From: an uncultured Chloroflexia bacterium
GTDB lineage: Bacteria > Chloroflexota > Limnocylindria > Limnocylindrales > CSP1-4
Length of the DNA: 64,000 bases
Assembly: GCA_963746845.1 (NCBI GenBank)
Contig: CAVVCZ010000005.1
Span: 416,001-480,000, forward strand
Direction of reading: 5' to 3'
The notes below the pieces were generated by a model. It searched no databases. It saw only the letters and a program-made list of their open reading frames with translations, and was not told the origin of the DNA. This document shows positions 1 through 64,000 of this stretch, piece after piece. Position 1 is the stretch's first letter. Each line of letters begins with the position of its first letter. The position numbers and the translations under genes were made by a program.

Positions 1-132
1 ACCGACCCCGCCCGGACCCTCGAGGAGCACGGCCGTCGACTCACCGCCGGCTGCCGCTTCCAGCGCCGGGGCGAGCCGGATGAATGCCGCGTCGCGTCCC
101 ACGAATCGCGCGCCGTCCATCGTCGCGGGCAT
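1..132 (-). CDS. N-terminus of AAA ATPase domain protein (LuxR/LAL-type regulator-like), runs off the left edge
   Basis: Hand translation MPATMDGARFVGRDAAFIRLAPALEAAAGGESTAVLLEGPGGVG: FVGR motif followed by the start of a Walker A loop; TAGAAT lies 7 nt upstream of the ATG. Confidence 0.75.
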   Translation of the reverse strand, partial: MPATMDGARFVGRDAAFIRLAPALEAAAGGESTAVLLEGPGGVG

Positions 133-448
133 GGTCGCCATTCTAGAGGCCGGTCTCCCGCCCGGATCGCGGCGTCCCGTGTGGCTCGGCGCGTCGACGC
201 ACCACCCATCCGTCGGGCCCCCATTGGTCCCCATCCTGCGTGATCGGAACGCGGCACGGAAGGTTCGCGGACCATCGAGGCCGGAGGCCATGGCTCGCAA
301 CGCGAAATCGATCAGACGGTGTTCGTCGCGCATGGGCGTCGCTGGCAGGGCGCCGGGGAGCAGCGGAGCGAGCGGGCTTCAAGGCCCGTGAGCGAGCAGC
401 GCAGCCGGCAATGCAGTCCAGCGTGGTCCAGGCGCGACAGCCGGAGGT

Positions 449-2053
449 TCAGGCCCGCGCCCGAGCGGCCAGATATGCGGTCAGCACGTCCTCGTCGACA
501 TCGCTCGACCAGCCGCCCTGCGCGGCCTCGTCCTTGACCGGCTCGCCGAGCGTCATCTTGTGCAGCCAGCCCTGGCGGCCGTCCGGGCAGAGGACCAGCC
601 AGTACGCGCCGGACTTCTCGAGCAGCTGGACCTCGTCCCCCTGGTCGAGCTGGCCGATGTCGATCCCGCGGAGCTCATCGGGTGCGTCGAGCAGCCGGAC
701 GACGCGGTAGCGGATGATCCGGCGCTCGCGACCGTCGACGGCGTCGACCGAGCCGTGGTCGAAGCTCATCCGCGCCGACTCCACGTACCGGGTCGGGTCG
801 GACTTCCGGGCGGCCTGGACGGACGGGCGGCGCCAGCGGGGCATCCCCGCCTCGACGTCGACGGGCGGAGGAACCGCAGCCGCGACCGCACCAACGACAT
901 CGCCTCCCGGCACGGCGGCGTGTCCGCGAGCGGCGTGCGCCTGGAGCACCTCGTCCGGAGCCGGCGCCTCCTCGTCGCGACGCTTCTTGCCGAAGATCGC
1001 GAATGCGAAGGCCATCGTGGTCGCGGTGGTCGTCCCGACCAGCATCGGCAGCCCCGTGGTCGTGGTCGACGGGCGGACGCCGAGGATGTCGAGGGCAGCG
1101 GTCAGCGCACCCCATCCGACGCCGCCCTCGGTCAGACCGGAGCCGCGGGAGCCGCCGGGTTCGGCGCCCGGGTCCCCGCCGGTGGGCCCATCGGGCGGCA
1201 CGACGACGCCCGCACCGGTCGCGTCGAGACCGGGGTCGGCGCTCGCGCCGGGCTCCGCGCCGGGCGACGAGCCGGGGCCGTCAAGGGATCCATCGAAACC
1301 ACCGCTCGCGCCGCCGCCCGAGGGCCCGCCGAGGCCACCGGGTCCGGTCACGCCTGCCGCAGGAACAATCGTGGGGAGTCCGTCGGATCCCGGATCGGAG
1401 GCGCCGGGATCCGACGGCGCGGGCGTGTCGGCCGGGTCACTCGTCGGACGGGCGGTCGGACCAGGCGTCTGCGTGGGGTCGGGCGTGGGCGTCGGAGCCG
1501 ATCGTGGCGTGGGATCGGGCTGAGGGGTCGGGTCCGGCCTCGGCGTCGGGTCCGGCCTCGGCGTGGGCGTGGGATCCGGGGTCGGGGTCGGCTTCGGCGT
1601 CGGCGTCGGGTCGGGCGTCGGGGTCGGGGTGGGGCTCGATCCGTTGATCACGACGTTGCCCGCATCGAGCGTGTCCGTCGATCCGTCCGCGGCCTCGGAC
1701 GCGAACTGCACTGCGTGGGTCCCGGCCGGAAGCTTGCCGAGCCAGTAGAGCGTGCCGCCGTTGTGCCAGCTGTTGTCGGGGCTGGTCATCTCGTGCGGGG
1801 CTCCGTCGATCACGACCTTGACGTGCGCCGGGGCCGACCCGTCCCCGCTGCGGAAGCGGACGTCGAAGTGGATCGTCGTCGTCGGCGTCCCGACCCGCGG
1901 CCAGACGTGGCCGTGGCTGAGGTCCTCATCGGCGGCCGCGAGGGCCGGCGCGACGTTCGCCAGGATGACCAGGAACACGGCCGTCAACACCGCCAGGGGA
2001 GCGGTCGCCAATCGCCGGATCCGGGTTCGACGCTCGATCAACAAGAAAGACAT
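449..2053 (-). CDS. Membrane-anchored protein: signal peptide, beta-rich extracellular domain, Pro/Thr and Gly-rich linker, TM helix, cytoplasmic SH3-like C-terminus
   Basis: Start moved to ATG 2053 (GGAGG immediately upstream); hydrophobic N-terminus ending ALA; (PT/PD)n repeats; TM ending FAIFGKKRR; C-terminal [28 protein letters not shown] resembles a bacterial SH3. Confidence 0.7.
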
Positions 2054-2301
2054 GCCTCCGCGCGGGGCAGGGGCGCCCGTGCTGAGGTGACCTTGGCTGC
2101 GGATCGAGGCGGTCGCAATGGTACGGGTTTCCCACTCACGCCCCCGCGTGGGGAGGGATCGCTCGACGCCCGGTGCCAGCCGACACCAACGATCCCGAGC
2201 TTCGTGCTCCGCCGCGGAACGGCGCATGGGTCGGACGGCGCACGGTCCTGACCCGAAGTGGCCATACCCAAGGCGGGGTCGCGCGCGCGACGATCGCGCG
2301 G

Positions 2302-3051
2302 ATGCAACTCGTCTCGGCTTCCCGCTCGCTCCGGCCTCCGGTCGGGGCCGCCCTCGCCGGCCTCCTCGTCGGCGGCGTGCTCCTCTCCGGCGGGCTCGTC
2401 CTCGCCTGGCTCGCCTTCCTCACCCCGATGATCAGCGTGCTGACCCCGGCCGCGCTCCGGCCGACGGTCCCGCAGATGGCGATGGGCGGGCTCGTCTGGG
2501 GCGTCGCCCTCGTCGCGCCGCCAGCGTTCGCGTTCGCAGGGGCGTGGCGTCTCAGCCGGGTCCTGCGGGCCCTGACCGCCCGACCCGCCGAACGCCTGCT
2601 CTCGAGGGCCGCCACCCAGCTGGGGGACGACTACGTGGCGATCAGCGACGTGACCCTGCCGGAGGGCCGGGTCGTCCACGACCTGGTCCTGGGCCCGTTC
2701 GGGCTCGCGGTGTTCGGCGACGTGCCGCCCGCGCGCTACGTCCGCCGGACCGGCGGGAGCTGGGAGATCCGGGGACACGGTGGCAAGTGGGTCCACATGG
2801 AGAACCCGCTCGAGCGGGTCGCCCGCGACGCCGAGCGCGTCCGGCGCTGGTTCGCCGGCACCGAGCGGGATTACGTGCTGAAGGTGTTCTCCGCCCTCGT
2901 GACGAACGACCAGACCGTCAGCCGGACGCCGAACTGCGCCGTCGTGACCATGGACGAGATCCCCGCCTGGCTGTCATCCCTGCCGCCATCCCGGCAGATG
3001 ACCCCGGAGCGGCGCGAGGAGATCCTGGAGCGGATCCGGCCGCTGCTCTGA
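2302..3051 (+). CDS. NERD (nuclease-related domain)-like membrane protein
   Basis: Two N-terminal TM segments, then D-V-x-L...D-LVLGPFG-L-x-V and NPL motifs typical of NERD proteins; start placed at ATG 2302. Confidence 0.6.
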
Positions 3052-3053
3052 GC

Positions 3054-3129
3054 TGGTAGGGGAGCCAGGACTCGAACCTGGAACCAGCGGGATATAAGCC
3101 CGCCGCTCTGACCATTGAGCTACTCCCCC
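3054..3129 (-). tRNA. tRNA-Ile, anticodon UAU
   Basis: 76 nt GGGGGAGTAGCTCAATGGTCAGAGCGGCGGGCTTATATCCCGCTGGTTCCAGGTTCGAGTCCTGGCTCCCCTACCA; full cloverleaf, anticodon loop CT-TAT-AT, TTCGA T-loop, discriminator A, encoded CCA. Confidence 0.95.
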
Positions 3130-3135
3130 GCGCCG

Positions 3136-3164
3136 ATGCTACCGCGCGGTCACGCGCCTGTCAG
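3136..3164 (-). promoter_or_regulatory. Sigma70-type promoter of the tRNA-Ile gene
   Basis: CTGACA (-35), 17 nt, TAGCAT (-10), 6 nt, then tRNA G1. Confidence 0.65.
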
Positions 3165-3215
3165 TCCGGAACGAGGGATTGGGCTGTCGAGGTGCCGCAG
3201 CGCCGAGGTGTCGGG

Positions 3216-3476
3216 TCAGTTCTCGCCGTGGCCGAGGATGCGCCCGGCGAGGGCCTTGAGGCTGAGCGGTCGCGGGTTGAGCGTCGGCTCGGGGCCCAGA
3301 TCGTGGGACGGCCTGACCTCGATGAGCTCGCGTTCCTCGTCCGTGCGGACCGCTTCGATCGGCAGATCGTCCGGATCGAACGGCCGCGGCGTCTCGGCCG
3401 CGGGGCGTGCGGGACGGCCGTACGCGGGGGCGCCATAGAGCTTGGGCAGTGCGACGTGCTGCTCGTCGATCGCCAC
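3216..3476 (-). CDS. Small hypothetical protein (86 aa)
   Basis: GTG start with GAGGA upstream, high GC3, fills an otherwise empty gap. Confidence 0.55.
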   Translation of the reverse strand: MAIDEQHVALPKLYGAPAYGRPARPAAETPRPFDPDDLPIEAVRTDEERELIEVRPSHDLGPEPTLNPRPLSLKALAGRILGHGEN

Positions 3477-3639
3477 GAATGGAGTCCTCGATTGACCGTG
3501 CCGGATACCCGACGAGGCGATGATATCCGTCCGAGAGTACCGCGGAATGGTACGAAAGGACCAGACGCACGACCGCTCCGCGCGCCCCGGACGGTGCCCG
3601 CTGTCACCACTCCCTCGCGGCCGGATGCCGGGATCGGAT

Positions 3640-4044
3640 TCAGCCGATCAGCGGCTCCAGCACCTGGACGACCACCACCAGGACGAGGTAGCAGACGGGG
3701 ACGGCCGCGAAGAATCCGAGCGCCGCGCTCCACCCGGACCGGGTCGTCCGATCTCCGGATCCGCGTGGCTGCGGCACGACCCACCAGGTCACGACGCTGC
3801 CCACGACGAGCACGATCGCCACATCGAGGACGAGGTACAGGGTCCGGAGGTCACCGCCGGGCAGGGCCGCGCCCCGTCGGATCGCGGTGTCGTACACGAG
3901 GTAGCCGAGGCCCAGGACGATCGCGACGACGAGGCTCGAGAGCACCGCCCGGACGACCGGTCGGGGCGCGTTCCGGAACTGCCGCCAGCGGACCTCGAGC
4001 CACGAGCGGTGCCGGACCTCCGGGCCGTGCGCGGGCGCCGTCAT
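3640..4044 (-). CDS. Hypothetical membrane protein (3 TM)
   Basis: ATGA overlap with the upstream aminotransferase stop; three hydrophobic segments. Confidence 0.7.
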   Translation of the reverse strand: MTAPAHGPEVRHRSWLEVRWRQFRNAPRPVVRAVLSSLVVAIVLGLGYLVYDTAIRRGAALPGGDLRTLYLVLDVAIVLVVGSVVTWWVVPQPRGSGDRTTRSGWSAALGFFAAVPVCYLVLVVVVQVLEPLIG

Positions 4045-5282
4045 CCCTGGCCCTGGCCGATGATCTGCAGCTTGGGTCGTTGCGGAAGCGTCTCCGGCGT
4101 GTGGGCCGCGAGGAGCTCGACGGCCGTGGCGACCCGTTCGATCTCGTCCTCGGTCGTGAAGAACCCGACGCTGATCCGGAGGGCGTCGAGCGGCGGGATC
4201 GTCCGGGCGATCGCGAAGGTCCGCCCGGCGATCTCTGCGAGGGCCGTCGCCGCGTCCCAGCCGCCGATCCGGAACGTGACGAGCGTGCCCATCCGGTCGC
4301 GCGGCGTCAGCATCTCGACGCCGTCGATCCGGGCCAGGCGGTCGACCGCGAGCTGCGCCATGGCCTGGCCACGGGCGTGGATCCACGGCAGTCCGACGTA
4401 CATCGAGAGCCAGCCGCAGCTCCGGGCGAGCCCCGTGATCCCCGGCCGGTACGGCCCCCCGTCCTCGAAGCGGCGGGCGTCCGACCACGGGACCGCCTCG
4501 TCGGGGCTGATCCGCTCGTACGTGAAGAAGCTGCCGTTCAGGACGAACGAGCGGTCCACGACCGCCGGCGACGCCCACAGCGCGCCGGTCCCCTCCGGCC
4601 CGAGCAGCCACTTCTGACCGGGGATCGCGTAGAAGTCGACCCCGAGCTCGGCGACGCTGACCGGCATCGCCCCGGTCGACTGGGCGCCGTCGACCGCGAT
4701 GACGGCGCCCCGTCCGTGGGCGAGGGACGCGATCTCGGTCAGGGGAAGGCGGGCGCCGGTGGTCCACAGGACATGCGACACGGCGACGAGCCGCGTGCCC
4801 GGCCGGATCGCGGCGTCGAACGCCTCGAGGATCCGGTCGTCGTCCCCGCCCAGCCCGACGTCGACCGCGACGATCTCGGCGCCGGTCCGCGCCGCGATCG
4901 CATGCGACGGCCCGAGGGCGCCCGGGTGCTCCGCGCGCGTCGTGACGATTCGATCGCCGGGCCGCAGATCCACGGACCACATCGCCGCGTTCATCGCGGC
5001 GGTCGTGGAGTGGGTGATCGCGATCTCGTCGACCTCCGCGCCGACGACCGCGGCCACGGCGCCACGCGCCTCGGCCAGGCGCTCGAGGAACGCCTCCCAG
5101 TAGTCGATCGAGGCGCGGCCGATCCGGAGCTCGTAGTCGACGATCTCGGCCATTGCGGCGGCGGTCTCGGCCGGCATCGGGCCGACGGAGCCGGTGTTCA
5201 GGTAGATCCCGGCCCCGAGCGCCGGCAGCGCAGCGCGGATCGCCGCCAGCTTCTCGGCATCGGGCAGGAAGGGGGCGACCAC
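4041..5282 (-). CDS. PLP-dependent aminotransferase class V (cysteine/cystine C-S lyase-like)
   Basis: YLNTGSVGP, SHVLWTTG, VDGAQSTG, PGQKWLLGPEG (PLP Lys), LRISVGFF; lacks the SufS/IscS catalytic Cys loop. Confidence 0.9.
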   Translation of the reverse strand: MVAPFLPDAEKLAAIRAALPALGAGIYLNTGSVGPMPAETAAAMAEIVDYELRIGRASIDYWEAFLERLAEARGAVAAVVGAEVDEIAITHSTTAAMNAAMWSVDLRPGDRIVTTRAEHPGALGPSHAIAARTGAEIVAVDVGLGGDDDRILEAFDAAIRPGTRLVAVSHVLWTTGARLPLTEIASLAHGRGAVIAVDGAQSTGAMPVSVAELGVDFYAIPGQKWLLGPEGTGALWASPAVVDRSFVLNGSFFTYERISPDEAVPWSDARRFEDGGPYRPGITGLARSCGWLSMYVGLPWIHARGQAMAQLAVDRLARIDGVEMLTPRDRMGTLVTFRIGGWDAATALAEIAGRTFAIARTIPPLDALRISVGFFTTEDEIERVATAVELLAAHTPETLPQRPKLQIIGQGQG

Positions 5283-5300
5283 GTCCGTATGATATCGGCG

Positions 5301-6194
5301 ATGGCCTCGCCTTCCGCCGGTCGCCGCCTCTCCCGGTCGCGGACCCGCCCGCCGGGCGGTCTCGCCCGGCCGGAGCTCCTCGCCACGACCGACTGGCTGA
5401 CCGACCAGCTCGGACGCCCAGAGGTCCGGATCCTGGACGTCCGCTGGCGGCCCGACGGCAGCGGCCACCAGGTCTGGACGGCCGGCCACATCCCGGGCGC
5501 CGTCTTCGTCGACTGGCGGGCCGAGCTGACCGACGCGGCCGAATCCGGCGAGACTCTGCTCCTCGCCGGCCCCGAGCAGGTCGCCCGGACGCTGTCGCTC
5601 GCGGGGGTCGGGGACGGGGCGACGGTCGTGGTCTACGACGACACGGTCAGCCTCTTCGCGGCTCGGGTCTGGTGGAGCCTGCGGGTGTACGGGCTCGAAT
5701 CGGTCCGCGTGCTCGACGGCGGCTTCCCCGCCTGGCAGAGCGAGGGCCGCCCGGTGTCGAACGCCGTCGCGCCGCCGCCGCCCGCGCATTTCACCCCGCG
5801 GGCCCAGCCGCGGATGCGTCTGTCGACCGCCGATGTCCGCGCCCTCCTCTCCTCCCCCGACGTGACGCTCCTCGACGCCCGCGCGCCGGCCGAGTACCGC
5901 GGGCTCGAAGGCACGACGAAGCGGCTCGGCCACATCCCGGGCGCTGTGAGCGTGCCCGTCGGGGCGATGACCCAGCCGGGGGGCCAGCACTTCAAGCCCG
6001 GCGACGAGTTGCGCGACATCCTGCTGAAGGCGAACGTCGCCCGCGGTCGGCGGATGGTCTGCTACGACGGCTCGGGGATCGCCGCGGCCAAGCTCGCGTT
6101 CGCGCTCACGCTCCTCGGCCACGAGGACGTCGCGGTGTACGACGGCGGCTGGTCCGAGTGGGGGAACCGGCTGGACCTGCCGGTCGACCGCTAG
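5301..6194 (+). CDS. Tandem-domain rhodanese/sulfurtransferase-like protein (Asp at the active-site Cys position)
   Basis: GHIPGA in both domains, VLDGGFPAW, VYDGGWSEW signature; active-site loop reads VCYDGSGIAA. Confidence 0.9.
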   Translation: MASPSAGRRLSRSRTRPPGGLARPELLATTDWLTDQLGRPEVRILDVRWRPDGSGHQVWTAGHIPGAVFVDWRAELTDAAESGETLLLAGPEQVARTLSLAGVGDGATVVVYDDTVSLFAARVWWSLRVYGLESVRVLDGGFPAWQSEGRPVSNAVAPPPPAHFTPRAQPRMRLSTADVRALLSSPDVTLLDARAPAEYRGLEGTTKRLGHIPGAVSVPVGAMTQPGGQHFKPGDELRDILLKANVARGRRMVCYDGSGIAAAKLAFALTLLGHEDVAVYDGGWSEWGNRLDLPVDR

Positions 6195-6823
6195 GCGCCT
6201 GGCGGCCGGTCCGTCGACGGCCAGGGCAGATCGCTGGCCGGAGCCTCCGCGGGTCCGGTCGCGGGTCCGGCGACGGGGTCCTCGCCGGCGCGGTTCAGGC
6301 CTGCCCACGGATCGACCTCGCGGTGGGGCGCGAGGATCTGCGCCCGGTGGTGGTTGATCGCGACGAGCTGCGAGCTCTGGCGGGCCTCCCCGACGGAATC
6401 GGACCAGAACGTGGCGTCCGTCACGGGGACGAACTGACCGGTGAGCTCGGACAGCGCCTCGCGCAGGTCGCGCTCCGGCAGCAGGTGAATCCGCCCGATG
6501 ATCCGGAAGGGCGGGATCGAGATCATCGCCTGCTCGGGGATCTTCGGCGTCCGGAGGTCCGGGCGCGGGTCCAGCACCTGGTCGGACACGGCGAACAGGA
6601 CGGCGCCGAGGTTGACCTGGGCGTACTCGGTCCGCGTCGCGATGTTCCGCGACCCGTATTCGTCGACGACCGCATCGGACAGGACGAGGAACTGTTCGTC
6701 GGCATGGTTGAGGATGTCCGTGACCCGCGCCTGGCGCGTCCGGATGTGACCCTTGATCACGAAGCTGTCCGTGTACAGGGTGAGGGGCAGCGTGATCGGC
6801 TCGCCCCCGAGCAGGTCGAACAT
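6191..6823 (-). CDS. Conserved hypothetical protein with two tandem beta-rich domains (DUF6812-like)
   Basis: Internal duplication (I-x-G-x-I-H/R...R-x-x-D/E-x-L...F-x-x-x-S/T-DA...V-x-V/I-N); TATCCT 6 nt before the ATG. Confidence 0.65.
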   Translation of the reverse strand: MFDLLGGEPITLPLTLYTDSFVIKGHIRTRQARVTDILNHADEQFLVLSDAVVDEYGSRNIATRTEYAQVNLGAVLFAVSDQVLDPRPDLRTPKIPEQAMISIPPFRIIGRIHLLPERDLREALSELTGQFVPVTDATFWSDSVGEARQSSQLVAINHHRAQILAPHREVDPWAGLNRAGEDPVAGPATGPAEAPASDLPWPSTDRPPGA

Positions 6824-6888
6824 GGTCGAAGGATACGCGCGCGAGATCGGCGGGACGTACGGCTTTCGGCCGTCGCGGGCCCGCGACG

Positions 6889-8619
6889 TCAGGTTCTGGC
6901 GCCCGCGGTCACCAGCTGTTCGGCTCCGTGTTGGAGCCCCTCGTACAGGGCACCGACGGTCTCGAGCGTGTCGATCTCGTCGGGCGACTTGTCGAGGCGG
7001 AGGTTGGCGATCCGCGGGAAGCGCAGCGAATAGCCCGACTGGTGACGTCGGGACCGGACGATGACGTCGAAGGCGACCTCGACCACGACGGTCGGCTCGA
7101 CCTGCCGGTAGCGCCCGAACCGGGCGATCGTGTGGTCCTCGAACCAGCGGGTCATCTCGGCGATCTCGACGTCGGTGAGCCCGCTGTAGGCCTTCCCGAT
7201 GGTGACGAGCCGCTCACCGGCCGTGTCGCGCACCGCGAACGTGTAGTCCGACAGGACGCCGTGGCGCTTGCCGTGCCCGACCTCGACCCCGACGACGACG
7301 CAGTCGATCGTCGCGAGGGCCTTCTTCATCTTCAGCCAGCCGAGGCCGCGCCGGCCGGGCGAGTAGATGGACCGTGGGTCCTTGACCATCAGCCCCTCGT
7401 TGCGCCGCTCGCGTGCGGCCCGGAACGCGTCCTCCAGCCCGTCCACCGAGGTCACCGCAGCGAGGTGGCTCAGGGCGAACACACCGCCGTCACCCGCGAG
7501 CGGCAGGCGGAGCGTCTCGAGTCGCCGGCGCCGGTCCTCGAGCGGCTCGCGCAGGAGCGCCTCGACCGCCTCGGGCGGCTGCCCCCCGCTGCCGTTCGAC
7601 GCGCCGCGATCGTCGGGACCGAGCCCCAGCGCGTCGAACGCGACGAAGATCACCGGCACCTCGGCCCGGATCGCGACCGACGGCGACTTCCGCCCGAGAC
7701 GCGCCTGGAGCGCGATGAACGGCAGCACCGACCCGTCGCGCCAGGCGAGGATCTCGCCATCGAGGATCCCGTCCCACGGCAGGTCGCGCGCGCCATCGAC
7801 GATCTCCGGGAACTGGTTCCCGATCTCGTGCAGGTCGCGCGAGTAGAGCCGGACGTCCGTCCCGTGGCGGTGGAGCTGGGCGCGGATCCCGTCGTACTTG
7901 TCCTCGACCCAGACGGGGACGCCGAGCCGCCTCACGATCTCGGCGGCGTCCTCGGCCGGCGAGGCGAGCATGAACTTGATCGGGTGGAACAACGCGAGGC
8001 TGGCATCGGCGAGGCGATCGTCGCGGGCCATCTCCGCCATGTGCCCGATGTCCCCGGTCAGCATGCCGGCCCACTTGACCGCGTCGAGCGCGCGATCGAA
8101 CGCCTTGGCGATCGCCGCTTCGACGAGGCCCTCGCGAAGCCCGATCCGGAGCTCGCCCGAGAGGACCTTGACGATGTACTTCGCCGTCATCGGGTCGGAT
8201 CGCTCGAGCAGGTCGTGGAGGATCGCACCCTTGGCGGCGGGTCCCGAAGCGGACTCGATCGCCGCGTACGCCGCGGCCACCTCCGGCAGCGTCGGCGAGA
8301 CCGACGGATCCGGGTCGTGGCCCGCGAGGGTCAGGACGTCGGCGACCGCGCGACCCAGGTCGGACGAGCGATCGTAGGCCTCGCCGAGCGCGGAGCGCGG
8401 CACGCGCGCGAGATCCGTCACGGTCGTTCCGATCGCCGACCAACCCAGGCCCGCGGCGCGCTGATCGGCCTCCGCGAACGGCCGGCCGGTGAGGAACACG
8501 ACCGCGATCGGGAGCTCGTCCGCGGTGAGGCCGGCGAGGTAGTCGGCGAGGAGAGCCGTCTTCTCGGAGGTCCGGGTCGTGGCGGCGACGCGCTCGGCGA
8601 CCTCGCTCCAGCGACGCAT
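6889..8619 (-). CDS. ligB: ATP-dependent DNA ligase (LigB-type)
   Basis: EDKYDGIRAQ adenylation motif, LDGEI, EGLMVK, WLKMK, LRFPRI. Confidence 0.93.
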   Translation of the reverse strand: MRRWSEVAERVAATTRTSEKTALLADYLAGLTADELPIAVVFLTGRPFAEADQRAAGLGWSAIGTTVTDLARVPRSALGEAYDRSSDLGRAVADVLTLAGHDPDPSVSPTLPEVAAAYAAIESASGPAAKGAILHDLLERSDPMTAKYIVKVLSGELRIGLREGLVEAAIAKAFDRALDAVKWAGMLTGDIGHMAEMARDDRLADASLALFHPIKFMLASPAEDAAEIVRRLGVPVWVEDKYDGIRAQLHRHGTDVRLYSRDLHEIGNQFPEIVDGARDLPWDGILDGEILAWRDGSVLPFIALQARLGRKSPSVAIRAEVPVIFVAFDALGLGPDDRGASNGSGGQPPEAVEALLREPLEDRRRRLETLRLPLAGDGGVFALSHLAAVTSVDGLEDAFRAARERRNEGLMVKDPRSIYSPGRRGLGWLKMKKALATIDCVVVGVEVGHGKRHGVLSDYTFAVRDTAGERLVTIGKAYSGLTDVEIAEMTRWFEDHTIARFGRYRQVEPTVVVEVAFDVIVRSRRHQSGYSLRFPRIANLRLDKSPDEIDTLETVGALYEGLQHGAEQLVTAGART

Positions 8620-8645
8620 GGCGGCGATGGTATACCGTCCCTCCG

Positions 8646-9305
8646 ATGGGCCCTCGACGCTGGTTTCCGGACGCCCTGACGGGCGAGCGCGTCGTCCTCC
8701 GACGACATGCGCCGGACAACATCCGTGCGTTCGAGCGGTGGTACAGCGACCCCGAGGTGGTCCGCCTCACGCGCTACCAGGACGGCCCGATGCGCCGCGA
8801 CGAGATCGAGCGCTTCTTCGCCGCGCGCGCGCTGGGCGTCGAGTCGCTGGCGATGGCGATCCACGTCCGGGAGACGGATCGGCTGATCGGGACGTGCGCC
8901 CTGTCGCAGCTCGACGCGGACAACGGCTCCGCGCTCTACCACATCACGATCGGCGAGAAGGACGCGTGGGGCCTGGGCTACGGGACCGAGGCGACCCGCC
9001 TGATCATGGGCCACGCCTTCGACGGGCTGGGGCTCCACCGCGTCGCCCTGTCGGTGTTCGCCTTCAACGAGCGCGCGATCCGCGCCTACCAGTCCGTCGG
9101 CTTCGTCATCGAGGGTCGTGCCCGCGAGGCGATCTGGCGCGAGGGCCGCTGGTGGGACGAGCTGTCGATGAGCCTCCTGGACACGGACTGGGCGGCGATC
9201 CGGACCGGCACGACGCCGCCGCGCCGGGCGCGGTCCTCGACCGGTGGCGGGAGCGCCGGTCGGACGCCCGGCGCGCTCGCCGGCATCCTCGGCCGGCGAC
9301 GTTGA
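8646..9305 (+). CDS. GNAT family N-acetyltransferase (RimJ/RimL-like)
   Basis: WGLGYGTEA, LHRVALSV, NERAIRAYQSVGF motifs. Confidence 0.9.
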   Translation: MGPRRWFPDALTGERVVLRRHAPDNIRAFERWYSDPEVVRLTRYQDGPMRRDEIERFFAARALGVESLAMAIHVRETDRLIGTCALSQLDADNGSALYHITIGEKDAWGLGYGTEATRLIMGHAFDGLGLHRVALSVFAFNERAIRAYQSVGFVIEGRAREAIWREGRWWDELSMSLLDTDWAAIRTGTTPPRRARSSTGGGSAGRTPGALAGILGRRR

Positions 9306-9580
9306 GCAGCGAGGGTCCGGCCGCGGATGCGGCCCGTGCCGACGTCCGCGAGCTGATCAACGCCAAGGGGCATGTCGTCGAGAACGCCCGGCTGGCGGTC
9401 GACCGGCTGGAGGCCGCGTTCGAGGCGGGCGATCTGCAGCGGACCCCGGAGCTGATGCTGTTCCTCGCGGACCTCGGGCCGGCGCTCGAGCAGGACGAGG
9501 GCCAGAAGCTCGGTGGCAAGAGCGCCGAGGCGGCCCGGTTCATCCTCCGCGCGATCGACGGGGCGCTGGACGAGGCGTAG
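9302..9580 (+). CDS. Hypothetical helical protein (92 aa)
   Basis: TTGA overlap with the GNAT stop; high GC3. Confidence 0.6.
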   Translation: MSSEGPAADAARADVRELINAKGHVVENARLAVDRLEAAFEAGDLQRTPELMLFLADLGPALEQDEGQKLGGKSAEAARFILRAIDGALDEA

Positions 9581-9591
9581 GTCCCCGCGGT

Positions 9592-10668
9592 TCAGCCGGC
9601 GGGTGCCGGGCTCTCGCTCGTGACGGGCTCGGGCGAGGCCGTCGGCGACGGTTCCTCGGACGGCGGAGGCGTCGGTGCGGCAGGGGTCGGGCTCGGCGTC
9701 GCTGCGGGCGGCGTGACCGCGGTCGACGGCGTGGCAGCCGCCGCGGCCGCCGCATCGGCCGTCGCGGTTGCCGTCGCCGTCGGCGTCGGGTCCGGGGTCG
9801 GCGTGGGCTCCGGGGTCGGCGTCGGCGTCGGGGTCGGCGTCGGCTCGGGCAGTCCGTCGCGGGTCGGCACGATCAGGATGTAACGCCGGTACCACTCGGA
9901 CGCGCTCGAGCGGATCGAGCTTCGCCGCCAGCCGGCGCTGTACGGGTCGTCGAGCGGGCTGTCGATCTCGCGATAGGTCTGGAGCCGGTACGACGTGTCA
10001 CCGGACTTCAGGGACAGCCGGTTGATGTAGCGGTTGACGGTGCGGTCGGATCGGAGCGGGTCGGACAGCCACAGGCCGGCGACGGTGAAGTTGTCCGAGG
10101 TCGCCGGGTTCTCGCCGGTCACCACGTAGCCCGTCGCGACCTGGGCGTGACCGCCGGCATGGCCGAGGACGCCGACCGGCATGTGGTAGCGGGCGATGGA
10201 GATCACCGCGGCCTTGAGCGCGCCGTCGAACGACCCGTACGCCCGGTCGTCGTAGACCCGCTGGTTCGGGTCGGTCATCGCGGGGGTGCCCCAGCCGTAG
10301 TAGTTCAGCGCGTTCCGCCAGCCGTGCGGGTCGCTGCCCGGGCGGCCGGACGAGAGGGTGTCGTGGCTCCGCTCGAACGACAGGATCGACGTCATGTCGC
10401 GGACCACGGCCTTGTTCGAGCTGTTCTGGGTCCGGTACACGGTCCAGCGGAAGCCGTTCCCGCCGCTGTCGTTCAGGTCGATGAAGTTGAGCATCATCAT
10501 CGCCGCGGCGGCGGTGCAGGCCGTGTAGTACGGGTCCTGGTAGAGGAAGCCGGCAGCGCGATAGAGGTTGAACCGCCAGATCGTCGCCGCGGACGCGGAC
10601 ACCGGGATCAGACCCGCCAGCAGGAGCAGGCCGGAGGCAAGCGCAAGCGCCGGTCGCAGACGGATCAA
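9592..10668 (-). CDS. Secreted papain-like (C39-like) peptidase domain protein with Pro/Thr tail
   Basis: GGAGGA + TTG start; signal peptide; Q-x5-C (QDPYYTAC), GHAQVATGY, LSDP give a putative Cys-His-Asp triad. Confidence 0.6.
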   Translation of the reverse strand: MIRLRPALALASGLLLLAGLIPVSASAATIWRFNLYRAAGFLYQDPYYTACTAAAAMMMLNFIDLNDSGGNGFRWTVYRTQNSSNKAVVRDMTSILSFERSHDTLSSGRPGSDPHGWRNALNYYGWGTPAMTDPNQRVYDDRAYGSFDGALKAAVISIARYHMPVGVLGHAGGHAQVATGYVVTGENPATSDNFTVAGLWLSDPLRSDRTVNRYINRLSLKSGDTSYRLQTYREIDSPLDDPYSAGWRRSSIRSSASEWYRRYILIVPTRDGLPEPTPTPTPTPTPEPTPTPDPTPTATATATADAAAAAAATPSTAVTPPAATPSPTPAAPTPPPSEEPSPTASPEPVTSESPAPAG

Positions 10669-10831
10669 GCGATCGACTCCTCCGTGTCCGCCGGTCCCGG
10701 CGGATCGTGACGCGCCGCATGGTGCGGGCGGCTGCCAGCATCGGGCCCGCGTCCCGGGGAGCCAATCGACCGATCGTACCGACGGTCGCATCCCTCGATG
10801 GCGCCGGTGCAGATCGGCACCGGGCGGCGGC

Positions 10832-12106
10832 TCAGAGGTTCGGCGAAACGTCGGCCGGGCGATCGTCACGCACGATCCGCCCGCCCTGGAGCACGACGAC
10901 CGGGCGTTCCAGGAGGGTCACGTCGGCCAGCGGATCGCCGTCGACCGCGACGAGATCCGCGAACCGGCCGGCGCCGAGCGACCCCACCCGATCGGACCAG
11001 CCCATCGCGGCGGCGGCCACCGTCGTGGCAGATCGGATCGCGTCCAGCGGCGTCATCCCGGCGCGGACATACGAGGCGAACTGCCCGGCGTTCAGCCCGT
11101 GCGGATAGACGCCGCTGTCCGTGCCGAACGAGATCCGGACACCGGCGGCGATCGCCCTGCGCGCGACGATCTCGGTCGAGTCCTGGGCCTCGCGCATCTT
11201 GCGCATCGTGTCGGCCGGCCAGCCGAGGGGCTCGCCGTGCTCGAGGGCCCACTCGCCGTCGACCAGGTCGCACGTGTAGAACGTGCCCGTGTCGGCGAGC
11301 ATCGCGATCGCCTCGTCATCGAGGAACGAGCCGTGCTCCACGGATCGCGCACCGGCCCGGATCGCCCGCTTCGCGCCCTCGGCGCCGTGGGCGTGGACCG
11401 CGACGAACGCGTCGTAGTAGGCGGCTTCCTCGACGGCCGTCCGGAGCTGCTCCTCGGTGAGCTCGGGGGCGCCCGGCACGCCGCCGCGGGTCAGGATCGC
11501 GCCGGTGCCGATGCACTTGATCAGGTCCGCGCCGCCGATGAGGAGTCGCCGGACCCGGTCGCGCACCTCATCGACGGTCGTGACGACGCCGAACCGGAGA
11601 TCGTCGGGGAGCCGGATGTCCTGCGCCAGGCCGACGACGTCGCCGCCTCCCCAGGGCGACGTGACGAACGCTCCGGCGCACTGCATCCGCGGTCCGACGA
11701 CGTCGCCCCGATCGATGGCGTCGCGCAGCGCGCAGTCCGTGAAGGCCCGGAACGGCCCGAGGTCGCGAACGCTCGTGAACCCGGCCCGGAGCGTCACGCC
11801 CGCGTGCCGGACACCGATGAGCACGTCCTCGGCGGCGGACGTCGTCGTCGCCGGCACGCCGGCCTCCTGGACGTCGCCGACGAGATGGGTGTGGACATCG
11901 ATCAGGCCCGGCAGGACCGTCAGGCCCCCGAGGTCGACGACCACCGCGTCATCGGGGATCCCGTCGCCTGCCCCGGCCTCGGCGATGACACGCCCGTCCG
12001 CCACGTGCAGGACCCGATCTCGGCGGACGGTGCCGGCTTCGACGTCGAGCAGGGCGCCGCAGCGGATCGCCACGGGGCGGCGGGGATCCGGGCCTTGGGC
12101 GGGCAT
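10832..12106 (-). CDS. Metal-dependent amidohydrolase (Xaa-Pro dipeptidase-like)
   Basis: PGLIDVHTH, GFTSVRDLG, VHAHG, EHG, FGTDSG motifs. Confidence 0.92.
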   Translation of the reverse strand: MPAQGPDPRRPVAIRCGALLDVEAGTVRRDRVLHVADGRVIAEAGAGDGIPDDAVVVDLGGLTVLPGLIDVHTHLVGDVQEAGVPATTTSAAEDVLIGVRHAGVTLRAGFTSVRDLGPFRAFTDCALRDAIDRGDVVGPRMQCAGAFVTSPWGGGDVVGLAQDIRLPDDLRFGVVTTVDEVRDRVRRLLIGGADLIKCIGTGAILTRGGVPGAPELTEEQLRTAVEEAAYYDAFVAVHAHGAEGAKRAIRAGARSVEHGSFLDDEAIAMLADTGTFYTCDLVDGEWALEHGEPLGWPADTMRKMREAQDSTEIVARRAIAAGVRISFGTDSGVYPHGLNAGQFASYVRAGMTPLDAIRSATTVAAAAMGWSDRVGSLGAGRFADLVAVDGDPLADVTLLERPVVVLQGGRIVRDDRPADVSPNL

Positions 12107-12130
12107 CGCGGGGATCGTACGACAACCCCC

Positions 12131-12161
12131 TTGACTCTCGACCTGCCCGAGAGTCCACGAT
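12131..12161 (+). promoter_or_regulatory. MerR-type promoter with 19-bp spacer and operator palindrome
   Basis: TTGACT-19 nt-CACGAT; inverted repeat GACTCTCG-N7-CGAGAGTC (12133-12155) over the spacer. Confidence 0.85.
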
Positions 12162-12167
12162 GCACCT

Positions 12168-13013
12168 GTGGATGACGACCTGCTGTCGATCGGACGGTTC
12201 GCGAGGCTCGCCGGCCTGAGCGTGGGCGCACTGCGCCACTACGACGAGCTGGACCTGCTCCGCCCGGCCGACATCGACCGCTTCACCGGCTACCGCCACT
12301 ACCGGCGGGCGCAGCTCGAGACCGCGCGGACGATCGCCCGCCTGCGCGACCTCGAGGTGCCGCTCGACGAGATCCGGGAGGTCCTGGCGATGGACGACCC
12401 GGCCGAGCAGCGGCGGCGGCTCGCCGTCCATCGGGCGCGCATCGTCGCCCGCACCGACCGACTGACCCGTCTGCTCCACGTCGTGGGGCGGATGACCGAC
12501 GGAAAGGACCCGATCATGACGAACACCGCAGCCGACCCATCGGCGGCGACCACCGTGGAGCTGGAGGCGGCGACCCACCGCCAGCTCGGGGTCGACCTGT
12601 TCAACAGCACCTGGACGCTCATCGAGCGCCCGGACCGATCGCCGGCTGAGACCGACGAGATGATCCATCGCGCGCACGCCTCGCGCTGGCACTGGGCCCG
12701 CGCTGGCACCACCGTCAACCTGGCCCGCGGCGAGTGGCTGTGCTCGCGTGTCTACGCGACGATCGGCCGCGGCGAGCCCGCCCAGTGGCACGCTCGGCGA
12801 TGTGTCGAGATCACCGAGGCGCTGACGGCCGACGAGCGGGAGAGCTGGGACCTGCCGGCCGCATACGAGGCGATGGCCCGGGCGGCGTTCGTGGGCGGCG
12901 ATGCCGTGACGGGGGCGTTGTGGAAGGGCAAGGCAACGGCCGCGCTCGCGGACATCACGGATGCGGACGATCGGTTGCCGATCGAGGGGGACCTCGCGAC
13001 ATTGCCGGGCTGA
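12168..13013 (+). CDS. MerR family transcriptional regulator fused to a helical C-terminal domain
   Basis: LSIGRFARLAGLS..ALRHYDELDLLRP..D..TGYRHY HTH; unrelated all-alpha C-terminal domain. Confidence 0.9.
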   Translation: MDDDLLSIGRFARLAGLSVGALRHYDELDLLRPADIDRFTGYRHYRRAQLETARTIARLRDLEVPLDEIREVLAMDDPAEQRRRLAVHRARIVARTDRLTRLLHVVGRMTDGKDPIMTNTAADPSAATTVELEAATHRQLGVDLFNSTWTLIERPDRSPAETDEMIHRAHASRWHWARAGTTVNLARGEWLCSRVYATIGRGEPAQWHARRCVEITEALTADERESWDLPAAYEAMARAAFVGGDAVTGALWKGKATAALADITDADDRLPIEGDLATLPG

Positions 13014-13048
13014 CCCTTGGCCCGGTCCGGCCCCAACCACGCCCTGCC

Positions 13049-13199
13049 CATGCGCCGGGTGCGTCAAACGACGCCCGGCGCATCCGACAAGCGACGAATG
13101 GTGCGTCAGGTGCGTCAAACGGCGGCTGAACGCCCCGATTCGGCCGCCGCCAGGGCTACCCGAGTGCCCTCGCCGGTCGTTTGACGCGCCGCGCGCATG
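13049..13199. repeat. ~150-bp intergenic element bounded by ~24-bp imperfect inverted repeats
   Basis: CATGCGCCGGGTGCGTCAAACGAC (13049-13072) vs GTCGTTTGACGCGCCGCGCGCATG (13176-13199); internal copies of GGTGCGTCA. Confidence 0.6.
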
Positions 13200-13252
13200 A
13201 ATCGCGATCGACGCACCGACGGAGTCCAGCGTCGGCGCCCTAGACTCCACGG

Positions 13253-14206
13253 ATGACGCACGTGAAGATCGGGATCAACCTCTGGAGCCAGGCCTCCTCC
13301 TGGCCGGATTTCCTCGCCGCCGCCCAACGCGTGGAACGGCTCGGCTACGACAGCCTGTGGACGTGGGACCACCTCCACGCGATCATCGGCGACCCGCAGC
13401 AGCCGATCTTCGAGGGCTACACGACCCTCGGGGCGTGGGCCATGGCCACCGAGCGCGTGAAGCTCGGGTTGATGGTCGGGGCGAACACCTTCCGCAACCC
13501 GGGGCTCGTCGTGAAGAGCATCACGACCCTCGACCACATCAGCGGCGGCCGGGCGATCCTCGGGATCGGCGGCGCATGGTTCGAGTACGAGCACACCGCG
13601 CACGGGATCGACTTCGGGTCGGGGTTCGGGCAGCGACTCACCTGGCTCGACGAGTCCGTCGCCGCGATGCGGACGCTGCTCGACGGCGGCACCGTGACCT
13701 CGGCGCCGGGCGGCCGGTACCAGTTCGAGGACCTCCACCACGTCCCGGACCCGATCCAGCGTCGCGTCCCGATCATGATCGGCGGCACCGGGCGGACGAA
13801 GACCCTCCGGACGATCGCCCGCTACGGCGACCAGTGGAACGCCGCCGGGACGCCGGAGCTGCTCGCCGAGCTCACGCCGATCCTCGACAGCTATCTCGCC
13901 GGGGAGGGCCGGCCGAAGGATGCGGTGGAGCGCACCTCGAACATCTGGATGGTCATCCGGGATGACGAGCGGGAGGCGCGACGCGTCTGGGACGAGTCGA
14001 TGAGTCTCAACCGCAACGAAGTTGACCTGAAGCTGATCGCCGAGCAACGACCGATGCTCGGCAGCCCGGCGAAGATCGCGGCGCGGATCCAGCAATACGT
14101 CGATGCCGGGTTCCCGACCCAGATCCTCGAGGTGCCGGCGCCATACGACGTGGAGACCTTGGAGCGGCTGATCGGCGAGGTCGTGCCCCTGCTCCACGCC
14201 GGCTGA
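13253..14206 (+). CDS. LLM-class flavin/F420-dependent oxidoreductase
   Basis: GYDSLWTWDH, FRNPG, LDHISGGRAILGIGGAW, PIMIGG. Confidence 0.92.
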   Translation: MTHVKIGINLWSQASSWPDFLAAAQRVERLGYDSLWTWDHLHAIIGDPQQPIFEGYTTLGAWAMATERVKLGLMVGANTFRNPGLVVKSITTLDHISGGRAILGIGGAWFEYEHTAHGIDFGSGFGQRLTWLDESVAAMRTLLDGGTVTSAPGGRYQFEDLHHVPDPIQRRVPIMIGGTGRTKTLRTIARYGDQWNAAGTPELLAELTPILDSYLAGEGRPKDAVERTSNIWMVIRDDEREARRVWDESMSLNRNEVDLKLIAEQRPMLGSPAKIAARIQQYVDAGFPTQILEVPAPYDVETLERLIGEVVPLLHAG

Positions 14207-14210
14207 CGCG

Positions 14211-14663
14211 GTGCCCGAGGCCGCGCGATCCCGCTCGATCGGCAGCGCGGTTGGACGGCTGATCGCCGTCTTCGACGATCCGGCGGCGGTCGAGCAGGCT
14301 CGCACAGCGCTGATCGCCGCGGGCATCGCTCCTGCTGCGATCGAGACCTTTGCGGGGCCCGAGGCGGAGGGGGCCTTCGACCCGACTGGCGAACGCCACG
14401 GGATCCTCGGCGTCGCCTACCGGGTCCTCGAGTTCAGCTGGGCCGACCAGGCGCCCGACTTCGCCTGGTACGACGCCGCGATCCGCGAGGGCCGGATCGT
14501 GATGAGCGTCCGGGTCAAGGGCCAGCGGCATGTCGCCCACGCTGCCCGGATCGTCGACGAGCATGGCGGCCACTTCATCAACCACTTCGGCTGGTTCGAG
14601 ACCCAGGAGTTCACGCGGTGGCGCGGGGCGGAGCCGGACGTGCCCGGCTTCCTCAGGCGCTAG
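14211..14663 (+). CDS. Hypothetical protein
   Basis: Co-directional, 4 nt after the LLM gene; good coding bias. Confidence 0.65.
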   Translation: MPEAARSRSIGSAVGRLIAVFDDPAAVEQARTALIAAGIAPAAIETFAGPEAEGAFDPTGERHGILGVAYRVLEFSWADQAPDFAWYDAAIREGRIVMSVRVKGQRHVAHAARIVDEHGGHFINHFGWFETQEFTRWRGAEPDVPGFLRR

Positions 14664-14669
14664 CCGCGA

Positions 14670-15860
14670 TCAGCCCGCGACGGCAGCGAGGATCGCGAGG
14701 ATTTCGTTCTTGGTCGGGAAGCGCGGGCTGTTGATGATCGCTGCGTCGTCGATGGCATCCTGAGCGATCGTCGCGTGAGAGTCGCGGGCGAGACCCTGGG
14801 CGGCAAGCGTGCTGCGCTGGCCGACACGCTCGAGCAGGGAGCGCACCGCATCGATCCCGGCCCGGGCAGCGGCGGCAGGGTCGTCGCGGGGATCGGCGGC
14901 ACCGAAGGCGACGGCGACCAGGGCGAGCTCCCGATCGCGGACGTCCAGATACGTCTCGAAGACCTCGGGCATCACGGTCGCGAGCGCGGTGCCGTGGGCG
15001 ATCCGGCCGCGGGTCCCGATCGCGTGGCCGATCGCATGGACGGCACCGACGCCGGTCCCGCTCTGCTGTCCGACGCCGGCGTAGTGGGCGGCCAGCAGCA
15101 TCCGGCTCCGGGCCTCGAGATTTGACCCGTCGTCGACCGCGACCGGTAGCCAGCGCGAGATCGTCCGGCAGGTGCCGAGCGCGATCGCCTCGGCGAACGG
15201 GTTGGGGTTGCGCGACAGCAGTGACTCGAGCGAGTGGGTCAGCGCATCGACCCCTGTCGCGGCGGTTGGGCGGGGCGGCAGGCCGAGCGTGAGCTCGGGG
15301 TCGAGGACCGCGACCCGCGGCAGGACGCTCTCGTGCCCCACGTACCCCTTGCGGCCCACCGTCTCGTCGGTGATCACGCCGTAGGTGTTCGTCTCGGAAC
15401 CGGTGCCGGCCGTCGTCGGGATCGCGATGACCGGCAGCCCCGCCGCGACCGTTTCATCGTGGTAGCCAAGTGACATGACAGCACGCTGATTGGGTGCATG
15501 GAGGGCGATGACCTTGGCCGAGTCCATCGCCGACCCGCCGCCAAGTCCCACGACGACGACGACGCCGCGATCGGGCGCGGCGAGGCTGCGTCGGAGCGCC
15601 TCGGTCCCCCGCTCGATCGACGCCGCGCCCGGGTTCGGCTCGACGCCGTCGAAGAGCTCGGCGTCGATGCCACCGGCACGCAGCAGGTCGACGACCCGGC
15701 CCGCGACCCCGGAGGCAACGACCCCGGGGTCGGTCACGACAAAGGCCGTCGCGGCGCCCAGCTCGCGGACGATCGCCGGCAGCTCACCCACGATCCCGGC
15801 ACCGAACCGCGCCCGGTCGCGGGCCGTGATCTCGAGCCGTCGGCGGGCGTAGCCCTCCAT
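14670..15860 (-). CDS. Iron-containing (type III) alcohol dehydrogenase
   Basis: GGGSAMD, PTTAGTGSE, DALTHSLE, HAIGH, HG metal ligands. Confidence 0.93.
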   Translation of the reverse strand: MEGYARRRLEITARDRARFGAGIVGELPAIVRELGAATAFVVTDPGVVASGVAGRVVDLLRAGGIDAELFDGVEPNPGAASIERGTEALRRSLAAPDRGVVVVVGLGGGSAMDSAKVIALHAPNQRAVMSLGYHDETVAAGLPVIAIPTTAGTGSETNTYGVITDETVGRKGYVGHESVLPRVAVLDPELTLGLPPRPTAATGVDALTHSLESLLSRNPNPFAEAIALGTCRTISRWLPVAVDDGSNLEARSRMLLAAHYAGVGQQSGTGVGAVHAIGHAIGTRGRIAHGTALATVMPEVFETYLDVRDRELALVAVAFGAADPRDDPAAAARAGIDAVRSLLERVGQRSTLAAQGLARDSHATIAQDAIDDAAIINSPRFPTKNEILAILAAVAG

Positions 15861-16102
15861 CAGCGGACCTCGAGGACGCGATCCGCCCGCGTGTCCCGCC
15901 GGACCGTGAGCCAGCGCCGGCAGCCTGCGGCGTGGAACCAGCGTTCGGTCGTCTCGCCGTCGGGGTTGTCGAAGATCCAGACCACGTCGTAGTCGCGCGC
16001 GTCGGGATCCTCGATCGTCGATGGCGTCGTCCGACGCTCACCCCCGAACGTGAACTCGTCGAGTGGCCGGCGCCCGCAGCGCGGGCAGTCCAGCTCGTGC
16101 AT
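15860..16102 (-). CDS. soxD: Sarcosine oxidase subunit delta
   Basis: CPRCG..P..EF..GG, NP.G...E.W.H..GC..W zinc motif; overlaps both neighbours. Confidence 0.9.
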   Translation of the reverse strand: MHELDCPRCGRRPLDEFTFGGERRTTPSTIEDPDARDYDVVWIFDNPDGETTERWFHAAGCRRWLTVRRDTRADRVLEVR

Positions 16103-17313
16103 CAGCGCGTCCCCGCCGAGGCCTGGTCCGCCATCGCGAGGTCGTTCCGGAAGCGGTCGAGCCCGAACGGCGCGATCAGCGCCGGCGTCCGGCCCGTCGC
16201 GATCCGCTCGGCCATCGCCTCGCCGCCGGCCGGGATGGCCTTGAACCCCCACGTCCCCCAGCCGGTCGTGATCAGGAACCCGTCCACCCCCGTGTCGCCC
16301 ATGATCGGGCTGAAATCCGCCGAGATGTCGCACAACCCGGCCCACGTCCGGAGGATCCGCATACAGCGCAGGAACGGCAGAAGCGCCGTGATCTTGAAGG
16401 CGTAGCTCCGGAGGGCGTCGAACGACGAGACCCGGGTGAACGACGGCTGGCTGTCGAACTCCGCCCCGATCAGCATCTGGCCTCGCTCGGTCTGGGAGAC
16501 ATAGCACGCGAGCTCGGTCGACGCGACGATCTTGTCGAGGCCCTGGGCGAAGTCGTTCGTGACGAAGGCATGGAGCGGGTGGGTCCGGACGGGCAGCCGG
16601 ACGCCCGCCATCCCGGCGAGCTGCGTGACCCAGCCGCCGACCGCGCTCACGACGATCCCGGCCCGGATCGGCCCCGCGGCGGTCTCCACCCCGACGACCC
16701 GGTCGCCGTCCCGGAGCACGCCCGTCACGCGCCGGTTCTGGATCACGTGGACCCCGCGTGCGGTCGCGCCCGACGCGAGCGCCCACGCGACGCGATCGTG
16801 GCGCGCGGTCGCCGCCGGGACGTGGTGCGAGGCACCGAAGACGGGGTAGCGGCCGCCCCCGGTCAGGTCGATCTGGGGCACGAGCCGCTTCACGTCGGCG
16901 GGGGTCAGGAGCTCCGTGTCCACACCGAACGCCTGGTTCATCAGGACCCGCGCCTGCTCGGTCCGCATCCCCATCTCGCTGTGCGCGATCCAGACGTGAC
17001 CCTTCTTCCGATGGAAGAGCGCCGCGCCCGTCTCGGCCTCGAGGCCCTCGTACAGCTGGAGGCTTCGCCGGTAGAAGCGGATCGCCTCCGGGATCGCGTA
17101 GTTGGCGCGGATGATCGTCGTGTTCCGGCCCGTGTTGCCCGACGCGATGTAGTCGGCCTCGACGACGGCGACGTTCGTGATCCCGTGGCGGGTCGCGAGG
17201 TAGTAGGCAATCGACAGCCCGTGGCCACCGCCACCGACGATCACCACGTCGTAGCTGTCGCGTGGCTCGTGCCAGGCGATCGGCTGGAGCGTCGCGATGT
17301 GCTCGCTCACCAT
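16102..17313 (-). CDS. soxB: Sarcosine oxidase subunit beta (FAD)
   Basis: GGGGHGL, GNTGRNTTIIRANY, ARHD, GWGTWGFKA. Confidence 0.92.
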   Translation of the reverse strand: MVSEHIATLQPIAWHEPRDSYDVVIVGGGGHGLSIAYYLATRHGITNVAVVEADYIASGNTGRNTTIIRANYAIPEAIRFYRRSLQLYEGLEAETGAALFHRKKGHVWIAHSEMGMRTEQARVLMNQAFGVDTELLTPADVKRLVPQIDLTGGGRYPVFGASHHVPAATARHDRVAWALASGATARGVHVIQNRRVTGVLRDGDRVVGVETAAGPIRAGIVVSAVGGWVTQLAGMAGVRLPVRTHPLHAFVTNDFAQGLDKIVASTELACYVSQTERGQMLIGAEFDSQPSFTRVSSFDALRSYAFKITALLPFLRCMRILRTWAGLCDISADFSPIMGDTGVDGFLITTGWGTWGFKAIPAGGEAMAERIATGRTPALIAPFGLDRFRNDLAMADQASAGTR

Positions 17314-17687
17314 CCGAGCCGGCTCCGGAGCTCATCGGCATAGGCGGTCTGCGTCACGAGCAGGGTCGGGTCGCCGACGAGGAGCTTCGCCGGGACGCCG
17401 GCGATCTTCCCCTGGGCGAGCGCGCCGGCCGACGACGGCATGGCCCAGTCGGCATGGTCGGCGAGCGACGCGAGCTCCCCCGCGTCGAGCAGTGCGACGC
17501 TGAAGCCGGCGTCCGGCTCGACGATCGCGTCCGGGTCGTCGACGTCCACCCCCGTCGCCCCCAGGCCGAGGGCCTCGTCGGGCGCGAACCGGATGACGTC
17601 CACGTCGTCGCCGGTCCAGCGCGCTGCGTCGAGCGCGTCGGGCCGCGCCACCACGCGCAGCCCGTCGACGGGCTCAAGCGCGGGCAC
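17307..17687 (-). CDS. Short sarcosine oxidase gamma-like subunit
   Basis: APDEAL motif and position between the alpha- and beta-like genes; only 126 aa. Confidence 0.55.
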   Translation of the reverse strand: MPALEPVDGLRVVARPDALDAARWTGDDVDVIRFAPDEALGLGATGVDVDDPDAIVEPDAGFSVALLDAGELASLADHADWAMPSSAGALAQGKIAGVPAKLLVGDPTLLVTQTAYADELRSRLGW

Positions 17688-19851
17688 GGAGCCCCTCCGG
17701 GTCGTAGAACGGCGTCGCCGTGACCGCCGCCTCGCGGCCGTCGATCGACACGCGGTCCGCGAACGGCGCCCGCTTCTGCCAGCCGAGCATCAGCGCCCGC
17801 CCGAGCAGCGGCGACGTCCAGCTGCCGGTGACGTTGCCGACGACCTCGCCGTCGTCCAGCGACCGGATCGGCGTGCCCTCCGGCGGCGCATCCCCGTCCA
17901 TCGCGAACCCCATCCAGCGCCGCGTCTCGGGCAGCTCGCCGGTTCGCTCCAGCGACCCCCGCCCGATGAACGCCGGCTTGTCCATCCGGGCCGCCCAGTC
18001 CATCCCCAGCCGGCGCGGCGTCGTGTCGAGCTCGGTGTCCATCCCGACGATCACGTGACCCTTCTCCAGCCGCAGCCCGAACAGCGCCTGGAGCCCGTGG
18101 GGGCGGATCCCGAGGTCGCGACCGGCGCCCATGAGCGCCCTCCACAGGGCGACCGACCCATCGAGCGGGTGGTGGAGCTCGAAGGCCGCCTCGCCGGTGA
18201 ACGACAGCCGCATGACGTGACATGGCACGCCCGCGATCCCGGCGCGGACATGGCCGAGGAACCGCGGCACCTCCGCCAGCCCGAGGCGCCCGAGCAGCTC
18301 CCCGGCGAGCGGACCCGTGACGTTGATCGCGGCGAGGGACATCGTGCGGTCCATCACGTGGACGCGGAGGCCCCACGTCTCGACCCAGTCGCGGATCCAC
18401 ATCTCGGCGTTCGCGGCGCCGCCCGATGTGAAGGTGAGGGTGAACCGCGTGTCCCCGTCGCGGAGGATCATCCCGTCGTCCATCACGTGGCCGCGCTCGT
18501 TGAGGAGCAGGGCGTAGCGCGAGCGGCCGGGCTTGATGTCCGCGACGTGGCAGGGGTAGAGCCGCTCGAGCGCCTCGACGACGTCGGGACCGGAGACGAC
18601 GAGCTTGCCGAGCGTCGAGACGTCGCCGATCGAGACGCCCTCGCGGACCGCCCAGTACTCGGCGATCGGGTCGCCGTAGTGCCACGGCCGCCACCAGCCG
18701 CCGAACCGGTCCATCCGGGCCCCGAGCGCCAGGTGCTCGTCGTGGAGCGGCGTCCGCCGGAAGGCATCGATCGACACATCGGCGGCGGCCTCGGCGAGCG
18801 TGATCTGGCGGGCAGCCGGGCGCGCGGTGAAGGGCTCGGGAACCAGGCCGGTCCTGGCCGCGAGATACGCCCGGACGTGCGGCAGGCACGCGCCGCCCTG
18901 GCACGGTCCGAGCCCCGCCCACGACGCACGCTTCAGCAGCTCGAGATCCGTGTAGCCCGCGTCGAACGCAGCCGCCAGGTCGTCGACGGTCGTGCCCATG
19001 CAGGGACAGACGACGCCCGCGATCGGGGTGGGTGGCAGCGGATGATCGTCGGCGGCGGCACCGACGGCGCGGACCGCGTCGTCGTCCAGCATCCGGACGA
19101 GGACGTCCCGCGGCGCCCGACCGAGGTCGACGACCGCGGTGTCGCAGGGCGTCATCGTCTCGGCCCCGTCGGTCGCTCGACTGACGACCGCCGTGACGTA
19201 CCCGGAGGCATCGCCCTCGAACCGGACCAGCTCGCGTCCGACCCGGACGATGCGTCCGAGGTCGACGTCGGCCGCGATCAGCCGCTCCGCGGCCCGTGCC
19301 GTGACGATCCCCGCGAGGTCGCTGCCGGGGCAGACGGGCTGGATCTCGGCGGAGCCCGTGGCCACGACGATCTGCTCGGCCCGGGCATGGAGCATCCCGC
19401 TCGGCTCGCGGGCGACGATCGACGGGCCCGGGTAGATGGCAACGACCTCCGTTCCGTCGGCGGCATCGAGAACCAGGGCACCGCCGTCCTGCGGTGCCGC
19501 CGCCGCAGCGCCAACGACGACGAGCTCGGCCTGCGTGCGGCGCACCCGGATCTGCGCACCGAGTGGGGTCAGGGTCAGGTCGCGCCAGTCGACGACCGGC
19601 AGCGCCGGCTTGCCGACGATCGGGTGCCGGGCGACGACCGTTCCCGGCTGGGCTCCGACCTGGCACGTCCGGACATAGGCGACGCCATCGACCTCCGCGA
19701 GACAGTTGCCGCAGTCGCCTGCGAGGCACAGGCACCCGCCGTGGCCCGGCACCTCGCCCTCCCGCAGGATGGCGACCGCGACCGAGTCGCCCCGGCGGAA
19801 CTCGATCGGCCGCCCGTCGACGACGATCCGGCCGCCGACCGGCTCGGTCAC
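17674..19851 (-). CDS. Sarcosine oxidase alpha-like subunit: 2Fe-2S-like N-terminus, BFD-like Cys motif, GcvT folate-binding C-terminus
   Basis: GTGA-coupled start; CLCLAGDCGNC...RTC; VCPC...LLKR...GPCQGGAC; TARP; RTPLH, DVSTLGK, LRLEKG, PFYDP. Confidence 0.85.
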   Translation of the reverse strand: MTEPVGGRIVVDGRPIEFRRGDSVAVAILREGEVPGHGGCLCLAGDCGNCLAEVDGVAYVRTCQVGAQPGTVVARHPIVGKPALPVVDWRDLTLTPLGAQIRVRRTQAELVVVGAAAAAPQDGGALVLDAADGTEVVAIYPGPSIVAREPSGMLHARAEQIVVATGSAEIQPVCPGSDLAGIVTARAAERLIAADVDLGRIVRVGRELVRFEGDASGYVTAVVSRATDGAETMTPCDTAVVDLGRAPRDVLVRMLDDDAVRAVGAAADDHPLPPTPIAGVVCPCMGTTVDDLAAAFDAGYTDLELLKRASWAGLGPCQGGACLPHVRAYLAARTGLVPEPFTARPAARQITLAEAAADVSIDAFRRTPLHDEHLALGARMDRFGGWWRPWHYGDPIAEYWAVREGVSIGDVSTLGKLVVSGPDVVEALERLYPCHVADIKPGRSRYALLLNERGHVMDDGMILRDGDTRFTLTFTSGGAANAEMWIRDWVETWGLRVHVMDRTMSLAAINVTGPLAGELLGRLGLAEVPRFLGHVRAGIAGVPCHVMRLSFTGEAAFELHHPLDGSVALWRALMGAGRDLGIRPHGLQALFGLRLEKGHVIVGMDTELDTTPRRLGMDWAARMDKPAFIGRGSLERTGELPETRRWMGFAMDGDAPPEGTPIRSLDDGEVVGNVTGSWTSPLLGRALMLGWQKRAPFADRVSIDGREAAVTATPFYDPEGLRARA

Positions 19852-22316
19852 TGGCGCATCCGGAGACCCTGGGGGTCGAACAACGGCTCCGGCTGGAGCC
19901 GCGCCGGACGCCGCCGGCCGATGATCTCGATCTCGAACCCCTCGCCGCCCGGGCCGTCCGGGGTCGACAGCTCCGTCGGGACGTAGCCAAGCGCGATGGA
20001 CTCCTTGACGTGGTGTCCGTAGCCGCCGGACGTGATCCAGCCGACGACCCTGTCGTCGTGCCAGACCGGCTCGTCGCCGATCACATCCGCGGGATCGTCC
20101 GGCTCCGGGTCGACGACGAACGTTACGAACCGCCGCTTCGGGCCGCCGGCCGCCAGCTCCGCCTCGTGGGCGGCTCGCCCGATGAAGTCGTGATCGAGCC
20201 TGAGGTAGCGGGTGATCCCGCCTTCGGCCGGCGTGTAGATCGGGCGGTACTCGCGGAACCACGTGCCGTAGCTCTTCTCGAGCCGGAGCGACATGAGGGC
20301 TCGCATCCCGAACAGACGCAGTCCGTACCGCTCGCCCGCCGCGACGATCCGGTCGAACAGCGCGTGCTGGTGCTCGGGTGCGACCCACAGCTCGTAGCCG
20401 AGGTCGCCCGAGTAGTTGATGCGGGCGACCAGCGCCGGATGCATCCCGAGGTCGACCCGCCGGAAGGTCATGAAGGGGAAGGCCTCGGTCGAGAGATCGA
20501 GGTCCGACGCGACGGCGGCCAGCACGTCCCGCGAGCGCGGCCCCGTGACCGACAGGCCGACGAGGCCCAGCCCCAGGACGTCGAACGAGACCGAGCCATC
20601 CGCCGGCAGGTGGTGGCGGAACCAGCGCGCGTGGTGGGTCTCGGCCGGCAGCGACCCGAACAGATGGAACTCGTCCGCCTCGGACGCGCGGGCGACCGTG
20701 AACTCGCCGACGATCCGGCCCTGATCATTGAGCATCGCGGTCAGGGTGATCCGCCCCGGCGCGGGCATCCGCGCGGTGAGCAGCGAGGACAGCCACGCCT
20801 CCGCGCCCGGGCCGGTGGCACGGTACTTCGCGTAGTTCGAGATCTCGGTCATCCCGACCCGCTCGCGGACCGCGGCAACCTCCTCGGCGACGCACTCCCA
20901 CGCGTTCGACCGGCGGAACGTGACGTCCTCCTTCGGCTCGAGCCCGGCCTTCTGGAACCAGAGCGCATGCTCGAGGCCGGCGGTGGCGCCCCAGACGGCG
21001 TTCGCGGCGGTGAGCCGGTCGTGGATCGGCGTCGTCAGCAGCGGTCGGCCCGCGGGCAGCTCCTCGTTCGGGAAGGTGATCCGGAAGCGGCGGCGGTAGT
21101 TCTCCTGGACCTTCGCGTTCGTGTAGGCGAGCGTGGCGTAGTCGCCGTACCGCGCGACGTCCATCGCCCAGATATCCATCCCGGAGTCGCCGGCATCGCC
21201 CGCGGTCATCCAGGCGGCGAGCGCGAGGCCCACACCGCCGCCCTGCGAGAGGCCGGCCATGACGCCGCAGGCGACCCAGAAGCCCCGCAGCCCGCGGACC
21301 GGCCCGACGAGCGGGTTGCCGTCCGGCGAGAAGGTGAACGGCCCGTTGACGACCTTCCGGATCCCGGTCTCGCGCATCGGCGGGTAGTGCTGGAACGCGA
21401 CCGTCAGCTCGGGCGTGATCCGGTCGAGGTCCGGCCTCAGGAGCTGCGACCCGAAGTCCCACGGCGTCTCCCGCGGGGACCATGGCACGGCCGCCTGCTC
21501 GTACGTGCCGAGGAGCATCGCCCCGCCTTCCTGGCGGATGTAGATCTCGCCGGCGAAGTCGAGCGCCATCGGCATCTCCTTGCCGGTCCTGGCGACGTTC
21601 GCGGCGACCTCGGGCATGTCGACGGTGAGGAGGTACATGTGCTCCATCGCGAGGACGGGCAGCTCGATCCCGACCATCCGGCCGACCTCGCGCGCCCACA
21701 GCCCGCCGGCGTTCACGACGTGCTCGGCGTGGATCGGGTCGCCATTCTCGACGTGGACGTCCCAGGTGTCGTCGGGGCGCTGGGTCAGGGCCGTGACCAT
21801 CGTGTGCTGGCGGACCTCGGCGCCCGCGAGCTGGGCGCACTTCACGTAGGCGCGGGTGACACCGGTCGGGTCGACGTGGCCCTCGACCGGGTCGTACAGC
21901 GCCCCGACGAAGTACTGGGGGTCCATGAGCGGGAACACGTCGGCTGCTTCGCGAGGCGTGATCAGGTCCAGCTCCATCCCCAGGTAGCGGCCGCGGGCCT
22001 GGGCCATCCGCAGCCAGTCCATCCGGACCTCGGTGTCGGCGAGCATCAGGCCGCCGGGCAGGTGGATCGAGCAGTCCTGGCCGCTGGCCCGCTGGATCTC
22101 GTCGTACAGCTGGATCGTGTACTGCTGCAGGCGGGCGACGTTCGGGTCGCCGTTGAGGGTGTGCATCCCGCCCGCGGCGTGCCACGTGGAGCCCGCGGTC
22201 AGCTCACGTCGTTCGAGGAGGAGGACGTCCGTCCAGCCGGCCTTCGTCAGGTGGTACAGCACGCTGGCGCCGACCACACCACCCCCGATGACGACGACCT
22301 GGGCAGACGACTTCAC
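19848..22316 (-). CDS. Dimethylglycine dehydrogenase-like FAD-dependent oxidoreductase (GcvT family)
   Basis: VIGGGVVG, GSTWHAAG (covalent FAD His), GPFTFSPDG, LRLEKSY; GGAGG RBS. Confidence 0.92.
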   Translation of the reverse strand: MKSSAQVVVIGGGVVGASVLYHLTKAGWTDVLLLERRELTAGSTWHAAGGMHTLNGDPNVARLQQYTIQLYDEIQRASGQDCSIHLPGGLMLADTEVRMDWLRMAQARGRYLGMELDLITPREAADVFPLMDPQYFVGALYDPVEGHVDPTGVTRAYVKCAQLAGAEVRQHTMVTALTQRPDDTWDVHVENGDPIHAEHVVNAGGLWAREVGRMVGIELPVLAMEHMYLLTVDMPEVAANVARTGKEMPMALDFAGEIYIRQEGGAMLLGTYEQAAVPWSPRETPWDFGSQLLRPDLDRITPELTVAFQHYPPMRETGIRKVVNGPFTFSPDGNPLVGPVRGLRGFWVACGVMAGLSQGGGVGLALAAWMTAGDAGDSGMDIWAMDVARYGDYATLAYTNAKVQENYRRRFRITFPNEELPAGRPLLTTPIHDRLTAANAVWGATAGLEHALWFQKAGLEPKEDVTFRRSNAWECVAEEVAAVRERVGMTEISNYAKYRATGPGAEAWLSSLLTARMPAPGRITLTAMLNDQGRIVGEFTVARASEADEFHLFGSLPAETHHARWFRHHLPADGSVSFDVLGLGLVGLSVTGPRSRDVLAAVASDLDLSTEAFPFMTFRRVDLGMHPALVARINYSGDLGYELWVAPEHQHALFDRIVAAGERYGLRLFGMRALMSLRLEKSYGTWFREYRPIYTPAEGGITRYLRLDHDFIGRAAHEAELAAGGPKRRFVTFVVDPEPDDPADVIGDEPVWHDDRVVGWITSGGYGHHVKESIALGYVPTELSTPDGPGGEGFEIEIIGRRRPARLQPEPLFDPQGLRMRQ

Positions 22317-22379
22317 ACGACCCTCCGGTGCAGGACCTCCGAAGCCTACGCGAGGAGCGGGTCGGCCTGCCGTCCGGAG

Positions 22380-22466
22380 TCAGGCGGCGATCAGCGGGAT
22401 CGCGGCCGCCGTGTAGTTCAAGAAGGCGTAGCGGACGGCACTCCAGGTCGAGATCGGCGTCGTCAT
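22380..22466 (-). CDS. Possible 28-aa small protein MTTPISTWSAVRYAFLNYTAAAIPLIAA
   Basis: 27 of 28 codons end in G/C; no clear RBS. Confidence 0.4.
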   Translation of the reverse strand: MTTPISTWSAVRYAFLNYTAAAIPLIAA

Positions 22467-22617
22467 ACCGTCAAACCGGTCGAACGAGTCCGAGCGTGGT
22501 GCCCGCATCACCGGTACGCGCGAAGCGCCGACAAGCGGCGCCTCGGGGGCGTGAACTGCGGCCGGACACGCCTTCTTGCAATGGCCGCGGCGCTCCCGGC
22601 GTCGCTCCGGCCACGGC

Positions 22618-23478
22618 TCACTGGGCCCGGAAGTCGACGACGTCGATCGTCTCTTCGTGGCCCGGCGTCGACGGATCCGGGCCGACGGTGATGCGCGTCG
22701 GATACCCGAGGTCGCGGTCGAACTCGATCGCCGTGCGCCCGTTCGGGGCCTCCTGCGCCGCGCGGTCGAACAGCCCATCGACGGTGAGCGGGAGCTCCTG
22801 GAGCTGGGTCGGATCGACCCGCTTGCCGCCCGATCGAACGGACGCGACGTCCCCGTCCCGGACGGTGATCTCGTGCGACCGGCCGGTGTCGGTGCAGTCG
22901 CACGTGAACCGGATCGACAGCGTGTACGAGTCGACCCAGCGCGTGGCCCAGACCTGTCGGGCTGCCGTCACCCGGCCGAGCACGGCGTCGTCCGGTGGAT
23001 CGAGCGTCCAAGCGGTCAAGGTGAACGACATCTCGTCGTCGACCGCGTTCGCGATCGGGTCTGAATCCATCGCGAGCGGAACACCGGTCGCGGGGTCGTA
23101 GGTGATCGTGGCGCGGTCGCCGAGGATCGCCCGGTGGACGATCGCGAACAGGCCGTCCACCCCGACCGGTGCCCCGACCGGCGGCGCCGTGTTTCCGTCG
23201 ACCGCCACGCCGTCGATCCGGACCGACGGACCGTCGCCGACGACCACGTGCGACACGAGCGGGCAGAAGCACGACGGCGTGAAGGTGAACGCATACCGCG
23301 TGATGCCGGACGCCTGCCACGTCGCGAGGTTCCGATCGAACTCCGCCATGAGCGGCCCTTTCCGCGGGATCGGCGACCCGACCGGGGTCGACGGTGTCGG
23401 GACCAGCGGGCCGCACGCGGCCGCAATCACGGCGAGAACGAGACCTGCCGCCGGACCGCCGAGCGTCGTTGACCGCAT
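22618..23478 (-). CDS. Lipoprotein with two tandem DUF6174-like domains
   Basis: Lipobox IAAAC; twice W...I/V..Y.....CxC ... VDGLF ... Y/FD...G.P. Confidence 0.8.
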   Translation of the reverse strand: MRSTTLGGPAAGLVLAVIAAACGPLVPTPSTPVGSPIPRKGPLMAEFDRNLATWQASGITRYAFTFTPSCFCPLVSHVVVGDGPSVRIDGVAVDGNTAPPVGAPVGVDGLFAIVHRAILGDRATITYDPATGVPLAMDSDPIANAVDDEMSFTLTAWTLDPPDDAVLGRVTAARQVWATRWVDSYTLSIRFTCDCTDTGRSHEITVRDGDVASVRSGGKRVDPTQLQELPLTVDGLFDRAAQEAPNGRTAIEFDRDLGYPTRITVGPDPSTPGHEETIDVVDFRAQ

Positions 23479-23537
23479 CACGCCTCCCGAGGGATGTCGG
23501 GTCGGAGACGGCCGACGGTCGGCCGGAGTTCCGCGGG

Positions 23538-25103
23538 TCAGAAGTCGGTCGGGACGCCGCCCTCGGCGACGCGCCGGGCGACGAACGCGTCGAGCTCCTC
23601 GCGGATCGCCGGGTCCATCGGCGGCGGCTCGTACGCGGCGAGGAGCTCCTTCCAGAGCCGGTTGGCCTTGCCGGCGGCCTCCGGCGACCCGGCCTCCTGC
23701 CACGTCTCGTAGTTCCGCCAGTCCGACAGCATCGGCCGGTGGAACGCGGTCTTGTAGCGCGACTGCGTGTGCTGGGCGCCGAAGAAGTGACCGCCTGGCC
23801 CGACCTCCTGCATCGCCTCGAACGCCAGGCTGTCCTCGTCCATCGCGATCGGATCGAGGAACGCCTCGACCATCCCGAGCAGCTCGGCGTCGAGGATCGC
23901 CTTCTCGAAGCTCGCGTGGAGGCCGCCCTCCATCCAGCCCGACCCGTGCATCAGCATGTTGACGCCGCCCATCACGGCGCCCCAGAGCGAGAACACCGAC
24001 TCGTAGGCCGCCTGCGCGTCGACCGCGTTCGCGGCGTTCACGTTCGAGGAGCGGTAGGGCACGCCGTAGCGCCGTGCGAGCTGGCCGCCGATCATCGCCG
24101 TCCGCATGTACTCGGGCGTCCCGAACGCCGGCGCGCCGGACTGCATGTCGACGTTCGAGGTGAACCCGCCGTAGATGACGGGCGCGCCTGGCCGGACGAC
24201 CTGGGTCAGGGTGATCCCCGCGAGCGCCTCGGCGTTCTGCTCGACGAGCGCGCCGGCCAGCGTCACCGGCGCCATCGCCCCGGCGAGCGTGAATGGGGTC
24301 ATCACGATCACCTGGTTGCGGGCCGAGTACTCGAGGATCCCGTGGAGCATCGGCGTGTCGAGCCGGAGCGGCGACGACGAGTTGATGACCGTGAAGATCG
24401 ACGGCTCGCGGTCCAGAGTCGCCTCGTCGACGCCGCGGACGATGCGGGCCATCTCGAGCGCATCAAGGTTCCGCTGCCGGCCGAGGCTGTAGGCGTGGAA
24501 CGGCTTGTCGGCGAGCGTGACGACGTCGTAGATCGCGTGGAGATGGCGGACCGAGGCGTGGATGTCGATCGGCTCGACGGCGTACCCCGCGAAGAAGTGG
24601 ACGGAGTTGAGCATCTGGAACAGCCGGACGAGGTTCTGGTAATCCGCGCGGTTGCCGACCCGCCGTCCGCGATCGAGGTCCGCCACGTTCGGGGCGCTGC
24701 CGACGGTGCCGAACGCCGTCCAGGTGCCGCCCATGACGAGGTCGTGGGCGGGGTTCGGGGCGTGGAGCGTGAAGGTCGACGGCGCGGTCCGGATCCGCTC
24801 CTCGACCATCGCGGGGTCGAACCGGACGCGCTGGCTGTCGGGCCGGACGTCGGCGCCGGCGGCGCGGAGCACCTCGCGCGCGCCCTCGTCGAGGAAGTCC
24901 ATCCCGATCTCGGCGAGGACCCGGAGCGACGCGTGGTGGATGGACTCGATCTCGTCGGCGGACAGGACCTCGGTCGGGGCGTACGGGATGCGGGGCTGCT
25001 TCCACTCGCGCTGTGGCGGCAGGGTGTTCCGCTCGTGGCCGGCCCGGCCGCCCCGCCTGCGGCCGATCAGCGCCTGCCCGGCGGGGGTGTCGGCATCCGT
25101 CAT
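23538..25103 (-). CDS. Trimethylamine methyltransferase (MttB) family protein, non-pyrrolysine (glycine betaine methyltransferase-like)
   Basis: IH.ASL.VL.EIG, INSSSPL, TPFTLAGAMAPVTLAG, DMQSGAPAFGTPE, VGPGGHFF; no in-frame amber codon. Confidence 0.93.
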   Translation of the reverse strand: MTDADTPAGQALIGRRRGGRAGHERNTLPPQREWKQPRIPYAPTEVLSADEIESIHHASLRVLAEIGMDFLDEGAREVLRAAGADVRPDSQRVRFDPAMVEERIRTAPSTFTLHAPNPAHDLVMGGTWTAFGTVGSAPNVADLDRGRRVGNRADYQNLVRLFQMLNSVHFFAGYAVEPIDIHASVRHLHAIYDVVTLADKPFHAYSLGRQRNLDALEMARIVRGVDEATLDREPSIFTVINSSSPLRLDTPMLHGILEYSARNQVIVMTPFTLAGAMAPVTLAGALVEQNAEALAGITLTQVVRPGAPVIYGGFTSNVDMQSGAPAFGTPEYMRTAMIGGQLARRYGVPYRSSNVNAANAVDAQAAYESVFSLWGAVMGGVNMLMHGSGWMEGGLHASFEKAILDAELLGMVEAFLDPIAMDEDSLAFEAMQEVGPGGHFFGAQHTQSRYKTAFHRPMLSDWRNYETWQEAGSPEAAGKANRLWKELLAAYEPPPMDPAIREELDAFVARRVAEGGVPTDF

Positions 25104-25115
25104 GTGCGGCGCATC

Positions 25116-26825
25116 CTACTCGTCCTCGCCACCGAGGCCGCGGACGTAGCGGATGAGCCCGACGATCAGCAGGACGAGGATCACGAGCAGCCCGATCTGG
25201 ACCCAGGTGTACGGCATCTCCTTCGGGAGCGCGCCGCGAACCTCACCCGGAAACGCGAGGACGACATACAGCACCGCCCCGACGACGAGGACGGAGGCGC
25301 CCAGCGAGATCAGCCGGCGTCGGGCCGAACGGACCCGGCGACGGAAGCCGAACAGCGAGGTCGTGGCCTCCGTGATGACTGGCTGCTGGGCCTCGAGGAA
25401 CTCCATGAACTCGAGCGCGCGCTGGATGCGCCCGGTCGTCGCGTAGAGACGATCGAGCGTCCTGCGCGGGTCGAGGAGCGCGATCCCCTGCTGGCGGCCG
25501 AGGCGGCGGATGAACCGTCGAACCGTGGCCTGCAGGTCGTACTCGACAGCCAGCTGAAACCGGAGGGTCCCGAGCGTCACGAGCATCTTGAGATACCCGA
25601 CGATGCTGGACGACATCGTGAGCTGGTGCTCCCGGATCGTCTCGAGGATGTCCACCGCGAGCTTCGAGTACGGGTTCTCGGTCGGACGCCGCATGGGCCC
25701 GGGCGCCGAGGGTGTCGCGCGCGCACGATCGGCCACCGTCTCGTACAGGAACGCCTGGTGAATGCGGATGAGCTGTCGGCGAGCGGTGTCCGTGTCGGTC
25801 GCGGGACCCGGTGCCAGCCACCGCATCAGCTCGCGGACCGCACCCTCGACCTCGCCCCGGAAGAGCAGCCAGCTGTATCGCGTCAGGGAGCTCCGAACCG
25901 CGTCCGACAGCTCACCGACGATCCCGAAGTCGACGTAGCCGATCGCGTCGTCCTCAAGCACGAACAGGTTCGCGGGATGCAGATCGGCGTGGAAGTAGCC
26001 GAACACGTAGACCTGGTTGAGCATGTTCCAGTCGAGGTGACGGACGATCCGGTCCAGGTCATGGCCACGAGCCGCGAGGTCGTCGAGGAACGCCTGATTG
26101 CCCTCGCGCTTGGCGATCATGATCTCGATCAGCGGCATCCCCTCGATGAGCTCGGTGGTCAGCACCCGCGAGGTCGTGTAGTCGCGATGGACCCGGGCGA
26201 TCCGCTCGATCCCGTCGCCGCGGGCATTCTGGTAGAGCAGCACCGCCTGCCGCGCCTCGACCAGGTAGTCGAGCTCGTCCGCCGTCCATCGGGCGAACTC
26301 GTCGATGACCGCGCGACTCCGGGTCGCGCCGAAGACACGAGTCCAGTCGAGCAGCCAGCTCATCGAGTACATCAGGGCGATGTCGGCCGCGAGCGTCTCG
26401 CGGATGCCCGGCCGCTGGACCTTGACGGCCACCGGTTCGCCGCTGTGCAGGACCGCGCGATGCACCTGGCCGATCGAGGCCGCGGCGAACGATGTCGGGG
26501 CGAACGAGCGAAAGACGGTCTCCGGTTCGGCGCCGAGCTCGCGTCGGATGATCGCGGACACTTCGACGTACGGGAACGGCGCGACCTGGTTCAGGAGCTT
26601 GAAGAGCTCATCGCAGTACTCCGCCGGCAGGAGGTCGAAGCGGAGCGCGAGCATCTGCCCCAACTTGATCCAGGCGCCACCCAGCTGCTCGAACGCCAGG
26701 CGCAGCCGGATCGGTCGGGTGTGGGGATCGGCCCCGGGAAGATGGAGCGCCGGAGCGACGAAGAACCGGAAGAACGTCGCGAAGACGTGCCAGACCCGGC
26801 GCGGGTGCCTGAGCAGTGTCCTCAC
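25116..26825 (-). CDS. ABC1/UbiB family atypical kinase
   Basis: IKLGQ, AAASIGQVHRA, VAVKVQRP, FHADLHPAN, VDFG; two C-terminal TMs. Confidence 0.93.
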   Translation of the reverse strand: MRTLLRHPRRVWHVFATFFRFFVAPALHLPGADPHTRPIRLRLAFEQLGGAWIKLGQMLALRFDLLPAEYCDELFKLLNQVAPFPYVEVSAIIRRELGAEPETVFRSFAPTSFAAASIGQVHRAVLHSGEPVAVKVQRPGIRETLAADIALMYSMSWLLDWTRVFGATRSRAVIDEFARWTADELDYLVEARQAVLLYQNARGDGIERIARVHRDYTTSRVLTTELIEGMPLIEIMIAKREGNQAFLDDLAARGHDLDRIVRHLDWNMLNQVYVFGYFHADLHPANLFVLEDDAIGYVDFGIVGELSDAVRSSLTRYSWLLFRGEVEGAVRELMRWLAPGPATDTDTARRQLIRIHQAFLYETVADRARATPSAPGPMRRPTENPYSKLAVDILETIREHQLTMSSSIVGYLKMLVTLGTLRFQLAVEYDLQATVRRFIRRLGRQQGIALLDPRRTLDRLYATTGRIQRALEFMEFLEAQQPVITEATTSLFGFRRRVRSARRRLISLGASVLVVGAVLYVVLAFPGEVRGALPKEMPYTWVQIGLLVILVLLIVGLIRYVRGLGGEDE

Positions 26826-26931
26826 GTCGAGTCGCCCCGATCAGCTGTGTCGGGGCATCGCCCCACGGGGCGCTTCCCGATCTCGCGAAGGCTGGGGCGT
26901 TATCGGTCGCCCATCCGGCGGTCCGGGAGCG

Positions 26932-27351
26932 TCACGAGCTCTCGTCCTTCATCGACACGCGCCGCCGCCGAGGCGGAAGGGTCGTCTCCTCCTCCCACTC
27001 GCGACCGGCCCGCACGAGATCGGCGAACGTCCGGCGCGAATACCGCAGGAGGAGCGCGATCGCTCCTTCCGCGGCGAGCTGGGTCTCGCGACCGAAATGG
27101 ACGCCGAGCCGGAGCGATTCGGCCAGGCGGGCCTCGCCGTCCTCGAATGTCTCGGCGAGACGACGCTGGCGCAGCTGCCTCGCATACAGCTCGCGCTCCT
27201 CATCGTTCGGGCCCTTGACCCAGGCCTCGCGACGCTGGCGCTCGCGGGCCGCCCAGTCGTCGATCTCCGCCTCGGTCGGCTCGATGTAGACGGGCTCCTC
27301 CGCAGCGACCTCGGCCACGGAATCGGGCCCCTTGCCGGTCGGATTGCTCAT
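26932..27351 (-). CDS. Hypothetical protein
   Basis: ATG with AGGGGG upstream; charged helical sequence; co-directional with the UbiB-family gene. Confidence 0.6.
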   Translation of the reverse strand: MSNPTGKGPDSVAEVAAEEPVYIEPTEAEIDDWAARERQRREAWVKGPNDEERELYARQLRQRRLAETFEDGEARLAESLRLGVHFGRETQLAAEGAIALLLRYSRRTFADLVRAGREWEEETTLPPRRRRVSMKDESS

Positions 27352-27439
27352 GCTCAGCCGCCCCCTGGTCCTCGTCCATCGTCGGGATCCCCGAACCTCG
27401 AGTGTACGCCTCCCGAGATCCGCTCCGGACCGATGTGCG

Positions 27440-28957
27440 TCAGTCGGCGGACAGGTCGAACCAGGTCGTCTTCAGCTGCGTGTAGCCGTCCAGCGCGGCG
27501 AGGCCCTTGTCCCGGCCGAACCCCGACTGCTTGAAGCCACCGAACGGGACAGTGATGTCGGCGCTGTCGAACGTGTTGACCCAGACAACCCCGGCCCGGA
27601 TCGCCCGCGACAGGCGATGGGCGCGGTTGACGTCGCGGGTCCAGAGCCCGGCGGCCAGCCCGTACGGCGTGTCGTTCGCGATCGCCAGCGCGTCGGCCTC
27701 GTCCTCGAACTCGGTGACCGTCAGGACGGGCCCGAAGATCTCCTCGCGGGCCACGCGCCAGCCGTTGTCGACCCCGTCGAGGATCGTCGGCGGCACGTAG
27801 AACCCCCCGGTCTCCGCGCGGACGCGCTCGCCGCCGGCGACCAGCCGGGCGCCCTCCTCCTGCCCGAGCCGGACATACCCGAGCACCCGGTCCAGCTGGC
27901 GCTCGTCCACCAGCGAGCCGAGCAGCGTCGACGGGTCCAGCGGCTCGGCCGGCGTCAGCTTCCGCCCCAGCTCCGCGATCCGCTCGACCAGCTCCTCGCG
28001 GACGGATCGGTGGACGATCAGTCGCGAGCCGGCGTTGCAGGTCTGGCCCGCGTTGTAGAAGATCCCCCACCCGATCGTCGAGGCAGCCGCGGCGACGTCG
28101 CCGACGTCCGCGAGCACGATCTGCGGGCTCTTCCCGCCGAGCTCGAGGGAGACCGCCTTCACGTCCGTCTCGCCGATGGCGCGCAGGAGGGACTTCCCGA
28201 CCTCGGTCGACCCGGTGAACGCGACCTTGTCGACGCCGGGATGACGGGCGAGGGCGCCGCCCACCACGGCCCCGGGTCCCGGCACGACGTTCAGGACGCC
28301 GTCCGGGAGCCCCGACTCGGCCGCCAGCTCCGCGAGACGCAGCGCCGTCAGGGGCGACTGCGACGCGGGCTTCAGCACGACCGAGTTCCCGGTCGCGAGC
28401 GCCGCGCCGATCTTCCAGGCCGTGATGATCAGCGGATAGTTCCAGGGAACGATCGCCGCCACCACCCCGATCGGCTCGCGGGTCACGAGCGACAATGCGC
28501 CCGGCCCGGTCGGCCCGATCTCGCCGTAGACCTTGTCGATCGTCTCGGCATACCACTGGATCGTCTTCGCGGCGCTCGGGACGTCGACGGCGAGCGTGTC
28601 CCGGATCGGCTTGCCGACATCGAGCGACTCGAGGAGCGCCAGCTCGTCGCGGGCGGTGCGGATCCGCTCGGCGAAGGCGAGCAGCACGCGCTTGCGGTCG
28701 GCGGGCGACCGGTCGGCCCAGCGTCGGTCGTCGAACGATCGGCGGGCGGCGTCCACGGCCCGCGAGACGTCCTCGGCGTCCCCTTCGGCGACCTGCGCGA
28801 TCGTGGAGCCGTCGCGGCCGGCGATGTCGGTGGACGTTCGGCCGGACGCAGCCGGCACGAACCGGCCGTCGATGAAGGCCTCGGTCCGCGGCTCGATGGC
28901 GGCCGCACGTCCCAGCCAGTCGTCGAGGGTCGCGCGCGGCTCGCGCGTCGCCGTCAC
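27440..28957 (-). CDS. NAD-dependent aldehyde dehydrogenase (PuuC/betaine aldehyde dehydrogenase-like)
   Basis: PWNYP, FTGST, LELGGKSP, GQTCNAGSR, EEIFGPV, PFGGFKQSG; GTGA-coupled start. Confidence 0.95.
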   Translation of the reverse strand: MTATREPRATLDDWLGRAAAIEPRTEAFIDGRFVPAASGRTSTDIAGRDGSTIAQVAEGDAEDVSRAVDAARRSFDDRRWADRSPADRKRVLLAFAERIRTARDELALLESLDVGKPIRDTLAVDVPSAAKTIQWYAETIDKVYGEIGPTGPGALSLVTREPIGVVAAIVPWNYPLIITAWKIGAALATGNSVVLKPASQSPLTALRLAELAAESGLPDGVLNVVPGPGAVVGGALARHPGVDKVAFTGSTEVGKSLLRAIGETDVKAVSLELGGKSPQIVLADVGDVAAAASTIGWGIFYNAGQTCNAGSRLIVHRSVREELVERIAELGRKLTPAEPLDPSTLLGSLVDERQLDRVLGYVRLGQEEGARLVAGGERVRAETGGFYVPPTILDGVDNGWRVAREEIFGPVLTVTEFEDEADALAIANDTPYGLAAGLWTRDVNRAHRLSRAIRAGVVWVNTFDSADITVPFGGFKQSGFGRDKGLAALDGYTQLKTTWFDLSAD

Positions 28958-30063
28958 GCCGCGTACCGCCGGATCGCAACGTCGTCCAGGACGATCCCGA
29001 GGCCGGGCCGATCCGGGACGCGAAGCACCCCGTCGGGCCCGGGCCGCACGGGCTCGGCGAGGACCGCGTCCCGTCGATCCGGCGTCCAGCCGGGTGGGTC
29101 GTAGGGAAACTCCAGCCATGGCCCGCCGCCGACGCCGGCGGCCACCTGCAGGTTCGCCAGCAGACCGATCCCGTTCGTCCATGTGTGTGGCGTGAACCAG
29201 CGATTGCGGGCGAGGGCGACCTCGGCGATCGTCCGCGTCCGGAGCATGCCGGCGGCGAGGACGACGTCCGGCTGGTAGACATCGAACGCGTCGGCGTCGA
29301 GGGCCGCGAGGCCCTCCGCGAACGTCCGGGTCATCTCGCCGCCGGCGATCCGGATGCCGAGGTTGGCCGCGCGCAGCGATGCGAGGCCGCGGAGGTCCGT
29401 CCCGGCCAGCGGCTCCTCGAGCCACACGACGTCGAGCTCGGCAAGCTGGGCGGCGATCCGCCGGGCCGCGTCGACGTCGATCGACGGTGACACGTCGCCG
29501 GCCATCCGCCAGCCCTGGTTGAGGTCGACCATGATCGCCATCGTGTCCTCGATCGCGTGACGCGTCGCGGTGACGGCCGCCAGGCCCTCGTCCAGCCGGC
29601 GTGGATCGACCCGGATCTTGAGGGCCGTGAAGCCCTCCTCGCGGAAGCGCACGGCCGACTCCGCACGGGCCGCCGGCGACAGGTGCATGCCACACGAGGC
29701 ATACGCCGGGATGCCGTCGAGCGCGCCGCCGAACAGGGTCGCGACGGGCAGCCCCGCGACCTGCCCGGCGATGTCCCAGAGGGCAACTTCCAGCGGCCAG
29801 TAGCGACCGGCGTGGAAGTCGATCGTCTCGAGGGCGCGGACGTGGCGGGCGATCGCCAGCGGGTCCCCCCCGATGAACAGGTGCTCGAATGCCTCGAACC
29901 CGTCCATCGTGTCGCCGGACCCGACCCCCACGACCCCCTCGTCCGTCTCCACGCGGACGAGCGTGACCGGGAACCGCGTCCGCGGCACGGGGTCCCAGGC
30001 CGCCGGAAACGGCGGATCGAGCGGGACGACGAGCCGGTCGAGACGGATTCCCGTGATGCGCAT
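28954..30063 (-). CDS. Enolase superfamily (mandelate racemase/muconate lactonizing enzyme family) protein
   Basis: ALWDIAGQ, KIR, VDLNQ, WLEEP, GGE, QPD, PHTW. Confidence 0.92.
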   Translation of the reverse strand: MRITGIRLDRLVVPLDPPFPAAWDPVPRTRFPVTLVRVETDEGVVGVGSGDTMDGFEAFEHLFIGGDPLAIARHVRALETIDFHAGRYWPLEVALWDIAGQVAGLPVATLFGGALDGIPAYASCGMHLSPAARAESAVRFREEGFTALKIRVDPRRLDEGLAAVTATRHAIEDTMAIMVDLNQGWRMAGDVSPSIDVDAARRIAAQLAELDVVWLEEPLAGTDLRGLASLRAANLGIRIAGGEMTRTFAEGLAALDADAFDVYQPDVVLAAGMLRTRTIAEVALARNRWFTPHTWTNGIGLLANLQVAAGVGGGPWLEFPYDPPGWTPDRRDAVLAEPVRPGPDGVLRVPDRPGLGIVLDDVAIRRYAA

Positions 30064-30160
30064 GTGCGGCCAGTATCGCCGACCCCGGACGGGATGCGGT
30101 ACTGTCGGCTCTCCATCGTTCACCGGCAGGTGCCAGCCCCGGAGGAGCGTCGCTGGTCCG

Positions 30161-31429
30161 ATGACCACCACCCAGCACCAGGCCGCGGTCGTCGAGTTCG
30201 ACCACGTCACGAAGCACTACGACGCTCCGACCGGCAAGGGTCCGAAGCGGCCGACCCCCGGCGCGGTCAACGACCTGTCGCTGCACGTCCCGGCCGGCAA
30301 GATCTGCATCCTCGTCGGGCCGTCCGGGTGCGGCAAGACCACCTCCCTGAAGATGGTCAACCGCCTGATCGAGCCGACCTCGGGGAAGATCCTCATCGAC
30401 GGGTTCGACGCGGGGACGCGCGAGCTGACCGACCTTCGCCGGAGCATCGGCTACGTGATCCAGCAGGTCGGCCTGTTCCCGCACCAGACGATCGGCGAGA
30501 ACGTCGCGACCGTGCCCCGCCTGATCGGCTGGCCGAAGGCGCGCCAGCGGGAACGATCCGAGGAGCTGCTCGGCCTGGTCGGGCTGGACCCGGCGAAGTA
30601 CCGGGATCGGTTCCCGAGCCAGCTGTCCGGGGGCGAGCGACAGCGCGTCGGCGTGGCCCGGGCGCTGGCGGCGGACCCGCCGATCATGCTCATGGACGAG
30701 CCCTTCGGCGCGGTCGACCCGATCGTCCGAGACCGGCTCCAGAACGAGTTCCTGCGGCTCCAGGAGACGATCGCCAAGACGATCCTGTTCGTGACCCACG
30801 ACATCGACGAGGCGATCAAGATGGGCGACCTCGTCGCCGTCTTCCAGACCGGTGGGATCCTCGCCCAGTTCGGGACGCCGCTCGAGATCCTGTCGAGCCC
30901 GGCGTCGGAGTTCGTGGCGCGGTTCGTCGGGCAGGACCGGGGCCTCAAGCGTCTATCCCTGCTGCGAGTCTCGGACGTCGATCTGCGCGCACCGTCGATC
31001 GTCCGGGTCGGTGACTCGGCGGCCGACGCTCGACGGGTCGCGGCGGCCGACCCGCAGCGCTATGTCCTCGTCGTCGACGACGCCGGACGCCCGATCGGCT
31101 GGATCGCCCACGACGAGCTGCCGACGGAGGGCACGCTCACCGCCGAGATGCCGAACCCGGTGTCGCCGACGGTGAACCGCCGGACCACGCTCAAGGACGC
31201 GCTGTCGATGATGCTCGACGCTGATGTCCAGACCGGGATCGTCGTCGACCGGACCGGAGCGGTCCAGGGCCTCCTCACCCTCGGCGCGGTCGCCGAGAAG
31301 ATGCGGGAGGGCGAGCACACGCCGTCGTACGACGATCTTGACACCATCGCGGCGGCCGGCCACGAGCCTGCGCCGGGCGACGCCGATCTCGCCACCGCGG
31401 CGTCCGGGACATCGACCCCGGCGAGCTGA
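30161..31429 (+). CDS. Osmoprotectant (glycine betaine/choline) ABC transporter ATP-binding subunit with CBS domains
   Basis: GPSGCGKT, LSGGERQR, MDEPFGAVDP, C-terminal CBS pair; OpuCA-like. Confidence 0.93.
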   Translation: MTTTQHQAAVVEFDHVTKHYDAPTGKGPKRPTPGAVNDLSLHVPAGKICILVGPSGCGKTTSLKMVNRLIEPTSGKILIDGFDAGTRELTDLRRSIGYVIQQVGLFPHQTIGENVATVPRLIGWPKARQRERSEELLGLVGLDPAKYRDRFPSQLSGGERQRVGVARALAADPPIMLMDEPFGAVDPIVRDRLQNEFLRLQETIAKTILFVTHDIDEAIKMGDLVAVFQTGGILAQFGTPLEILSSPASEFVARFVGQDRGLKRLSLLRVSDVDLRAPSIVRVGDSAADARRVAAADPQRYVLVVDDAGRPIGWIAHDELPTEGTLTAEMPNPVSPTVNRRTTLKDALSMMLDADVQTGIVVDRTGAVQGLLTLGAVAEKMREGEHTPSYDDLDTIAAAGHEPAPGDADLATAASGTSTPAS

Positions 31430-31432
31430 GCG

Positions 31433-32095
31433 ATGGACATCTCGATCGACTGGAACTGGGTGTTCAGCCACTTCGGCGCGATGTGGACCCGCTTCACCCA
31501 GCACCTCCAGCTGGTCGTCATCAGCGTCGTCGCGGGGTTCATCATCGCCCTCGCGCTCGCGGTCTGGTCGTATCGGAGGCCGACGGTCTACGGCCCGATC
31601 ACCGCGTTGACCGGCCTCCTCTACACGATCCCGAGCCTCGCGGCGTTCGCCCTGCTCCGGCCGATCACGGGCCTGACCTTGCTGACCGCCCTGATTCCCC
31701 TGACCACGTACACGCTGCTGATCCTTGTGCGCTCCAACGTCGCCGGGTTCCACTCGGTCCCCGCCGAGGTTCTCGAGGCGGCGGAGGGCATGGGCTACAC
31801 GCGCAGACAGCGGCTCCTGCGCGTGGAGCTGCCGCTCGCGGTCCCGTTGATCATGGCCGGGATCCGGCTCGCGACCGTGACCACCATCGGCCTCGCCACC
31901 GTCGCCTCGATCCTGGGCGAGACGTTCGGCGGGTTCGGCTTCTTCATCACCGAGGGCCTGAACCAGTTCTTCCTGACGGAGGTCTACGTCGGCGCGGTGC
32001 TGTCGATCATGTTCGCCTTCGCCGCGGATGCACTGCTCGTCCGGATCGAGCGGTTCGTGACCCCATGGGCGCGAGCTCGCGCGGAGACCGCCTGA
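31433..32095 (+). CDS. Osmoprotectant ABC transporter permease
   Basis: YTIPSLA, EAA.GMG...VELPLA. Confidence 0.92.
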   Translation: MDISIDWNWVFSHFGAMWTRFTQHLQLVVISVVAGFIIALALAVWSYRRPTVYGPITALTGLLYTIPSLAAFALLRPITGLTLLTALIPLTTYTLLILVRSNVAGFHSVPAEVLEAAEGMGYTRRQRLLRVELPLAVPLIMAGIRLATVTTIGLATVASILGETFGGFGFFITEGLNQFFLTEVYVGAVLSIMFAFAADALLVRIERFVTPWARARAETA

Positions 32096-32829
32096 TGGAC
32101 GTCATCAACTGGTTCCTGGACCCGGCCAACATCTCCGGGCCGACCGGCTACGTCCAGCGCCTCCTCGAGCACGTCGTGCTGTCGGCCGCCGCCCTGCTGA
32201 CCGCGACGGTCATCGCCCTCCCGGCCGGGCTCTACATCGGCCACACGCGGCGGTTCGCCAACACCGCGATCAACATCGCGAACATCGGCCGCGCCCTGCC
32301 GTCGTATGCCCTCGTCGTGATGATCCTGCCGATCTCGTTGACGCTCAGCCCGGAGTACGGGCTCGATCCGATCCCGACCTTCGTGGCCATGACGCTCCTC
32401 GCGATCCCGGCAATCCTGATCGGCGCCTACGCGGGGTTGCGGTCGGTCGATCGCGACCTGCTGGAGGCGGGGCGCGGGATGGGACTCCGGGAGCGCCAGA
32501 TCCTGACGAACCTCGAGCTGCCAATCGCCTCGCCGGTGATCGTCGGCGGCTTCCGGACCGCGACCCTCCAGGTCATCGCCACCGCGACGATCGGGGCGAT
32601 CGTCTCCGGCGGCGGGCTTGGCAGGTTCATCGTGGACGGGATCCACAACCAGGACTTCACGATGGTGATCGCCGGCGTCATCCTGGTCGCGACGCTGGCG
32701 ATCTTCGCGGACATCCTTCTAGCCATCGTCCAACGGCGCCTGACACCGCGCGGGCTTCGCGTGGAGGCCGCGAGCCGGAACGAGCCGCCGGACGTGGCGC
32801 CGCCGATGCCGGAGCCGGCCCGCGCCTGA
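32095..32829 (+). CDS. Osmoprotectant ABC transporter permease
   Basis: TGATG overlap; RALPS, EAGRGMG...LELPIA, GGLGRFI. Confidence 0.92.
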   Translation: MDVINWFLDPANISGPTGYVQRLLEHVVLSAAALLTATVIALPAGLYIGHTRRFANTAINIANIGRALPSYALVVMILPISLTLSPEYGLDPIPTFVAMTLLAIPAILIGAYAGLRSVDRDLLEAGRGMGLRERQILTNLELPIASPVIVGGFRTATLQVIATATIGAIVSGGGLGRFIVDGIHNQDFTMVIAGVILVATLAIFADILLAIVQRRLTPRGLRVEAASRNEPPDVAPPMPEPARA

Positions 32830-32938
32830 CGGCCGTGATCGGCCCGAACCATTCATGACGGGGATCGGCAACGATGCTGGTACCCTAGCCGCTCTTCGGC
32901 GCGTGGGCGCCGAGGTTGGACAGAGGAGGAAGTTACCC

Positions 32939-33952
32939 ATGCGGTTGAACCGCACGCTCGCCCTTGGGGCGTCCATGCTGGTGCTGCTCGGCGCCTGCTC
33001 GACGGGTGGGGGCAGCACGCCGTCCCCGTCGACCCCGGCCGCGTCGGCGCCAGCCTCGGCTCCGGCATCGGCTCCCGCGGAATCGCCCGCGGCTTCCCCG
33101 TCCGCTGCCGCGGCGCTGACCCCGGCGGACATCAAGATCGGCTCGGATGACTTCTACGAGTCGTCCGTCGTCGCCGAGATGTGGGCCCAGGTGCTCGAGA
33201 AGAACGGCTTCAAGGTCGATCGGCACTTCAATATCGGCGCCCGCCAGGTCCGCCAGCCGGCCCTGGAGCAGGGCCAGATCGACCTGGTCCCTGAGTACGT
33301 CGGCTCCGGCCTCAACTACTACAAGGGCACCGCGACCGGCGACGGTGAGGGGAACCGCACAGCGCTGCAGGCGATCATCACCGGCAAGGGCGGCGGCCTG
33401 ACGCTGTTCAACATCAGCCCCGGCCAGGACCAGAACGCATTCGTCGTCCGCGCCGACACCGCGACCGCCGACAACCTGTCGAAGATCAGCGATCTCCTGC
33501 CGAAGCAGGCGAACTACAAGTGGGGCCTGCCGGCGGACTGCGACACGAACCCGTCGTGCTCCGGCGCGCTGAAGGACGGCTACGGCTTCACCTATCCACC
33601 GGCCAACCGCAAGGCGCTCGACGCCTGCTCCGCGCCGATGGCCCAGGCGCTCCAGGGCAAGGCGATCGACATCGCGGAGCTCTGCTCGACCCAGCCGGCG
33701 ATCGCGCAGTTCGGCTTCAAGCTGCTCGACGACGACAAGAAGACCCAGGGGGCCGAGAACCTCGCCGCCGAGGTCCGGAACGACTACCTGGCCAAGGTCG
33801 GCAATCCAACCGCCTTCCAGGCGCTCATCGACGCCGTCAGCGCCAAGCTGACGACCGAGGAGCTGACGAAGATCGGCGTCTCGATCCAGGTCGATCACAA
33901 GGACATCCCGGCTGTCGCCACGGATTGGCTCAAGGCGAACGGCCTGCTCTAG
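32939..33952 (+). CDS. Osmoprotectant ABC transporter substrate-binding lipoprotein
   Basis: GAGGAGG RBS, lipobox LGAC, IGSDDFYES, IDLVPEYVG, LLDDDK. Confidence 0.9.
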   Translation: MRLNRTLALGASMLVLLGACSTGGGSTPSPSTPAASAPASAPASAPAESPAASPSAAAALTPADIKIGSDDFYESSVVAEMWAQVLEKNGFKVDRHFNIGARQVRQPALEQGQIDLVPEYVGSGLNYYKGTATGDGEGNRTALQAIITGKGGGLTLFNISPGQDQNAFVVRADTATADNLSKISDLLPKQANYKWGLPADCDTNPSCSGALKDGYGFTYPPANRKALDACSAPMAQALQGKAIDIAELCSTQPAIAQFGFKLLDDDKKTQGAENLAAEVRNDYLAKVGNPTAFQALIDAVSAKLTTEELTKIGVSIQVDHKDIPAVATDWLKANGLL

Positions 33953-33970
33953 CACCATCAAGTCACTGAT

Positions 33971-34001
33971 CGAAGCCCGCCCGGTCCCCGGGCGGGCTTC
34001 G
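33971..34001 (+). terminator. Hairpin terminator after the ABC transporter operon
   Basis: 14-bp stem CGAAGCCCGCCCGG / CCGGGCGGGCTTCG; weak U-tract. Confidence 0.7.
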
Positions 34002-34128
34002 TGCTGTCCCGGCACCGGGATGGTTCGCCAAAGATGTCGCGTTCGGGCCGGCGTCCGTGAGACGATCGGGGCCCGGTCGCTCATCCGCGGGCACGCCGGG
34101 GACGAAGAACGATGCATGGGGGACCGCC

Positions 34129-34941
34129 TTGCGCGCCGAGCTTGATCGATCGACCGCCCGCGACCGACCGCCCGAGGAGGCGGCCGAGGACACCTCGTTC
34201 GCCCGCGGCCTGCGCGTCCTGCTGACGGTCGCCGACCGGGGCGAGATCCGGGCCGACGAGCTGAGCGTGCTCCTCGAGACCCCGGTCTCGACGATCTACC
34301 GCTACCTCCGGACGCTCGCGTCGTTCGGCTTCGTCGATCGATCCGGGGCGGGCTACCGGCTCGGGCCGCGGCTGATCATCGGCAGCGGCGCGAACGTCAC
34401 GGCCGAGGAGCTGATCCGGACGGCCGCGCCGGTCCTCCGCCTGCTGGCCGAAGAGACCGGCGAGACCGCGGTGATCGTGCGTCGGATCGGGCTGGCGGCC
34501 GTCTGCCTCCACGAGATCCCGTCGCACCACGCCCTCCGGGTGACGGTCCCGGCGGAGACCTCGCTGCCGCTCGAGAGCGGTGCCCTCGGCAAGGCCCTGC
34601 TCGCCTTCGCCCCCGACGAGATCCTCGACGAGATCCTCGCCGGGGACACCGGCCGCGACCCGGCCCTGGACCAGGACCGCCTGCGGGCCGAGCTGGCCGA
34701 GGTCGTCACCAGCGGCGTTGCCCGATCGGTCGGTGAGGGCATGTCCGGCGCCGTGGCGATCGCGGTTCCCATATTCCGAGAGGACGGGATCGTCGCGGCG
34801 ATCGGAGTCGTCGGGCCGGAGTCCCGCTGCGGGCTGGCCTGGCGGACACGTGTCGCCCGGTTGCTGCCTGGCGCCGCGAGCTCGGTCGTCGGCGCGCTCG
34901 GACCGGGACTTTCGTCCGAGGACTCCCGCGATCCGGAATAG
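34129..34941 (+). CDS. IclR family transcriptional regulator
   Basis: RGLRVL...STIYRYL.TL...GFV, LAEETGET, GALGKALLA, AIAVPIF; start uncertain (34057-34129). Confidence 0.9.
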   Translation: MRAELDRSTARDRPPEEAAEDTSFARGLRVLLTVADRGEIRADELSVLLETPVSTIYRYLRTLASFGFVDRSGAGYRLGPRLIIGSGANVTAEELIRTAAPVLRLLAEETGETAVIVRRIGLAAVCLHEIPSHHALRVTVPAETSLPLESGALGKALLAFAPDEILDEILAGDTGRDPALDQDRLRAELAEVVTSGVARSVGEGMSGAVAIAVPIFREDGIVAAIGVVGPESRCGLAWRTRVARLLPGAASSVVGALGPGLSSEDSRDPE

Positions 34942-34946
34942 CTCGA

Positions 34947-34983
34947 TCTCAGTATTTGACAATCCGGTGATCGTCTCTATGCT
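34947..34983 (+). promoter_or_regulatory. Sigma70 promoter with an overlapping imperfect palindrome (possible IclR site)
   Basis: TTGACA-16 nt-TATGCT-8 nt-ATG; TCTCA-N5-TGACA overlaps the -35. Confidence 0.6.
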
Positions 34984-34991
34984 CCGCCTCG

Positions 34992-35504
34992 ATGGACGCG
35001 CTGCAGCGCCTCGGGCCGGTCTCGGTCGATTACGCGACCCTGCCGGTCGCCGACGCGTTCAACTGGGCCGACGGGGCGAGCGAGCTCGGCGACGGTGACT
35101 GGTATCTCGTCGCGTTCCGATCCGTCCGCCGACCCGGCGCGGACGAGGAGCGCCTCGCCACGTATGACGAGCTGGCCCACCAGGAGGCCGCGGGCTCGCC
35201 GGGCTTCGTCCACTACCTCAAGGGTCCGGCCGCAACCGACGGCAGCTGCATGTCGTTCTGCCTCTGGCAGAGCCGCGAGGACGCGCGGGCCGCGGCCCGG
35301 CAGCCGGCCCACGTCCAGGCGGTGAGCCTGCTCGACGAGATGTACGCGACATATACGCTCGAGTTCCACCACGTCCGGCGCCTGGCGGGCGGGCCGTTGA
35401 CGTTCGAGCCGTACCGGCCGCCGGCCCTCGTGATCGGCGATCCCGCGGAGCCGGCACCGGCCCAGCCCACGCCCGGCTTCTCGATCCGCCCCGCGATCTC
35501 CTGA
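34992..35504 (+). CDS. Hypothetical dimeric alpha/beta-barrel-like protein
   Basis: AH.EA..SPGF..Y..G, CLW.SR.DA..A...P.H pattern resembles ABM-like folds. Confidence 0.7.
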   Translation: MDALQRLGPVSVDYATLPVADAFNWADGASELGDGDWYLVAFRSVRRPGADEERLATYDELAHQEAAGSPGFVHYLKGPAATDGSCMSFCLWQSREDARAAARQPAHVQAVSLLDEMYATYTLEFHHVRRLAGGPLTFEPYRPPALVIGDPAEPAPAQPTPGFSIRPAIS

Positions 35505-36526
35505 ACGCGCCCCGCCGAGCAGCGGCGCTCGCGCCCGGCCTGATCGTCGCGGCCGTCGTGGCGGCGGTGGCCCGGTTCGCGACCGGGTTCCTGCCTCCGG
35601 TCATCTCCGAGGTCACCGTCGCGATCCTCATCGGCCTCGCCGTCGGGTGGCTCCCGATCGTGCGGGGTGCCGGTCTCGGACCCGGTCTGGCGTTCGCGGC
35701 GCAGCGCCTCCTCCGGCTCGGGATCGTCCTCCTCGGCGCGCGGCTCAGCATCCAGCAGGTTGTCGGCATCGGGCTGCCGGCCGCGGTCGTGATCGCGGTC
35801 ACGATGGCCGGCGCGCTGATCGTCGTCCTGCTGCTGTCGCGCATCGCCCGGATCGACGCCCGGCTGGCGACGCTCCTCGCGGTCGGGGCGGCGGTCTGCG
35901 GCAACTCGGCGGTCGTGGCGACCTCGCCGGTCATCTCGGCTCGCGCGCGCGACACGGCGTACGCGGTCGCGACGGTGACGCTGTTCGGGACGATCGCCGT
36001 GTTCGCCTATCCGCTGATCGGGCACACGCTGCGCCTGGGCGATGCCGCGTTCGGGCTGTGGTCCGGGATCGCGATCAACGACACGAGCCAGGTCGTCGCC
36101 GCGAGCTCCGCCTACTCGGCCGGAGCGTTCGAGGTCGCGACGGTCGTGAAGCTGATCCGGAACGCCCTGATGGCCCCACTGATCCTCGGGATCGCGTGGG
36201 TCTGGAGCCGCCGGACGGGCGAGGCCGGGGACACGCGGGTCGGTCTGCGACGCGCGATCCCGCTGTTCGTGTTCGGGTTCCTCGGGATGGCCGCCCTGAC
36301 GAGTATCGGCGTGATCGGACCGCAGGCGGCCCTCACGTTCGAGACGGTGGCGCGGATGCTGATCCTCGTCGCGCTCGCGGCGGTGGGCCTGAGCGTGCGG
36401 GTCGACGACCTCCGCTCGATGGGATCGCGGCCACTCCTCGTGGGTCTCGGCGCCGCGCTGATCATCGGGATCTCGACGCTCATCGCGATCCAGACGCTGA
36501 GGTTGGCCGCCGGCCTGACCGTCTGA
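35501..36526 (+). CDS. YeiH/putative sulfate exporter family transporter
   Basis: LLRLGIVLLG, G.AVCGNSA, G.W.G.AINDTSQV, VKLIRN; start either CTG 35501 or GTG 35558. Confidence 0.9.
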   Translation: MNAPRRAAALAPGLIVAAVVAAVARFATGFLPPVISEVTVAILIGLAVGWLPIVRGAGLGPGLAFAAQRLLRLGIVLLGARLSIQQVVGIGLPAAVVIAVTMAGALIVVLLLSRIARIDARLATLLAVGAAVCGNSAVVATSPVISARARDTAYAVATVTLFGTIAVFAYPLIGHTLRLGDAAFGLWSGIAINDTSQVVAASSAYSAGAFEVATVVKLIRNALMAPLILGIAWVWSRRTGEAGDTRVGLRRAIPLFVFGFLGMAALTSIGVIGPQAALTFETVARMLILVALAAVGLSVRVDDLRSMGSRPLLVGLGAALIIGISTLIAIQTLRLAAGLTV

Positions 36527-36527
36527 T

Positions 36528-37538
36528 TCAGCGGGGCTGGATCGCCTCCGCCGAGCCCGGCGCGGACGAAGGCGCGGTCACTGGCGTCTGTTGCCAGCCC
36601 AGCCGGATCAACGAGATCCCGCCGCCGACCGATGTCACGACGAGGATCGACACGTGGACGATCAGGGCGAGGGCGAACGCCTCGTCCCGTGGGATGCCGA
36701 TCGTCGCGCCGACGGCGACGGCGGCGAACTCGAACGTGCCGAGGTTCGCCGGGCCGGCCGGGACGGCGGCCGCGAGGGCAACGCCCGACGCGATCAGGGC
36801 CGCCTGGCCGATCGACAGCTGGATGCCGATGGCCTGCCCGGCGGCCGCGGCGGCGAGGATGGAGCACGACCACGAGAGCGAGCTGCAGGCGAACGCCTCA
36901 ACGAGGGTCCGCGGCCGGCCGGCGACGGCGAGCCCGTCCTGGAGCCGCCGGGCGAGCTCCTGGATCTTCGGCCAGCGCGCGGCGAGTGCCCGGAGGCGAT
37001 CGGCACCCGGCAGGCGGTGGGCCATGAGGCCGATCGCGAGGACGATCACGAAGAGGCCCGCCACGGCGAGACCCACGAGCACCATGCTCGAGAGGACGCC
37101 GCGGACGTTGAGGACGAGCAGGGAGACCGACGCGATCCCGACCACGGCAACGAGGTCGACGAACCGCTCCACGACGACGGTGCCGAGGGCGGATGTCCGG
37201 CTGATCCCCTCGCGATCTCCGAGGTAATGGCTCCGGACCAGCTCGCCCAGCCGGGCCGGCAGGACGTTGTTCATCAGGTAGCCGATGAGCAGGTATCCGA
37301 GCATGTGGAGGTACTTGACGGCTTTGATCGGCCGGACCAGACGCTGCCAGCGGAGGCCGCGGATCGCGAGGTCCAGGCAAAGGAACACCACGGTCACGAC
37401 GATCCAGCGCGGATCGGCCGAGCGCAGGACCTCGCCGACCTGCTTGAGGTCGACGCCGTACAGCACGAGGCCCAGGGCGACGAGGGAGATGATCCCGCCG
37501 AGCAGGGCCCTCGGCGCCGGACCGCGCAGCATGGTCAA
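36528..37538 (-). CDS. Lysylphosphatidylglycerol synthase TM-domain (flippase-like, UPF0104) protein
   Basis: [33 protein letters not shown]. Confidence 0.88.
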
Positions 37539-37557
37539 GCTCGGAGACCTGCCGCGT

Positions 37558-38376
37558 TCATGCCGCGGGCCGCGGCGGCTCGGGGGTCCGGGCCGTCAGC
37601 TTCGGGGAGCGTCGGACTCCGACCCGATGCAGGGCGTAGCGCAGCACGACCCGCAGGGTCGAGGCGCCGTAGACGACGCTCCGCTTGAACCCGACCGAGC
37701 TGGCTTCTTCGAAATAGCGCGTCGGGACCGCGATCTCGCCGATCCGGCGGCCCATCCCGGCCGCGACGACCTGGGCGATCAGCTCCTGGTCGAAGACGAA
37801 GTCGTTGCTGTTGAGCTGGTACGGGATCGTCTCGAGCAGCCGCCGGCTGTAGGCCCGGAGACCCGTGTGGTACTCGGACAGGTGCAGCCCGAACGCGATG
37901 TTCTCGACGGTCGTCAGGAACCGGTTGGCGATGAACTTCCACTTCGGCATGCCACCGGCCAGCGGGTCGCCGAGGAACCGGCTGCCGAGCATCAGGTGCT
38001 TCTCGCCGGACAGGATCGGGGCGATCAGGTCGGGGATCCGGGTCGCGTCGTACTGGTAGTCGGGGTGGAGCATCACGACGACGTCCGCGCCCTGCTCGAG
38101 CGCAGCGCGGTAGCACGTCTTCTGGTTGCCGCCGTAGCCCAGGTTCTGCTGGTGGATGATCACGTCGAGCCCGAGCTGACGGGCGACGTCGACGGTCTCG
38201 TCCTTCGACACGTCGTCGACGAGGATGATCCGACTCACGATGTCGTGGGGGATGTCGGCGTAGGTCCGCTCGAGGGTCTTCGCCGCGTTGTACGCGGGCA
38301 TGACCACGACGACCCGCGGGTGCGTGTCCGGGAGAGCGGATCCGGCGCCGCTCGCGGCGTCGATGGGGCGGTCCAC
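37558..38376 (-). CDS. Glycosyltransferase family 2 (polyprenol-phosphate glycosyltransferase-like)
   Basis: [31 protein letters not shown]; start 38376 or 38424. Confidence 0.92.
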
Positions 38377-38538
38377 GAGTTCGAAGCCTACTCGATCGGT
38401 CGACCGTTCAGGCCGATCGGGCATCGTTCGATCGTCCCACGCGCCCGGCGGATGGTCCGGGCCCCGTCATCGGTTCGACACCGGTTTCCGAGCGGCCTGT
38501 GGCACGATGACGCCCGAAGCCCAACTCGGAGAACCCGC

Positions 38539-39141
38539 ATGTTCGAACGCCTCTTCGGCGGCCGGGAGATGGATCCCGCGCTCGCCGAGCGCATCCCGCC
38601 AGGCCAGTACAAGACCGACAAGTTCCCGGTCCTCCATTACGGGTCGGTTCCGCGGACCGACCTCGCCACGTGGGACTTCAAGGTCTACGGCGAGGTCGAC
38701 AACCCGTTCACGCTCACGTGGGACCAGTTCAAGGCGCTCCCGCGCAAGCGCGTCCACACGGACATCCACTGCGTGACCCGCTGGACGAAGCTGGACACCG
38801 ACTGGGAGGGCGTGGCGATCCAGGAGATCCTCAAGCTCGCCCAGGTCCGGCCGAGCGCGACCCACGTCGTGTCGCATGCGGAGCAGGGCTACACCGCGAA
38901 CGTCCCGCTGTCCGTGCTCGACGACGACGATGTCCTGCTCGCCGACACGTTCGACGGCAAGCCGCTCGAGCTCGAGCACGGCTACCCGCTCCGGCTGTTC
39001 GTCCCGAAGCGCTATTTCTGGAAGAGCAGCAAGTGGGTCCGGGGCCTGGAGTTCCTCGACCACGACCAGCTCGGCTTCTGGGAGCGATACGGCTACAACA
39101 ATGATGCGGATCCGTGGAAAGAGGAGCGGTTCTCCGAGTAA
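38539..39141 (+). CDS. Molybdopterin-dependent sulfite oxidase-like oxidoreductase
   Basis: [34 protein letters not shown]. Confidence 0.93.
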
Positions 39142-39230
39142 CCGAGGCGGGACTTCCGGCTGCCGCGCATGGCCGTCCATCCGCGACGAACGCAGTCGGG
39201 GACGGGATTCGGGGTGTTGCGTCGCCGCGC

Positions 39231-40076
39231 TCAACCCTTCGGGGCGACGTCCTCGAGAAAGGACTCGACGAGCGGCAGGACGGTGTCTCTGGCCACGAAC
39301 GCGCCGATGTGATCGAGATCGTCCAGGTGGTGGAACGGGACGCCGAGCGCCGCAGCCGTGCGGGCGACCAGCGCCGGATCGTCGTGCTCGCCGCCGTACA
39401 CGAGCGCCGGCTGGCCGATCCGGTCCAGGCGGATCGACCGCCCGAAGCCCGACATCCGTCCGCCGAGGTTGACCGCCCCGAGCGCCCGCGGATCGAGGCA
39501 CTCGGCGGCGAACAGGACGTCCTCCCGCGGACCGGGCATCACCCCCCACAGCGCCGACCAGTCGCCGTGCCACAGGCGGTCCGCCCAGTCCCCCGTCCGC
39601 AGCGGATCCGGCGGCGACAGCAGGTCCTCGCCGCCCAGCACGAGCGCGGAGACGCGGTCCGGGTAGTCGATCGCCGCGACCGCGGCCAGGCTCGACCCCC
39701 GCGAGTAGCCCCAGATCGGCGCCCGGTCGACGCCGGCCGCATCCAGCACGGCGATCACGTCGCGCGCGACGTGCGGCCAGAGGTAGTCCTCGCGCTCGTG
39801 GGGACGATCGCTGAGCCCGTGCCCGAGCGGGTCGACGACGATCACCCGACGGGTCGCCGCCAGGGCCTGGGTGTAGCCCATCTCGCGCCAATCGGCCGCG
39901 AGCATCGTGTACCCGGGCACGAGGACGATCGGCGGACCGCTGCCGTGATCCTCGTAGCTGATCCGGAAGCCGCGCGACCGGGCCGACCCGAGCGTGATGT
40001 CGGCCGGATCGTTGCCGGCGGGCGTGCGCCACGACGGCCATCCCCAATTCGCGGAGACGAGCGTCGACGTGCTCAT
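39231..40076 (-). CDS. Alpha/beta fold hydrolase
   Basis: GHGLSD, nucleophile elbow GYSRG, C-terminal catalytic His (LDH). Confidence 0.88.
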   Translation of the reverse strand: MSTSTLVSANWGWPSWRTPAGNDPADITLGSARSRGFRISYEDHGSGPPIVLVPGYTMLAADWREMGYTQALAATRRVIVVDPLGHGLSDRPHEREDYLWPHVARDVIAVLDAAGVDRAPIWGYSRGSSLAAVAAIDYPDRVSALVLGGEDLLSPPDPLRTGDWADRLWHGDWSALWGVMPGPREDVLFAAECLDPRALGAVNLGGRMSGFGRSIRLDRIGQPALVYGGEHDDPALVARTAAALGVPFHHLDDLDHIGAFVARDTVLPLVESFLEDVAPKG

Positions 40077-40089
40077 GACCCCCTCTCGT

Positions 40090-43000
40090 TCAGTGCAGGA
40101 CCGCGATCGCGTCCAGATCGATCCGCGGTCTGCCGGCGGTGCCGTCGACGATCAGCTTGATCGTGTGCGTGTGGCTCGACGACCAAACCGTCTGCCAGGC
40201 GATGCCCTGGTACATCGTCGGCGACGTGAGCATATCCACTCGCGTGACGTACGTTCCATCGAGATAGACGCGGACGGTCCCGCGCGTCGTCGCAAGCGTG
40301 GAGATCAGGCCGATCCCGCGGCCGGTGAACGTGTACGAGGCGGAGCTGCTCGTGGCGGACGAGGCCAGAACGGACCCGCCCGAGTAGAGCGATGACGTGG
40401 CGGCGGTCCACGACCCGGCGTAGTGGATCGCCGTCGAGGTCTGCTGGACCAGGCCCCCGGTCACGGTCGGGCCCGATACCCACGTCCCGGCGTTCCCGGA
40501 CGCGTCGATCGCCCGGACCCGGAGCTGGATCGACACGCCGGACGAGAGGCCCATCGCCATCGACGGCGTCGTCAGGCTCGTCGAGAGCTTCTTCCACGGC
40601 CCGCTGTCGATCTTCCGCTGGAGCTCGTACCTGACGATCCCGCTGCCGACATCGGCACCGCTCCACGACGCCAGGACCGGAATCGTGCTGCCGGACATCG
40701 CCATGTGCAGGCGCGGCCGGACGGTCGGAACGCTCGTCGTCGGCAGGCCGTGGTCGACGAAGACGGATCCGGCCGCGACGACCCCGACGGGTGAGACGTT
40801 CCCCGCGAGATCGAGGACCGACGACGCCTTCAGGTTGAGCAGCACGGTCCCGGTCCCGCAGCCGCTCGCCCCGACCGACCAGGTCGTCGCGGTGGTCTGG
40901 ATCGGAGTCGCGATCTTGCAGCCGGTTGCCGTGCCCGACCGGGTCAGGTCGCCCGCCGAGAACCCGCTGATCGCCTCGTCGAAGGTCACCGTCCAGGCCG
41001 GCGTCGTCGCGTGGGTCGGGGACGGCGGACCGGTGAGCGTCGCCGCTGCGGGCGTCCGGTCGATCGTGACGAAGCTCGACGCCGCCGGCGCGGACGGGCC
41101 GTCGTTCGACGACCGATCGACGACCGACCCCGGCCCCAGGGTCAGCCCGACCGTCCCCTCGCCGCAGCCGCTGATCTGGACGGACCACGTCACGTGGTCG
41201 GGGAGCACGGCGGGCGTCCCGATCCCGCAGCCCGCGGCGGTGCCGCCCAGGGTCAGGTCGCCCGCGGTCAGGCCGGTGACCGGCTCGCTGAAGATCACGT
41301 TGGCCGTCAGCGTCGCGGCCTTCGTCGGGCTGTGGGGCATCGCGATGGCGGCGCCCGGGGGCGTACGGTCGATGTGGACGGTCGGCCCGACCGCGGCCGA
41401 GGCCGGACCCGTCGAGGTCCCATCGCTCACGGTGGCCGGCTTGAGGGTCAGGATGACCGTCCCGTCCGTGGGTCCGCCGGACGCGAGATTGACGGCGTAC
41501 GGTCCGCTCCCCGAGCCGGACACGCCCGTCACGCCCCACCCGTCGGATGTCCCCGTGACGGTGAAGTCGTCCGTGGCGAGACCCGTGATGCTGTGGCTGA
41601 ACCAGACGGTCTCGTCGAAGGTCGACCCCACGCCGACGCCGGACGGCCCGGTCACCAGGGCGGTCGGCGGCGCCGTCGGGGCGCACCGGGCGGCGGTCAA
41701 CGCCCCGATGTTGAGCCGGCGACCCGTCGATGTCACGCCGGCGAGCCCCGCCGTTGCCGTCGCGGTCGTCAGCACGTCGGAGCGGAGGAGGTTGGCCGGC
41801 CGGCCGTACTCGCACGATGCCGCGAGGGCGATCGCGCCCGTCACGTGCGGCGCGGCCATCGAGGTCCCGTCGGCGATCGCGTAGGCCGACGGGGGGAACG
41901 TCGACACGATTCCCGCGCCCGGGGCTCCGAGGTCGACGCTCGTCGCCCCGTAGTTGGAGAAATCGGCGAGGGCGCCGGTCTTGCCGATCGCGGCCACCGA
42001 CACGATGCAGTCCCAGCCGCGCGCGGCACCATTCGGGTAGTGCTTGTCGCACTTGTTCGCGGCCGGGTAGAACGGGTTGGCCCCGTCGTCGTTGACGTGG
42101 TCGTTGCCGGCGGCGGCGACGAACAGGATGTTCTGGTCGCCGCCGCGGTTGATCGCGTCGACCAGCGCCTGGCTGAAGGCGCCGCCGCCCCAGCTGTTGT
42201 TCGTCGCCACGATGTCCAGCCCGTGACGGACCTTCAGATCCGTGAGGTAGTCGAGGGCGCGGATGGCGTTCGCCGTGTCCCCCGTGTCCTCGAGGAACTT
42301 CGCGCTGATCATGCTGACGGACCAATTGACCCCGACGACGCCGATGCCGTTGCCGCCGACCCCGCCGATCGTCCCGGCAACGTGGGTCCCGTGGCCGTCG
42401 TTGGCCGCGCCATCGTCGACGGTGTTGTCGTTGTGCAGGAAGTCCCAACCGTGGACGTCGTCGACGTAACCGTTGCCATCGTCGTCGATCCCGTTCACCG
42501 GGTCCCACGGGTTCGTCCAGATATTCGCCGCGAGATCCGGATGGTCGATCTGGATGCCCTCATCGACGATGCCGACCACGACAGTCGGGCTGCCCGTGAC
42601 GTCGGCGGCCCACGAGTCGACGGCGCCGGTCCCGAACGGGCTGGCGGGTCCGGCCAGCATCGCCCACAGGTTGTTCGGAGGCGGGGCGAGGAGGAACGGA
42701 TCGTCTGAGGTCGCATCCGTCGAGACGAGGTAGTCGGGCTCGGCGAACCGGACATCCGGGTCGGCCTCGAGGGCGGCGATCGCCGCGTCGACCGACGTCC
42801 CGGCGGGCAGCGTCAGCTTCTCCGAGGAGCCCGAGAGGGGCGACAGCCGATGCGCCGACGTGGCATTGACGGATCGCCGGGCCATGACCTGCCCGGAGGT
42901 CGACGTCCCGAGCCGGTACCCGACGAGGACGACGCCGGGGACGCGCGGCAGGTTCGGGTGGGGCCGCGCCGTGACTCGCGGGAGAGACGGGGTCCGGCCG

Positions 43001-43215
43001 GCGGGCGGCGTCGCGCGGACCGCTGTCGCGGCGACCACCGTGGCCGTCGGCGCGACGAGGGCCCAGGCAAGCGTGGCGGCCACGGCGACCGACGCGACGC
43101 GGCGGAGACGCTGAACGTGGGCACGGGGGCGTGCGCGGGCGGCGATGGCGTCCGGGCGGCGCTGGGTCTGCACGAGGGTCGAGCCAGTCTCCATCAACGC
43201 GCGAGATGCTCTCAT
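40090..43215 (-). CDS. Secreted S8 (subtilisin-like) serine protease with tandem Ig-like domains
   Basis: VDEG, HGTHVAG, AAGN, GTSMAAPHV catalytic motifs; repeated VTF(S/D)E...(A/T)GDL Ig-like units; start 43194-43215. Confidence 0.92.
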   Translation of the reverse strand: MRASRALMETGSTLVQTQRRPDAIAARARPRAHVQRLRRVASVAVAATLAWALVAPTATVVAATAVRATPPAGRTPSLPRVTARPHPNLPRVPGVVLVGYRLGTSTSGQVMARRSVNATSAHRLSPLSGSSEKLTLPAGTSVDAAIAALEADPDVRFAEPDYLVSTDATSDDPFLLAPPPNNLWAMLAGPASPFGTGAVDSWAADVTGSPTVVVGIVDEGIQIDHPDLAANIWTNPWDPVNGIDDDGNGYVDDVHGWDFLHNDNTVDDGAANDGHGTHVAGTIGGVGGNGIGVVGVNWSVSMISAKFLEDTGDTANAIRALDYLTDLKVRHGLDIVATNNSWGGGAFSQALVDAINRGGDQNILFVAAAGNDHVNDDGANPFYPAANKCDKHYPNGAARGWDCIVSVAAIGKTGALADFSNYGATSVDLGAPGAGIVSTFPPSAYAIADGTSMAAPHVTGAIALAASCEYGRPANLLRSDVLTTATATAGLAGVTSTGRRLNIGALTAARCAPTAPPTALVTGPSGVGVGSTFDETVWFSHSITGLATDDFTVTGTSDGWGVTGVSGSGSGPYAVNLASGGPTDGTVILTLKPATVSDGTSTGPASAAVGPTVHIDRTPPGAAIAMPHSPTKAATLTANVIFSEPVTGLTAGDLTLGGTAAGCGIGTPAVLPDHVTWSVQISGCGEGTVGLTLGPGSVVDRSSNDGPSAPAASSFVTIDRTPAAATLTGPPSPTHATTPAWTVTFDEAISGFSAGDLTRSGTATGCKIATPIQTTATTWSVGASGCGTGTVLLNLKASSVLDLAGNVSPVGVVAAGSVFVDHGLPTTSVPTVRPRLHMAMSGSTIPVLASWSGADVGSGIVRYELQRKIDSGPWKKLSTSLTTPSMAMGLSSGVSIQLRVRAIDASGNAGTWVSGPTVTGGLVQQTSTAIHYAGSWTAATSSLYSGGSVLASSATSSSASYTFTGRGIGLISTLATTRGTVRVYLDGTYVTRVDMLTSPTMYQGIAWQTVWSSSHTHTIKLIVDGTAGRPRIDLDAIAVLH

Positions 43216-43330
43216 GACGCGAGACGTTCGCCGGACGCTTCGGTGCGCGGAGCCGATCGGAGGCTACCCGGTCCGGTCGAGCGAATCAATCCACCACATC
43301 CAGGGAGCCGCGGCACGGCAGAATCGCGTG

Positions 43331-44137
43331 ATGCAGTACGGCTTCCTGGTGACCACCGGCGACCCGCGGATCGCCGCGGAGCTCGCCGCCGACGCGGAGA
43401 ATCACGGCTGGGACGGCGCCTTCAGCTGGGACGGGATCGCGGTCGGCGATGTCGACACGTACGACCCGTGGATCCTCATGGCGGCGATGGCCATGCGGAC
43501 CGAGAGGGTCCGGCTCGGTGCGATCCTGACCCCACCGGCCCGCCGGCGCCCGTGGAAGCTGGCCCGCGAGACGATGACGCTCGATCGCCTGTCCGGCGGC
43601 CGGCTCGTCCTGCCGGTGGGTCTCGGCGCGCTCGACGACCTTGGGTTCGGGAACGTCGGCGAGGCGACCGGGGCCCGGGCACGTGCGGAACGGCTCGACG
43701 AATCACTCGAGATCCTGCAGGGGCTCTGGACGGGCGAGCCATTCGCATTCGAGGGCCGCCACTTCCGGTTCGACGCGATGACGTTCCACCCCACGCCGAT
43801 CCAGCGCCCGCGGATCCCGATCTGGGTCGCCGCGACGCTCGCCAGCGACCGGTCGGTCGCGCGTGCCCTCCGGTTCGACGGCATCCTCCCGCAGACGGCC
43901 GACCCGACCGCGATCCGCGAGCTCGCGACCCTCGTCGCCGCGTCACGGCAGGACACGGATCGCACCCCGTTCGACATCGTCGTCGAGGGCACGACGGACC
44001 CGCGTGAGGAGGCCGACGTCGCGCGGGTGACCGGCCTCGCCGATGCAGGCGCCACGTGGTGGATCGAGTCCAACTGGCAGGGCGCGACGGTCGACTCGCT
44101 GCGCGAGCGCATCGCCGGCGGCCCGCCGCGTCGGTAG
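43331..44137 (+). CDS. LLM-class flavin-dependent oxidoreductase
   Basis: GWDG..WD, RRRPWKLARE..TLDRLSGGR, PIWV. Confidence 0.9.
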   Translation: MQYGFLVTTGDPRIAAELAADAENHGWDGAFSWDGIAVGDVDTYDPWILMAAMAMRTERVRLGAILTPPARRRPWKLARETMTLDRLSGGRLVLPVGLGALDDLGFGNVGEATGARARAERLDESLEILQGLWTGEPFAFEGRHFRFDAMTFHPTPIQRPRIPIWVAATLASDRSVARALRFDGILPQTADPTAIRELATLVAASRQDTDRTPFDIVVEGTTDPREEADVARVTGLADAGATWWIESNWQGATVDSLRERIAGGPPRR

Positions 44138-44168
44138 GCGGCCGCCCGGCCCGGACGGACCCGTTGGC

Positions 44169-46217
44169 TCAGACCGCCTCGGCGAGCGCCCCGGAGAACT
44201 GGCTCTGGTACAGGTCGGCGTAGGCGCCGCCGCGGGCCAGCAGCTGGTCGTGGGTCCCCTGCTCGACGATCCGGCCCCGCTCCATCACGAGGATCGTGTC
44301 GGCGTCGCGGATCGTCGACAGCCGGTGGGCGATGACGAACGTCGTCCGGCCCTTCATCAGCCGGGCCATCGCGCGCTGGATCAGGACCTCGGTCCGCGTG
44401 TCGACCGAGGACGTCGCCTCGTCGAGGATGAGGATCGGCGGGTCGGCCAGGAACGCCCGGGAGATCGTGAGGAGCTGCTTCTCGCCGGCCGACACGTTCG
44501 TCGCGTCGTCGTCGATCACGGTGTCGTAGCCGTCGGGCAGCGTCCGGACGAAGTGGTCCACGTGGGCCGCCTCGGCCGCCGCGCGGATCTCGTCCTCGGT
44601 CGCGTCGAGCCGGCCGTAGGCGATGTTCTCGCGGATCGTGCCGTGGAACAGCCACGTGTCCTGGAGGACCATCCCGAACGCGTGCCGGAGCGCGTCGCGA
44701 CGCAGGTCGCGCGTGTCGATCCCGTCGATCGTGATCTTGCCGCCGTCGAGCTCGTAGAAGCGCATCAGCAGGTTCACGAGGGTCGTCTTGCCCGCGCCGG
44801 TCGGACCGACGATCGCCACGGTCCGCCCCGCATTGACGTTGAGGTTCAGGTCGTCGATGAGCGGCTTGTCGGGCTCGTAGCGGAAGGAGACGTCCTCGAA
44901 CGTGACGGCGCCGACGGGCTCGCGGAAGGCCGGGGCGACGACCGGATCGGCCGACTCCTCCTTCTCGTCGAGCAGCTCGAACACCCGCTCGGCCGACGCC
45001 ACCGCCGACTGGAGGACGTTGACGACGCTCGCGAGCTGGATGATCGGGAACGTGAACTGACGCGAGTACTGGATGAACGCGACGACGTCGCCGAGGCTCA
45101 TCGCGCCGGAGGCCACCTGGAGGCCGCCGACGACCGCGATCGTGACGTAGTTCAGGTTCGAGATGAACGTCATCACCGGCTGGATCGTCCCGGAGATGAA
45201 CTGCGCCTTGCGGCTGGCCTCGTACAGCCGGTCGTTCTCCTCCTGGAAGCGTTCGATGGCCTCCGGCTGGCGGCCGAAGAGCTTCACGATCGAATGGCCG
45301 GTGTGCATCTCCTCCACGTGGCCGTTCAGGGCGCCGGTTGATGCCCACTGGGCGACGAACTGCTGCTGCGACCGCTTGACGATGAAGACCGTGGCGAACA
45401 GCGAGACCGGGACGACGAGCAGGGACACCACAGCGAGGAGCGGGCTGATCAGGAACATCAGGATCAGGACGCCGACGATCGTCAGGAGGGAGGTGACGAG
45501 CTGGGTCAGGCTCTGCTGGAGCGACTGGCCGATGTTGTCGATGTCGTTCGTGACCCGGCTCAGCAGGTCGCCGCGGGGATGACCGTCGAAGTAGCGCAGC
45601 GGCAGTCGGCCCAGCTTCTCGTCGACCTCCGTGCGGAGACGCAGGACGCTGCGCTGGGTGACGCCGGCCATGATCCAGGCCTGTGCCCAGCTGAAGATCG
45701 CGCTCGCGATATAGACCCCGGCGAGGGTGAGCAGGACCGCCCCGAGCTGTGCGAAGTCGATGCCGACGCCGGGCGTCAGGGTCATCCCCGACAGCATGTC
45801 GGCCTGCTGGGTCTGGCCCGCGGCTCGGAGCCCGGCTTCGATCTGGGCCTGGGTGGCCCCGGCGGGGAGCTGCTTGCTGATCGCCCCCTCGAAGATGATG
45901 TTGATCGCGTTGGACAGGATCTTCGGGCCGAGGACCGCAAAGAAGACGCTCACGACGGCGAACAGGAACACGAAGGCCACCCGGAGCGCCTCCGGCCGCA
46001 GGAACCCGAACAGCCGGATCAGCGAGCCTCGGAAGTCCTTCGACTTGGCCGGCGGCAGGCCCATGCCCATGCCGAACATGCCGGGGCCGCCGCCCGGACG
46101 GCGAGGGCCGCCCGGGCCACCGGGGCCGCCAGGACCGGCACCGGCGGGAGGCGCTGCCGGAGCCGCCGGGCGCGTGCCCGTGCCGTTGCCGCTCGGTCCG
46201 CCGGTCGGCCCGCTCAC
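44169..46217 (-). CDS. Heterodimeric ABC exporter, permease/ATPase subunit
   Basis: TMD + GPTGAGKT, VSAGEKQ, LDEATS, IAHRLS. Confidence 0.95.
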   Translation of the reverse strand: MSGPTGGPSGNGTGTRPAAPAAPPAGAGPGGPGGPGGPRRPGGGPGMFGMGMGLPPAKSKDFRGSLIRLFGFLRPEALRVAFVFLFAVVSVFFAVLGPKILSNAINIIFEGAISKQLPAGATQAQIEAGLRAAGQTQQADMLSGMTLTPGVGIDFAQLGAVLLTLAGVYIASAIFSWAQAWIMAGVTQRSVLRLRTEVDEKLGRLPLRYFDGHPRGDLLSRVTNDIDNIGQSLQQSLTQLVTSLLTIVGVLILMFLISPLLAVVSLLVVPVSLFATVFIVKRSQQQFVAQWASTGALNGHVEEMHTGHSIVKLFGRQPEAIERFQEENDRLYEASRKAQFISGTIQPVMTFISNLNYVTIAVVGGLQVASGAMSLGDVVAFIQYSRQFTFPIIQLASVVNVLQSAVASAERVFELLDEKEESADPVVAPAFREPVGAVTFEDVSFRYEPDKPLIDDLNLNVNAGRTVAIVGPTGAGKTTLVNLLMRFYELDGGKITIDGIDTRDLRRDALRHAFGMVLQDTWLFHGTIRENIAYGRLDATEDEIRAAAEAAHVDHFVRTLPDGYDTVIDDDATNVSAGEKQLLTISRAFLADPPILILDEATSSVDTRTEVLIQRAMARLMKGRTTFVIAHRLSTIRDADTILVMERGRIVEQGTHDQLLARGGAYADLYQSQFSGALAEAV

Positions 46218-47956
46218 GCGACGGCCTCCGTCTCGGACAGCTGCGAGTACACGATCTCGCGATAGGTCTCGTTCGTCTCGAGCAGCTCGCGGTGGGTCCC
46301 GATCCCGACGATCGCGCCGTCGTCCATGACGATGATCTGGTCGGCATGGAGGATCGTTCCGACGCGCTGGGCGACGATGATCACGGTCGCGTGGCCGAGC
46401 TCCCGCTCGAGCGCGGCCCGGAGCCGCGCGTCGGTCGAGAAGTCCAGCGCACTGAAGCTGTCGTCGAAGATGAAGATCGGGGCGTCCTTGACGATCGCCC
46501 GGGCGATGGACAGGCGCTGTCGCTGCCCGCCCGAGACGTTCGAGCCGCCCTGCACGATCGGCGCGTCGAGCCCCCCGTCCATCTCGCCGACGAACTCCTT
46601 GCCCTGGGCGATCTCGAGGGCTCGCCAGATCTCGTCGTCGGTGGCGTCCGCCTTGCCGAACCGGAGGTTCGAGCCGACCGTCCCGGAGAACAGGAACGCC
46701 TTCTGGGGGATGACGCCCATCCGCGACCAGAGCTCGTCGCGGTCCATCGCCCGGACGTCGACGCCGTCGACGAGGACGGTGCCGGTCGTCGCGTCGTAGA
46801 ACCGCGGGATCAGGTTGATCAGGGTCGTCTTGCCGCTGCCGGTGCTGCCGACGATCGCCGTGGTCTGACCAGGCTCGGCCCGAAAGGTGATCGACCGCAG
46901 GACCGCCTGCTCCGCGCCCGGGTAGCGGAACTGGACGTCGCGGAACTCCACGACGCCGGCGTCCGGACCGTCGACGGCGGGGGTGACCGGGTGCTCCGGG
47001 TCGTGAATGGTCGGCTGGGTGTCGAGGACCTCCTGGATCCGGGCCGACGACACGGCCGCGCGCGGGATGAGGATGAACATGAAGACGGCCGTGAGGACGG
47101 CGAACAGGATCTGGAACAGGTACTGGAGGAACGCCGTCAGGTTGCCGATCGGCAGATCACCGGACTCGACCCGCATCGCCCCGAACCAGAGCACGGCGAC
47201 GGTCGACAGGTTGAAGATCGCGAAGATCAACGGCTGGGTGATCGCGAAGATCCGCGTCGCCTGGAGCTGAACGCCGTAGAGATCGCGGCTGGCGGTCTCG
47301 AACCGGGCCTCCTCGTGCTTCGTCCGGACGAACGCCCGGATGACGCGGACGCCGGACAGCGTCTCGCGCATCACCTGGTTGATCCGGTCGATCTTCGTCT
47401 GGGTGGCGCGGAACAGGGGAATGAGCCGGAGCATCGTCAGGGCGATGATGACGGCCATGACCGGCAGGATGATCAGGAGGAGCCCGGACAGGGGGACGTC
47501 GGTCCGGAGCGCCATGAAGACCCCGCCGACGATCAGGATCGGGGCGGAGACCATGATCGTCAGGGCCACGAACACGACCTGCTGGACCTGCTGGACGTCG
47601 TTCGTGTTGCGGGTGATCAGGGTGGCCGGTCCGAACGTGTTGACCTCGACCTGGCTGAAGGTCTCGACCTTCGCGAACACGGCCGCGCGGACGTCGCGCC
47701 CGAAGCCCATCGCGACCCGGGAGCTGTAGTAGACGGCCACGATCGCGGACAGCCCGATGACCGCCGTGACGAGGAGCATCAATCCGCCGATCCGGAGGAT
47801 GTAGTCCGTGTCGCCCTTCACGACGCCGTTGTTGATGATGTCGCCCTGGAGGTCCGGCAGGTACAGGTTGCCGATCGCACCGACGAGCAGCAGCCCGATG
47901 ACGATGACGAGCTGGGTCGTGTACGGGCGCAGGTAGGTCCGGAGGAGGGCGATCAC
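46214..47956 (-). CDS. Heterodimeric ABC exporter, permease/ATPase subunit (degenerate site)
   Basis: GSTGSGKT, VSGGQRQR, FDDSFSALD, VAQR. Confidence 0.95.
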   Translation of the reverse strand: MIALLRTYLRPYTTQLVIVIGLLLVGAIGNLYLPDLQGDIINNGVVKGDTDYILRIGGLMLLVTAVIGLSAIVAVYYSSRVAMGFGRDVRAAVFAKVETFSQVEVNTFGPATLITRNTNDVQQVQQVVFVALTIMVSAPILIVGGVFMALRTDVPLSGLLLIILPVMAVIIALTMLRLIPLFRATQTKIDRINQVMRETLSGVRVIRAFVRTKHEEARFETASRDLYGVQLQATRIFAITQPLIFAIFNLSTVAVLWFGAMRVESGDLPIGNLTAFLQYLFQILFAVLTAVFMFILIPRAAVSSARIQEVLDTQPTIHDPEHPVTPAVDGPDAGVVEFRDVQFRYPGAEQAVLRSITFRAEPGQTTAIVGSTGSGKTTLINLIPRFYDATTGTVLVDGVDVRAMDRDELWSRMGVIPQKAFLFSGTVGSNLRFGKADATDDEIWRALEIAQGKEFVGEMDGGLDAPIVQGGSNVSGGQRQRLSIARAIVKDAPIFIFDDSFSALDFSTDARLRAALERELGHATVIIVAQRVGTILHADQIIVMDDGAIVGIGTHRELLETNETYREIVYSQLSETEAVA

Positions 47957-48495
47957 GTCGGGGTCTCCGTGCTCGGGGGCGGCTCGACCGCGGCTTCGGC
48001 GTGGACCGCCTCGCGCGCGGCGCCGACCGCACGGAGACCGGTCTGGAAGGCGCGGAGCTCCTCGTCGGTCAGGTGCTCGAGGAGCCGCGTCAGGTGCTCG
48101 CGACGCTGGGTCATCATGTCGCGGAAGACGGCCTTGCCGGCGTCGGTCGGCACGACGAGGACGACGCGCCGGTCTTCCTGGTCATGGCGGCGCTCGACGA
48201 GCCCGCGCTCCTCCATCCGGCTGACAATGCCGGTCGCGCTCGCGACCGAGACGTCGAGGCTGTCCGCGAGCCGGGACATCGGCAGGGGCCCGTCGACCTC
48301 GAGGATCGTCAGGACATGGACGTGGATCAGGCTCAGCGAGCCCTTGAGCCACGACTTGAAGACGTGCATCCGGTCACGCGGGCTCCACGACGTCATCTCG
48401 TCGACGAGCTCGACGATCACGACACCGCGCGATCCGAGCTCGCCGGTGGCGGGGGTGACCTTCAAGGTCTTCCTGGGCCTGATATTCAATGACAC
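47953..48495 (-). CDS. MarR family transcriptional regulator
   Basis: LA..L.VS..S.T..V.RME..GLV.R...DRR. Confidence 0.92.
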   Translation of the reverse strand: MSLNIRPRKTLKVTPATGELGSRGVVIVELVDEMTSWSPRDRMHVFKSWLKGSLSLIHVHVLTILEVDGPLPMSRLADSLDVSVASATGIVSRMEERGLVERRHDQEDRRVVLVVPTDAGKAVFRDMMTQRREHLTRLLEHLTDEELRAFQTGLRAVGAAREAVHAEAAVEPPPSTETPT

Positions 48496-48531
48496 GTTGA
48501 CAATCTACGTCATGTGCAATGACGCTGTCAA
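48496..48531 (-). promoter_or_regulatory. Leaderless promoter with palindromic MarR operator
   Basis: TTGACA-18 nt-TAGATT-6 nt-GTG; CGTCAT-N5-ATGACG palindrome (48508-48524) in the spacer. Confidence 0.8.
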
Positions 48532-48626
48532 CGAATCGCGGCGGCGGCGGCAACGTCGAGCATCCGGTCGTGGTTCGCCGACGACAGGACGGATGACGAT
48601 GCCGGTCCGCCTGGCCGCCGACCCGA

Positions 48627-49418
48627 TCAGCTCCGGCGGGAGCCCAGCAGCCTCGCATCGGGGTGGAAGATCCGGAGGCGTCGCTCGAGGAGGAAGGTCT
48701 CGCGGTCGATGATCCCGAGGAGGGACCGCAGGCGGCCCTCGCTCGTCGCGGCCTCGAGGAGGGCCTGGCGCCGCGGTGACTCGACCTGGATGATGCCGGC
48801 GAGGAGGTAGGACAGGATCGTCGGGTCGTCCGGGATCGTCACGCGCCGCTTGCGCGCGCCCTCCTCGGCGTCGTCGTCCACCTCGCCGGCCACGGTCTCC
48901 GATGCGGTCTCGATCGCGGTCCCGGTGGATGGCTCGTCCGGCTCGTCGTCCGTCTCGACCTCGACCCGGACGTCGATCTCCTCGGCGGTCTCGCCCTCGC
49001 GTGGCTGGAGAAGCTCGAGGTAGTGGACGAACCGGCGCGTAGCCGTCATCGCCAGCCGCTGGGCCGTCGTCTCGTCGCCGACCTCCTCGTCGAGCAGCTC
49101 GACGTCGGCGACCAGGTACGGTCGTCGCGCCCCGAGGACCTTCTGGATCTCGAACCGGCGCGTACCGACGATCAGCAGGTCGTACCGGCCGTCCTCGTAG
49201 CGGCCCGCGTCCCGGATCTCGGCCACCGTGCCGATCCCGGTGAACGAGATCGCCCCGGTCCCGACCTCACGGCCCTCCCGGATCAGGACGACCCCGAAGG
49301 GCGATGTCGTGTCGATGCAGTGCCGGACGAGCGCCCGGTAGCGGTCCTCGAAGATGTGGAGGGGCAGGGCGATGCCCGGACAGAGGACCGTATTCAGCGG
49401 AAACAGGGGCAGCTCCAC
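48627..49418 (-). CDS. Lon peptidase N-terminal (substrate-binding) domain protein
   Basis: LPLFPL..VL.PG..LPLHIFE.RY, FGVVLI, G..RF; no ATPase or protease domain. Confidence 0.9.
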   Translation of the reverse strand: MELPLFPLNTVLCPGIALPLHIFEDRYRALVRHCIDTTSPFGVVLIREGREVGTGAISFTGIGTVAEIRDAGRYEDGRYDLLIVGTRRFEIQKVLGARRPYLVADVELLDEEVGDETTAQRLAMTATRRFVHYLELLQPREGETAEEIDVRVEVETDDEPDEPSTGTAIETASETVAGEVDDDAEEGARKRRVTIPDDPTILSYLLAGIIQVESPRRQALLEAATSEGRLRSLLGIIDRETFLLERRLRIFHPDARLLGSRRS

Positions 49419-49571
49419 CGGCGGTCACCCCCACGGGACGTCGGGTCGCGGCTCCGGGAGCGTCCGGCCCCGGGCGTCTGGCCGCAGTCTAGAGAATCGA
49501 ACAGCCGCCGGGGAGGCCGGCGGCTGGCGGTGCGGCGGGTCGGGCCGGCGGGATCGCCGGCTCCGCGTCTG

Positions 49572-49961
49572 TCAGTGGGAGCAGCCCTTGGCCGAACCGG
49601 CGTCGTCGGCGGTCCGGAAGCTCGAGCCGCAGCCGCAGGCGGCGACCGCGTTCGGATTGTTCACCGTGAAGCCGGCGCCCATCAGCGTGTCGACGTAATC
49701 GATCTCGGAGCCCTTGAGGAGGCTGATCGAGCTGCCGTCGACGTAGACCTTCACGCCGTTCGCCTCGAGGACGTTGTCCTCGGCCGTGGGGGCGTCCTCG
49801 AGCATCATCCCGTAGCGGAAGCCCGAGCAGCCGCCGGAGTAGACGTAGACGCGCAGCCCGATCGCCGGGTTCGTCTCCTCGGCCGTCAGCTCGCGCAGCT
49901 TCGCGGCGGCGGCGTCGGTGAGGTTGACGACGGTCGGCTGGACTTCGAGCATCTGGATCAT
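49572..49961 (-). CDS. erpA: A-type Fe-S cluster carrier protein (ErpA/IscA family)
   Basis: [11 protein letters not shown]...CGCGSSF; GGAGG RBS. Confidence 0.93.
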
Positions 49962-50070
49962 CCCTCCGGGAGGCGGTGTCGCGATCGTCGCATGACGCAC
50001 TGGGCGCGTCGATGGGCCAATCGTACGCACGGCAACCAGTTTCGACAAGCGGTGCGTCTGAACCGGCCCG

Positions 50071-51300
50071 CTACGCCTCGACCCGCTCGATGACCGTCGC
50101 GATGCCCTGCCCCACGCCGATGCACATCGTCGCGAGGCCCCAGCGCCCGCCGGTCCGGCACAGCTCGTGGCTGAGCATCGTGATCAGCCGCGCCCCGCTC
50201 ATCCCGAGCGGGTGTCCGAGGGCGATCGCCCCGCCGTTCACGTTGACCGTGCCGGGATCGAGGCCGAGCTCGTCGATGCAGACGAGGGACTGCGAGGCGA
50301 AGGCCTCGTTCAGCTCGACGAGGTCCAGGTCTCCGACGCCGATCCCGGCCCGCTCGAGCGCCTTGCGCGTGGCGGGCACCGGGCCGTAGCCCATGATCGC
50401 GGGGTCGACGCCGGCCACCGCCGTGGACACGATCCTCGTCATCGGTCGAAGGCCCAGCTCGCGGGCCCGGTCCGCCTCGACGAGGAGTACCGCCGAAGCG
50501 CCGTCGTTGATCCCGGAGCTGTTGCCGGCGGTGACCGAACCGCCGTCGCGGAACGCCGGCCGGAGGCGGGCGAGGGCCTCCGCCGAGGTGTCGGCGCGGG
50601 GGTGCTCGTCGCGTGCGACGACGACCGGCTCGCCCTTCTTCGCGGGGATCGAGATCGGGACGATCTGATCGTCGAACCGGCCGCCGTCGATCGCCGCGAC
50701 GGCTTTCTGCTGCGAGGCGAGGGCGAACGCGTCCTGGCGCTCCCGATCGACGTTCCAGCGCTCGGCCACGTTCTCCGCGGTCTCGCCCATCGAGTACGGG
50801 TAGTGCTCCGCCGCGAGGGCCGGGTTGAGGAACCGCCAGCCGAGGGTCGTGTCCTCCAGCTCCCGCGGTCCGCGGTCCCAGGCGGCCTCCGGCTTGGCCA
50901 TGACGTACGGCGCCCGGGTCATCGACTCGACACCACCACCGATGAACACGTCCCCGTCGCCCACCGCGATCGCGTGGGCGGCGGAGTTGACGGCCTGCAG
51001 CCCCGAGCCGCAGAGCCGGTTCACCGTCAGCCCGCCGACCTCGACGGGGAGGCCGGCGAGAAGCAGCGCCATCCGCGCCACGTCCCGGTTGTCCTCGCCC
51101 GCCTGGTTGGCACAGCCGAGGATCACGTCCTCGACCAGGCCCGGGTCGATCCCGGACCGATCGACGACGGCGCGGATCGCGGCCGCCGCGAGGTCGTCGG
51201 GACGGACCGCAGCCAGGGCTCCGCCGTAGCGGCCGATCGGGGTCCGGACGGCCGCGACGACCCAGGCCTCGCGAAGAGGCCGGTGGAGATCTCGTGTCAC
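50071..51300 (-). CDS. paaJ: Acetyl-CoA C-acyltransferase (3-oxoadipyl-CoA thiolase, PaaJ/PcaF-like)
   Basis: [32 protein letters not shown]; paa context. Confidence 0.88.
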
Positions 51301-51363
51301 CGCCCGATTGTATGGGGCAGCGCGGTCAGCTCCGCGGAGCGATGCCGCCGCGCCGTCCGACCG

Positions 51364-52011
51364 TCAGGGCATGTCCTTGAGGATCGACGCCGCATGGTCG
51401 TCGTCCTTGGCCGAGACGAACAGCATCGCGTCGCCGTGGAAGTAGACGTAGGTGCTCCCGGACGACTCGTCGGTCACGTAGACGTCCTTGCCGCCGACCG
51501 ACTTCTGCGTTGCGGTCTGGCCGGACTTCTGGGCGGCCTGGATCATCGCGTTCTTCAGCGTGTTCTCGTCGACGCCCTGGACCCGCAGGATCCCGGCCGT
51601 GCAGTCCGCGTCGGCGGCGATCGCGATCGCGAACGTCACGTCGTTGACCGTCTTGCCGATGGCCTTGAGCGCATCGATCATGTCGCTCTGGCCGGACTGC
51701 GCGAACGCCGCGCCGGTCACGCTCGCCTTCGTCGACGTCTTGCCACACATCGTCCCGGGGAGGAGGGCCTCGAGGTCCTTGACCTCGCTCGGGAGCGAGA
51801 AGCCGGGGACGGGCTCGCTCGGGGCGGCGACGCTCGGCTCGGCCGCGCTCGGCTCGGCGACGCTCGGCGCGGCGACCGACGGCGCCGCCGCGGACGGCAC
51901 CACGGCGGCCTCGCTGTTCGAGGGCGACGGGCTGGCGCCACCGGAACAGGCACTCAGCACCACGGCCATTGCGACGGAGGCAAGCCCTCCGACGATGGTT
52001 CGGCGAACCAT
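51364..52011 (-). CDS. Hypothetical lipoprotein with PS(V/A)A(A/E) repeats
   Basis: GGAGG RBS, lipobox LSAC, low-complexity linker, Cys pair. Confidence 0.75.
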   Translation of the reverse strand: MVRRTIVGGLASVAMAVVLSACSGGASPSPSNSEAAVVPSAAAPSVAAPSVAEPSAAEPSVAAPSEPVPGFSLPSEVKDLEALLPGTMCGKTSTKASVTGAAFAQSGQSDMIDALKAIGKTVNDVTFAIAIAADADCTAGILRVQGVDENTLKNAMIQAAQKSGQTATQKSVGGKDVYVTDESSGSTYVYFHGDAMLFVSAKDDDHAASILKDMP

Positions 52012-52081
52012 GGAATATTCCTCCCCGAGGCGAGCCATCGGCGCGGGTCCAGCGAGCACTGGACGGGACGATGGACGGAGT

Positions 52082-53194
52082 CTAGCCATCTCCCGTCAAC
52101 GTGCCATCGGGCGCAGCCCCGACGGTCGTATCACGCTCGAACGGCCCCTGTGGATGGGCCGCTCCGAGCCGGAGCGCCCGGTCGATGTCGGCCTCGGAGG
52201 CCACGCCCTCGGCCACCGCGATGCCTGCCTCTGCGTCGATCGCGGCCAGGATCCGGGCCCGGATCGCCGCGGCGTCGGCCGCGGGTGCGGGCGCGTCCCG
52301 GAACCGGTCCGAGACCGCCGTCACCCGGCCGGCCTCGTAGCGATAGAACCCCTGACCGGTCTTGCGGCCGAGCTGCCGGGCCTCGACGAGCTCGGTCTGG
52401 ATCGGCGACGGACGGAGCCGGTCCGGCCGGCCTAGCCCTTCCCAGATCGCGGCGGCGGCGGCGGTCGTGACGTCGATCCCCGTCAGGTCCATCAGCTCGA
52501 AGGGGCCGAGGGGGAAGCCGCCGTCACGCATCGCGTCGTCGATCGCCTCGACGCCGGCCCGGCCCTCCTCGAGGATCCGGAGGGCCTCGATCGTGAACGG
52601 GCGGTTCACCCGGTTGACGATGAAGCCGGGGGTGTCCGCCGACCGGACCGCCGTTCGACCCCACGACTCGACGAGGCGCGTCAAATCGGCCACGACGGCC
52701 GGGTCGGTCGCGGGTGTCGGGACGACCTCGACCAGGCGCATGACCGGTGCCGGGTTGAAGAAGTGGAGCCCGAGGACGCGCTCCGGGCGCCGCGTGGCCG
52801 ACGCGATCGAAGCGATCGAGAGCGCGCTCGTGTTCGTCGCGAGGACCGTCCCGGGGTCGGCGACGCCGTCGAGGGTCCGGAAGATCGTCTGCTTCAGCTC
52901 GAGATCCTCGAGCGCCGCCTCGACGACGACGTCCGCTTCGTCGCCCAGCGCCTCGAGGACGTCGGTCTCGCGGAGCCGGGCGATCCGCTCGGCGACCCAG
53001 TCGTCGATCCCCGCCGGGTCCCCGACGAGCTTCGCCGCGCGGCGGGTCAGCCCGCCGGCGATCCGGTCCCGGCCCCGTCGCAGGGCCGGCTCGTCGACAT
53101 CGTGCAGGACGGTCTCGTGACCGGCTTCCAGGGCAAGTTGGGCGATCCCGGCGCCCATCACGCCTGCCCCCACGACGCCGATCACCTCGTTCAT
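52082..53194 (-). CDS. paaH: 3-hydroxyacyl-CoA dehydrogenase (PaaH-like)
   Basis: GAGVMGAGIA, VEA..E.L..K, TNTS, HFFNPAP, PGFIVNR. Confidence 0.88.
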   Translation of the reverse strand: MNEVIGVVGAGVMGAGIAQLALEAGHETVLHDVDEPALRRGRDRIAGGLTRRAAKLVGDPAGIDDWVAERIARLRETDVLEALGDEADVVVEAALEDLELKQTIFRTLDGVADPGTVLATNTSALSIASIASATRRPERVLGLHFFNPAPVMRLVEVVPTPATDPAVVADLTRLVESWGRTAVRSADTPGFIVNRVNRPFTIEALRILEEGRAGVEAIDDAMRDGGFPLGPFELMDLTGIDVTTAAAAAIWEGLGRPDRLRPSPIQTELVEARQLGRKTGQGFYRYEAGRVTAVSDRFRDAPAPAADAAAIRARILAAIDAEAGIAVAEGVASEADIDRALRLGAAHPQGPFERDTTVGAAPDGTLTGDG

Positions 53195-53652
53195 CAGATC
53201 GGTTTGAAGGCCTCGAACGGATTTCGGCAATCGCGGCAGTAGAAGAGGGATCGACAGAGGGTCGGGCCGAAGGCGCTGTCCATCGCGACCCGCGACGAGG
53301 CGCAGTACGGGCAGCGGACGTCCGCCGGTTCCGCGGGCGGGGCGATTCCGGCGGCACGGAGCCCGGCATGCCCTGCAGGGGTCAGGCGGTCGGTGGTCCA
53401 CGGGACCGCGAACGTGAAGTCGACCGTGACCGGGCGCCCGAGGCTCGCGAGCGCATCGGTCACCGTCGCGCGGATGACCTCGAGGGCCGGGCACGCGACG
53501 AACGTCGGGAGGAGCTCGATGCGGATCCCGTCATCGTCGACGCGGACGTCGTGGACGAGGCCGAGATCGACGATCGAGACGGTCGGGATCTCGGGGTCGT
53601 GGACCGTCCCGAGGACGTCCGTCACCACTGCCGCCGACACTGGCGCCGTCAT
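53194..53652 (-). CDS. paaD: Phenylacetyl-CoA epoxidase subunit PaaD
   Basis: DPEIP..SIVDLG, PTF..CPA, WTTD, CP.C, FG.T.CR...C..C..PFE.FK. Confidence 0.93.
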   Translation of the reverse strand: MTAPVSAAVVTDVLGTVHDPEIPTVSIVDLGLVHDVRVDDDGIRIELLPTFVACPALEVIRATVTDALASLGRPVTVDFTFAVPWTTDRLTPAGHAGLRAAGIAPPAEPADVRCPYCASSRVAMDSAFGPTLCRSLFYCRDCRNPFEAFKPI

Positions 53653-54485
53653 CACCACGTCGCGCCGACCTCGGACCGGCGAACCATGGTGAACTCGGCG
53701 TGGAGGGCACGGAACGCGTCGGAGTGGGCCGTGCGGGCAGTGCCGGGATCGCGGGTCGGCGGCAGCGGCGCCAGGCCGAGACGCGCGAGCTGCGCGTTCG
53801 CCTCGACGCGCCAGCGCGCCTCGACGGCCGGAAAGGGCTCCGCGATGATCCCGTGCCGGACGAGTGCCGGCTCCCCGGGGAGTGGCGTCAGCACCGTGCC
53901 GGCGTCCGGCCCCATGACGTCGAGCGCCGCGATCAGGCGCCGACGCGGTTCGCCGCCCGCATCCGCGAGCCGCTCGAGCCACGCGTCGACGTGCATCCGG
54001 TGATAGCGCTCCTCGCGCCGGATCTTGGCGACGAGCTCACGGAGCGGCGCGTGCGTCGTGTCCGCGAGGGCCGTCAGACGCGCCGCGTCGGCCGTCTCGT
54101 AGAGCCAGCGCCGGGCGATCGTCGCCGCCCAGTCGCCGCGCGGATGGTCGAGCAGGCGAGCGTGGAGGTAGCCTTCCGGCGGCCGGTCGTAGGCGACCGC
54201 GTCCGCGTCCGGGCCGTCGGCGACCGCGTCCGCGTCCGGGCCGTCGGCGACGAGGTCCGCGAACAGCCCGTACAAGGCCTGGGCATGACCCAGCTCGTCC
54301 TGGGCGAGCGAGCTGATCGCAACGTCCTCCTCGAGGATCGGTCCGATCCCGGTCCACTCGGAGTCGCTGAACCCGATGACGAACTCGTCGTCGGCCATCG
54401 ACAGGAGGAGCACGGCGAGCGCCCGCTCGCGGCCGTCGCCGGCACCGGTGAAGTCCATCGCGATCTTCGGGTACTCCGTCGTCAT
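53652..54485 (-). CDS. paaC: Phenylacetyl-CoA epoxidase subunit PaaC
   Basis: ADD, SEW.G.GP.LEED.A...QDELGHA, KI.REE.YH. Confidence 0.93.
   Translation of the reverse strand: MTTEYPKIAMDFTGAGDGRERALAVLLLSMADDEFVIGFSDSEWTGIGPILEEDVAISSLAQDELGHAQALYGLFADLVADGPDADAVADGPDADAVAYDRPPEGYLHARLLDHPRGDWAATIARRWLYETADAARLTALADTTHAPLRELVAKIRREERYHRMHVDAWLERLADAGGEPRRRLIAALDVMGPDAGTVLTPLPGEPALVRHGIIAEPFPAVEARWRVEANAQLARLGLAPLPPTRDPGTARTAHSDAFRALHAEFTMVRRSEVGATW
54192..54251. repeat. Perfect 27-bp in-frame tandem duplication inside paaC
   Basis: GGCGACCGCGTCCGCGTCCGGGCCGTC x2 (+6 nt); encodes ADGPDADAV twice. Confidence 0.95.
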
Positions 54486-54823
54486 CGATCGCCCGCGTTC
54501 GCCTTCGGCTTCGCCTGCCCCGACTGCTCACGTGCCGCTGCCAGCTTGTCGCGCATGACGTAGCCGCCCGGCTTCTTGAACGACCGATCGAGCGGCGGCT
54601 GGAGGAGGTCCGGATCGGCCAGGTCGTGGATGTCCGCCCGCCGGACGACCCAGAGGTGGACGCTCTCTTGGCGCCGTCCGTACATCTCGCGGGCGTAGTG
54701 GAGGGCGAGCGTGGCATCGGGCGCCATCACCGAACCGCCGTGACGCATCGGGTCGCCGTCCTTCTCCCGGCGGAAGACCTCCCAGGGCTCGAGGACGCCC
54801 GCCGGCGCCGTCGCGTCTGTCAT
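54482..54823 (-). CDS. paaB: Phenylacetyl-CoA epoxidase subunit PaaB
   Basis: WEVF...H.GSV.APD..LAL..ARE.Y.RR.E...LWVV. Confidence 0.92.
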   Translation of the reverse strand: MTDATAPAGVLEPWEVFRREKDGDPMRHGGSVMAPDATLALHYAREMYGRRQESVHLWVVRRADIHDLADPDLLQPPLDRSFKKPGGYVMRDKLAAAREQSGQAKPKANAGDR

Positions 54824-55812
54824 GCGGCGGCTCGGGGCGCCGAGAGAATCGCGTCGCGGACCCACTGCGTGGCGGCCCAGTTGTCGCGGCGGAACTGGAG
54901 CCGCTCCTGGGACATCGGGCCGTGGTTCGTGACGACCGTCCGGAGCTCGTTCCAGTCGGGCTCCGCGTAGCGCCAGTCGCCGGTGGCGACGTCGAGACCC
55001 AGCTCGGGATCGGGCAGCGTCAATCCGAGCTCCCAGATCCGCGGCACGTAGATGCCGAGGAACTCCTGGCGCAGCTCCTCGCTCGTCTTCGCCTTGATCC
55101 GCCAGTGGATGTCACGGTCCTTGGAGCGGTCGCTGCGTGGGCCGTGCATCTGCATCAGCGGGCCCCACCAGCGGTCGAGCGCCTCCTGGATCGCCCCCCG
55201 CTGGGCCGGCGTGCCGGTCGCCATCGTCACGACGACGTCGCGCCCGTGCATGATGTGGACGCTCTCCTCCCAGCAGATCTTCCGCATCGTCCGGGCATAC
55301 GGGGCGTAGCTGCTGTCGCGCAGCGCCTGCTGGGCGACGATCGCCGCCGCGTCCACGAGCCAGGCGATGATCCCGATGTCGGCCCACGACTTCGTCGGGT
55401 AGTGGAAGACGTTGTGGAACTTCGTCTTCCCGTCGAGCAGGTCCTGGATCATCGCCTCGCGCGGCTTGCCGAGGTCTTCGGCGACCCGGTACAGCAGCTG
55501 GGCGTGCCCGACCTCGTCCTGGACCTTCGCGGTGAGGGCGAGCTTCCGGCGGAGGGTCGGCGCCCGCATGATCCATTCGCGCTCGGGCAGGACGCCCATG
55601 AGCTCGCTGTTCGCGTGCATCTCGACGAACCGGAGCACCTGGGTCCGGTACTCGTCGGGCATCCAGTCGGACGCCTCGACCTTGCCGCCGCCCGTCACGT
55701 GCTCCTCGAAGTGCCGGTAGCGCTCGTCGTGATCGAGCGCCTCGTCGTTGAACGGCAGCTGGCTGCGCTCGCGGGCCGGCAGAACAGGATCGAGTGCGAG
55801 CGGATCGGTCAT
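54820..55812 (-). CDS. paaA: Phenylacetyl-CoA epoxidase subunit PaaA
   Basis: DWMPDEYR, HANSE, APTLRRK, KVQDEVGH, WLVD, IC.EES.H. Confidence 0.95.
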   Translation of the reverse strand: MTDPLALDPVLPARERSQLPFNDEALDHDERYRHFEEHVTGGGKVEASDWMPDEYRTQVLRFVEMHANSELMGVLPEREWIMRAPTLRRKLALTAKVQDEVGHAQLLYRVAEDLGKPREAMIQDLLDGKTKFHNVFHYPTKSWADIGIIAWLVDAAAIVAQQALRDSSYAPYARTMRKICWEESVHIMHGRDVVVTMATGTPAQRGAIQEALDRWWGPLMQMHGPRSDRSKDRDIHWRIKAKTSEELRQEFLGIYVPRIWELGLTLPDPELGLDVATGDWRYAEPDWNELRTVVTNHGPMSQERLQFRRDNWAATQWVRDAILSAPRAAA

Positions 55813-56399
55813 CGGTGGTCCTCCGAGAGGGCGCGGAGCGCGAGGTCGACGTAGTGGTCGGCGATCCGGTCGGCGGTCAGGCGGCCGTCCGGGCGGTACC
55901 AGGTCGCGATGCCGTTGAGGGCGGTGAGGACGAAGGTCGCCGCGAGGGCGACATCGGTCGCCCCGAAGGCCCCGACCGCGATCCCATCCTCGATCGTCGT
56001 CCGGAACCTGGCTTCGTAGGCGTCCCGGCGAGCGGCGATGGCGGCCCGGCGCTCTGCGGAGAGGTGGCGCCATTCCGTGAGGAAGACGCTCGAGCGCTGC
56101 GGGTCGGCGGTCACGACCTCGACGTGGGCCTCCACGAGGGCGGCCAGCCGGTCGACGGGGTCCGTGCCGGCGGCTTCGGCGACGGCCGACTCGGCCGCCC
56201 CCTCGAAGGTCGTCGCCGCCCGATCGACGATCGACCAGAGGACATCCTCCTTCGACGCGACGTGGGCGTAGAGGCTGGCCCCCTGGATGTCGAGCGCCTT
56301 CGCGATGTCGCGGACGCTCGTCGCCGCGTAACCGTTCGCATGGAACAGCTCGCTAGCCACGTCGTCGATCTCGCGGCGTCGCGTTCCGGTCTCGATCAT
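55809..56399 (-). CDS. paaR: TetR family regulator (PaaR-like)
   Basis: LF...GY.ATSVRDIA..L.I...SLY.H..SKE; first gene of the paa operon. Confidence 0.85.
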   Translation of the reverse strand: MIETGTRRREIDDVASELFHANGYAATSVRDIAKALDIQGASLYAHVASKEDVLWSIVDRAATTFEGAAESAVAEAAGTDPVDRLAALVEAHVEVVTADPQRSSVFLTEWRHLSAERRAAIAARRDAYEARFRTTIEDGIAVGAFGATDVALAATFVLTALNGIATWYRPDGRLTADRIADHYVDLALRALSEDHR

Positions 56400-56405
56400 C
56401 TGGCC

Positions 56406-56434
56406 ATGATCCAACCGAACGTTCGTTAGGTCAA
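56406..56434 (-). promoter_or_regulatory. paa operon promoter with PaaR-type operator
   Basis: TTGACC-17 nt-GATCAT-6 nt-ATG; near-palindrome CCAACCGAACGTTCGTTAGG (56411-56430) resembling ACCGA-N4-TCGGT. Confidence 0.8.
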
Positions 56435-56476
56435 GATCTCGGTTCGGCGGTTGCTCCCCCCTCGGAGCTTTCCGAT

Positions 56477-57151
56477 CTACGGGAAGTGAACGCTGTCGAG
56501 CATTGCCTGCAGCGCCGCGCGATCGTCCGGGTCTGCCGCGGCATGCACGCCGAGGTCTCGCATCCCGAATAGATAGGCCACGTGGTCGTGGACCGTGATC
56601 GCGTTGTTGATCAGGATCCCGCAGTTCCATTCGAGAAGAACGCCCGGCTCGCCGCCGATCCTGATGTTGTGCTGGGCTTCCGGGGCGTCCGGGCACGTGT
56701 CGCCGTGGTACTTGACCGTGTCCGAGATCGTCTGGCTGACTACATCGGCCAACCCGCCCTTCGTCGGTGCAACGTTGGCCCACGCGCTCCTCGCGGAGGA
56801 GTCGATGAACTGGTCGGACTCGCGAGCGTCATGGCTCAGGCCCGACACCCCGTCCCAGGCCACGGTGGCCTGGATCGTCGTCCAGTTCGCCGGCACCGTC
56901 AGGGAGTACCCGTACAGGGCCGACGTGAACGTCGTCGGAACCGTCGCCGCGCTTGGAGCCGCCGTCGGCGTCGGCGTCGGATTCGACGGCGCGATGGTCG
57001 GTTTCGGGCTTGCGGCGGCGGACGACGGCAGGGCCGACGCGTCCGAACCGGCGTCGGAAGATGAACTCGCCCCGGCCCCGCCGCCCGAGCACGCGCCGAG
57101 CGCCAGCACGACGGCGGCCAACGCCGTCATTCGTGTCCTGGTTGTCATCAT
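56477..57151 (-). CDS. Hypothetical lipoprotein (PsbP-like fold possible)
   Basis: GGAGG RBS, lipobox LGAC, Ser/Pro linker, F.S.LYGYS..VP.W, ends LDSVHF. Confidence 0.75.
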   Translation of the reverse strand: MMTTRTRMTALAAVVLALGACSGGGAGASSSSDAGSDASALPSSAAASPKPTIAPSNPTPTPTAAPSAATVPTTFTSALYGYSLTVPANWTTIQATVAWDGVSGLSHDARESDQFIDSSARSAWANVAPTKGGLADVVSQTISDTVKYHGDTCPDAPEAQHNIRIGGEPGVLLEWNCGILINNAITVHDHVAYLFGMRDLGVHAAADPDDRAALQAMLDSVHFP

Positions 57152-57255
57152 CGCCTCCAGGTGGATCGTCCAGCGGCCGGGGACTTGCTCTCCGTCCTCG
57201 AGACCGCACTTCCCGACCGACCTTCGCCGGACCGTGTCCAGCCCCGCCCCACGCT

Positions 57256-57277
57256 CGCTCTATCCGCCCTCTACGGC
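57256..57277 (-). promoter_or_regulatory. Candidate SARP-binding direct repeat upstream of the lipoprotein gene
   Basis: CGCTCTA-N4-CCCTCTA-CGGC, 11-bp period. Confidence 0.5.
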
Positions 57278-57289
57278 GGTCCGCCCATG

Positions 57290-60200
57290 TCAGAGGCCGC
57301 ACGGGCCGACGTCGGGGCCGAACGTTCGGGCCGCGTCGACGCGGTCTTCGGGAACGCACGGGACATCGATCGCGCCGGCGACGATCCGAGCACCAAGTGT
57401 CTCGAGACGCGGACGGAGGTCGTCGATGAACCCGCCGCTGTACGAGAGGGCAACGCCCTGGGAGGCGAGGTCGAAGATGCGGGTGCCAGAACGAAACTCG
57501 CCCTTCGCGAATTCCTTCAGCAAGGTGTAGACGGCCAGGTCCTGGTGGAGGACCACCGACGTCAGGATGTGGCTGCGCCACGCGTCCGGATCGACCGCGC
57601 CAGTCAAGGATCGGACCGTCTCGAACTGGTCGCTGTCGACGCCGATCGCCCAAAGTTGCCGGCCGGGCCGGGACATCGTCGTTGCCGCGTCGAAGACGCC
57701 GATGCCGGACCCGCCGGCAGCGTGGAAGATGACGTCGGCACCGGCGTCATACATTGCGCGGGCCGCGTCTCGGGCGCCCATCGGATTGTCGAACGCGCGA
57801 TGGAAATCGGCTCGCGACAAGTACGTCGAGAGGATCCGCACCTCCGGATCGATGCTCCGCGCTCCGGCCTCGAACCCCGCCTGGAATCTCCACAGATACG
57901 GGTGGTCGAGGCCCCCGATGAAGCCGATCACCCTCCCGTTGCTCGTCAGGGCCGCGGCCGCTCCGGCGAGGAACGACCCTTCCTTCGTGGCGAACGCGAT
58001 CGTCGACACATTCGGCGCCACGACCTTCGCGTCGACGACGAAACGCGTCGCCGGGTAGTCGTGAATGACCGGCCGGACGTCGTCGACGACGGCTCCCGAG
58101 ACGATGATGAGCTCGGCGCCTTCGGCTGCCAGGCTCCGGAGCTCCGTCGCGGCCCCCTCGCTCTCGTCGTACAGGCGCTCCTTGCCGGCGAGGCTGAAGT
58201 CGGCAACCGCGCGATCGAACCCGTCCTCATTGAGGTCGTCGAGGGCGGCCACGCCGGGCTTCAACAGGGCCACGCGCGGGACATGGGCGATCGCCGTCGC
58301 CCAGACGCCATAGCCAACCGCGCCGCCGAGCAAGGCAATCGCGATCACAAGGGCGACCAGCCGGATCCGCGCGCGGCCCTCGAGCCGTCGGTTCGTGTCG
58401 CGTCGCGCGGCCTCCTCGCGCTGCTCGAGATCGCGCCGAGCGACGCCCGCGTCGAGGAACGCTCGTTCACGGTCGTTCAGGTGGAGGACACCCTCCCGGC
58501 TCAGCGTCTCGAACTCGGCCAGTCGCCCACCCGCAAGGAGGTAGTCCGGGTCGCGCCCGGACAGCTCCCATTCCTCGACCGCACCTGCAAACGCCTCGTG
58601 GCGTCTCAGGGCACTTCGGTGTCGGTCGATCCAGCCGGCGAGTCGTTCCCACTCCCGGAAGAGCGCCTCATGGGCGACCTCGACCATCGCCTTGCCCGTG
58701 ACCATGTCGCGATCGAACGAGAGGAGACGATGGCGCCCGAATGCCCCGAGCACCTCGGATAGCACGACCGGATCGAGGTCCAATCCGGTCAGGTCGGAGA
58801 GGGGGACTCGCTGCCGCGAGTCGACCGGGCCGCCGCCCAGCCGGACGAGGCGAAGGAACACCTGCATCGCGGCCCGCTGCTCATCGGGGCTCAACGCGGC
58901 GTACAACCCTTCGGCTCGTCTCGAGAGGATCCCGTTCAGGCCACCGAGGGCGCGGTAGCCGGAGAGGGTGAGGCCGGCCGGCGCCCGCTGATCGAACAGC
59001 TCGGTGAGGGCGTACTGAAGGAGGGGCAGCGCGCTGGATCGATCGGCGGTCTCGGCGACGATCTCGGCGACCAGAGCCGGCTCCACGGGCACGCCGACCC
59101 GCGCCGCGGGACCGACGATTGCCGCCTCGAGCTCGGTCCGGGTCATCGGCAACACGTTCACGACCGCGGGAATGAACACCTCGGCGAACGGCGGGTCGTT
59201 GAGGGGTCGGTCGTAGAAGTCGGCCCGGAGCGCGAGGACGACGACGAGCTGGCCCTCCGGCTCCGCGACGGCGGCGGCGAGCGCACCGAGGAACCGCCGC
59301 CGGACAGGCTCGTCAGTGACCGAGAAGACCTCCTCGAACTGATCGATGGCCAGGACCAGCCGCCCGTCGTCCGGCATGGTCCGAAGGGCCGGCGGACCCG
59401 AGCCCGCCGCCCGTTCGTCGAGCAGCTGCGCGAGCCCGACCGGCAGGCCCGCAATCTTCGAGACCACGGCCTCGACCTGCTCCAGCGGGTGCGGGCCCGG
59501 GATGAACGGTGCGATGAGCCACCGTTCCGATCCGGGGATCGCCCCCGCCCGCAGGCTGCGCAGCAGGCCGGCCGCCAGGACGCTCGACTTCCCCGATCCC
59601 GACGGCCCGACGAGGGCGATCAGGCGCGACCCCTCCCGGAGTCGATCGAGCAGCCTCGTCAGGAGCTCCTCTCGTCCGAAGTAGTCGGCCGCGTCGGATT
59701 CGGCGAAGGGCCGCAGGCCCTTGTACGGATTGCGCGACTCGCGGGGGTCGGCCGCGAGGTCGGCGGGCACCATGAGTGCCGGGTCGTGGACCAGGATCCG
59801 CTCGTGCATCCGCTGGATCGGCGGGGACGGCTCGAGACCCAGCTCTTCGTCGAGGATGGCCCGGAGTCGTTCGTACGACCGCAGGGCCTCGGCATGTCGC
59901 CCGGATCGGTACAGCGCCAGCATCAGCAGCTCGCGGGACCGTTCCCGCATCGGATCCTCGCGGATGGCCGAATCGAGAAGCGAGATCACGTCGGCCGCCC
60001 GGCCGGATGTCAGCTCCGCGGATGCCAGGGCCTCGATGCCGTCGAGGTGCACGTCGTGCAACCGACGAATCTGGGGTTGGGCGAACTCGTCGTAGGCGAA
60101 GTCGGACAGAGGCGGACCGCGCCACAGGTCCAGGGCGGCGCGGACGATGGCCGCGCCGTCGTCGCGCTCGCCCGCCTCGATCCTGCGCGTTCCGTCCTCG

Positions 60201-60520
60201 ATCAGTCGCTCGAACCGGCGGGCGTCGATGGCGTCCGGGTCGGCCCCCAGCATGTAGCCGGGTGGACGCGTGACGATGAGGCGATCGCCGGCGAATGGCT
60301 CGAGCGTCTTCCGGAGCTCGGAGACGTAGATCTGGATCGAATGCAGGGCGGTCCGTGGAGGGCTGTCCCCCCACAACAGGTCGATCAACCGGTCTGCCGG
60401 GACGATCTCCCCGACGTGCAGGAGGAGGATGGCCAGGACGGCCCGCTGCTTGGGCGGACCCAGCTCGGCCCGCGCCCCGTCGGTCCCCGCCTCGAGTGTC
60501 CCGAGGATCCGGAACTGCAT
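57290..60520 (-). CDS. SARP-type (OmpR-HTH + BTAD) regulator fused to nSTAND NTPase, TM helix and extracellular Bmp-family solute-binding domain
   Basis: FRILG.L...PKQRAVLA.L; LWRGPPL, DP.RE...LMLALYRSGR; NPYKGLRPF, GPSGSGKSS, IDQFEEVF, LPLLQYAL, EVAHEAL; TM LVALVIAIALLGGAVGYGVW; EGSFLAG, IGFIGG, GADVIFHAAGGSG, AIGVDSDQ. Confidence 0.88.
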   Translation of the reverse strand: MQFRILGTLEAGTDGARAELGPPKQRAVLAILLLHVGEIVPADRLIDLLWGDSPPRTALHSIQIYVSELRKTLEPFAGDRLIVTRPPGYMLGADPDAIDARRFERLIEDGTRRIEAGERDDGAAIVRAALDLWRGPPLSDFAYDEFAQPQIRRLHDVHLDGIEALASAELTSGRAADVISLLDSAIREDPMRERSRELLMLALYRSGRHAEALRSYERLRAILDEELGLEPSPPIQRMHERILVHDPALMVPADLAADPRESRNPYKGLRPFAESDAADYFGREELLTRLLDRLREGSRLIALVGPSGSGKSSVLAAGLLRSLRAGAIPGSERWLIAPFIPGPHPLEQVEAVVSKIAGLPVGLAQLLDERAAGSGPPALRTMPDDGRLVLAIDQFEEVFSVTDEPVRRRFLGALAAAVAEPEGQLVVVLALRADFYDRPLNDPPFAEVFIPAVVNVLPMTRTELEAAIVGPAARVGVPVEPALVAEIVAETADRSSALPLLQYALTELFDQRAPAGLTLSGYRALGGLNGILSRRAEGLYAALSPDEQRAAMQVFLRLVRLGGGPVDSRQRVPLSDLTGLDLDPVVLSEVLGAFGRHRLLSFDRDMVTGKAMVEVAHEALFREWERLAGWIDRHRSALRRHEAFAGAVEEWELSGRDPDYLLAGGRLAEFETLSREGVLHLNDRERAFLDAGVARRDLEQREEAARRDTNRRLEGRARIRLVALVIAIALLGGAVGYGVWATAIAHVPRVALLKPGVAALDDLNEDGFDRAVADFSLAGKERLYDESEGAATELRSLAAEGAELIIVSGAVVDDVRPVIHDYPATRFVVDAKVVAPNVSTIAFATKEGSFLAGAAAALTSNGRVIGFIGGLDHPYLWRFQAGFEAGARSIDPEVRILSTYLSRADFHRAFDNPMGARDAARAMYDAGADVIFHAAGGSGIGVFDAATTMSRPGRQLWAIGVDSDQFETVRSLTGAVDPDAWRSHILTSVVLHQDLAVYTLLKEFAKGEFRSGTRIFDLASQGVALSYSGGFIDDLRPRLETLGARIVAGAIDVPCVPEDRVDAARTFGPDVGPCGL

Positions 60521-60604
60521 CGACTGCCTCGCTGGCGCCGCGACTGTGGCCGATGGTGGGCGCGGCCACACGCGCGGTCAACTCCGGGACAGGCTGGTGA
60601 CGGG

Positions 60605-60626
60605 CGTTCTAGGGACGCTCTACGGC
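60605..60626 (-). promoter_or_regulatory. Candidate SARP-binding direct repeat upstream of the BTAD gene
   Basis: CGTTCTA-N4-CGCTCTA-CGGC, 11-bp period; matches the 57256-57277 box. Confidence 0.5.
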
Positions 60627-60766
60627 CGACGGACGCGGTTGGTGTGCAGGTCCGCACGCTTCGCACGCGAGGCCGATCGCGATCCGGAGTACGCTTGTGG
60701 CCTGACCGGTCGGTGTACCGGCGTCCGCTGTGGACGCCCTCGGCCCTTCTTGAGCAAGGACCGACC

Positions 60767-61750
60767 ATGGTGACCGACGACTCCGTGCGCGCCACTGCGC
60801 TCACGCCAGCTCCCACTGTGGCATCCCTCGCGGATGATCGTGCCCTCCTCGAGGAGCTCGAACCCGAGGCCGCCCGCCTGTACGACCGCCACGCGAAGGT
60901 CGCCCAGGAGTGGTTCCCCCACGACTACATCCCGTACCGGCTCGGGCGCGACTTCGACAAGGAGCCCTGGACGCCCGACCAGCCGCGGCTGACCGGCGTC
61001 GCCCAGATCAGCTTCGAGGTCAACCTCCTGACCGAGGACAACCTGCCCTCCTACCACCGCCTGATCCACGGGATGTTCGGATCCGGCGACGGCGCGTGGA
61101 TCAACTGGATCGGGCGCTGGACGGCCGAGGAGGGCCGCCACGCGATCGTCCTCCGCGACTACCTCACGGTGACCCGGAACCTCGACCCGATCGCCCTCGA
61201 GCGCGGCCGGATGACGCAGCTCCAGCAGGGCTACGACCGCGAATCGATCGACACGCTCCGCGGCCTCGCCTATGTCGCGTTCCAGGAGCTCGCAACGCGG
61301 ATCTCGCATCGGAACACGGGGCGCTACTCACAGGACCCGGTCGCCGACAAGATCATGACGAGGATCGCGGCCGACGAGAACCTCCACATGGTCTTCTACC
61401 GCGACATCCTCGCCGCGGCGCTGAAGATCCAGCCGTCGCGAGCGGTCCAGGCGATCGTCGCGGAGGTCCTCGCGTTCGAGATGCCCGGCAACGGAATCCC
61501 CGGGTTCCTCCGGAAGGCCGCCGCGATCGCGCGGGCCGGGATCTACGACATCCGGATCCACCGCGACGAGGTCCTGCTGCCGATCCTCAACCACTGGCGG
61601 ATCTTCGAGCTGACCGGGCTCGATGCGGCCGCCGAGGACGCCCGCCGGGTCCTCGCCGAGCATCTCGACAAGCTCGAGGTCGCCGCGAAGCGGTTCGAGG
61701 AGAAGATGGCCCTGACCGGGGACCGCGAGCGACTGATCCGCGTCGGCTGA
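60767..61750 (+). CDS. Acyl-ACP desaturase (DesA-like, di-iron)
   Basis: W.PHDYIP, LTEDNLPSY, WTAEEGRH, FQELATRISH, DENLH; AAGGA RBS. Confidence 0.95.
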   Translation: MVTDDSVRATALTPAPTVASLADDRALLEELEPEAARLYDRHAKVAQEWFPHDYIPYRLGRDFDKEPWTPDQPRLTGVAQISFEVNLLTEDNLPSYHRLIHGMFGSGDGAWINWIGRWTAEEGRHAIVLRDYLTVTRNLDPIALERGRMTQLQQGYDRESIDTLRGLAYVAFQELATRISHRNTGRYSQDPVADKIMTRIAADENLHMVFYRDILAAALKIQPSRAVQAIVAEVLAFEMPGNGIPGFLRKAAAIARAGIYDIRIHRDEVLLPILNHWRIFELTGLDAAAEDARRVLAEHLDKLEVAAKRFEEKMALTGDRERLIRVG

Positions 61751-61822
61751 CGACAGAGGTCCGTCGACGGCCCGCCCGCCCTCGTAGGATTGGCCGACCA
61801 GCCGATCAGACACGAGGACCTG

Positions 61823-63130
61823 ATGGCCGAACCCCTGACCATCCTGTTCATGCCCGAGTCGGCGTACGGGCCGACGAACAACTGCATCGGGATCGGCGAC
61901 GTGCTCCGGCGCCGCGGGCACCGGGTCGTGTTCGCCGCGGAGGCGTCGTGGGCCGGCCGGCTCGAGCCGCTCGGGTTCGTCGAGGATCTGGTCGACCTCG
62001 CGCCGCCCCCGCCTTCGGACGCACCGGCCCAGGACGCCGGTCAGTTCTGGAAGGACTTCATCCGCGACACCGCGCCGGAGTTCCGCAAGCCGACGATCCA
62101 GCAGCTCGACACGTTCATGGTCCCGACGTGGCAGGCCCTGATCGACGGAGCGAGGTACTGCGAGCCGCACCTGCGCGAGATCATCGCCCGCCAGGGGCCG
62201 GACGTCATCGTCGAGGACAACGTCGTCGCCTTCCCGGCGCTCGAGACGGCCGGCAAGCCGTACGTCCGGATGGTGTCGTGCAATCCGCTCGAGATCCGCG
62301 GGCCGGGGATCGCGCCGACCTACTCGGGCCTGCCGGCCGATGACCCGTCGGAATGGGAAGCCTTCCGCGAGGAATATGACCGCACGCATCGGCCGACCTG
62401 GGAGGCCTTCGACGCCTGGTGCCGCGAGCATGGCACGGAGCCGCTCCCCGAGCTGGAGTTCGAGCATCCGTCGCGCGACCTGAACATTTACGTCTACCCG
62501 CAAGTCGCCGATTACGTCGACCGCCGCCCGCTCGATCCGCGGCTGTGGCAGCGGCTGGACTCCTCGGTCCGGGCGACCGACGCCGCCTTCGAGCTCCCGG
62601 AGGCGATTGCAGACCGGCCTGCCGGGTCCGGGCTCGTCTACCTGTCGCTCGGCTCGCTCGGCAGCGCGGACGTCTCGCTGATGCGGCGGCTGGTCGAGGT
62701 CCTCGGCGACACGCCCCACCGGTACATCGTCTCCAAGGGGCCCCAGCACGCGGACTACGACCTCGCGCCGAACATGTGGGGTGCGGAGTTCCTGCCGCAG
62801 ACCTCGATCATCCCGCTCGTCGACCTCGTGATCACCCACGGCGGCAACAACACGACGACCGAGGCATTCCACTTCGGCAAGCCGATGGTCGTGCTGCCGC
62901 TGTTCTGGGACCAGTACGACAACGCCCAGCGGGTCGACGAGACCGGGTTCGGGGTCCGGCTGCCGACGTACGCGTTCGAGCCGGCCGACCTGGCGGGCGC
63001 GATCGACGGCCTCCTGACCGACGGCGAGCTGCGGACGAGGATGGCCGGGATCGGGGCGGAGATCCGGGCACGGGACGGGGTCGCGAAGGCCGCGGCCGCG
63101 ATCGAGTCGGTGGGGCTGGCGCACCGGTGA
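61823..63130 (+). CDS. Family 1 (UDP/macrolide-type) glycosyltransferase
   Basis: VYLSLGS, FLPQ, ITHGGNNT..EA...GKP.VVLP...DQ. Confidence 0.92.
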   Translation: MAEPLTILFMPESAYGPTNNCIGIGDVLRRRGHRVVFAAEASWAGRLEPLGFVEDLVDLAPPPPSDAPAQDAGQFWKDFIRDTAPEFRKPTIQQLDTFMVPTWQALIDGARYCEPHLREIIARQGPDVIVEDNVVAFPALETAGKPYVRMVSCNPLEIRGPGIAPTYSGLPADDPSEWEAFREEYDRTHRPTWEAFDAWCREHGTEPLPELEFEHPSRDLNIYVYPQVADYVDRRPLDPRLWQRLDSSVRATDAAFELPEAIADRPAGSGLVYLSLGSLGSADVSLMRRLVEVLGDTPHRYIVSKGPQHADYDLAPNMWGAEFLPQTSIIPLVDLVITHGGNNTTTEAFHFGKPMVVLPLFWDQYDNAQRVDETGFGVRLPTYAFEPADLAGAIDGLLTDGELRTRMAGIGAEIRARDGVAKAAAAIESVGLAHR

Positions 63131-63954
63131 GTCCCGCCGCCACGGCGACACCCGTCCACGAGATGCGCGCCGTCCGCGCGACCCGCTACGTCACCGCGTT
63201 CCGCGAGGGCGGGTCGCTGCCCGGGCTCGTCGAGGCGGACGATGACGGGATGTACGTCGTGAAGTTCCGCGGCGCCGGGCAGGGCCCGCGCGTCCTCGTC
63301 GCGGAGTGGCTCGCCGGCGAGATCGCCCGCGCGCTCGGGCTGCTCGTCCCGGACATCGTCTCCGTCGATCTCGTCAAGGCGATCGCGGACCCCGAGCCCG
63401 ACCCGGAGATCCACGACCTGCTCGTCGCGAGCGTTGGGCGCAACATCGGCCTCGACTTCCTGCCGGGCTCGCTGACCTTCAACCCGGCGGTCGACCGGGT
63501 GGCCGATCCGGACTGGGCGGCCGCGGTGGTCTGGCTCGACGGGCTGGTGACGAACCCCGATCGCTCGCCGAAGAACCCGAACCTGCTGACCTGGGGCGGC
63601 CGGACCTGGCTGATCGACCACGGGGCGTCCCTGTACATCCACCACACCTGGCGCGCTCCATCCGCGCACGCGCGTCGGCCGCACGCCGAGCGGCTGTCCG
63701 ACCACGTCCTGCTGCCGTTCGCGTCGTCGATCGCCGACACCGATGCCCGTCTGGCTTCGCTGCTGACGGCCGAGCTGCTGGAGTCGCTGGTCGCGGCCAT
63801 CCCCGATGACTGGCTGGCGCCGGATCCGGTGATCGGGTCCGCCGCCGATCAGCGGCTGGCATACGTCGCCTACCTCCGAGGCCGGTTGGAGGCGCCGCGG
63901 CCGTTCGTCGAGGACGCCGATCGCCTCCGCCTCGCCGCCGGGGCAGCTGCGTGA
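63127..63954 (+). CDS. HipA-like kinase
   Basis: REGGSLP, YVVKFRGAGQG, NPDRS..NPNLL, LIDHG; GTGA overlap. Confidence 0.88.
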   Translation: MSPAATATPVHEMRAVRATRYVTAFREGGSLPGLVEADDDGMYVVKFRGAGQGPRVLVAEWLAGEIARALGLLVPDIVSVDLVKAIADPEPDPEIHDLLVASVGRNIGLDFLPGSLTFNPAVDRVADPDWAAAVVWLDGLVTNPDRSPKNPNLLTWGGRTWLIDHGASLYIHHTWRAPSAHARRPHAERLSDHVLLPFASSIADTDARLASLLTAELLESLVAAIPDDWLAPDPVIGSAADQRLAYVAYLRGRLEAPRPFVEDADRLRLAAGAAA

Positions 63955-64000
63955 TGGCCGGCCACTCGTTCCAGTACGCCATCGTCCGCATCGTCCCGCG
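63954..64000 (+). CDS. DUF3037-like protein, 5' fragment (runs off the right edge)
   Basis: TGATG overlap; MAGHSFQYAIVRIVP matches the Y-A-hydrophobic-R-x-VP start of the usual HipA-like kinase partner. Confidence 0.7.
   Translation, partial: MAGHSFQYAIVRIVP

What the first reader, a model, noticed from the sequence alone, without database searches (positions are those of the whole stretch)
56477..60626. Candidate one-component transmembrane STAND signalling system: SARP-BTAD-nSTAND-TM-Bmp receptor plus target lipoprotein
Seen: one ~1076-aa protein joins an AfsR/SARP DNA-binding + BTAD module, an intact STAND-type NTPase (NPYKGL, GPSGSGKSS, IDQFEE), a single TM helix and a C-terminal Bmp/PnrA-like solute-binding domain. 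Known: such NTPases usually end in WD40/TPR sensor repeats, and Bmp domains are normally free-standing purine-nucleoside-binding lipoproteins of ABC importers. Inference: an NLR-like, membrane-tethered activator that senses an extracellular nucleoside-like ligand and signals across the membrane with no kinase or response regulator. The co-oriented downstream orphan lipoprotein is the likely output. By eye the block also has more A/T-ending codons than its flanks.
Basis: partly seen in the sequence, partly recalled or inferred. Interest (0 to 1): 0.82.

Follow-up and report, generated by a model that had tools for sequence, protein, structure and literature searches.

The report
Membrane-spanning SARP–STAND regulator with its operator
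This gene encodes a transcription activator that spans the membrane, with a nutrient-binding-type sensor outside the cell and an NLR-like ATPase switch inside, and a conserved DNA repeat marks its own promoter and that of the next gene as its probable targets.

Summary
Window 57290..60523 (-) encodes a 1077-aa protein: Trans_reg_C, BTAD, nSTAND1 (E 2.6e-106), one TM helix, then a Bmp/PnrA-like domain (E 1.5e-37). The basic flank lies on the N-terminal side of the TM helix. A conserved Cys pair occurs only after the helix, which puts Bmp outside the cell. The fusion is not a chimera: 79 of the 120 listed homologues carry all four Pfam families.

New here is a direct repeat, TAGAG-N6-TAGAR, with an 11-bp period (the classical SARP site format). 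It occurs exactly twice in the 3.56-Mb genome, about 85 nt upstream of the regulator and 17 nt after its stop, upstream of the lipoprotein gene. Four other genomes and most metagenomic family loci show the same layout. There are 0 hits in 65 control SARP loci (416 kb). This supports autoregulation and the downstream gene as target.

The target gene is not conserved. It is replaced by unrelated small exported proteins in other genomes. A nucleoside ligand is not supported, because the N-lobe half of the PnrA pocket is lost. GC3 is ordinary, at the 25th percentile. No description was found in the literature searched. I rate it a new variant of a known kind.

The parts
60607..60622 (-). Upstream operator candidate: direct repeat TAGAGCGTCCCTAGAA (two TAGAR cores, 11-bp period), about 85 nt upstream of the regulator ATG. 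It lies in the divergent intergenic region shared with a fatty-acid desaturase gene.
   Evidence: one of only 2 matches in the genome and window, with 0 of 100 shuffles giving any match; 22.5 bits, second-best PWM hit in the genome. A site lies at the same position in G050, G081, G171 and G108 and at -75 to -100 in 11 of 14 metagenomic family loci.
60576..60581 (-). TTGACC, a -35-like hexamer 25 nt downstream of the upstream repeat (read by eye).
   Evidence: a TTGACC recurs 25-40 nt after the repeat in the regulator-upstream regions of WIN, L045, L046, L052, L053, L056, L058 and L063. No consistent -10 element was found.
57290..60523 (-). Regulator gene, 1077 aa from ATG 60523 (an in-frame GTG at 60571 would give 1093 aa).
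60248..60454 (-). OmpR/PhoB-type winged-helix DNA-binding domain (Trans_reg_C), residues 40-108.
   Evidence: E 1.3e-10. The model superposes on AfsR with TM-score 0.91-0.92 (normalised to the target) and 40% identity over SARP.
59792..60229 (-). BTAD domain, residues 115-260.
   Evidence: E 1.8e-42. AfsR 8k60 at E 1.3e-59 and EmbR 2fez at E 1.6e-56.
58544..59728 (-). nSTAND1 NTPase module, residues 282-676. Walker A GPSGSGKSS is at 59582..59608. Walker B LVLAIDQFEE is at 59330..59359. An invariant His634 in 'VAHEAL' (58667..58675) is a candidate MHD/HD-type latch.
   Evidence: and for the invariant columns. Reading His634 as the latch is inference by analogy with the HD motif of AfsR-like proteins (bioRxiv 10.64898/2026.09.02.748808, section 8).
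58292..58360 (-). Single transmembrane helix, residues 738-760. It continues a long predicted helix (700-751) coming from the STAND module.
   Evidence: KD 2.38, 9 K/R in the 25 residues before the helix and 2 after; secondary structure of the AF2 model.
57359..58165 (-). Bmp/PnrA-like two-lobe solute-binding domain, residues 803-1071 (the fold starts near residue 766). The Cys1072/Cys1091 pair lies at the C-terminus.
   Evidence: S. pneumoniae PnrA at E 1e-30 and TmpC at 1.6e-28. Foldseek against 2fqw, TM-score 0.82 (normalised to the target); the Cys pair.
57258..57273 (-). Downstream operator candidate: direct repeat TAGAGGGCGGATAGAG, 17 nt after the regulator stop and about 107 nt upstream of the lipoprotein ATG.
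   Evidence: best PWM hit in the genome, 25.6 bits. The equivalent site follows the stop codon in G050, G081, G171, G108, L053 and L054, with variant forms in G185 and L060.
56477..57151 (-). Putative target gene: a 224-aa lipoprotein (lipobox LGAC, Pro/Ala/Ser-rich linker) with a C-terminal PsbP-like alpha/beta domain and no Pfam family.
   Evidence: AF2 pLDDT 82.6. CyanoP/PsbP at E 1e-5; also M. tuberculosis Apa, LpqN, MTC28 and DcrB.

Best explanation
The gene encodes a single-polypeptide, membrane-spanning signal transducer.

Shown by sequence analysis: the cytoplasmic part is an AfsR-type SARP DNA-binding and activation module (wHTH plus BTAD) followed by an intact nSTAND1 NTPase. A long helix runs into one TM segment. 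The C-terminal Bmp/PnrA-fold solute-binding domain is predicted to lie outside the membrane.

Inferred mechanism:
1. Binding of a still unknown ligand closes the two-lobe Bmp domain.
2. The change passes through the TM helix and stalk helix and releases autoinhibition of the STAND core.
3. The STAND core exchanges ADP for ATP and multimerises in the plane of the membrane.
4. This brings SARP domains together on tandem TAGAG heptamer repeats spaced 11 bp apart.
5. Two such sites exist in this genome, at the regulator's own promoter and in front of the downstream lipoprotein gene. The predicted regulon is therefore autoregulation plus one small exported protein.

Across the family, the receptor and its operator are conserved, while the target gene is swapped among unrelated small exported or membrane-anchored proteins.
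For: Architecture. All four Pfam domains score over their cut-offs. 79 of the 120 listed homologues have all four families. An ESM-Atlas cluster of 93 members carries BTAD, nSTAND1 and Bmp. Full-length orthologues occur in G050, G081, G171, G185 and an Acidimicrobiales MAG.

Intact switch. Walker A and B, NPYKGL and His634 are invariant in 26 sequences.

Topology. There is one strong TM helix. The N-terminal flank has 7-10 K/R against 0-2 in the C-terminal flank in 25 of 26 members. 21 of 26 members have no Cys before the TM helix and exactly two after it.

Sensor fold. PnrA and TmpC match by sequence and by structure model.

Portable module. The same nSTAND1-TM-Bmp unit is fused to a class III cyclase instead of SARP in P0029 and P0038. 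SARP-nSTAND1-TM is joined to SBP_bac_1 or a Cache-like ectodomain in relatives.

Operator:
- TAGA-N7-TAGA occurs 2 times in 7.1 M genome positions, both flanking this gene on its strand. The window gives 2 hits, and 0 of 100 shuffles give any.
- A PWM built from 21 sites of other genomes ranks these two sites first and second in the genome (25.6 and 22.5 bits; the next hit is 16.9).
- The same two-site layout appears in 4 of 6 other genomic orthologue loci. A variant TTGAGCG repeat follows the stop codon in a fifth.
- 15 metagenomic family loci (74.5 kb) hold 17 hits. 65 other SARP loci (415.7 kb) hold 0.
- A heptamer plus 4-nt spacer, giving an 11-bp unit, is the classical SARP site (PMC10972967, passages).
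- In L062 and L063 an extra site points at a divergent small exported gene.
Against: - No experiment and no RNA data are available. No RNA run is listed, so binding of the SARP domain to the repeat, the sign of regulation and the transcription starts are all inferred.
- No consistent -10 element was found next to the repeats. At the regulator's own promoter the repeats sit upstream of a -35-like TTGACC rather than over it.
- Some family loci lack a site. There is none upstream in L054, L065, L047 or L009, and only a distant one in L064. There is none downstream in L058, L064 or L065.
- The genome-wide count of 2 is close to the chance expectation of about 2.4 for TAGA-N7-TAGA. Location, not number, carries the argument.
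- The ligand is unknown, and the N-lobe of the pocket is not PnrA-like.
- Three of the four SARP-Bmp proteins without STAND have no TM helix, so a related Bmp domain can work in the cytoplasm.
- How a STAND core would multimerise while tethered to a membrane has no solved precedent that I found.
Confidence: 0.62

Rival explanations
1. Closed feedback loop or co-sensor. The downstream exported protein is not a mere output. It acts back on the ectodomain, either as a ToxS-like extracytoplasmic partner or, for the repeat-containing types, as a precursor of a secreted ligand. The two TAGAG promoters would then form an autoinduction circuit.
For: Every target seen next to a site has an N-terminal signal, lipobox or TM segment, so it would share the compartment of the Bmp domain. 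Two target types recur in separate lineages and consist of short tandem peptide units: GYPLHGGLAGPS repeats in L044, L048, L060 and L063, and AWSxRLTGQA repeats in L046 and L053. Both the regulator and the target carry the site, which is the wiring of a positive feedback loop.
Against: The targets are unrelated in sequence and fold, which is hard to reconcile with one conserved Bmp surface. Homologues of the window's lipoprotein occur in 28 other loci with neither regulator nor site. There is no direct evidence of binding.
Confidence: 0.15
2. The protein is a conflict or immunity STAND, the context in which nSTAND1 was defined. It would survey the envelope for invaders rather than take part in nutrient or signal sensing.
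For: nSTAND1 was named in predicted counter-invader systems (PMC8195603, passages). It occurs in DGR-diversified putative antigen sensors (PMC10907252, passages). The variable partner gene next to a conserved core is reminiscent of such systems.
Against: The N-terminal module is a transcription activator, or a cyclase in variants, and not a nuclease, TIR or peptidase effector. There are no PADLOC matches. The genome holds a single copy. The ectodomain is a small-molecule-binding fold. The neighbours are ordinary metabolic genes.
Confidence: 0.05
3. The two TAGAG repeats are not operators. They are the boundaries of a mobile or recombining gene cassette, or the binding sites of some other factor.
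For: The two copies lie in direct orientation and bracket exactly one gene.
Against: The motif is conserved between orthologues of 38-83% identity while the flanking DNA is not. No recombinase is nearby. In L062 and L063 a further copy faces a divergent small gene, as a promoter element would. Presence of the motif tracks the identity of the SARP domain, with 0 hits in 65 loci holding more distant SARPs. The 7+4 format is that of SARP sites.
Confidence: 0.05
4. The Bmp domain has lost ligand binding and serves only as an anchoring or dimerisation module. The signal would then enter through the cytoplasmic STAND core.
For: The first 44 of 301 Bmp profile positions are unmatched. There is no aromatic residue at the place of the first stacking Phe, and Lys260 (TmpC numbering) is Leu here.
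Against: The ectodomain is among the best-conserved and best-modelled parts of the protein (pLDDT about 90). The cleft residues F927, D979 and D981, and GFIGG and HILTS, are invariant or nearly so. The domain is retained with three different N-terminal contexts.
Confidence: 0.1

Closest known systems
AfsR and other 'large SARPs' (SARP-NB-ARC-TPR) of Streptomyces
   Same: It has an N-terminal wHTH plus BTAD module. Against AfsR 8k60 the profile search gives E 1.3e-59, and the model superposes with TM-score 0.91-0.92 (normalised to the target) at 40% identity. This module is followed by a STAND-type NTPase. The candidate binding site is a heptamer direct repeat with an 11-bp period.
   Different: The NTPase is nSTAND1, not NB-ARC. 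The C-terminal TPR sensor is replaced by a helical stalk, a TM helix and an extracytoplasmic Bmp domain. Published classifications that I read list small, medium and large SARPs and SARP-LAL, and none is membrane-spanning (PMC10972967 passages, where 'transmembrane' occurs 0 times; bioRxiv 10.64898/2026.09.02.748808 section 8).
ToxR/CadC-type membrane-bound one-component regulators
   Same: The order of parts is the same: a cytoplasmic OmpR-type wHTH at the N-terminus, one TM helix and an extracytoplasmic sensor domain in one polypeptide. The wHTH gives weak profile matches to CadC and ToxR (E 5.7e-4 to 7.3e-4). A small exported protein is encoded just downstream, as toxS is next to toxR (recalled, not from a call).
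   Different: About 480 residues of BTAD, STAND NTPase and stalk sit between the wHTH and the membrane. The sensor is an SBP fold. The downstream gene has its own operator.
PnrA/TmpC, BmpA/BmpD and other Bmp-family ABC substrate-binding lipoproteins
   Same: The fold and the C-lobe cleft residues match (TmpC F186, V-D238, F161 equivalents). The pocket residues come from PMC13325309 and PMC7093131 (passages).
   Different: It has no lipobox and is anchored by an N-terminal TM helix as part of a 1077-aa protein. There are no ABC permease or ATPase genes nearby, unlike the genome's canonical Bmp gene, which sits next to an ABC ATPase. The N-lobe base-binding loop is not conserved. It has a conserved C-terminal Cys pair.
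MalT-type STAND transcription factors
   Same: The logic matches what is described for STANDs: an inducer relieves autoinhibition, the NOD switches from ADP to ATP and the protein multimerises (PMC6468293, abstract in the search listing only).
   Different: Those proteins are soluble, with a cytoplasmic sensor arm. Here the sensor is across the membrane.
SBP-fold sensor domains of transmembrane receptors (for example the periplasmic fructose-binding domain of hybrid two-component system BT1754) and the Bmp-family regulator Med
   Same: Use of SBP-family domains as extracytoplasmic sensors is an established principle (PMC9602780 passages; 2x7x among the structural matches). Med (2hqb, 'transcriptional activator of comK gene') is a Bmp-fold protein with a regulatory role.
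   Different: The output there is a histidine kinase or an indirect effect. Here the output is a STAND NTPase coupled directly to a DNA-binding domain.

Membership tests
SARP (AfsR/SARP family transcriptional activators) | N-terminal OmpR/PhoB-type winged-helix domain (Trans_reg_C) | tested here: met
   Pfam E 1.3e-10, 41.7 bits against a cut-off of 26.2. NCBIfam AfsR model aligned over residues 11-329.
SARP (AfsR/SARP family transcriptional activators) | BTAD domain directly after the wHTH | tested here: met
   Pfam E 1.8e-42, full profile 1-146. AfsR and EmbR structures matched.
SARP (AfsR/SARP family transcriptional activators) | Binds heptameric direct repeats with an 11-bp period at target promoters | tested here: inconclusive
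   Conserved TAGAG-N6-TAGAR repeats are found at the expected places and only with this SARP clade. Binding itself was not testable.
STAND NTPases, nSTAND1 clade (PF20703) | Full-length match to the family profile with Walker A and Walker B | tested here: met
   356.9 bits, profile 1-379 of 379. GPSGSGKSS (all invariant except P323, at least 90%) and D410/F412/E413 invariant.
STAND NTPases, nSTAND1 clade (PF20703) | C-terminal cytoplasmic repeat sensor (WD40, TPR and the like) | tested here: not met
   No repeat domain is present. The module is followed by a stalk helix, a TM helix and Bmp. WD40-ended relatives exist (L025).
STAND NTPases, nSTAND1 clade (PF20703) | NTP-dependent multimerisation | not testable with these tools
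   Needs biochemistry.
Bmp/PnrA ABC substrate-binding lipoproteins (PF02608) | Two-lobe Bmp fold | tested here: met
   Pfam 129.6 bits. PDB sequence matches at 1e-30, and 1e-52 with a profile. Foldseek TM-score 0.71-0.82, normalised to the target.
Bmp/PnrA ABC substrate-binding lipoproteins (PF02608) | Free-standing lipoprotein encoded with ABC permease and ATPase genes | tested here: not met
   It is a domain of a 1077-aa protein behind a TM helix. No ABC genes lie among the neighbours. The genome's canonical Bmp gene does sit beside an ABC ATPase.
Bmp/PnrA ABC substrate-binding lipoproteins (PF02608) | Complete nucleoside pocket (TmpC D27, F36, D108, F161, F186, D238, K260 equivalents) | tested here: not met
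   The F161, F186 and V-D238 equivalents are kept. The K260 equivalent is Leu here, though it is Lys in most family members. The D108 equivalent is not conserved in the family. The region holding D27 and F36 does not align, and no aromatic residue lies there.
ToxR-like membrane-bound one-component regulators | wHTH - single TM - extracytoplasmic sensor in one chain, with no phosphorelay partner | tested here: met
   Domain order and predicted topology. No kinase or response regulator among the neighbours scanned. Topology is predicted, not measured.
Anti-phage / conflict STAND systems | Match to a known defence-system model or a cell-killing effector domain | tested here: not met
   PADLOC: 0 families. 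The N-terminal module is a transcription activator.

The most novel reading that the evidence does not exclude
nSTAND1-stalk-TM-ectodomain is a general, so far undescribed class of transmembrane signal transducer, a 'membrane NLR'. An extracytoplasmic ligand-binding domain (Bmp, SBP_bac_1 or Cache-like) would drive NTP-dependent multimerisation of a STAND core on the inner face of the membrane. That multimerisation would feed interchangeable outputs, either SARP transcription activation or cAMP synthesis. In the SARP-Bmp clade the whole regulon would be the receptor gene plus one rapidly exchanged small exported protein. That protein may close an autoinduction loop by acting back on the ectodomain.
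Probability: 0.3. Interest if true: 0.88.

Novelty: new variant of a known kind. Interest (0 to 1): 0.72.

Why it matters
Known bacterial routes for carrying a signal across the membrane use histidine kinases, chemoreceptors, Ser/Thr kinases, anti-sigma factors, ToxR-like regulators or membrane cyclases. STAND/NLR-type switches are treated as cytosolic.

This family puts a STAND switch directly behind a transmembrane helix and an extracellular solute-binding domain. In the loci searched it comes with a recognisable operator and, in this genome, a predicted regulon of two promoters. That makes it an unusually tractable system for asking how an NLR-like ATPase can be gated from outside the cell. 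One protein, one short DNA site and one reporter would be enough.

It also extends the SARP family beyond antibiotic-cluster regulators in Streptomyces. The family here occurs in uncultured soil and freshwater Actinomycetota, and by database names in Chloroflexota.

Tried and rejected
- The search for related loci on genome contigs with the full-length alignment was swamped by the generic P-loop pattern. It gave only one full-length relative, L009.
- Complex prediction with the Bmp domain (762-1093) and the mature lipoprotein (66-224) returned no verdict (score 0.00, controls not run). This is neither evidence for nor against binding.
- The look-up of sequencing runs listed no RNA holder. Nothing can be said on expression or habitat.
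- A search for a conserved -10 (TANNNT) at a fixed distance from the repeats found none. I therefore do not assign transcription starts.
- I tested whether the lipoprotein is a conserved partner. tblastn found it beside the regulator only in the same-genus genome, 1 of 8 loci searched. 28 other homologue loci (about 3.5 kb each) have no TAGAG or TTGAG repeat and no SARP, STAND or Bmp frame. Two of these 28, L137 (G087) and L156 (G112), come from unpublished genomes; the statement holds for the other 26 without them. Loci of the unpublished G096 and G159 (L023, L024) were not analysed.
- I first read the STAND-less SARP-Bmp proteins as ToxR-like. A hydropathy check showed that only L076 has a TM helix. 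L049, L050 and L061 have none, and L061 keeps an NPYKGL remnant, so it looks like a deletion derivative.
- I rejected the idea that low GC3 marks a foreign block. The genes sit at the 25th-26th percentile of the genome.
- PADLOC gave no match. Pfam gave no family for any of the seven target proteins scanned, apart from a SnoaL_2 match on the second ORF of L047.
- The MAFFT alignment of the sensor with the genome's two canonical Bmp proteins was unreliable in the N-terminal 30 residues. I rely instead on the failure of Pfam and PDB profiles to align that part, and on the absence of aromatic residues there.
- Literature searches for a prior description covered 'nSTAND1', STAND/SARP/BTAD/transmembrane/substrate-binding, SARP/basic membrane/BTAD/NB-ARC, STAND NTPase/transmembrane/periplasmic binding protein/one-component and PF02608/sensor domain/signal transduction. 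None returned a paper describing this architecture.
The supplementary architecture tables of Kaur et al. 2021 (PMC8195603) and of the AfsR-like survey (bioRxiv 10.64898/2026.09.02.748808) could list this architecture, and I could not see them.

Full report
**1. What is there**

The window is G+C-rich (about 0.70). It belongs to a 3.56-Mb, 12-contig genome. On the minus strand an ORF runs 57290..60571, 1093 aa. Alignment with 25 homologues shows that most start at the Met aligned with M17 (MQFRILG).

Pfam finds four domains, all above their curated cut-offs:
- Trans_reg_C, residues 40-108
- BTAD, residues 115-260
- nSTAND1, residues 282-676 (whole profile, E 2.6e-106)
- Bmp, residues 803-1071 (profile 45-298 of 301, E 1.5e-37)

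NCBIfam aligns residues 11-329 with the AfsR model. An invariant His634 also sits in 'VAHEAL'. The downstream co-oriented ORF 56477..57151 encodes a 224-aa protein with a lipobox-like LGAC and no Pfam family.

The other ORFs scanned are as follows:
- On the minus strand beyond the lipoprotein gene: a TetR gene, paaA/B/C-type genes, a 3-hydroxyacyl-CoA dehydrogenase, a thiolase and one ORF (51364..52089) with no Pfam family.
- Divergently upstream: a fatty-acid desaturase and a GT1 glycosyltransferase.
- At 63186..63800 (-): an ORF with no Pfam family.

No kinase, response regulator or ABC transporter gene is among them.

**2. Topology**

One segment, residues 738-760, stands out in hydropathy (2.38, against 1.68 for the next best). 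The 25 residues before it hold 9 Lys/Arg; the 25 after it hold 2. The same asymmetry (7-10 against 0-2) is seen in 25 of 26 family members. The exception is P0065, whose best hydropathy window falls elsewhere.

In 21 of 26 members there is no Cys in the roughly 720 residues before the helix and exactly two after it. These are C1072 in 'VPC' and C1091. I read this as a disulfide in an extracytoplasmic domain, which is inference.

The AlphaFold2 model of the whole protein (mean pLDDT 77.2) gives confident SARP (about 89) and Bmp (about 90) domains. It also shows one continuous helix, 700-751, running from the end of the STAND module into the membrane segment. Topology is predicted, not measured.

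**3. The fusion is real and recurrent**

I searched with the C-terminal 354 residues among proteins of 601-1913 aa. This gave 423 hits at E <= 1e-3 among the 8000 candidates scored. The 120 listed hits break down as follows:
- 79 carry all four Pfam families.
- 5 lack only Trans_reg_C.
- 12 have nSTAND1 plus Bmp. Those I scanned are N-terminally truncated fragments.
- 2 have a class III cyclase domain in place of SARP (P0029, P0038; confirmed).
- 22 are Bmp-only proteins of about 700 aa. Two that I scanned are double-Bmp proteins.

The ESM Atlas holds a 93-member cluster with BTAD, nSTAND1 and Bmp. Sampling of genomes gave these counts:
- Class sample (201 genomes, own genome included): 41 had a match at E <= 1e-50. 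Most of these were SARP-only or other architectures. Besides the window's own genome, full-length same-architecture genes were seen in G050, G081, G171 and G185. G108 has the gene split in two frames, and G189 holds a contig-end piece.
- Phylum sample (401 genomes, own genome included): only the own genus matched at full length, and G080 had partial matches.

Names attached by sources point to Acidimicrobiia-type Actinomycetota and to 'Candidatus Limnocylindria'. I did not determine the taxon of the window.

**4. The module is portable**

nSTAND1-TM-Bmp is joined to a cyclase in P0029 and P0038. In relatives of the same class, SARP-nSTAND1 is followed by other C-terminal parts:
- a TM helix and an SBP_bac_1 domain (L021, L051)
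- a TM helix, a weak dCache_1 match and a second TM helix (L028)
- a TM helix and an unassigned domain (L027)
- soluble WD40 repeats (L025)

Four SARP-Bmp proteins lack the STAND module. Three of them (L049, L050, L061) also lack a TM helix, and one (L076) has one. The Bmp-type domain is thus used as a sensor in several contexts. The membrane-spanning STAND arrangement is not unique to Bmp.

**5. A conserved operator**

The two intergenic regions flanking the regulator share a direct repeat of two TAGAR cores 11 bp apart. One is TAGAGCGTCCCTAGAA at 60607-60622 (-). The other is TAGAGGGCGGATAGAG at 57258-57273 (-). Four tests bear on it.

- *Occurrence in the genome.* The pattern occurs exactly twice in the whole genome on both strands. 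It occurs twice in the window, where none of 100 dinucleotide-preserving shuffles gave a match. From the frequency of TAGA alone, about 2.4 chance pairs are expected genome-wide. It is the location, not the number, that is improbable: both hits lie on the regulator's strand. One is about 85 nt before its ATG. The other is 17 nt after its stop and about 107 nt before the lipoprotein ATG.
- *Orthologous loci.* In the 16-19-kb loci of G050, G081, G171 and G108 the pattern again occurs exactly twice, at the same two places. G185 has TTGAGCG-N4-TTGAGCG just after the stop and none found upstream. L009 has none.
- *Independent PWM.* A PWM built from 21 sites of other genomes and metagenomes ranks the two window sites first and second of 7.1 million positions (25.6 and 22.5 bits). 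The next hit scores 16.9.
- *Metagenomic loci and control.* I fetched 80 metagenomic loci with the SARP part of the protein. I set the family group by SARP identity and architecture, not by the motif: L052-L065 and L067, 15 loci, 74.5 kb. These hold 17 hits. The other 65 loci (415.7 kb) encode SARPs 43-53% identical, most with other C-termini, and hold none.
  - Of the 14 family loci with at least 110 nt of upstream flank, 11 have a site at -75 to -100 on the gene's strand. L054 and L065 have none, and L064 has one only at -703. L057/L058 and L059/L060 are near-duplicates, so about 9 of 12 are independent.
  - Where downstream flank exists, L053 and L054 have a site within 15 nt of the stop. 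L060 has a variant form. L058, L064 and L065 have none.
  - L062 and L063 carry a further site on the opposite strand, facing a divergent small gene.

A heptamer plus a 4-nt spacer, giving 11-bp units, is the classical SARP site (PMC10972967, passages). That review also notes that PimR's repeats do not overlap the -35 box. This matches what I see by eye at the regulator's own promoters, where a TTGACC lies 25-40 nt downstream of the repeats in 8 loci. I found no consistent -10 element. That the SARP domain binds these repeats is inference from co-occurrence.

**6. The target gene**

The lipoprotein is not a conserved partner, however.
- tblastn finds it next to the regulator only in the same-genus genome (73% identity), which is 1 of the 8 loci searched.
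- It has 71 database matches at E <= 1e-3, one of them the window's own protein, and none carries a Pfam family.
- In a class sample of 201 genomes (own included), 36 have a match. The 28 loci from other genomes have no repeat and no regulator within about 1.5 kb.
- Its model (pLDDT 82.6) has a PsbP-like fold. CyanoP matches at E 1e-5 with TM-score 0.65 normalised to the target. The fold is shared with M. tuberculosis Apa, LpqN, MTC28 and with DcrB.

In other genomes the gene behind the site differs:
- A TM-anchored protein made of GYPLHGGLAGPS-type repeats (G081, G108, L060, and divergent in L063).
- A signal-peptide or lipoprotein-type protein with AWSxRLTGQA repeats (G171, L053).
- A 167-aa secreted protein (G185).
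- An 89-aa protein with a hydrophobic N-terminus (L062).

None of these has a Pfam family. All have an N-terminal hydrophobic segment. I did not compute a background rate for that feature. The receptor and operator are therefore conserved, while the regulated gene is exchanged among small envelope proteins.

**7. The ligand**

The closest solved relatives are nucleoside-binding PnrA proteins from S. pneumoniae and T. pallidum. I used the pocket residues given for BmpA, BmpD and TmpC (PMC13325309 and PMC7093131, passages) together with the HMMER alignment to 2fqw. I worked out that the paper numbering equals the chain index plus 15.

- *Kept (C-lobe side).* TmpC F186 corresponds to F927, which is at least 90% conserved. 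V-D238 corresponds to V978-D979. F161 corresponds to an aromatic residue at 896.
- *Changed or variable.* K260 is Leu1008 here and in the two closest homologues, but Lys in most of the family. The D108 position varies.
- *Not alignable (N-lobe).* The N-terminal strand and loop carry TmpC D27 and the first stacking Phe, whose mutation abolishes binding in BmpA. This region is not aligned by Pfam (the profile match starts at position 45) or by a family profile against PDB chains (the alignment starts at position 27). P0001 has no aromatic residue there ('GVAALDDLNED'), unlike the genome's canonical Bmp lipoprotein ('DIGTLNDKNFN').

Bmp-fold proteins also bind riboflavin and other ligands (RfuA 4iil and AtzT 6pi5 among the matches). 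The best NCBIfam Bmp match is a putative B6 binder, far below its cut-off. I conclude that the ligand is unknown and that a purine nucleoside is not supported.

**8. Mechanism and rivals**

The best-supported reading is a one-component transmembrane receptor. Ligand-induced closure of the ectodomain would be relayed by the TM and stalk helix to the STAND core. ADP/ATP exchange and multimerisation of that core is the general STAND scheme (PMC6468293, abstract in the listing only). It would assemble SARP domains on the tandem repeats and so activate the receptor's own gene and the downstream gene.

Only the anatomy, the predicted topology and the operator layout are shown. Every step of signalling is inferred. 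The rivals are:
- a feedback or co-sensor role for the exported protein
- a conflict-system role
- cassette boundaries instead of operators
- a ligand-blind ectodomain

Each is set out with its evidence in the Rival explanations section. The complex prediction gave no verdict.

**9. Composition**

GC3 of the two genes (0.865 and 0.862) is lower than that of several neighbours. It lies at the 25th-26th percentile of 2311 ORFs of the genome. This gives no sign of foreign origin.

**10. Novelty**

The architecture is present in public databases under automatic names. Each part belongs to a known family. SBP-fold sensor domains on transmembrane receptors are an established principle (PMC9602780, passages).

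Five full-text searches found no paper describing a membrane-spanning SARP or STAND regulator with an SBP ectodomain, or its operator. Neither did the SARP review or the AfsR-like survey that I read in part. Supplements were closed and might list the architecture.

I rate it a new variant of a known kind. It comes with a testable operator and a minimal regulon, which make it experimentally attractive.

Noticed in passing
window 50071-56429 (-): A phenylacetate-catabolism-type cluster (two PaaA/PaaC-family genes, PaaB, a 3-hydroxyacyl-CoA dehydrogenase and a thiolase). A TetR-family gene (55809..56429) lies directly downstream of the lipoprotein gene. The cluster is syntenic in the same-genus genome G050.
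   Followed up: partly
window ~60650-63130 (+): A divergent pair: a FA_desaturase_2 gene and a GT1-type glycosyltransferase (61790..63130). The upstream TAGAG repeat lies in the intergenic region shared with this pair, so it could also affect the pair. The pair is conserved only in G050.
   Followed up: partly
G000:C4:981332-982228 (L162) and G000:C4:1304995-1305729 (L163): The genome has two further Bmp-family genes. One is a canonical lipoprotein with the DKNFN loop, encoded next to an ABC ATPase.
   Followed up: partly
L048 (G108:C7) 9378-12621: The orthologue in G108 is read in two overlapping frames (profile 1-646 and 644-1077). This is either a frameshift or a sequencing error. Both TAGAG sites are still present.
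   Followed up: no
L061 548-2470: A 641-aa SARP-Bmp protein keeps the NPYKGL start of nSTAND1 but lacks the rest of the NTPase and the TM helix. It looks like an internal deletion derivative, and its Bmp domain would be cytoplasmic.
   Followed up: partly
L050 (G189:C4), about 135 nt downstream of the SARP-Bmp gene: CTTGAGCG-N3-CTTGAGCG (11-bp period) lies on the strand opposite to the regulator, next to what looks like a tRNA gene. It is the same TTGAGCG heptamer as in G185.
   Followed up: no
G000, several contigs (e.g. C2:83696, C4:1136211): Lower-ranking PWM hits (about 13.5 bits) fall on GTAGCTCAGTGGTAGAGC-type sequences. These look like tRNA D-arm regions, a chance resemblance to the repeat.
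   Followed up: no
L025 (G066:C32): A roughly 1480-aa relative combines SARP, a protein-kinase domain, nSTAND1 and WD40 repeats in one frame.
   Followed up: no
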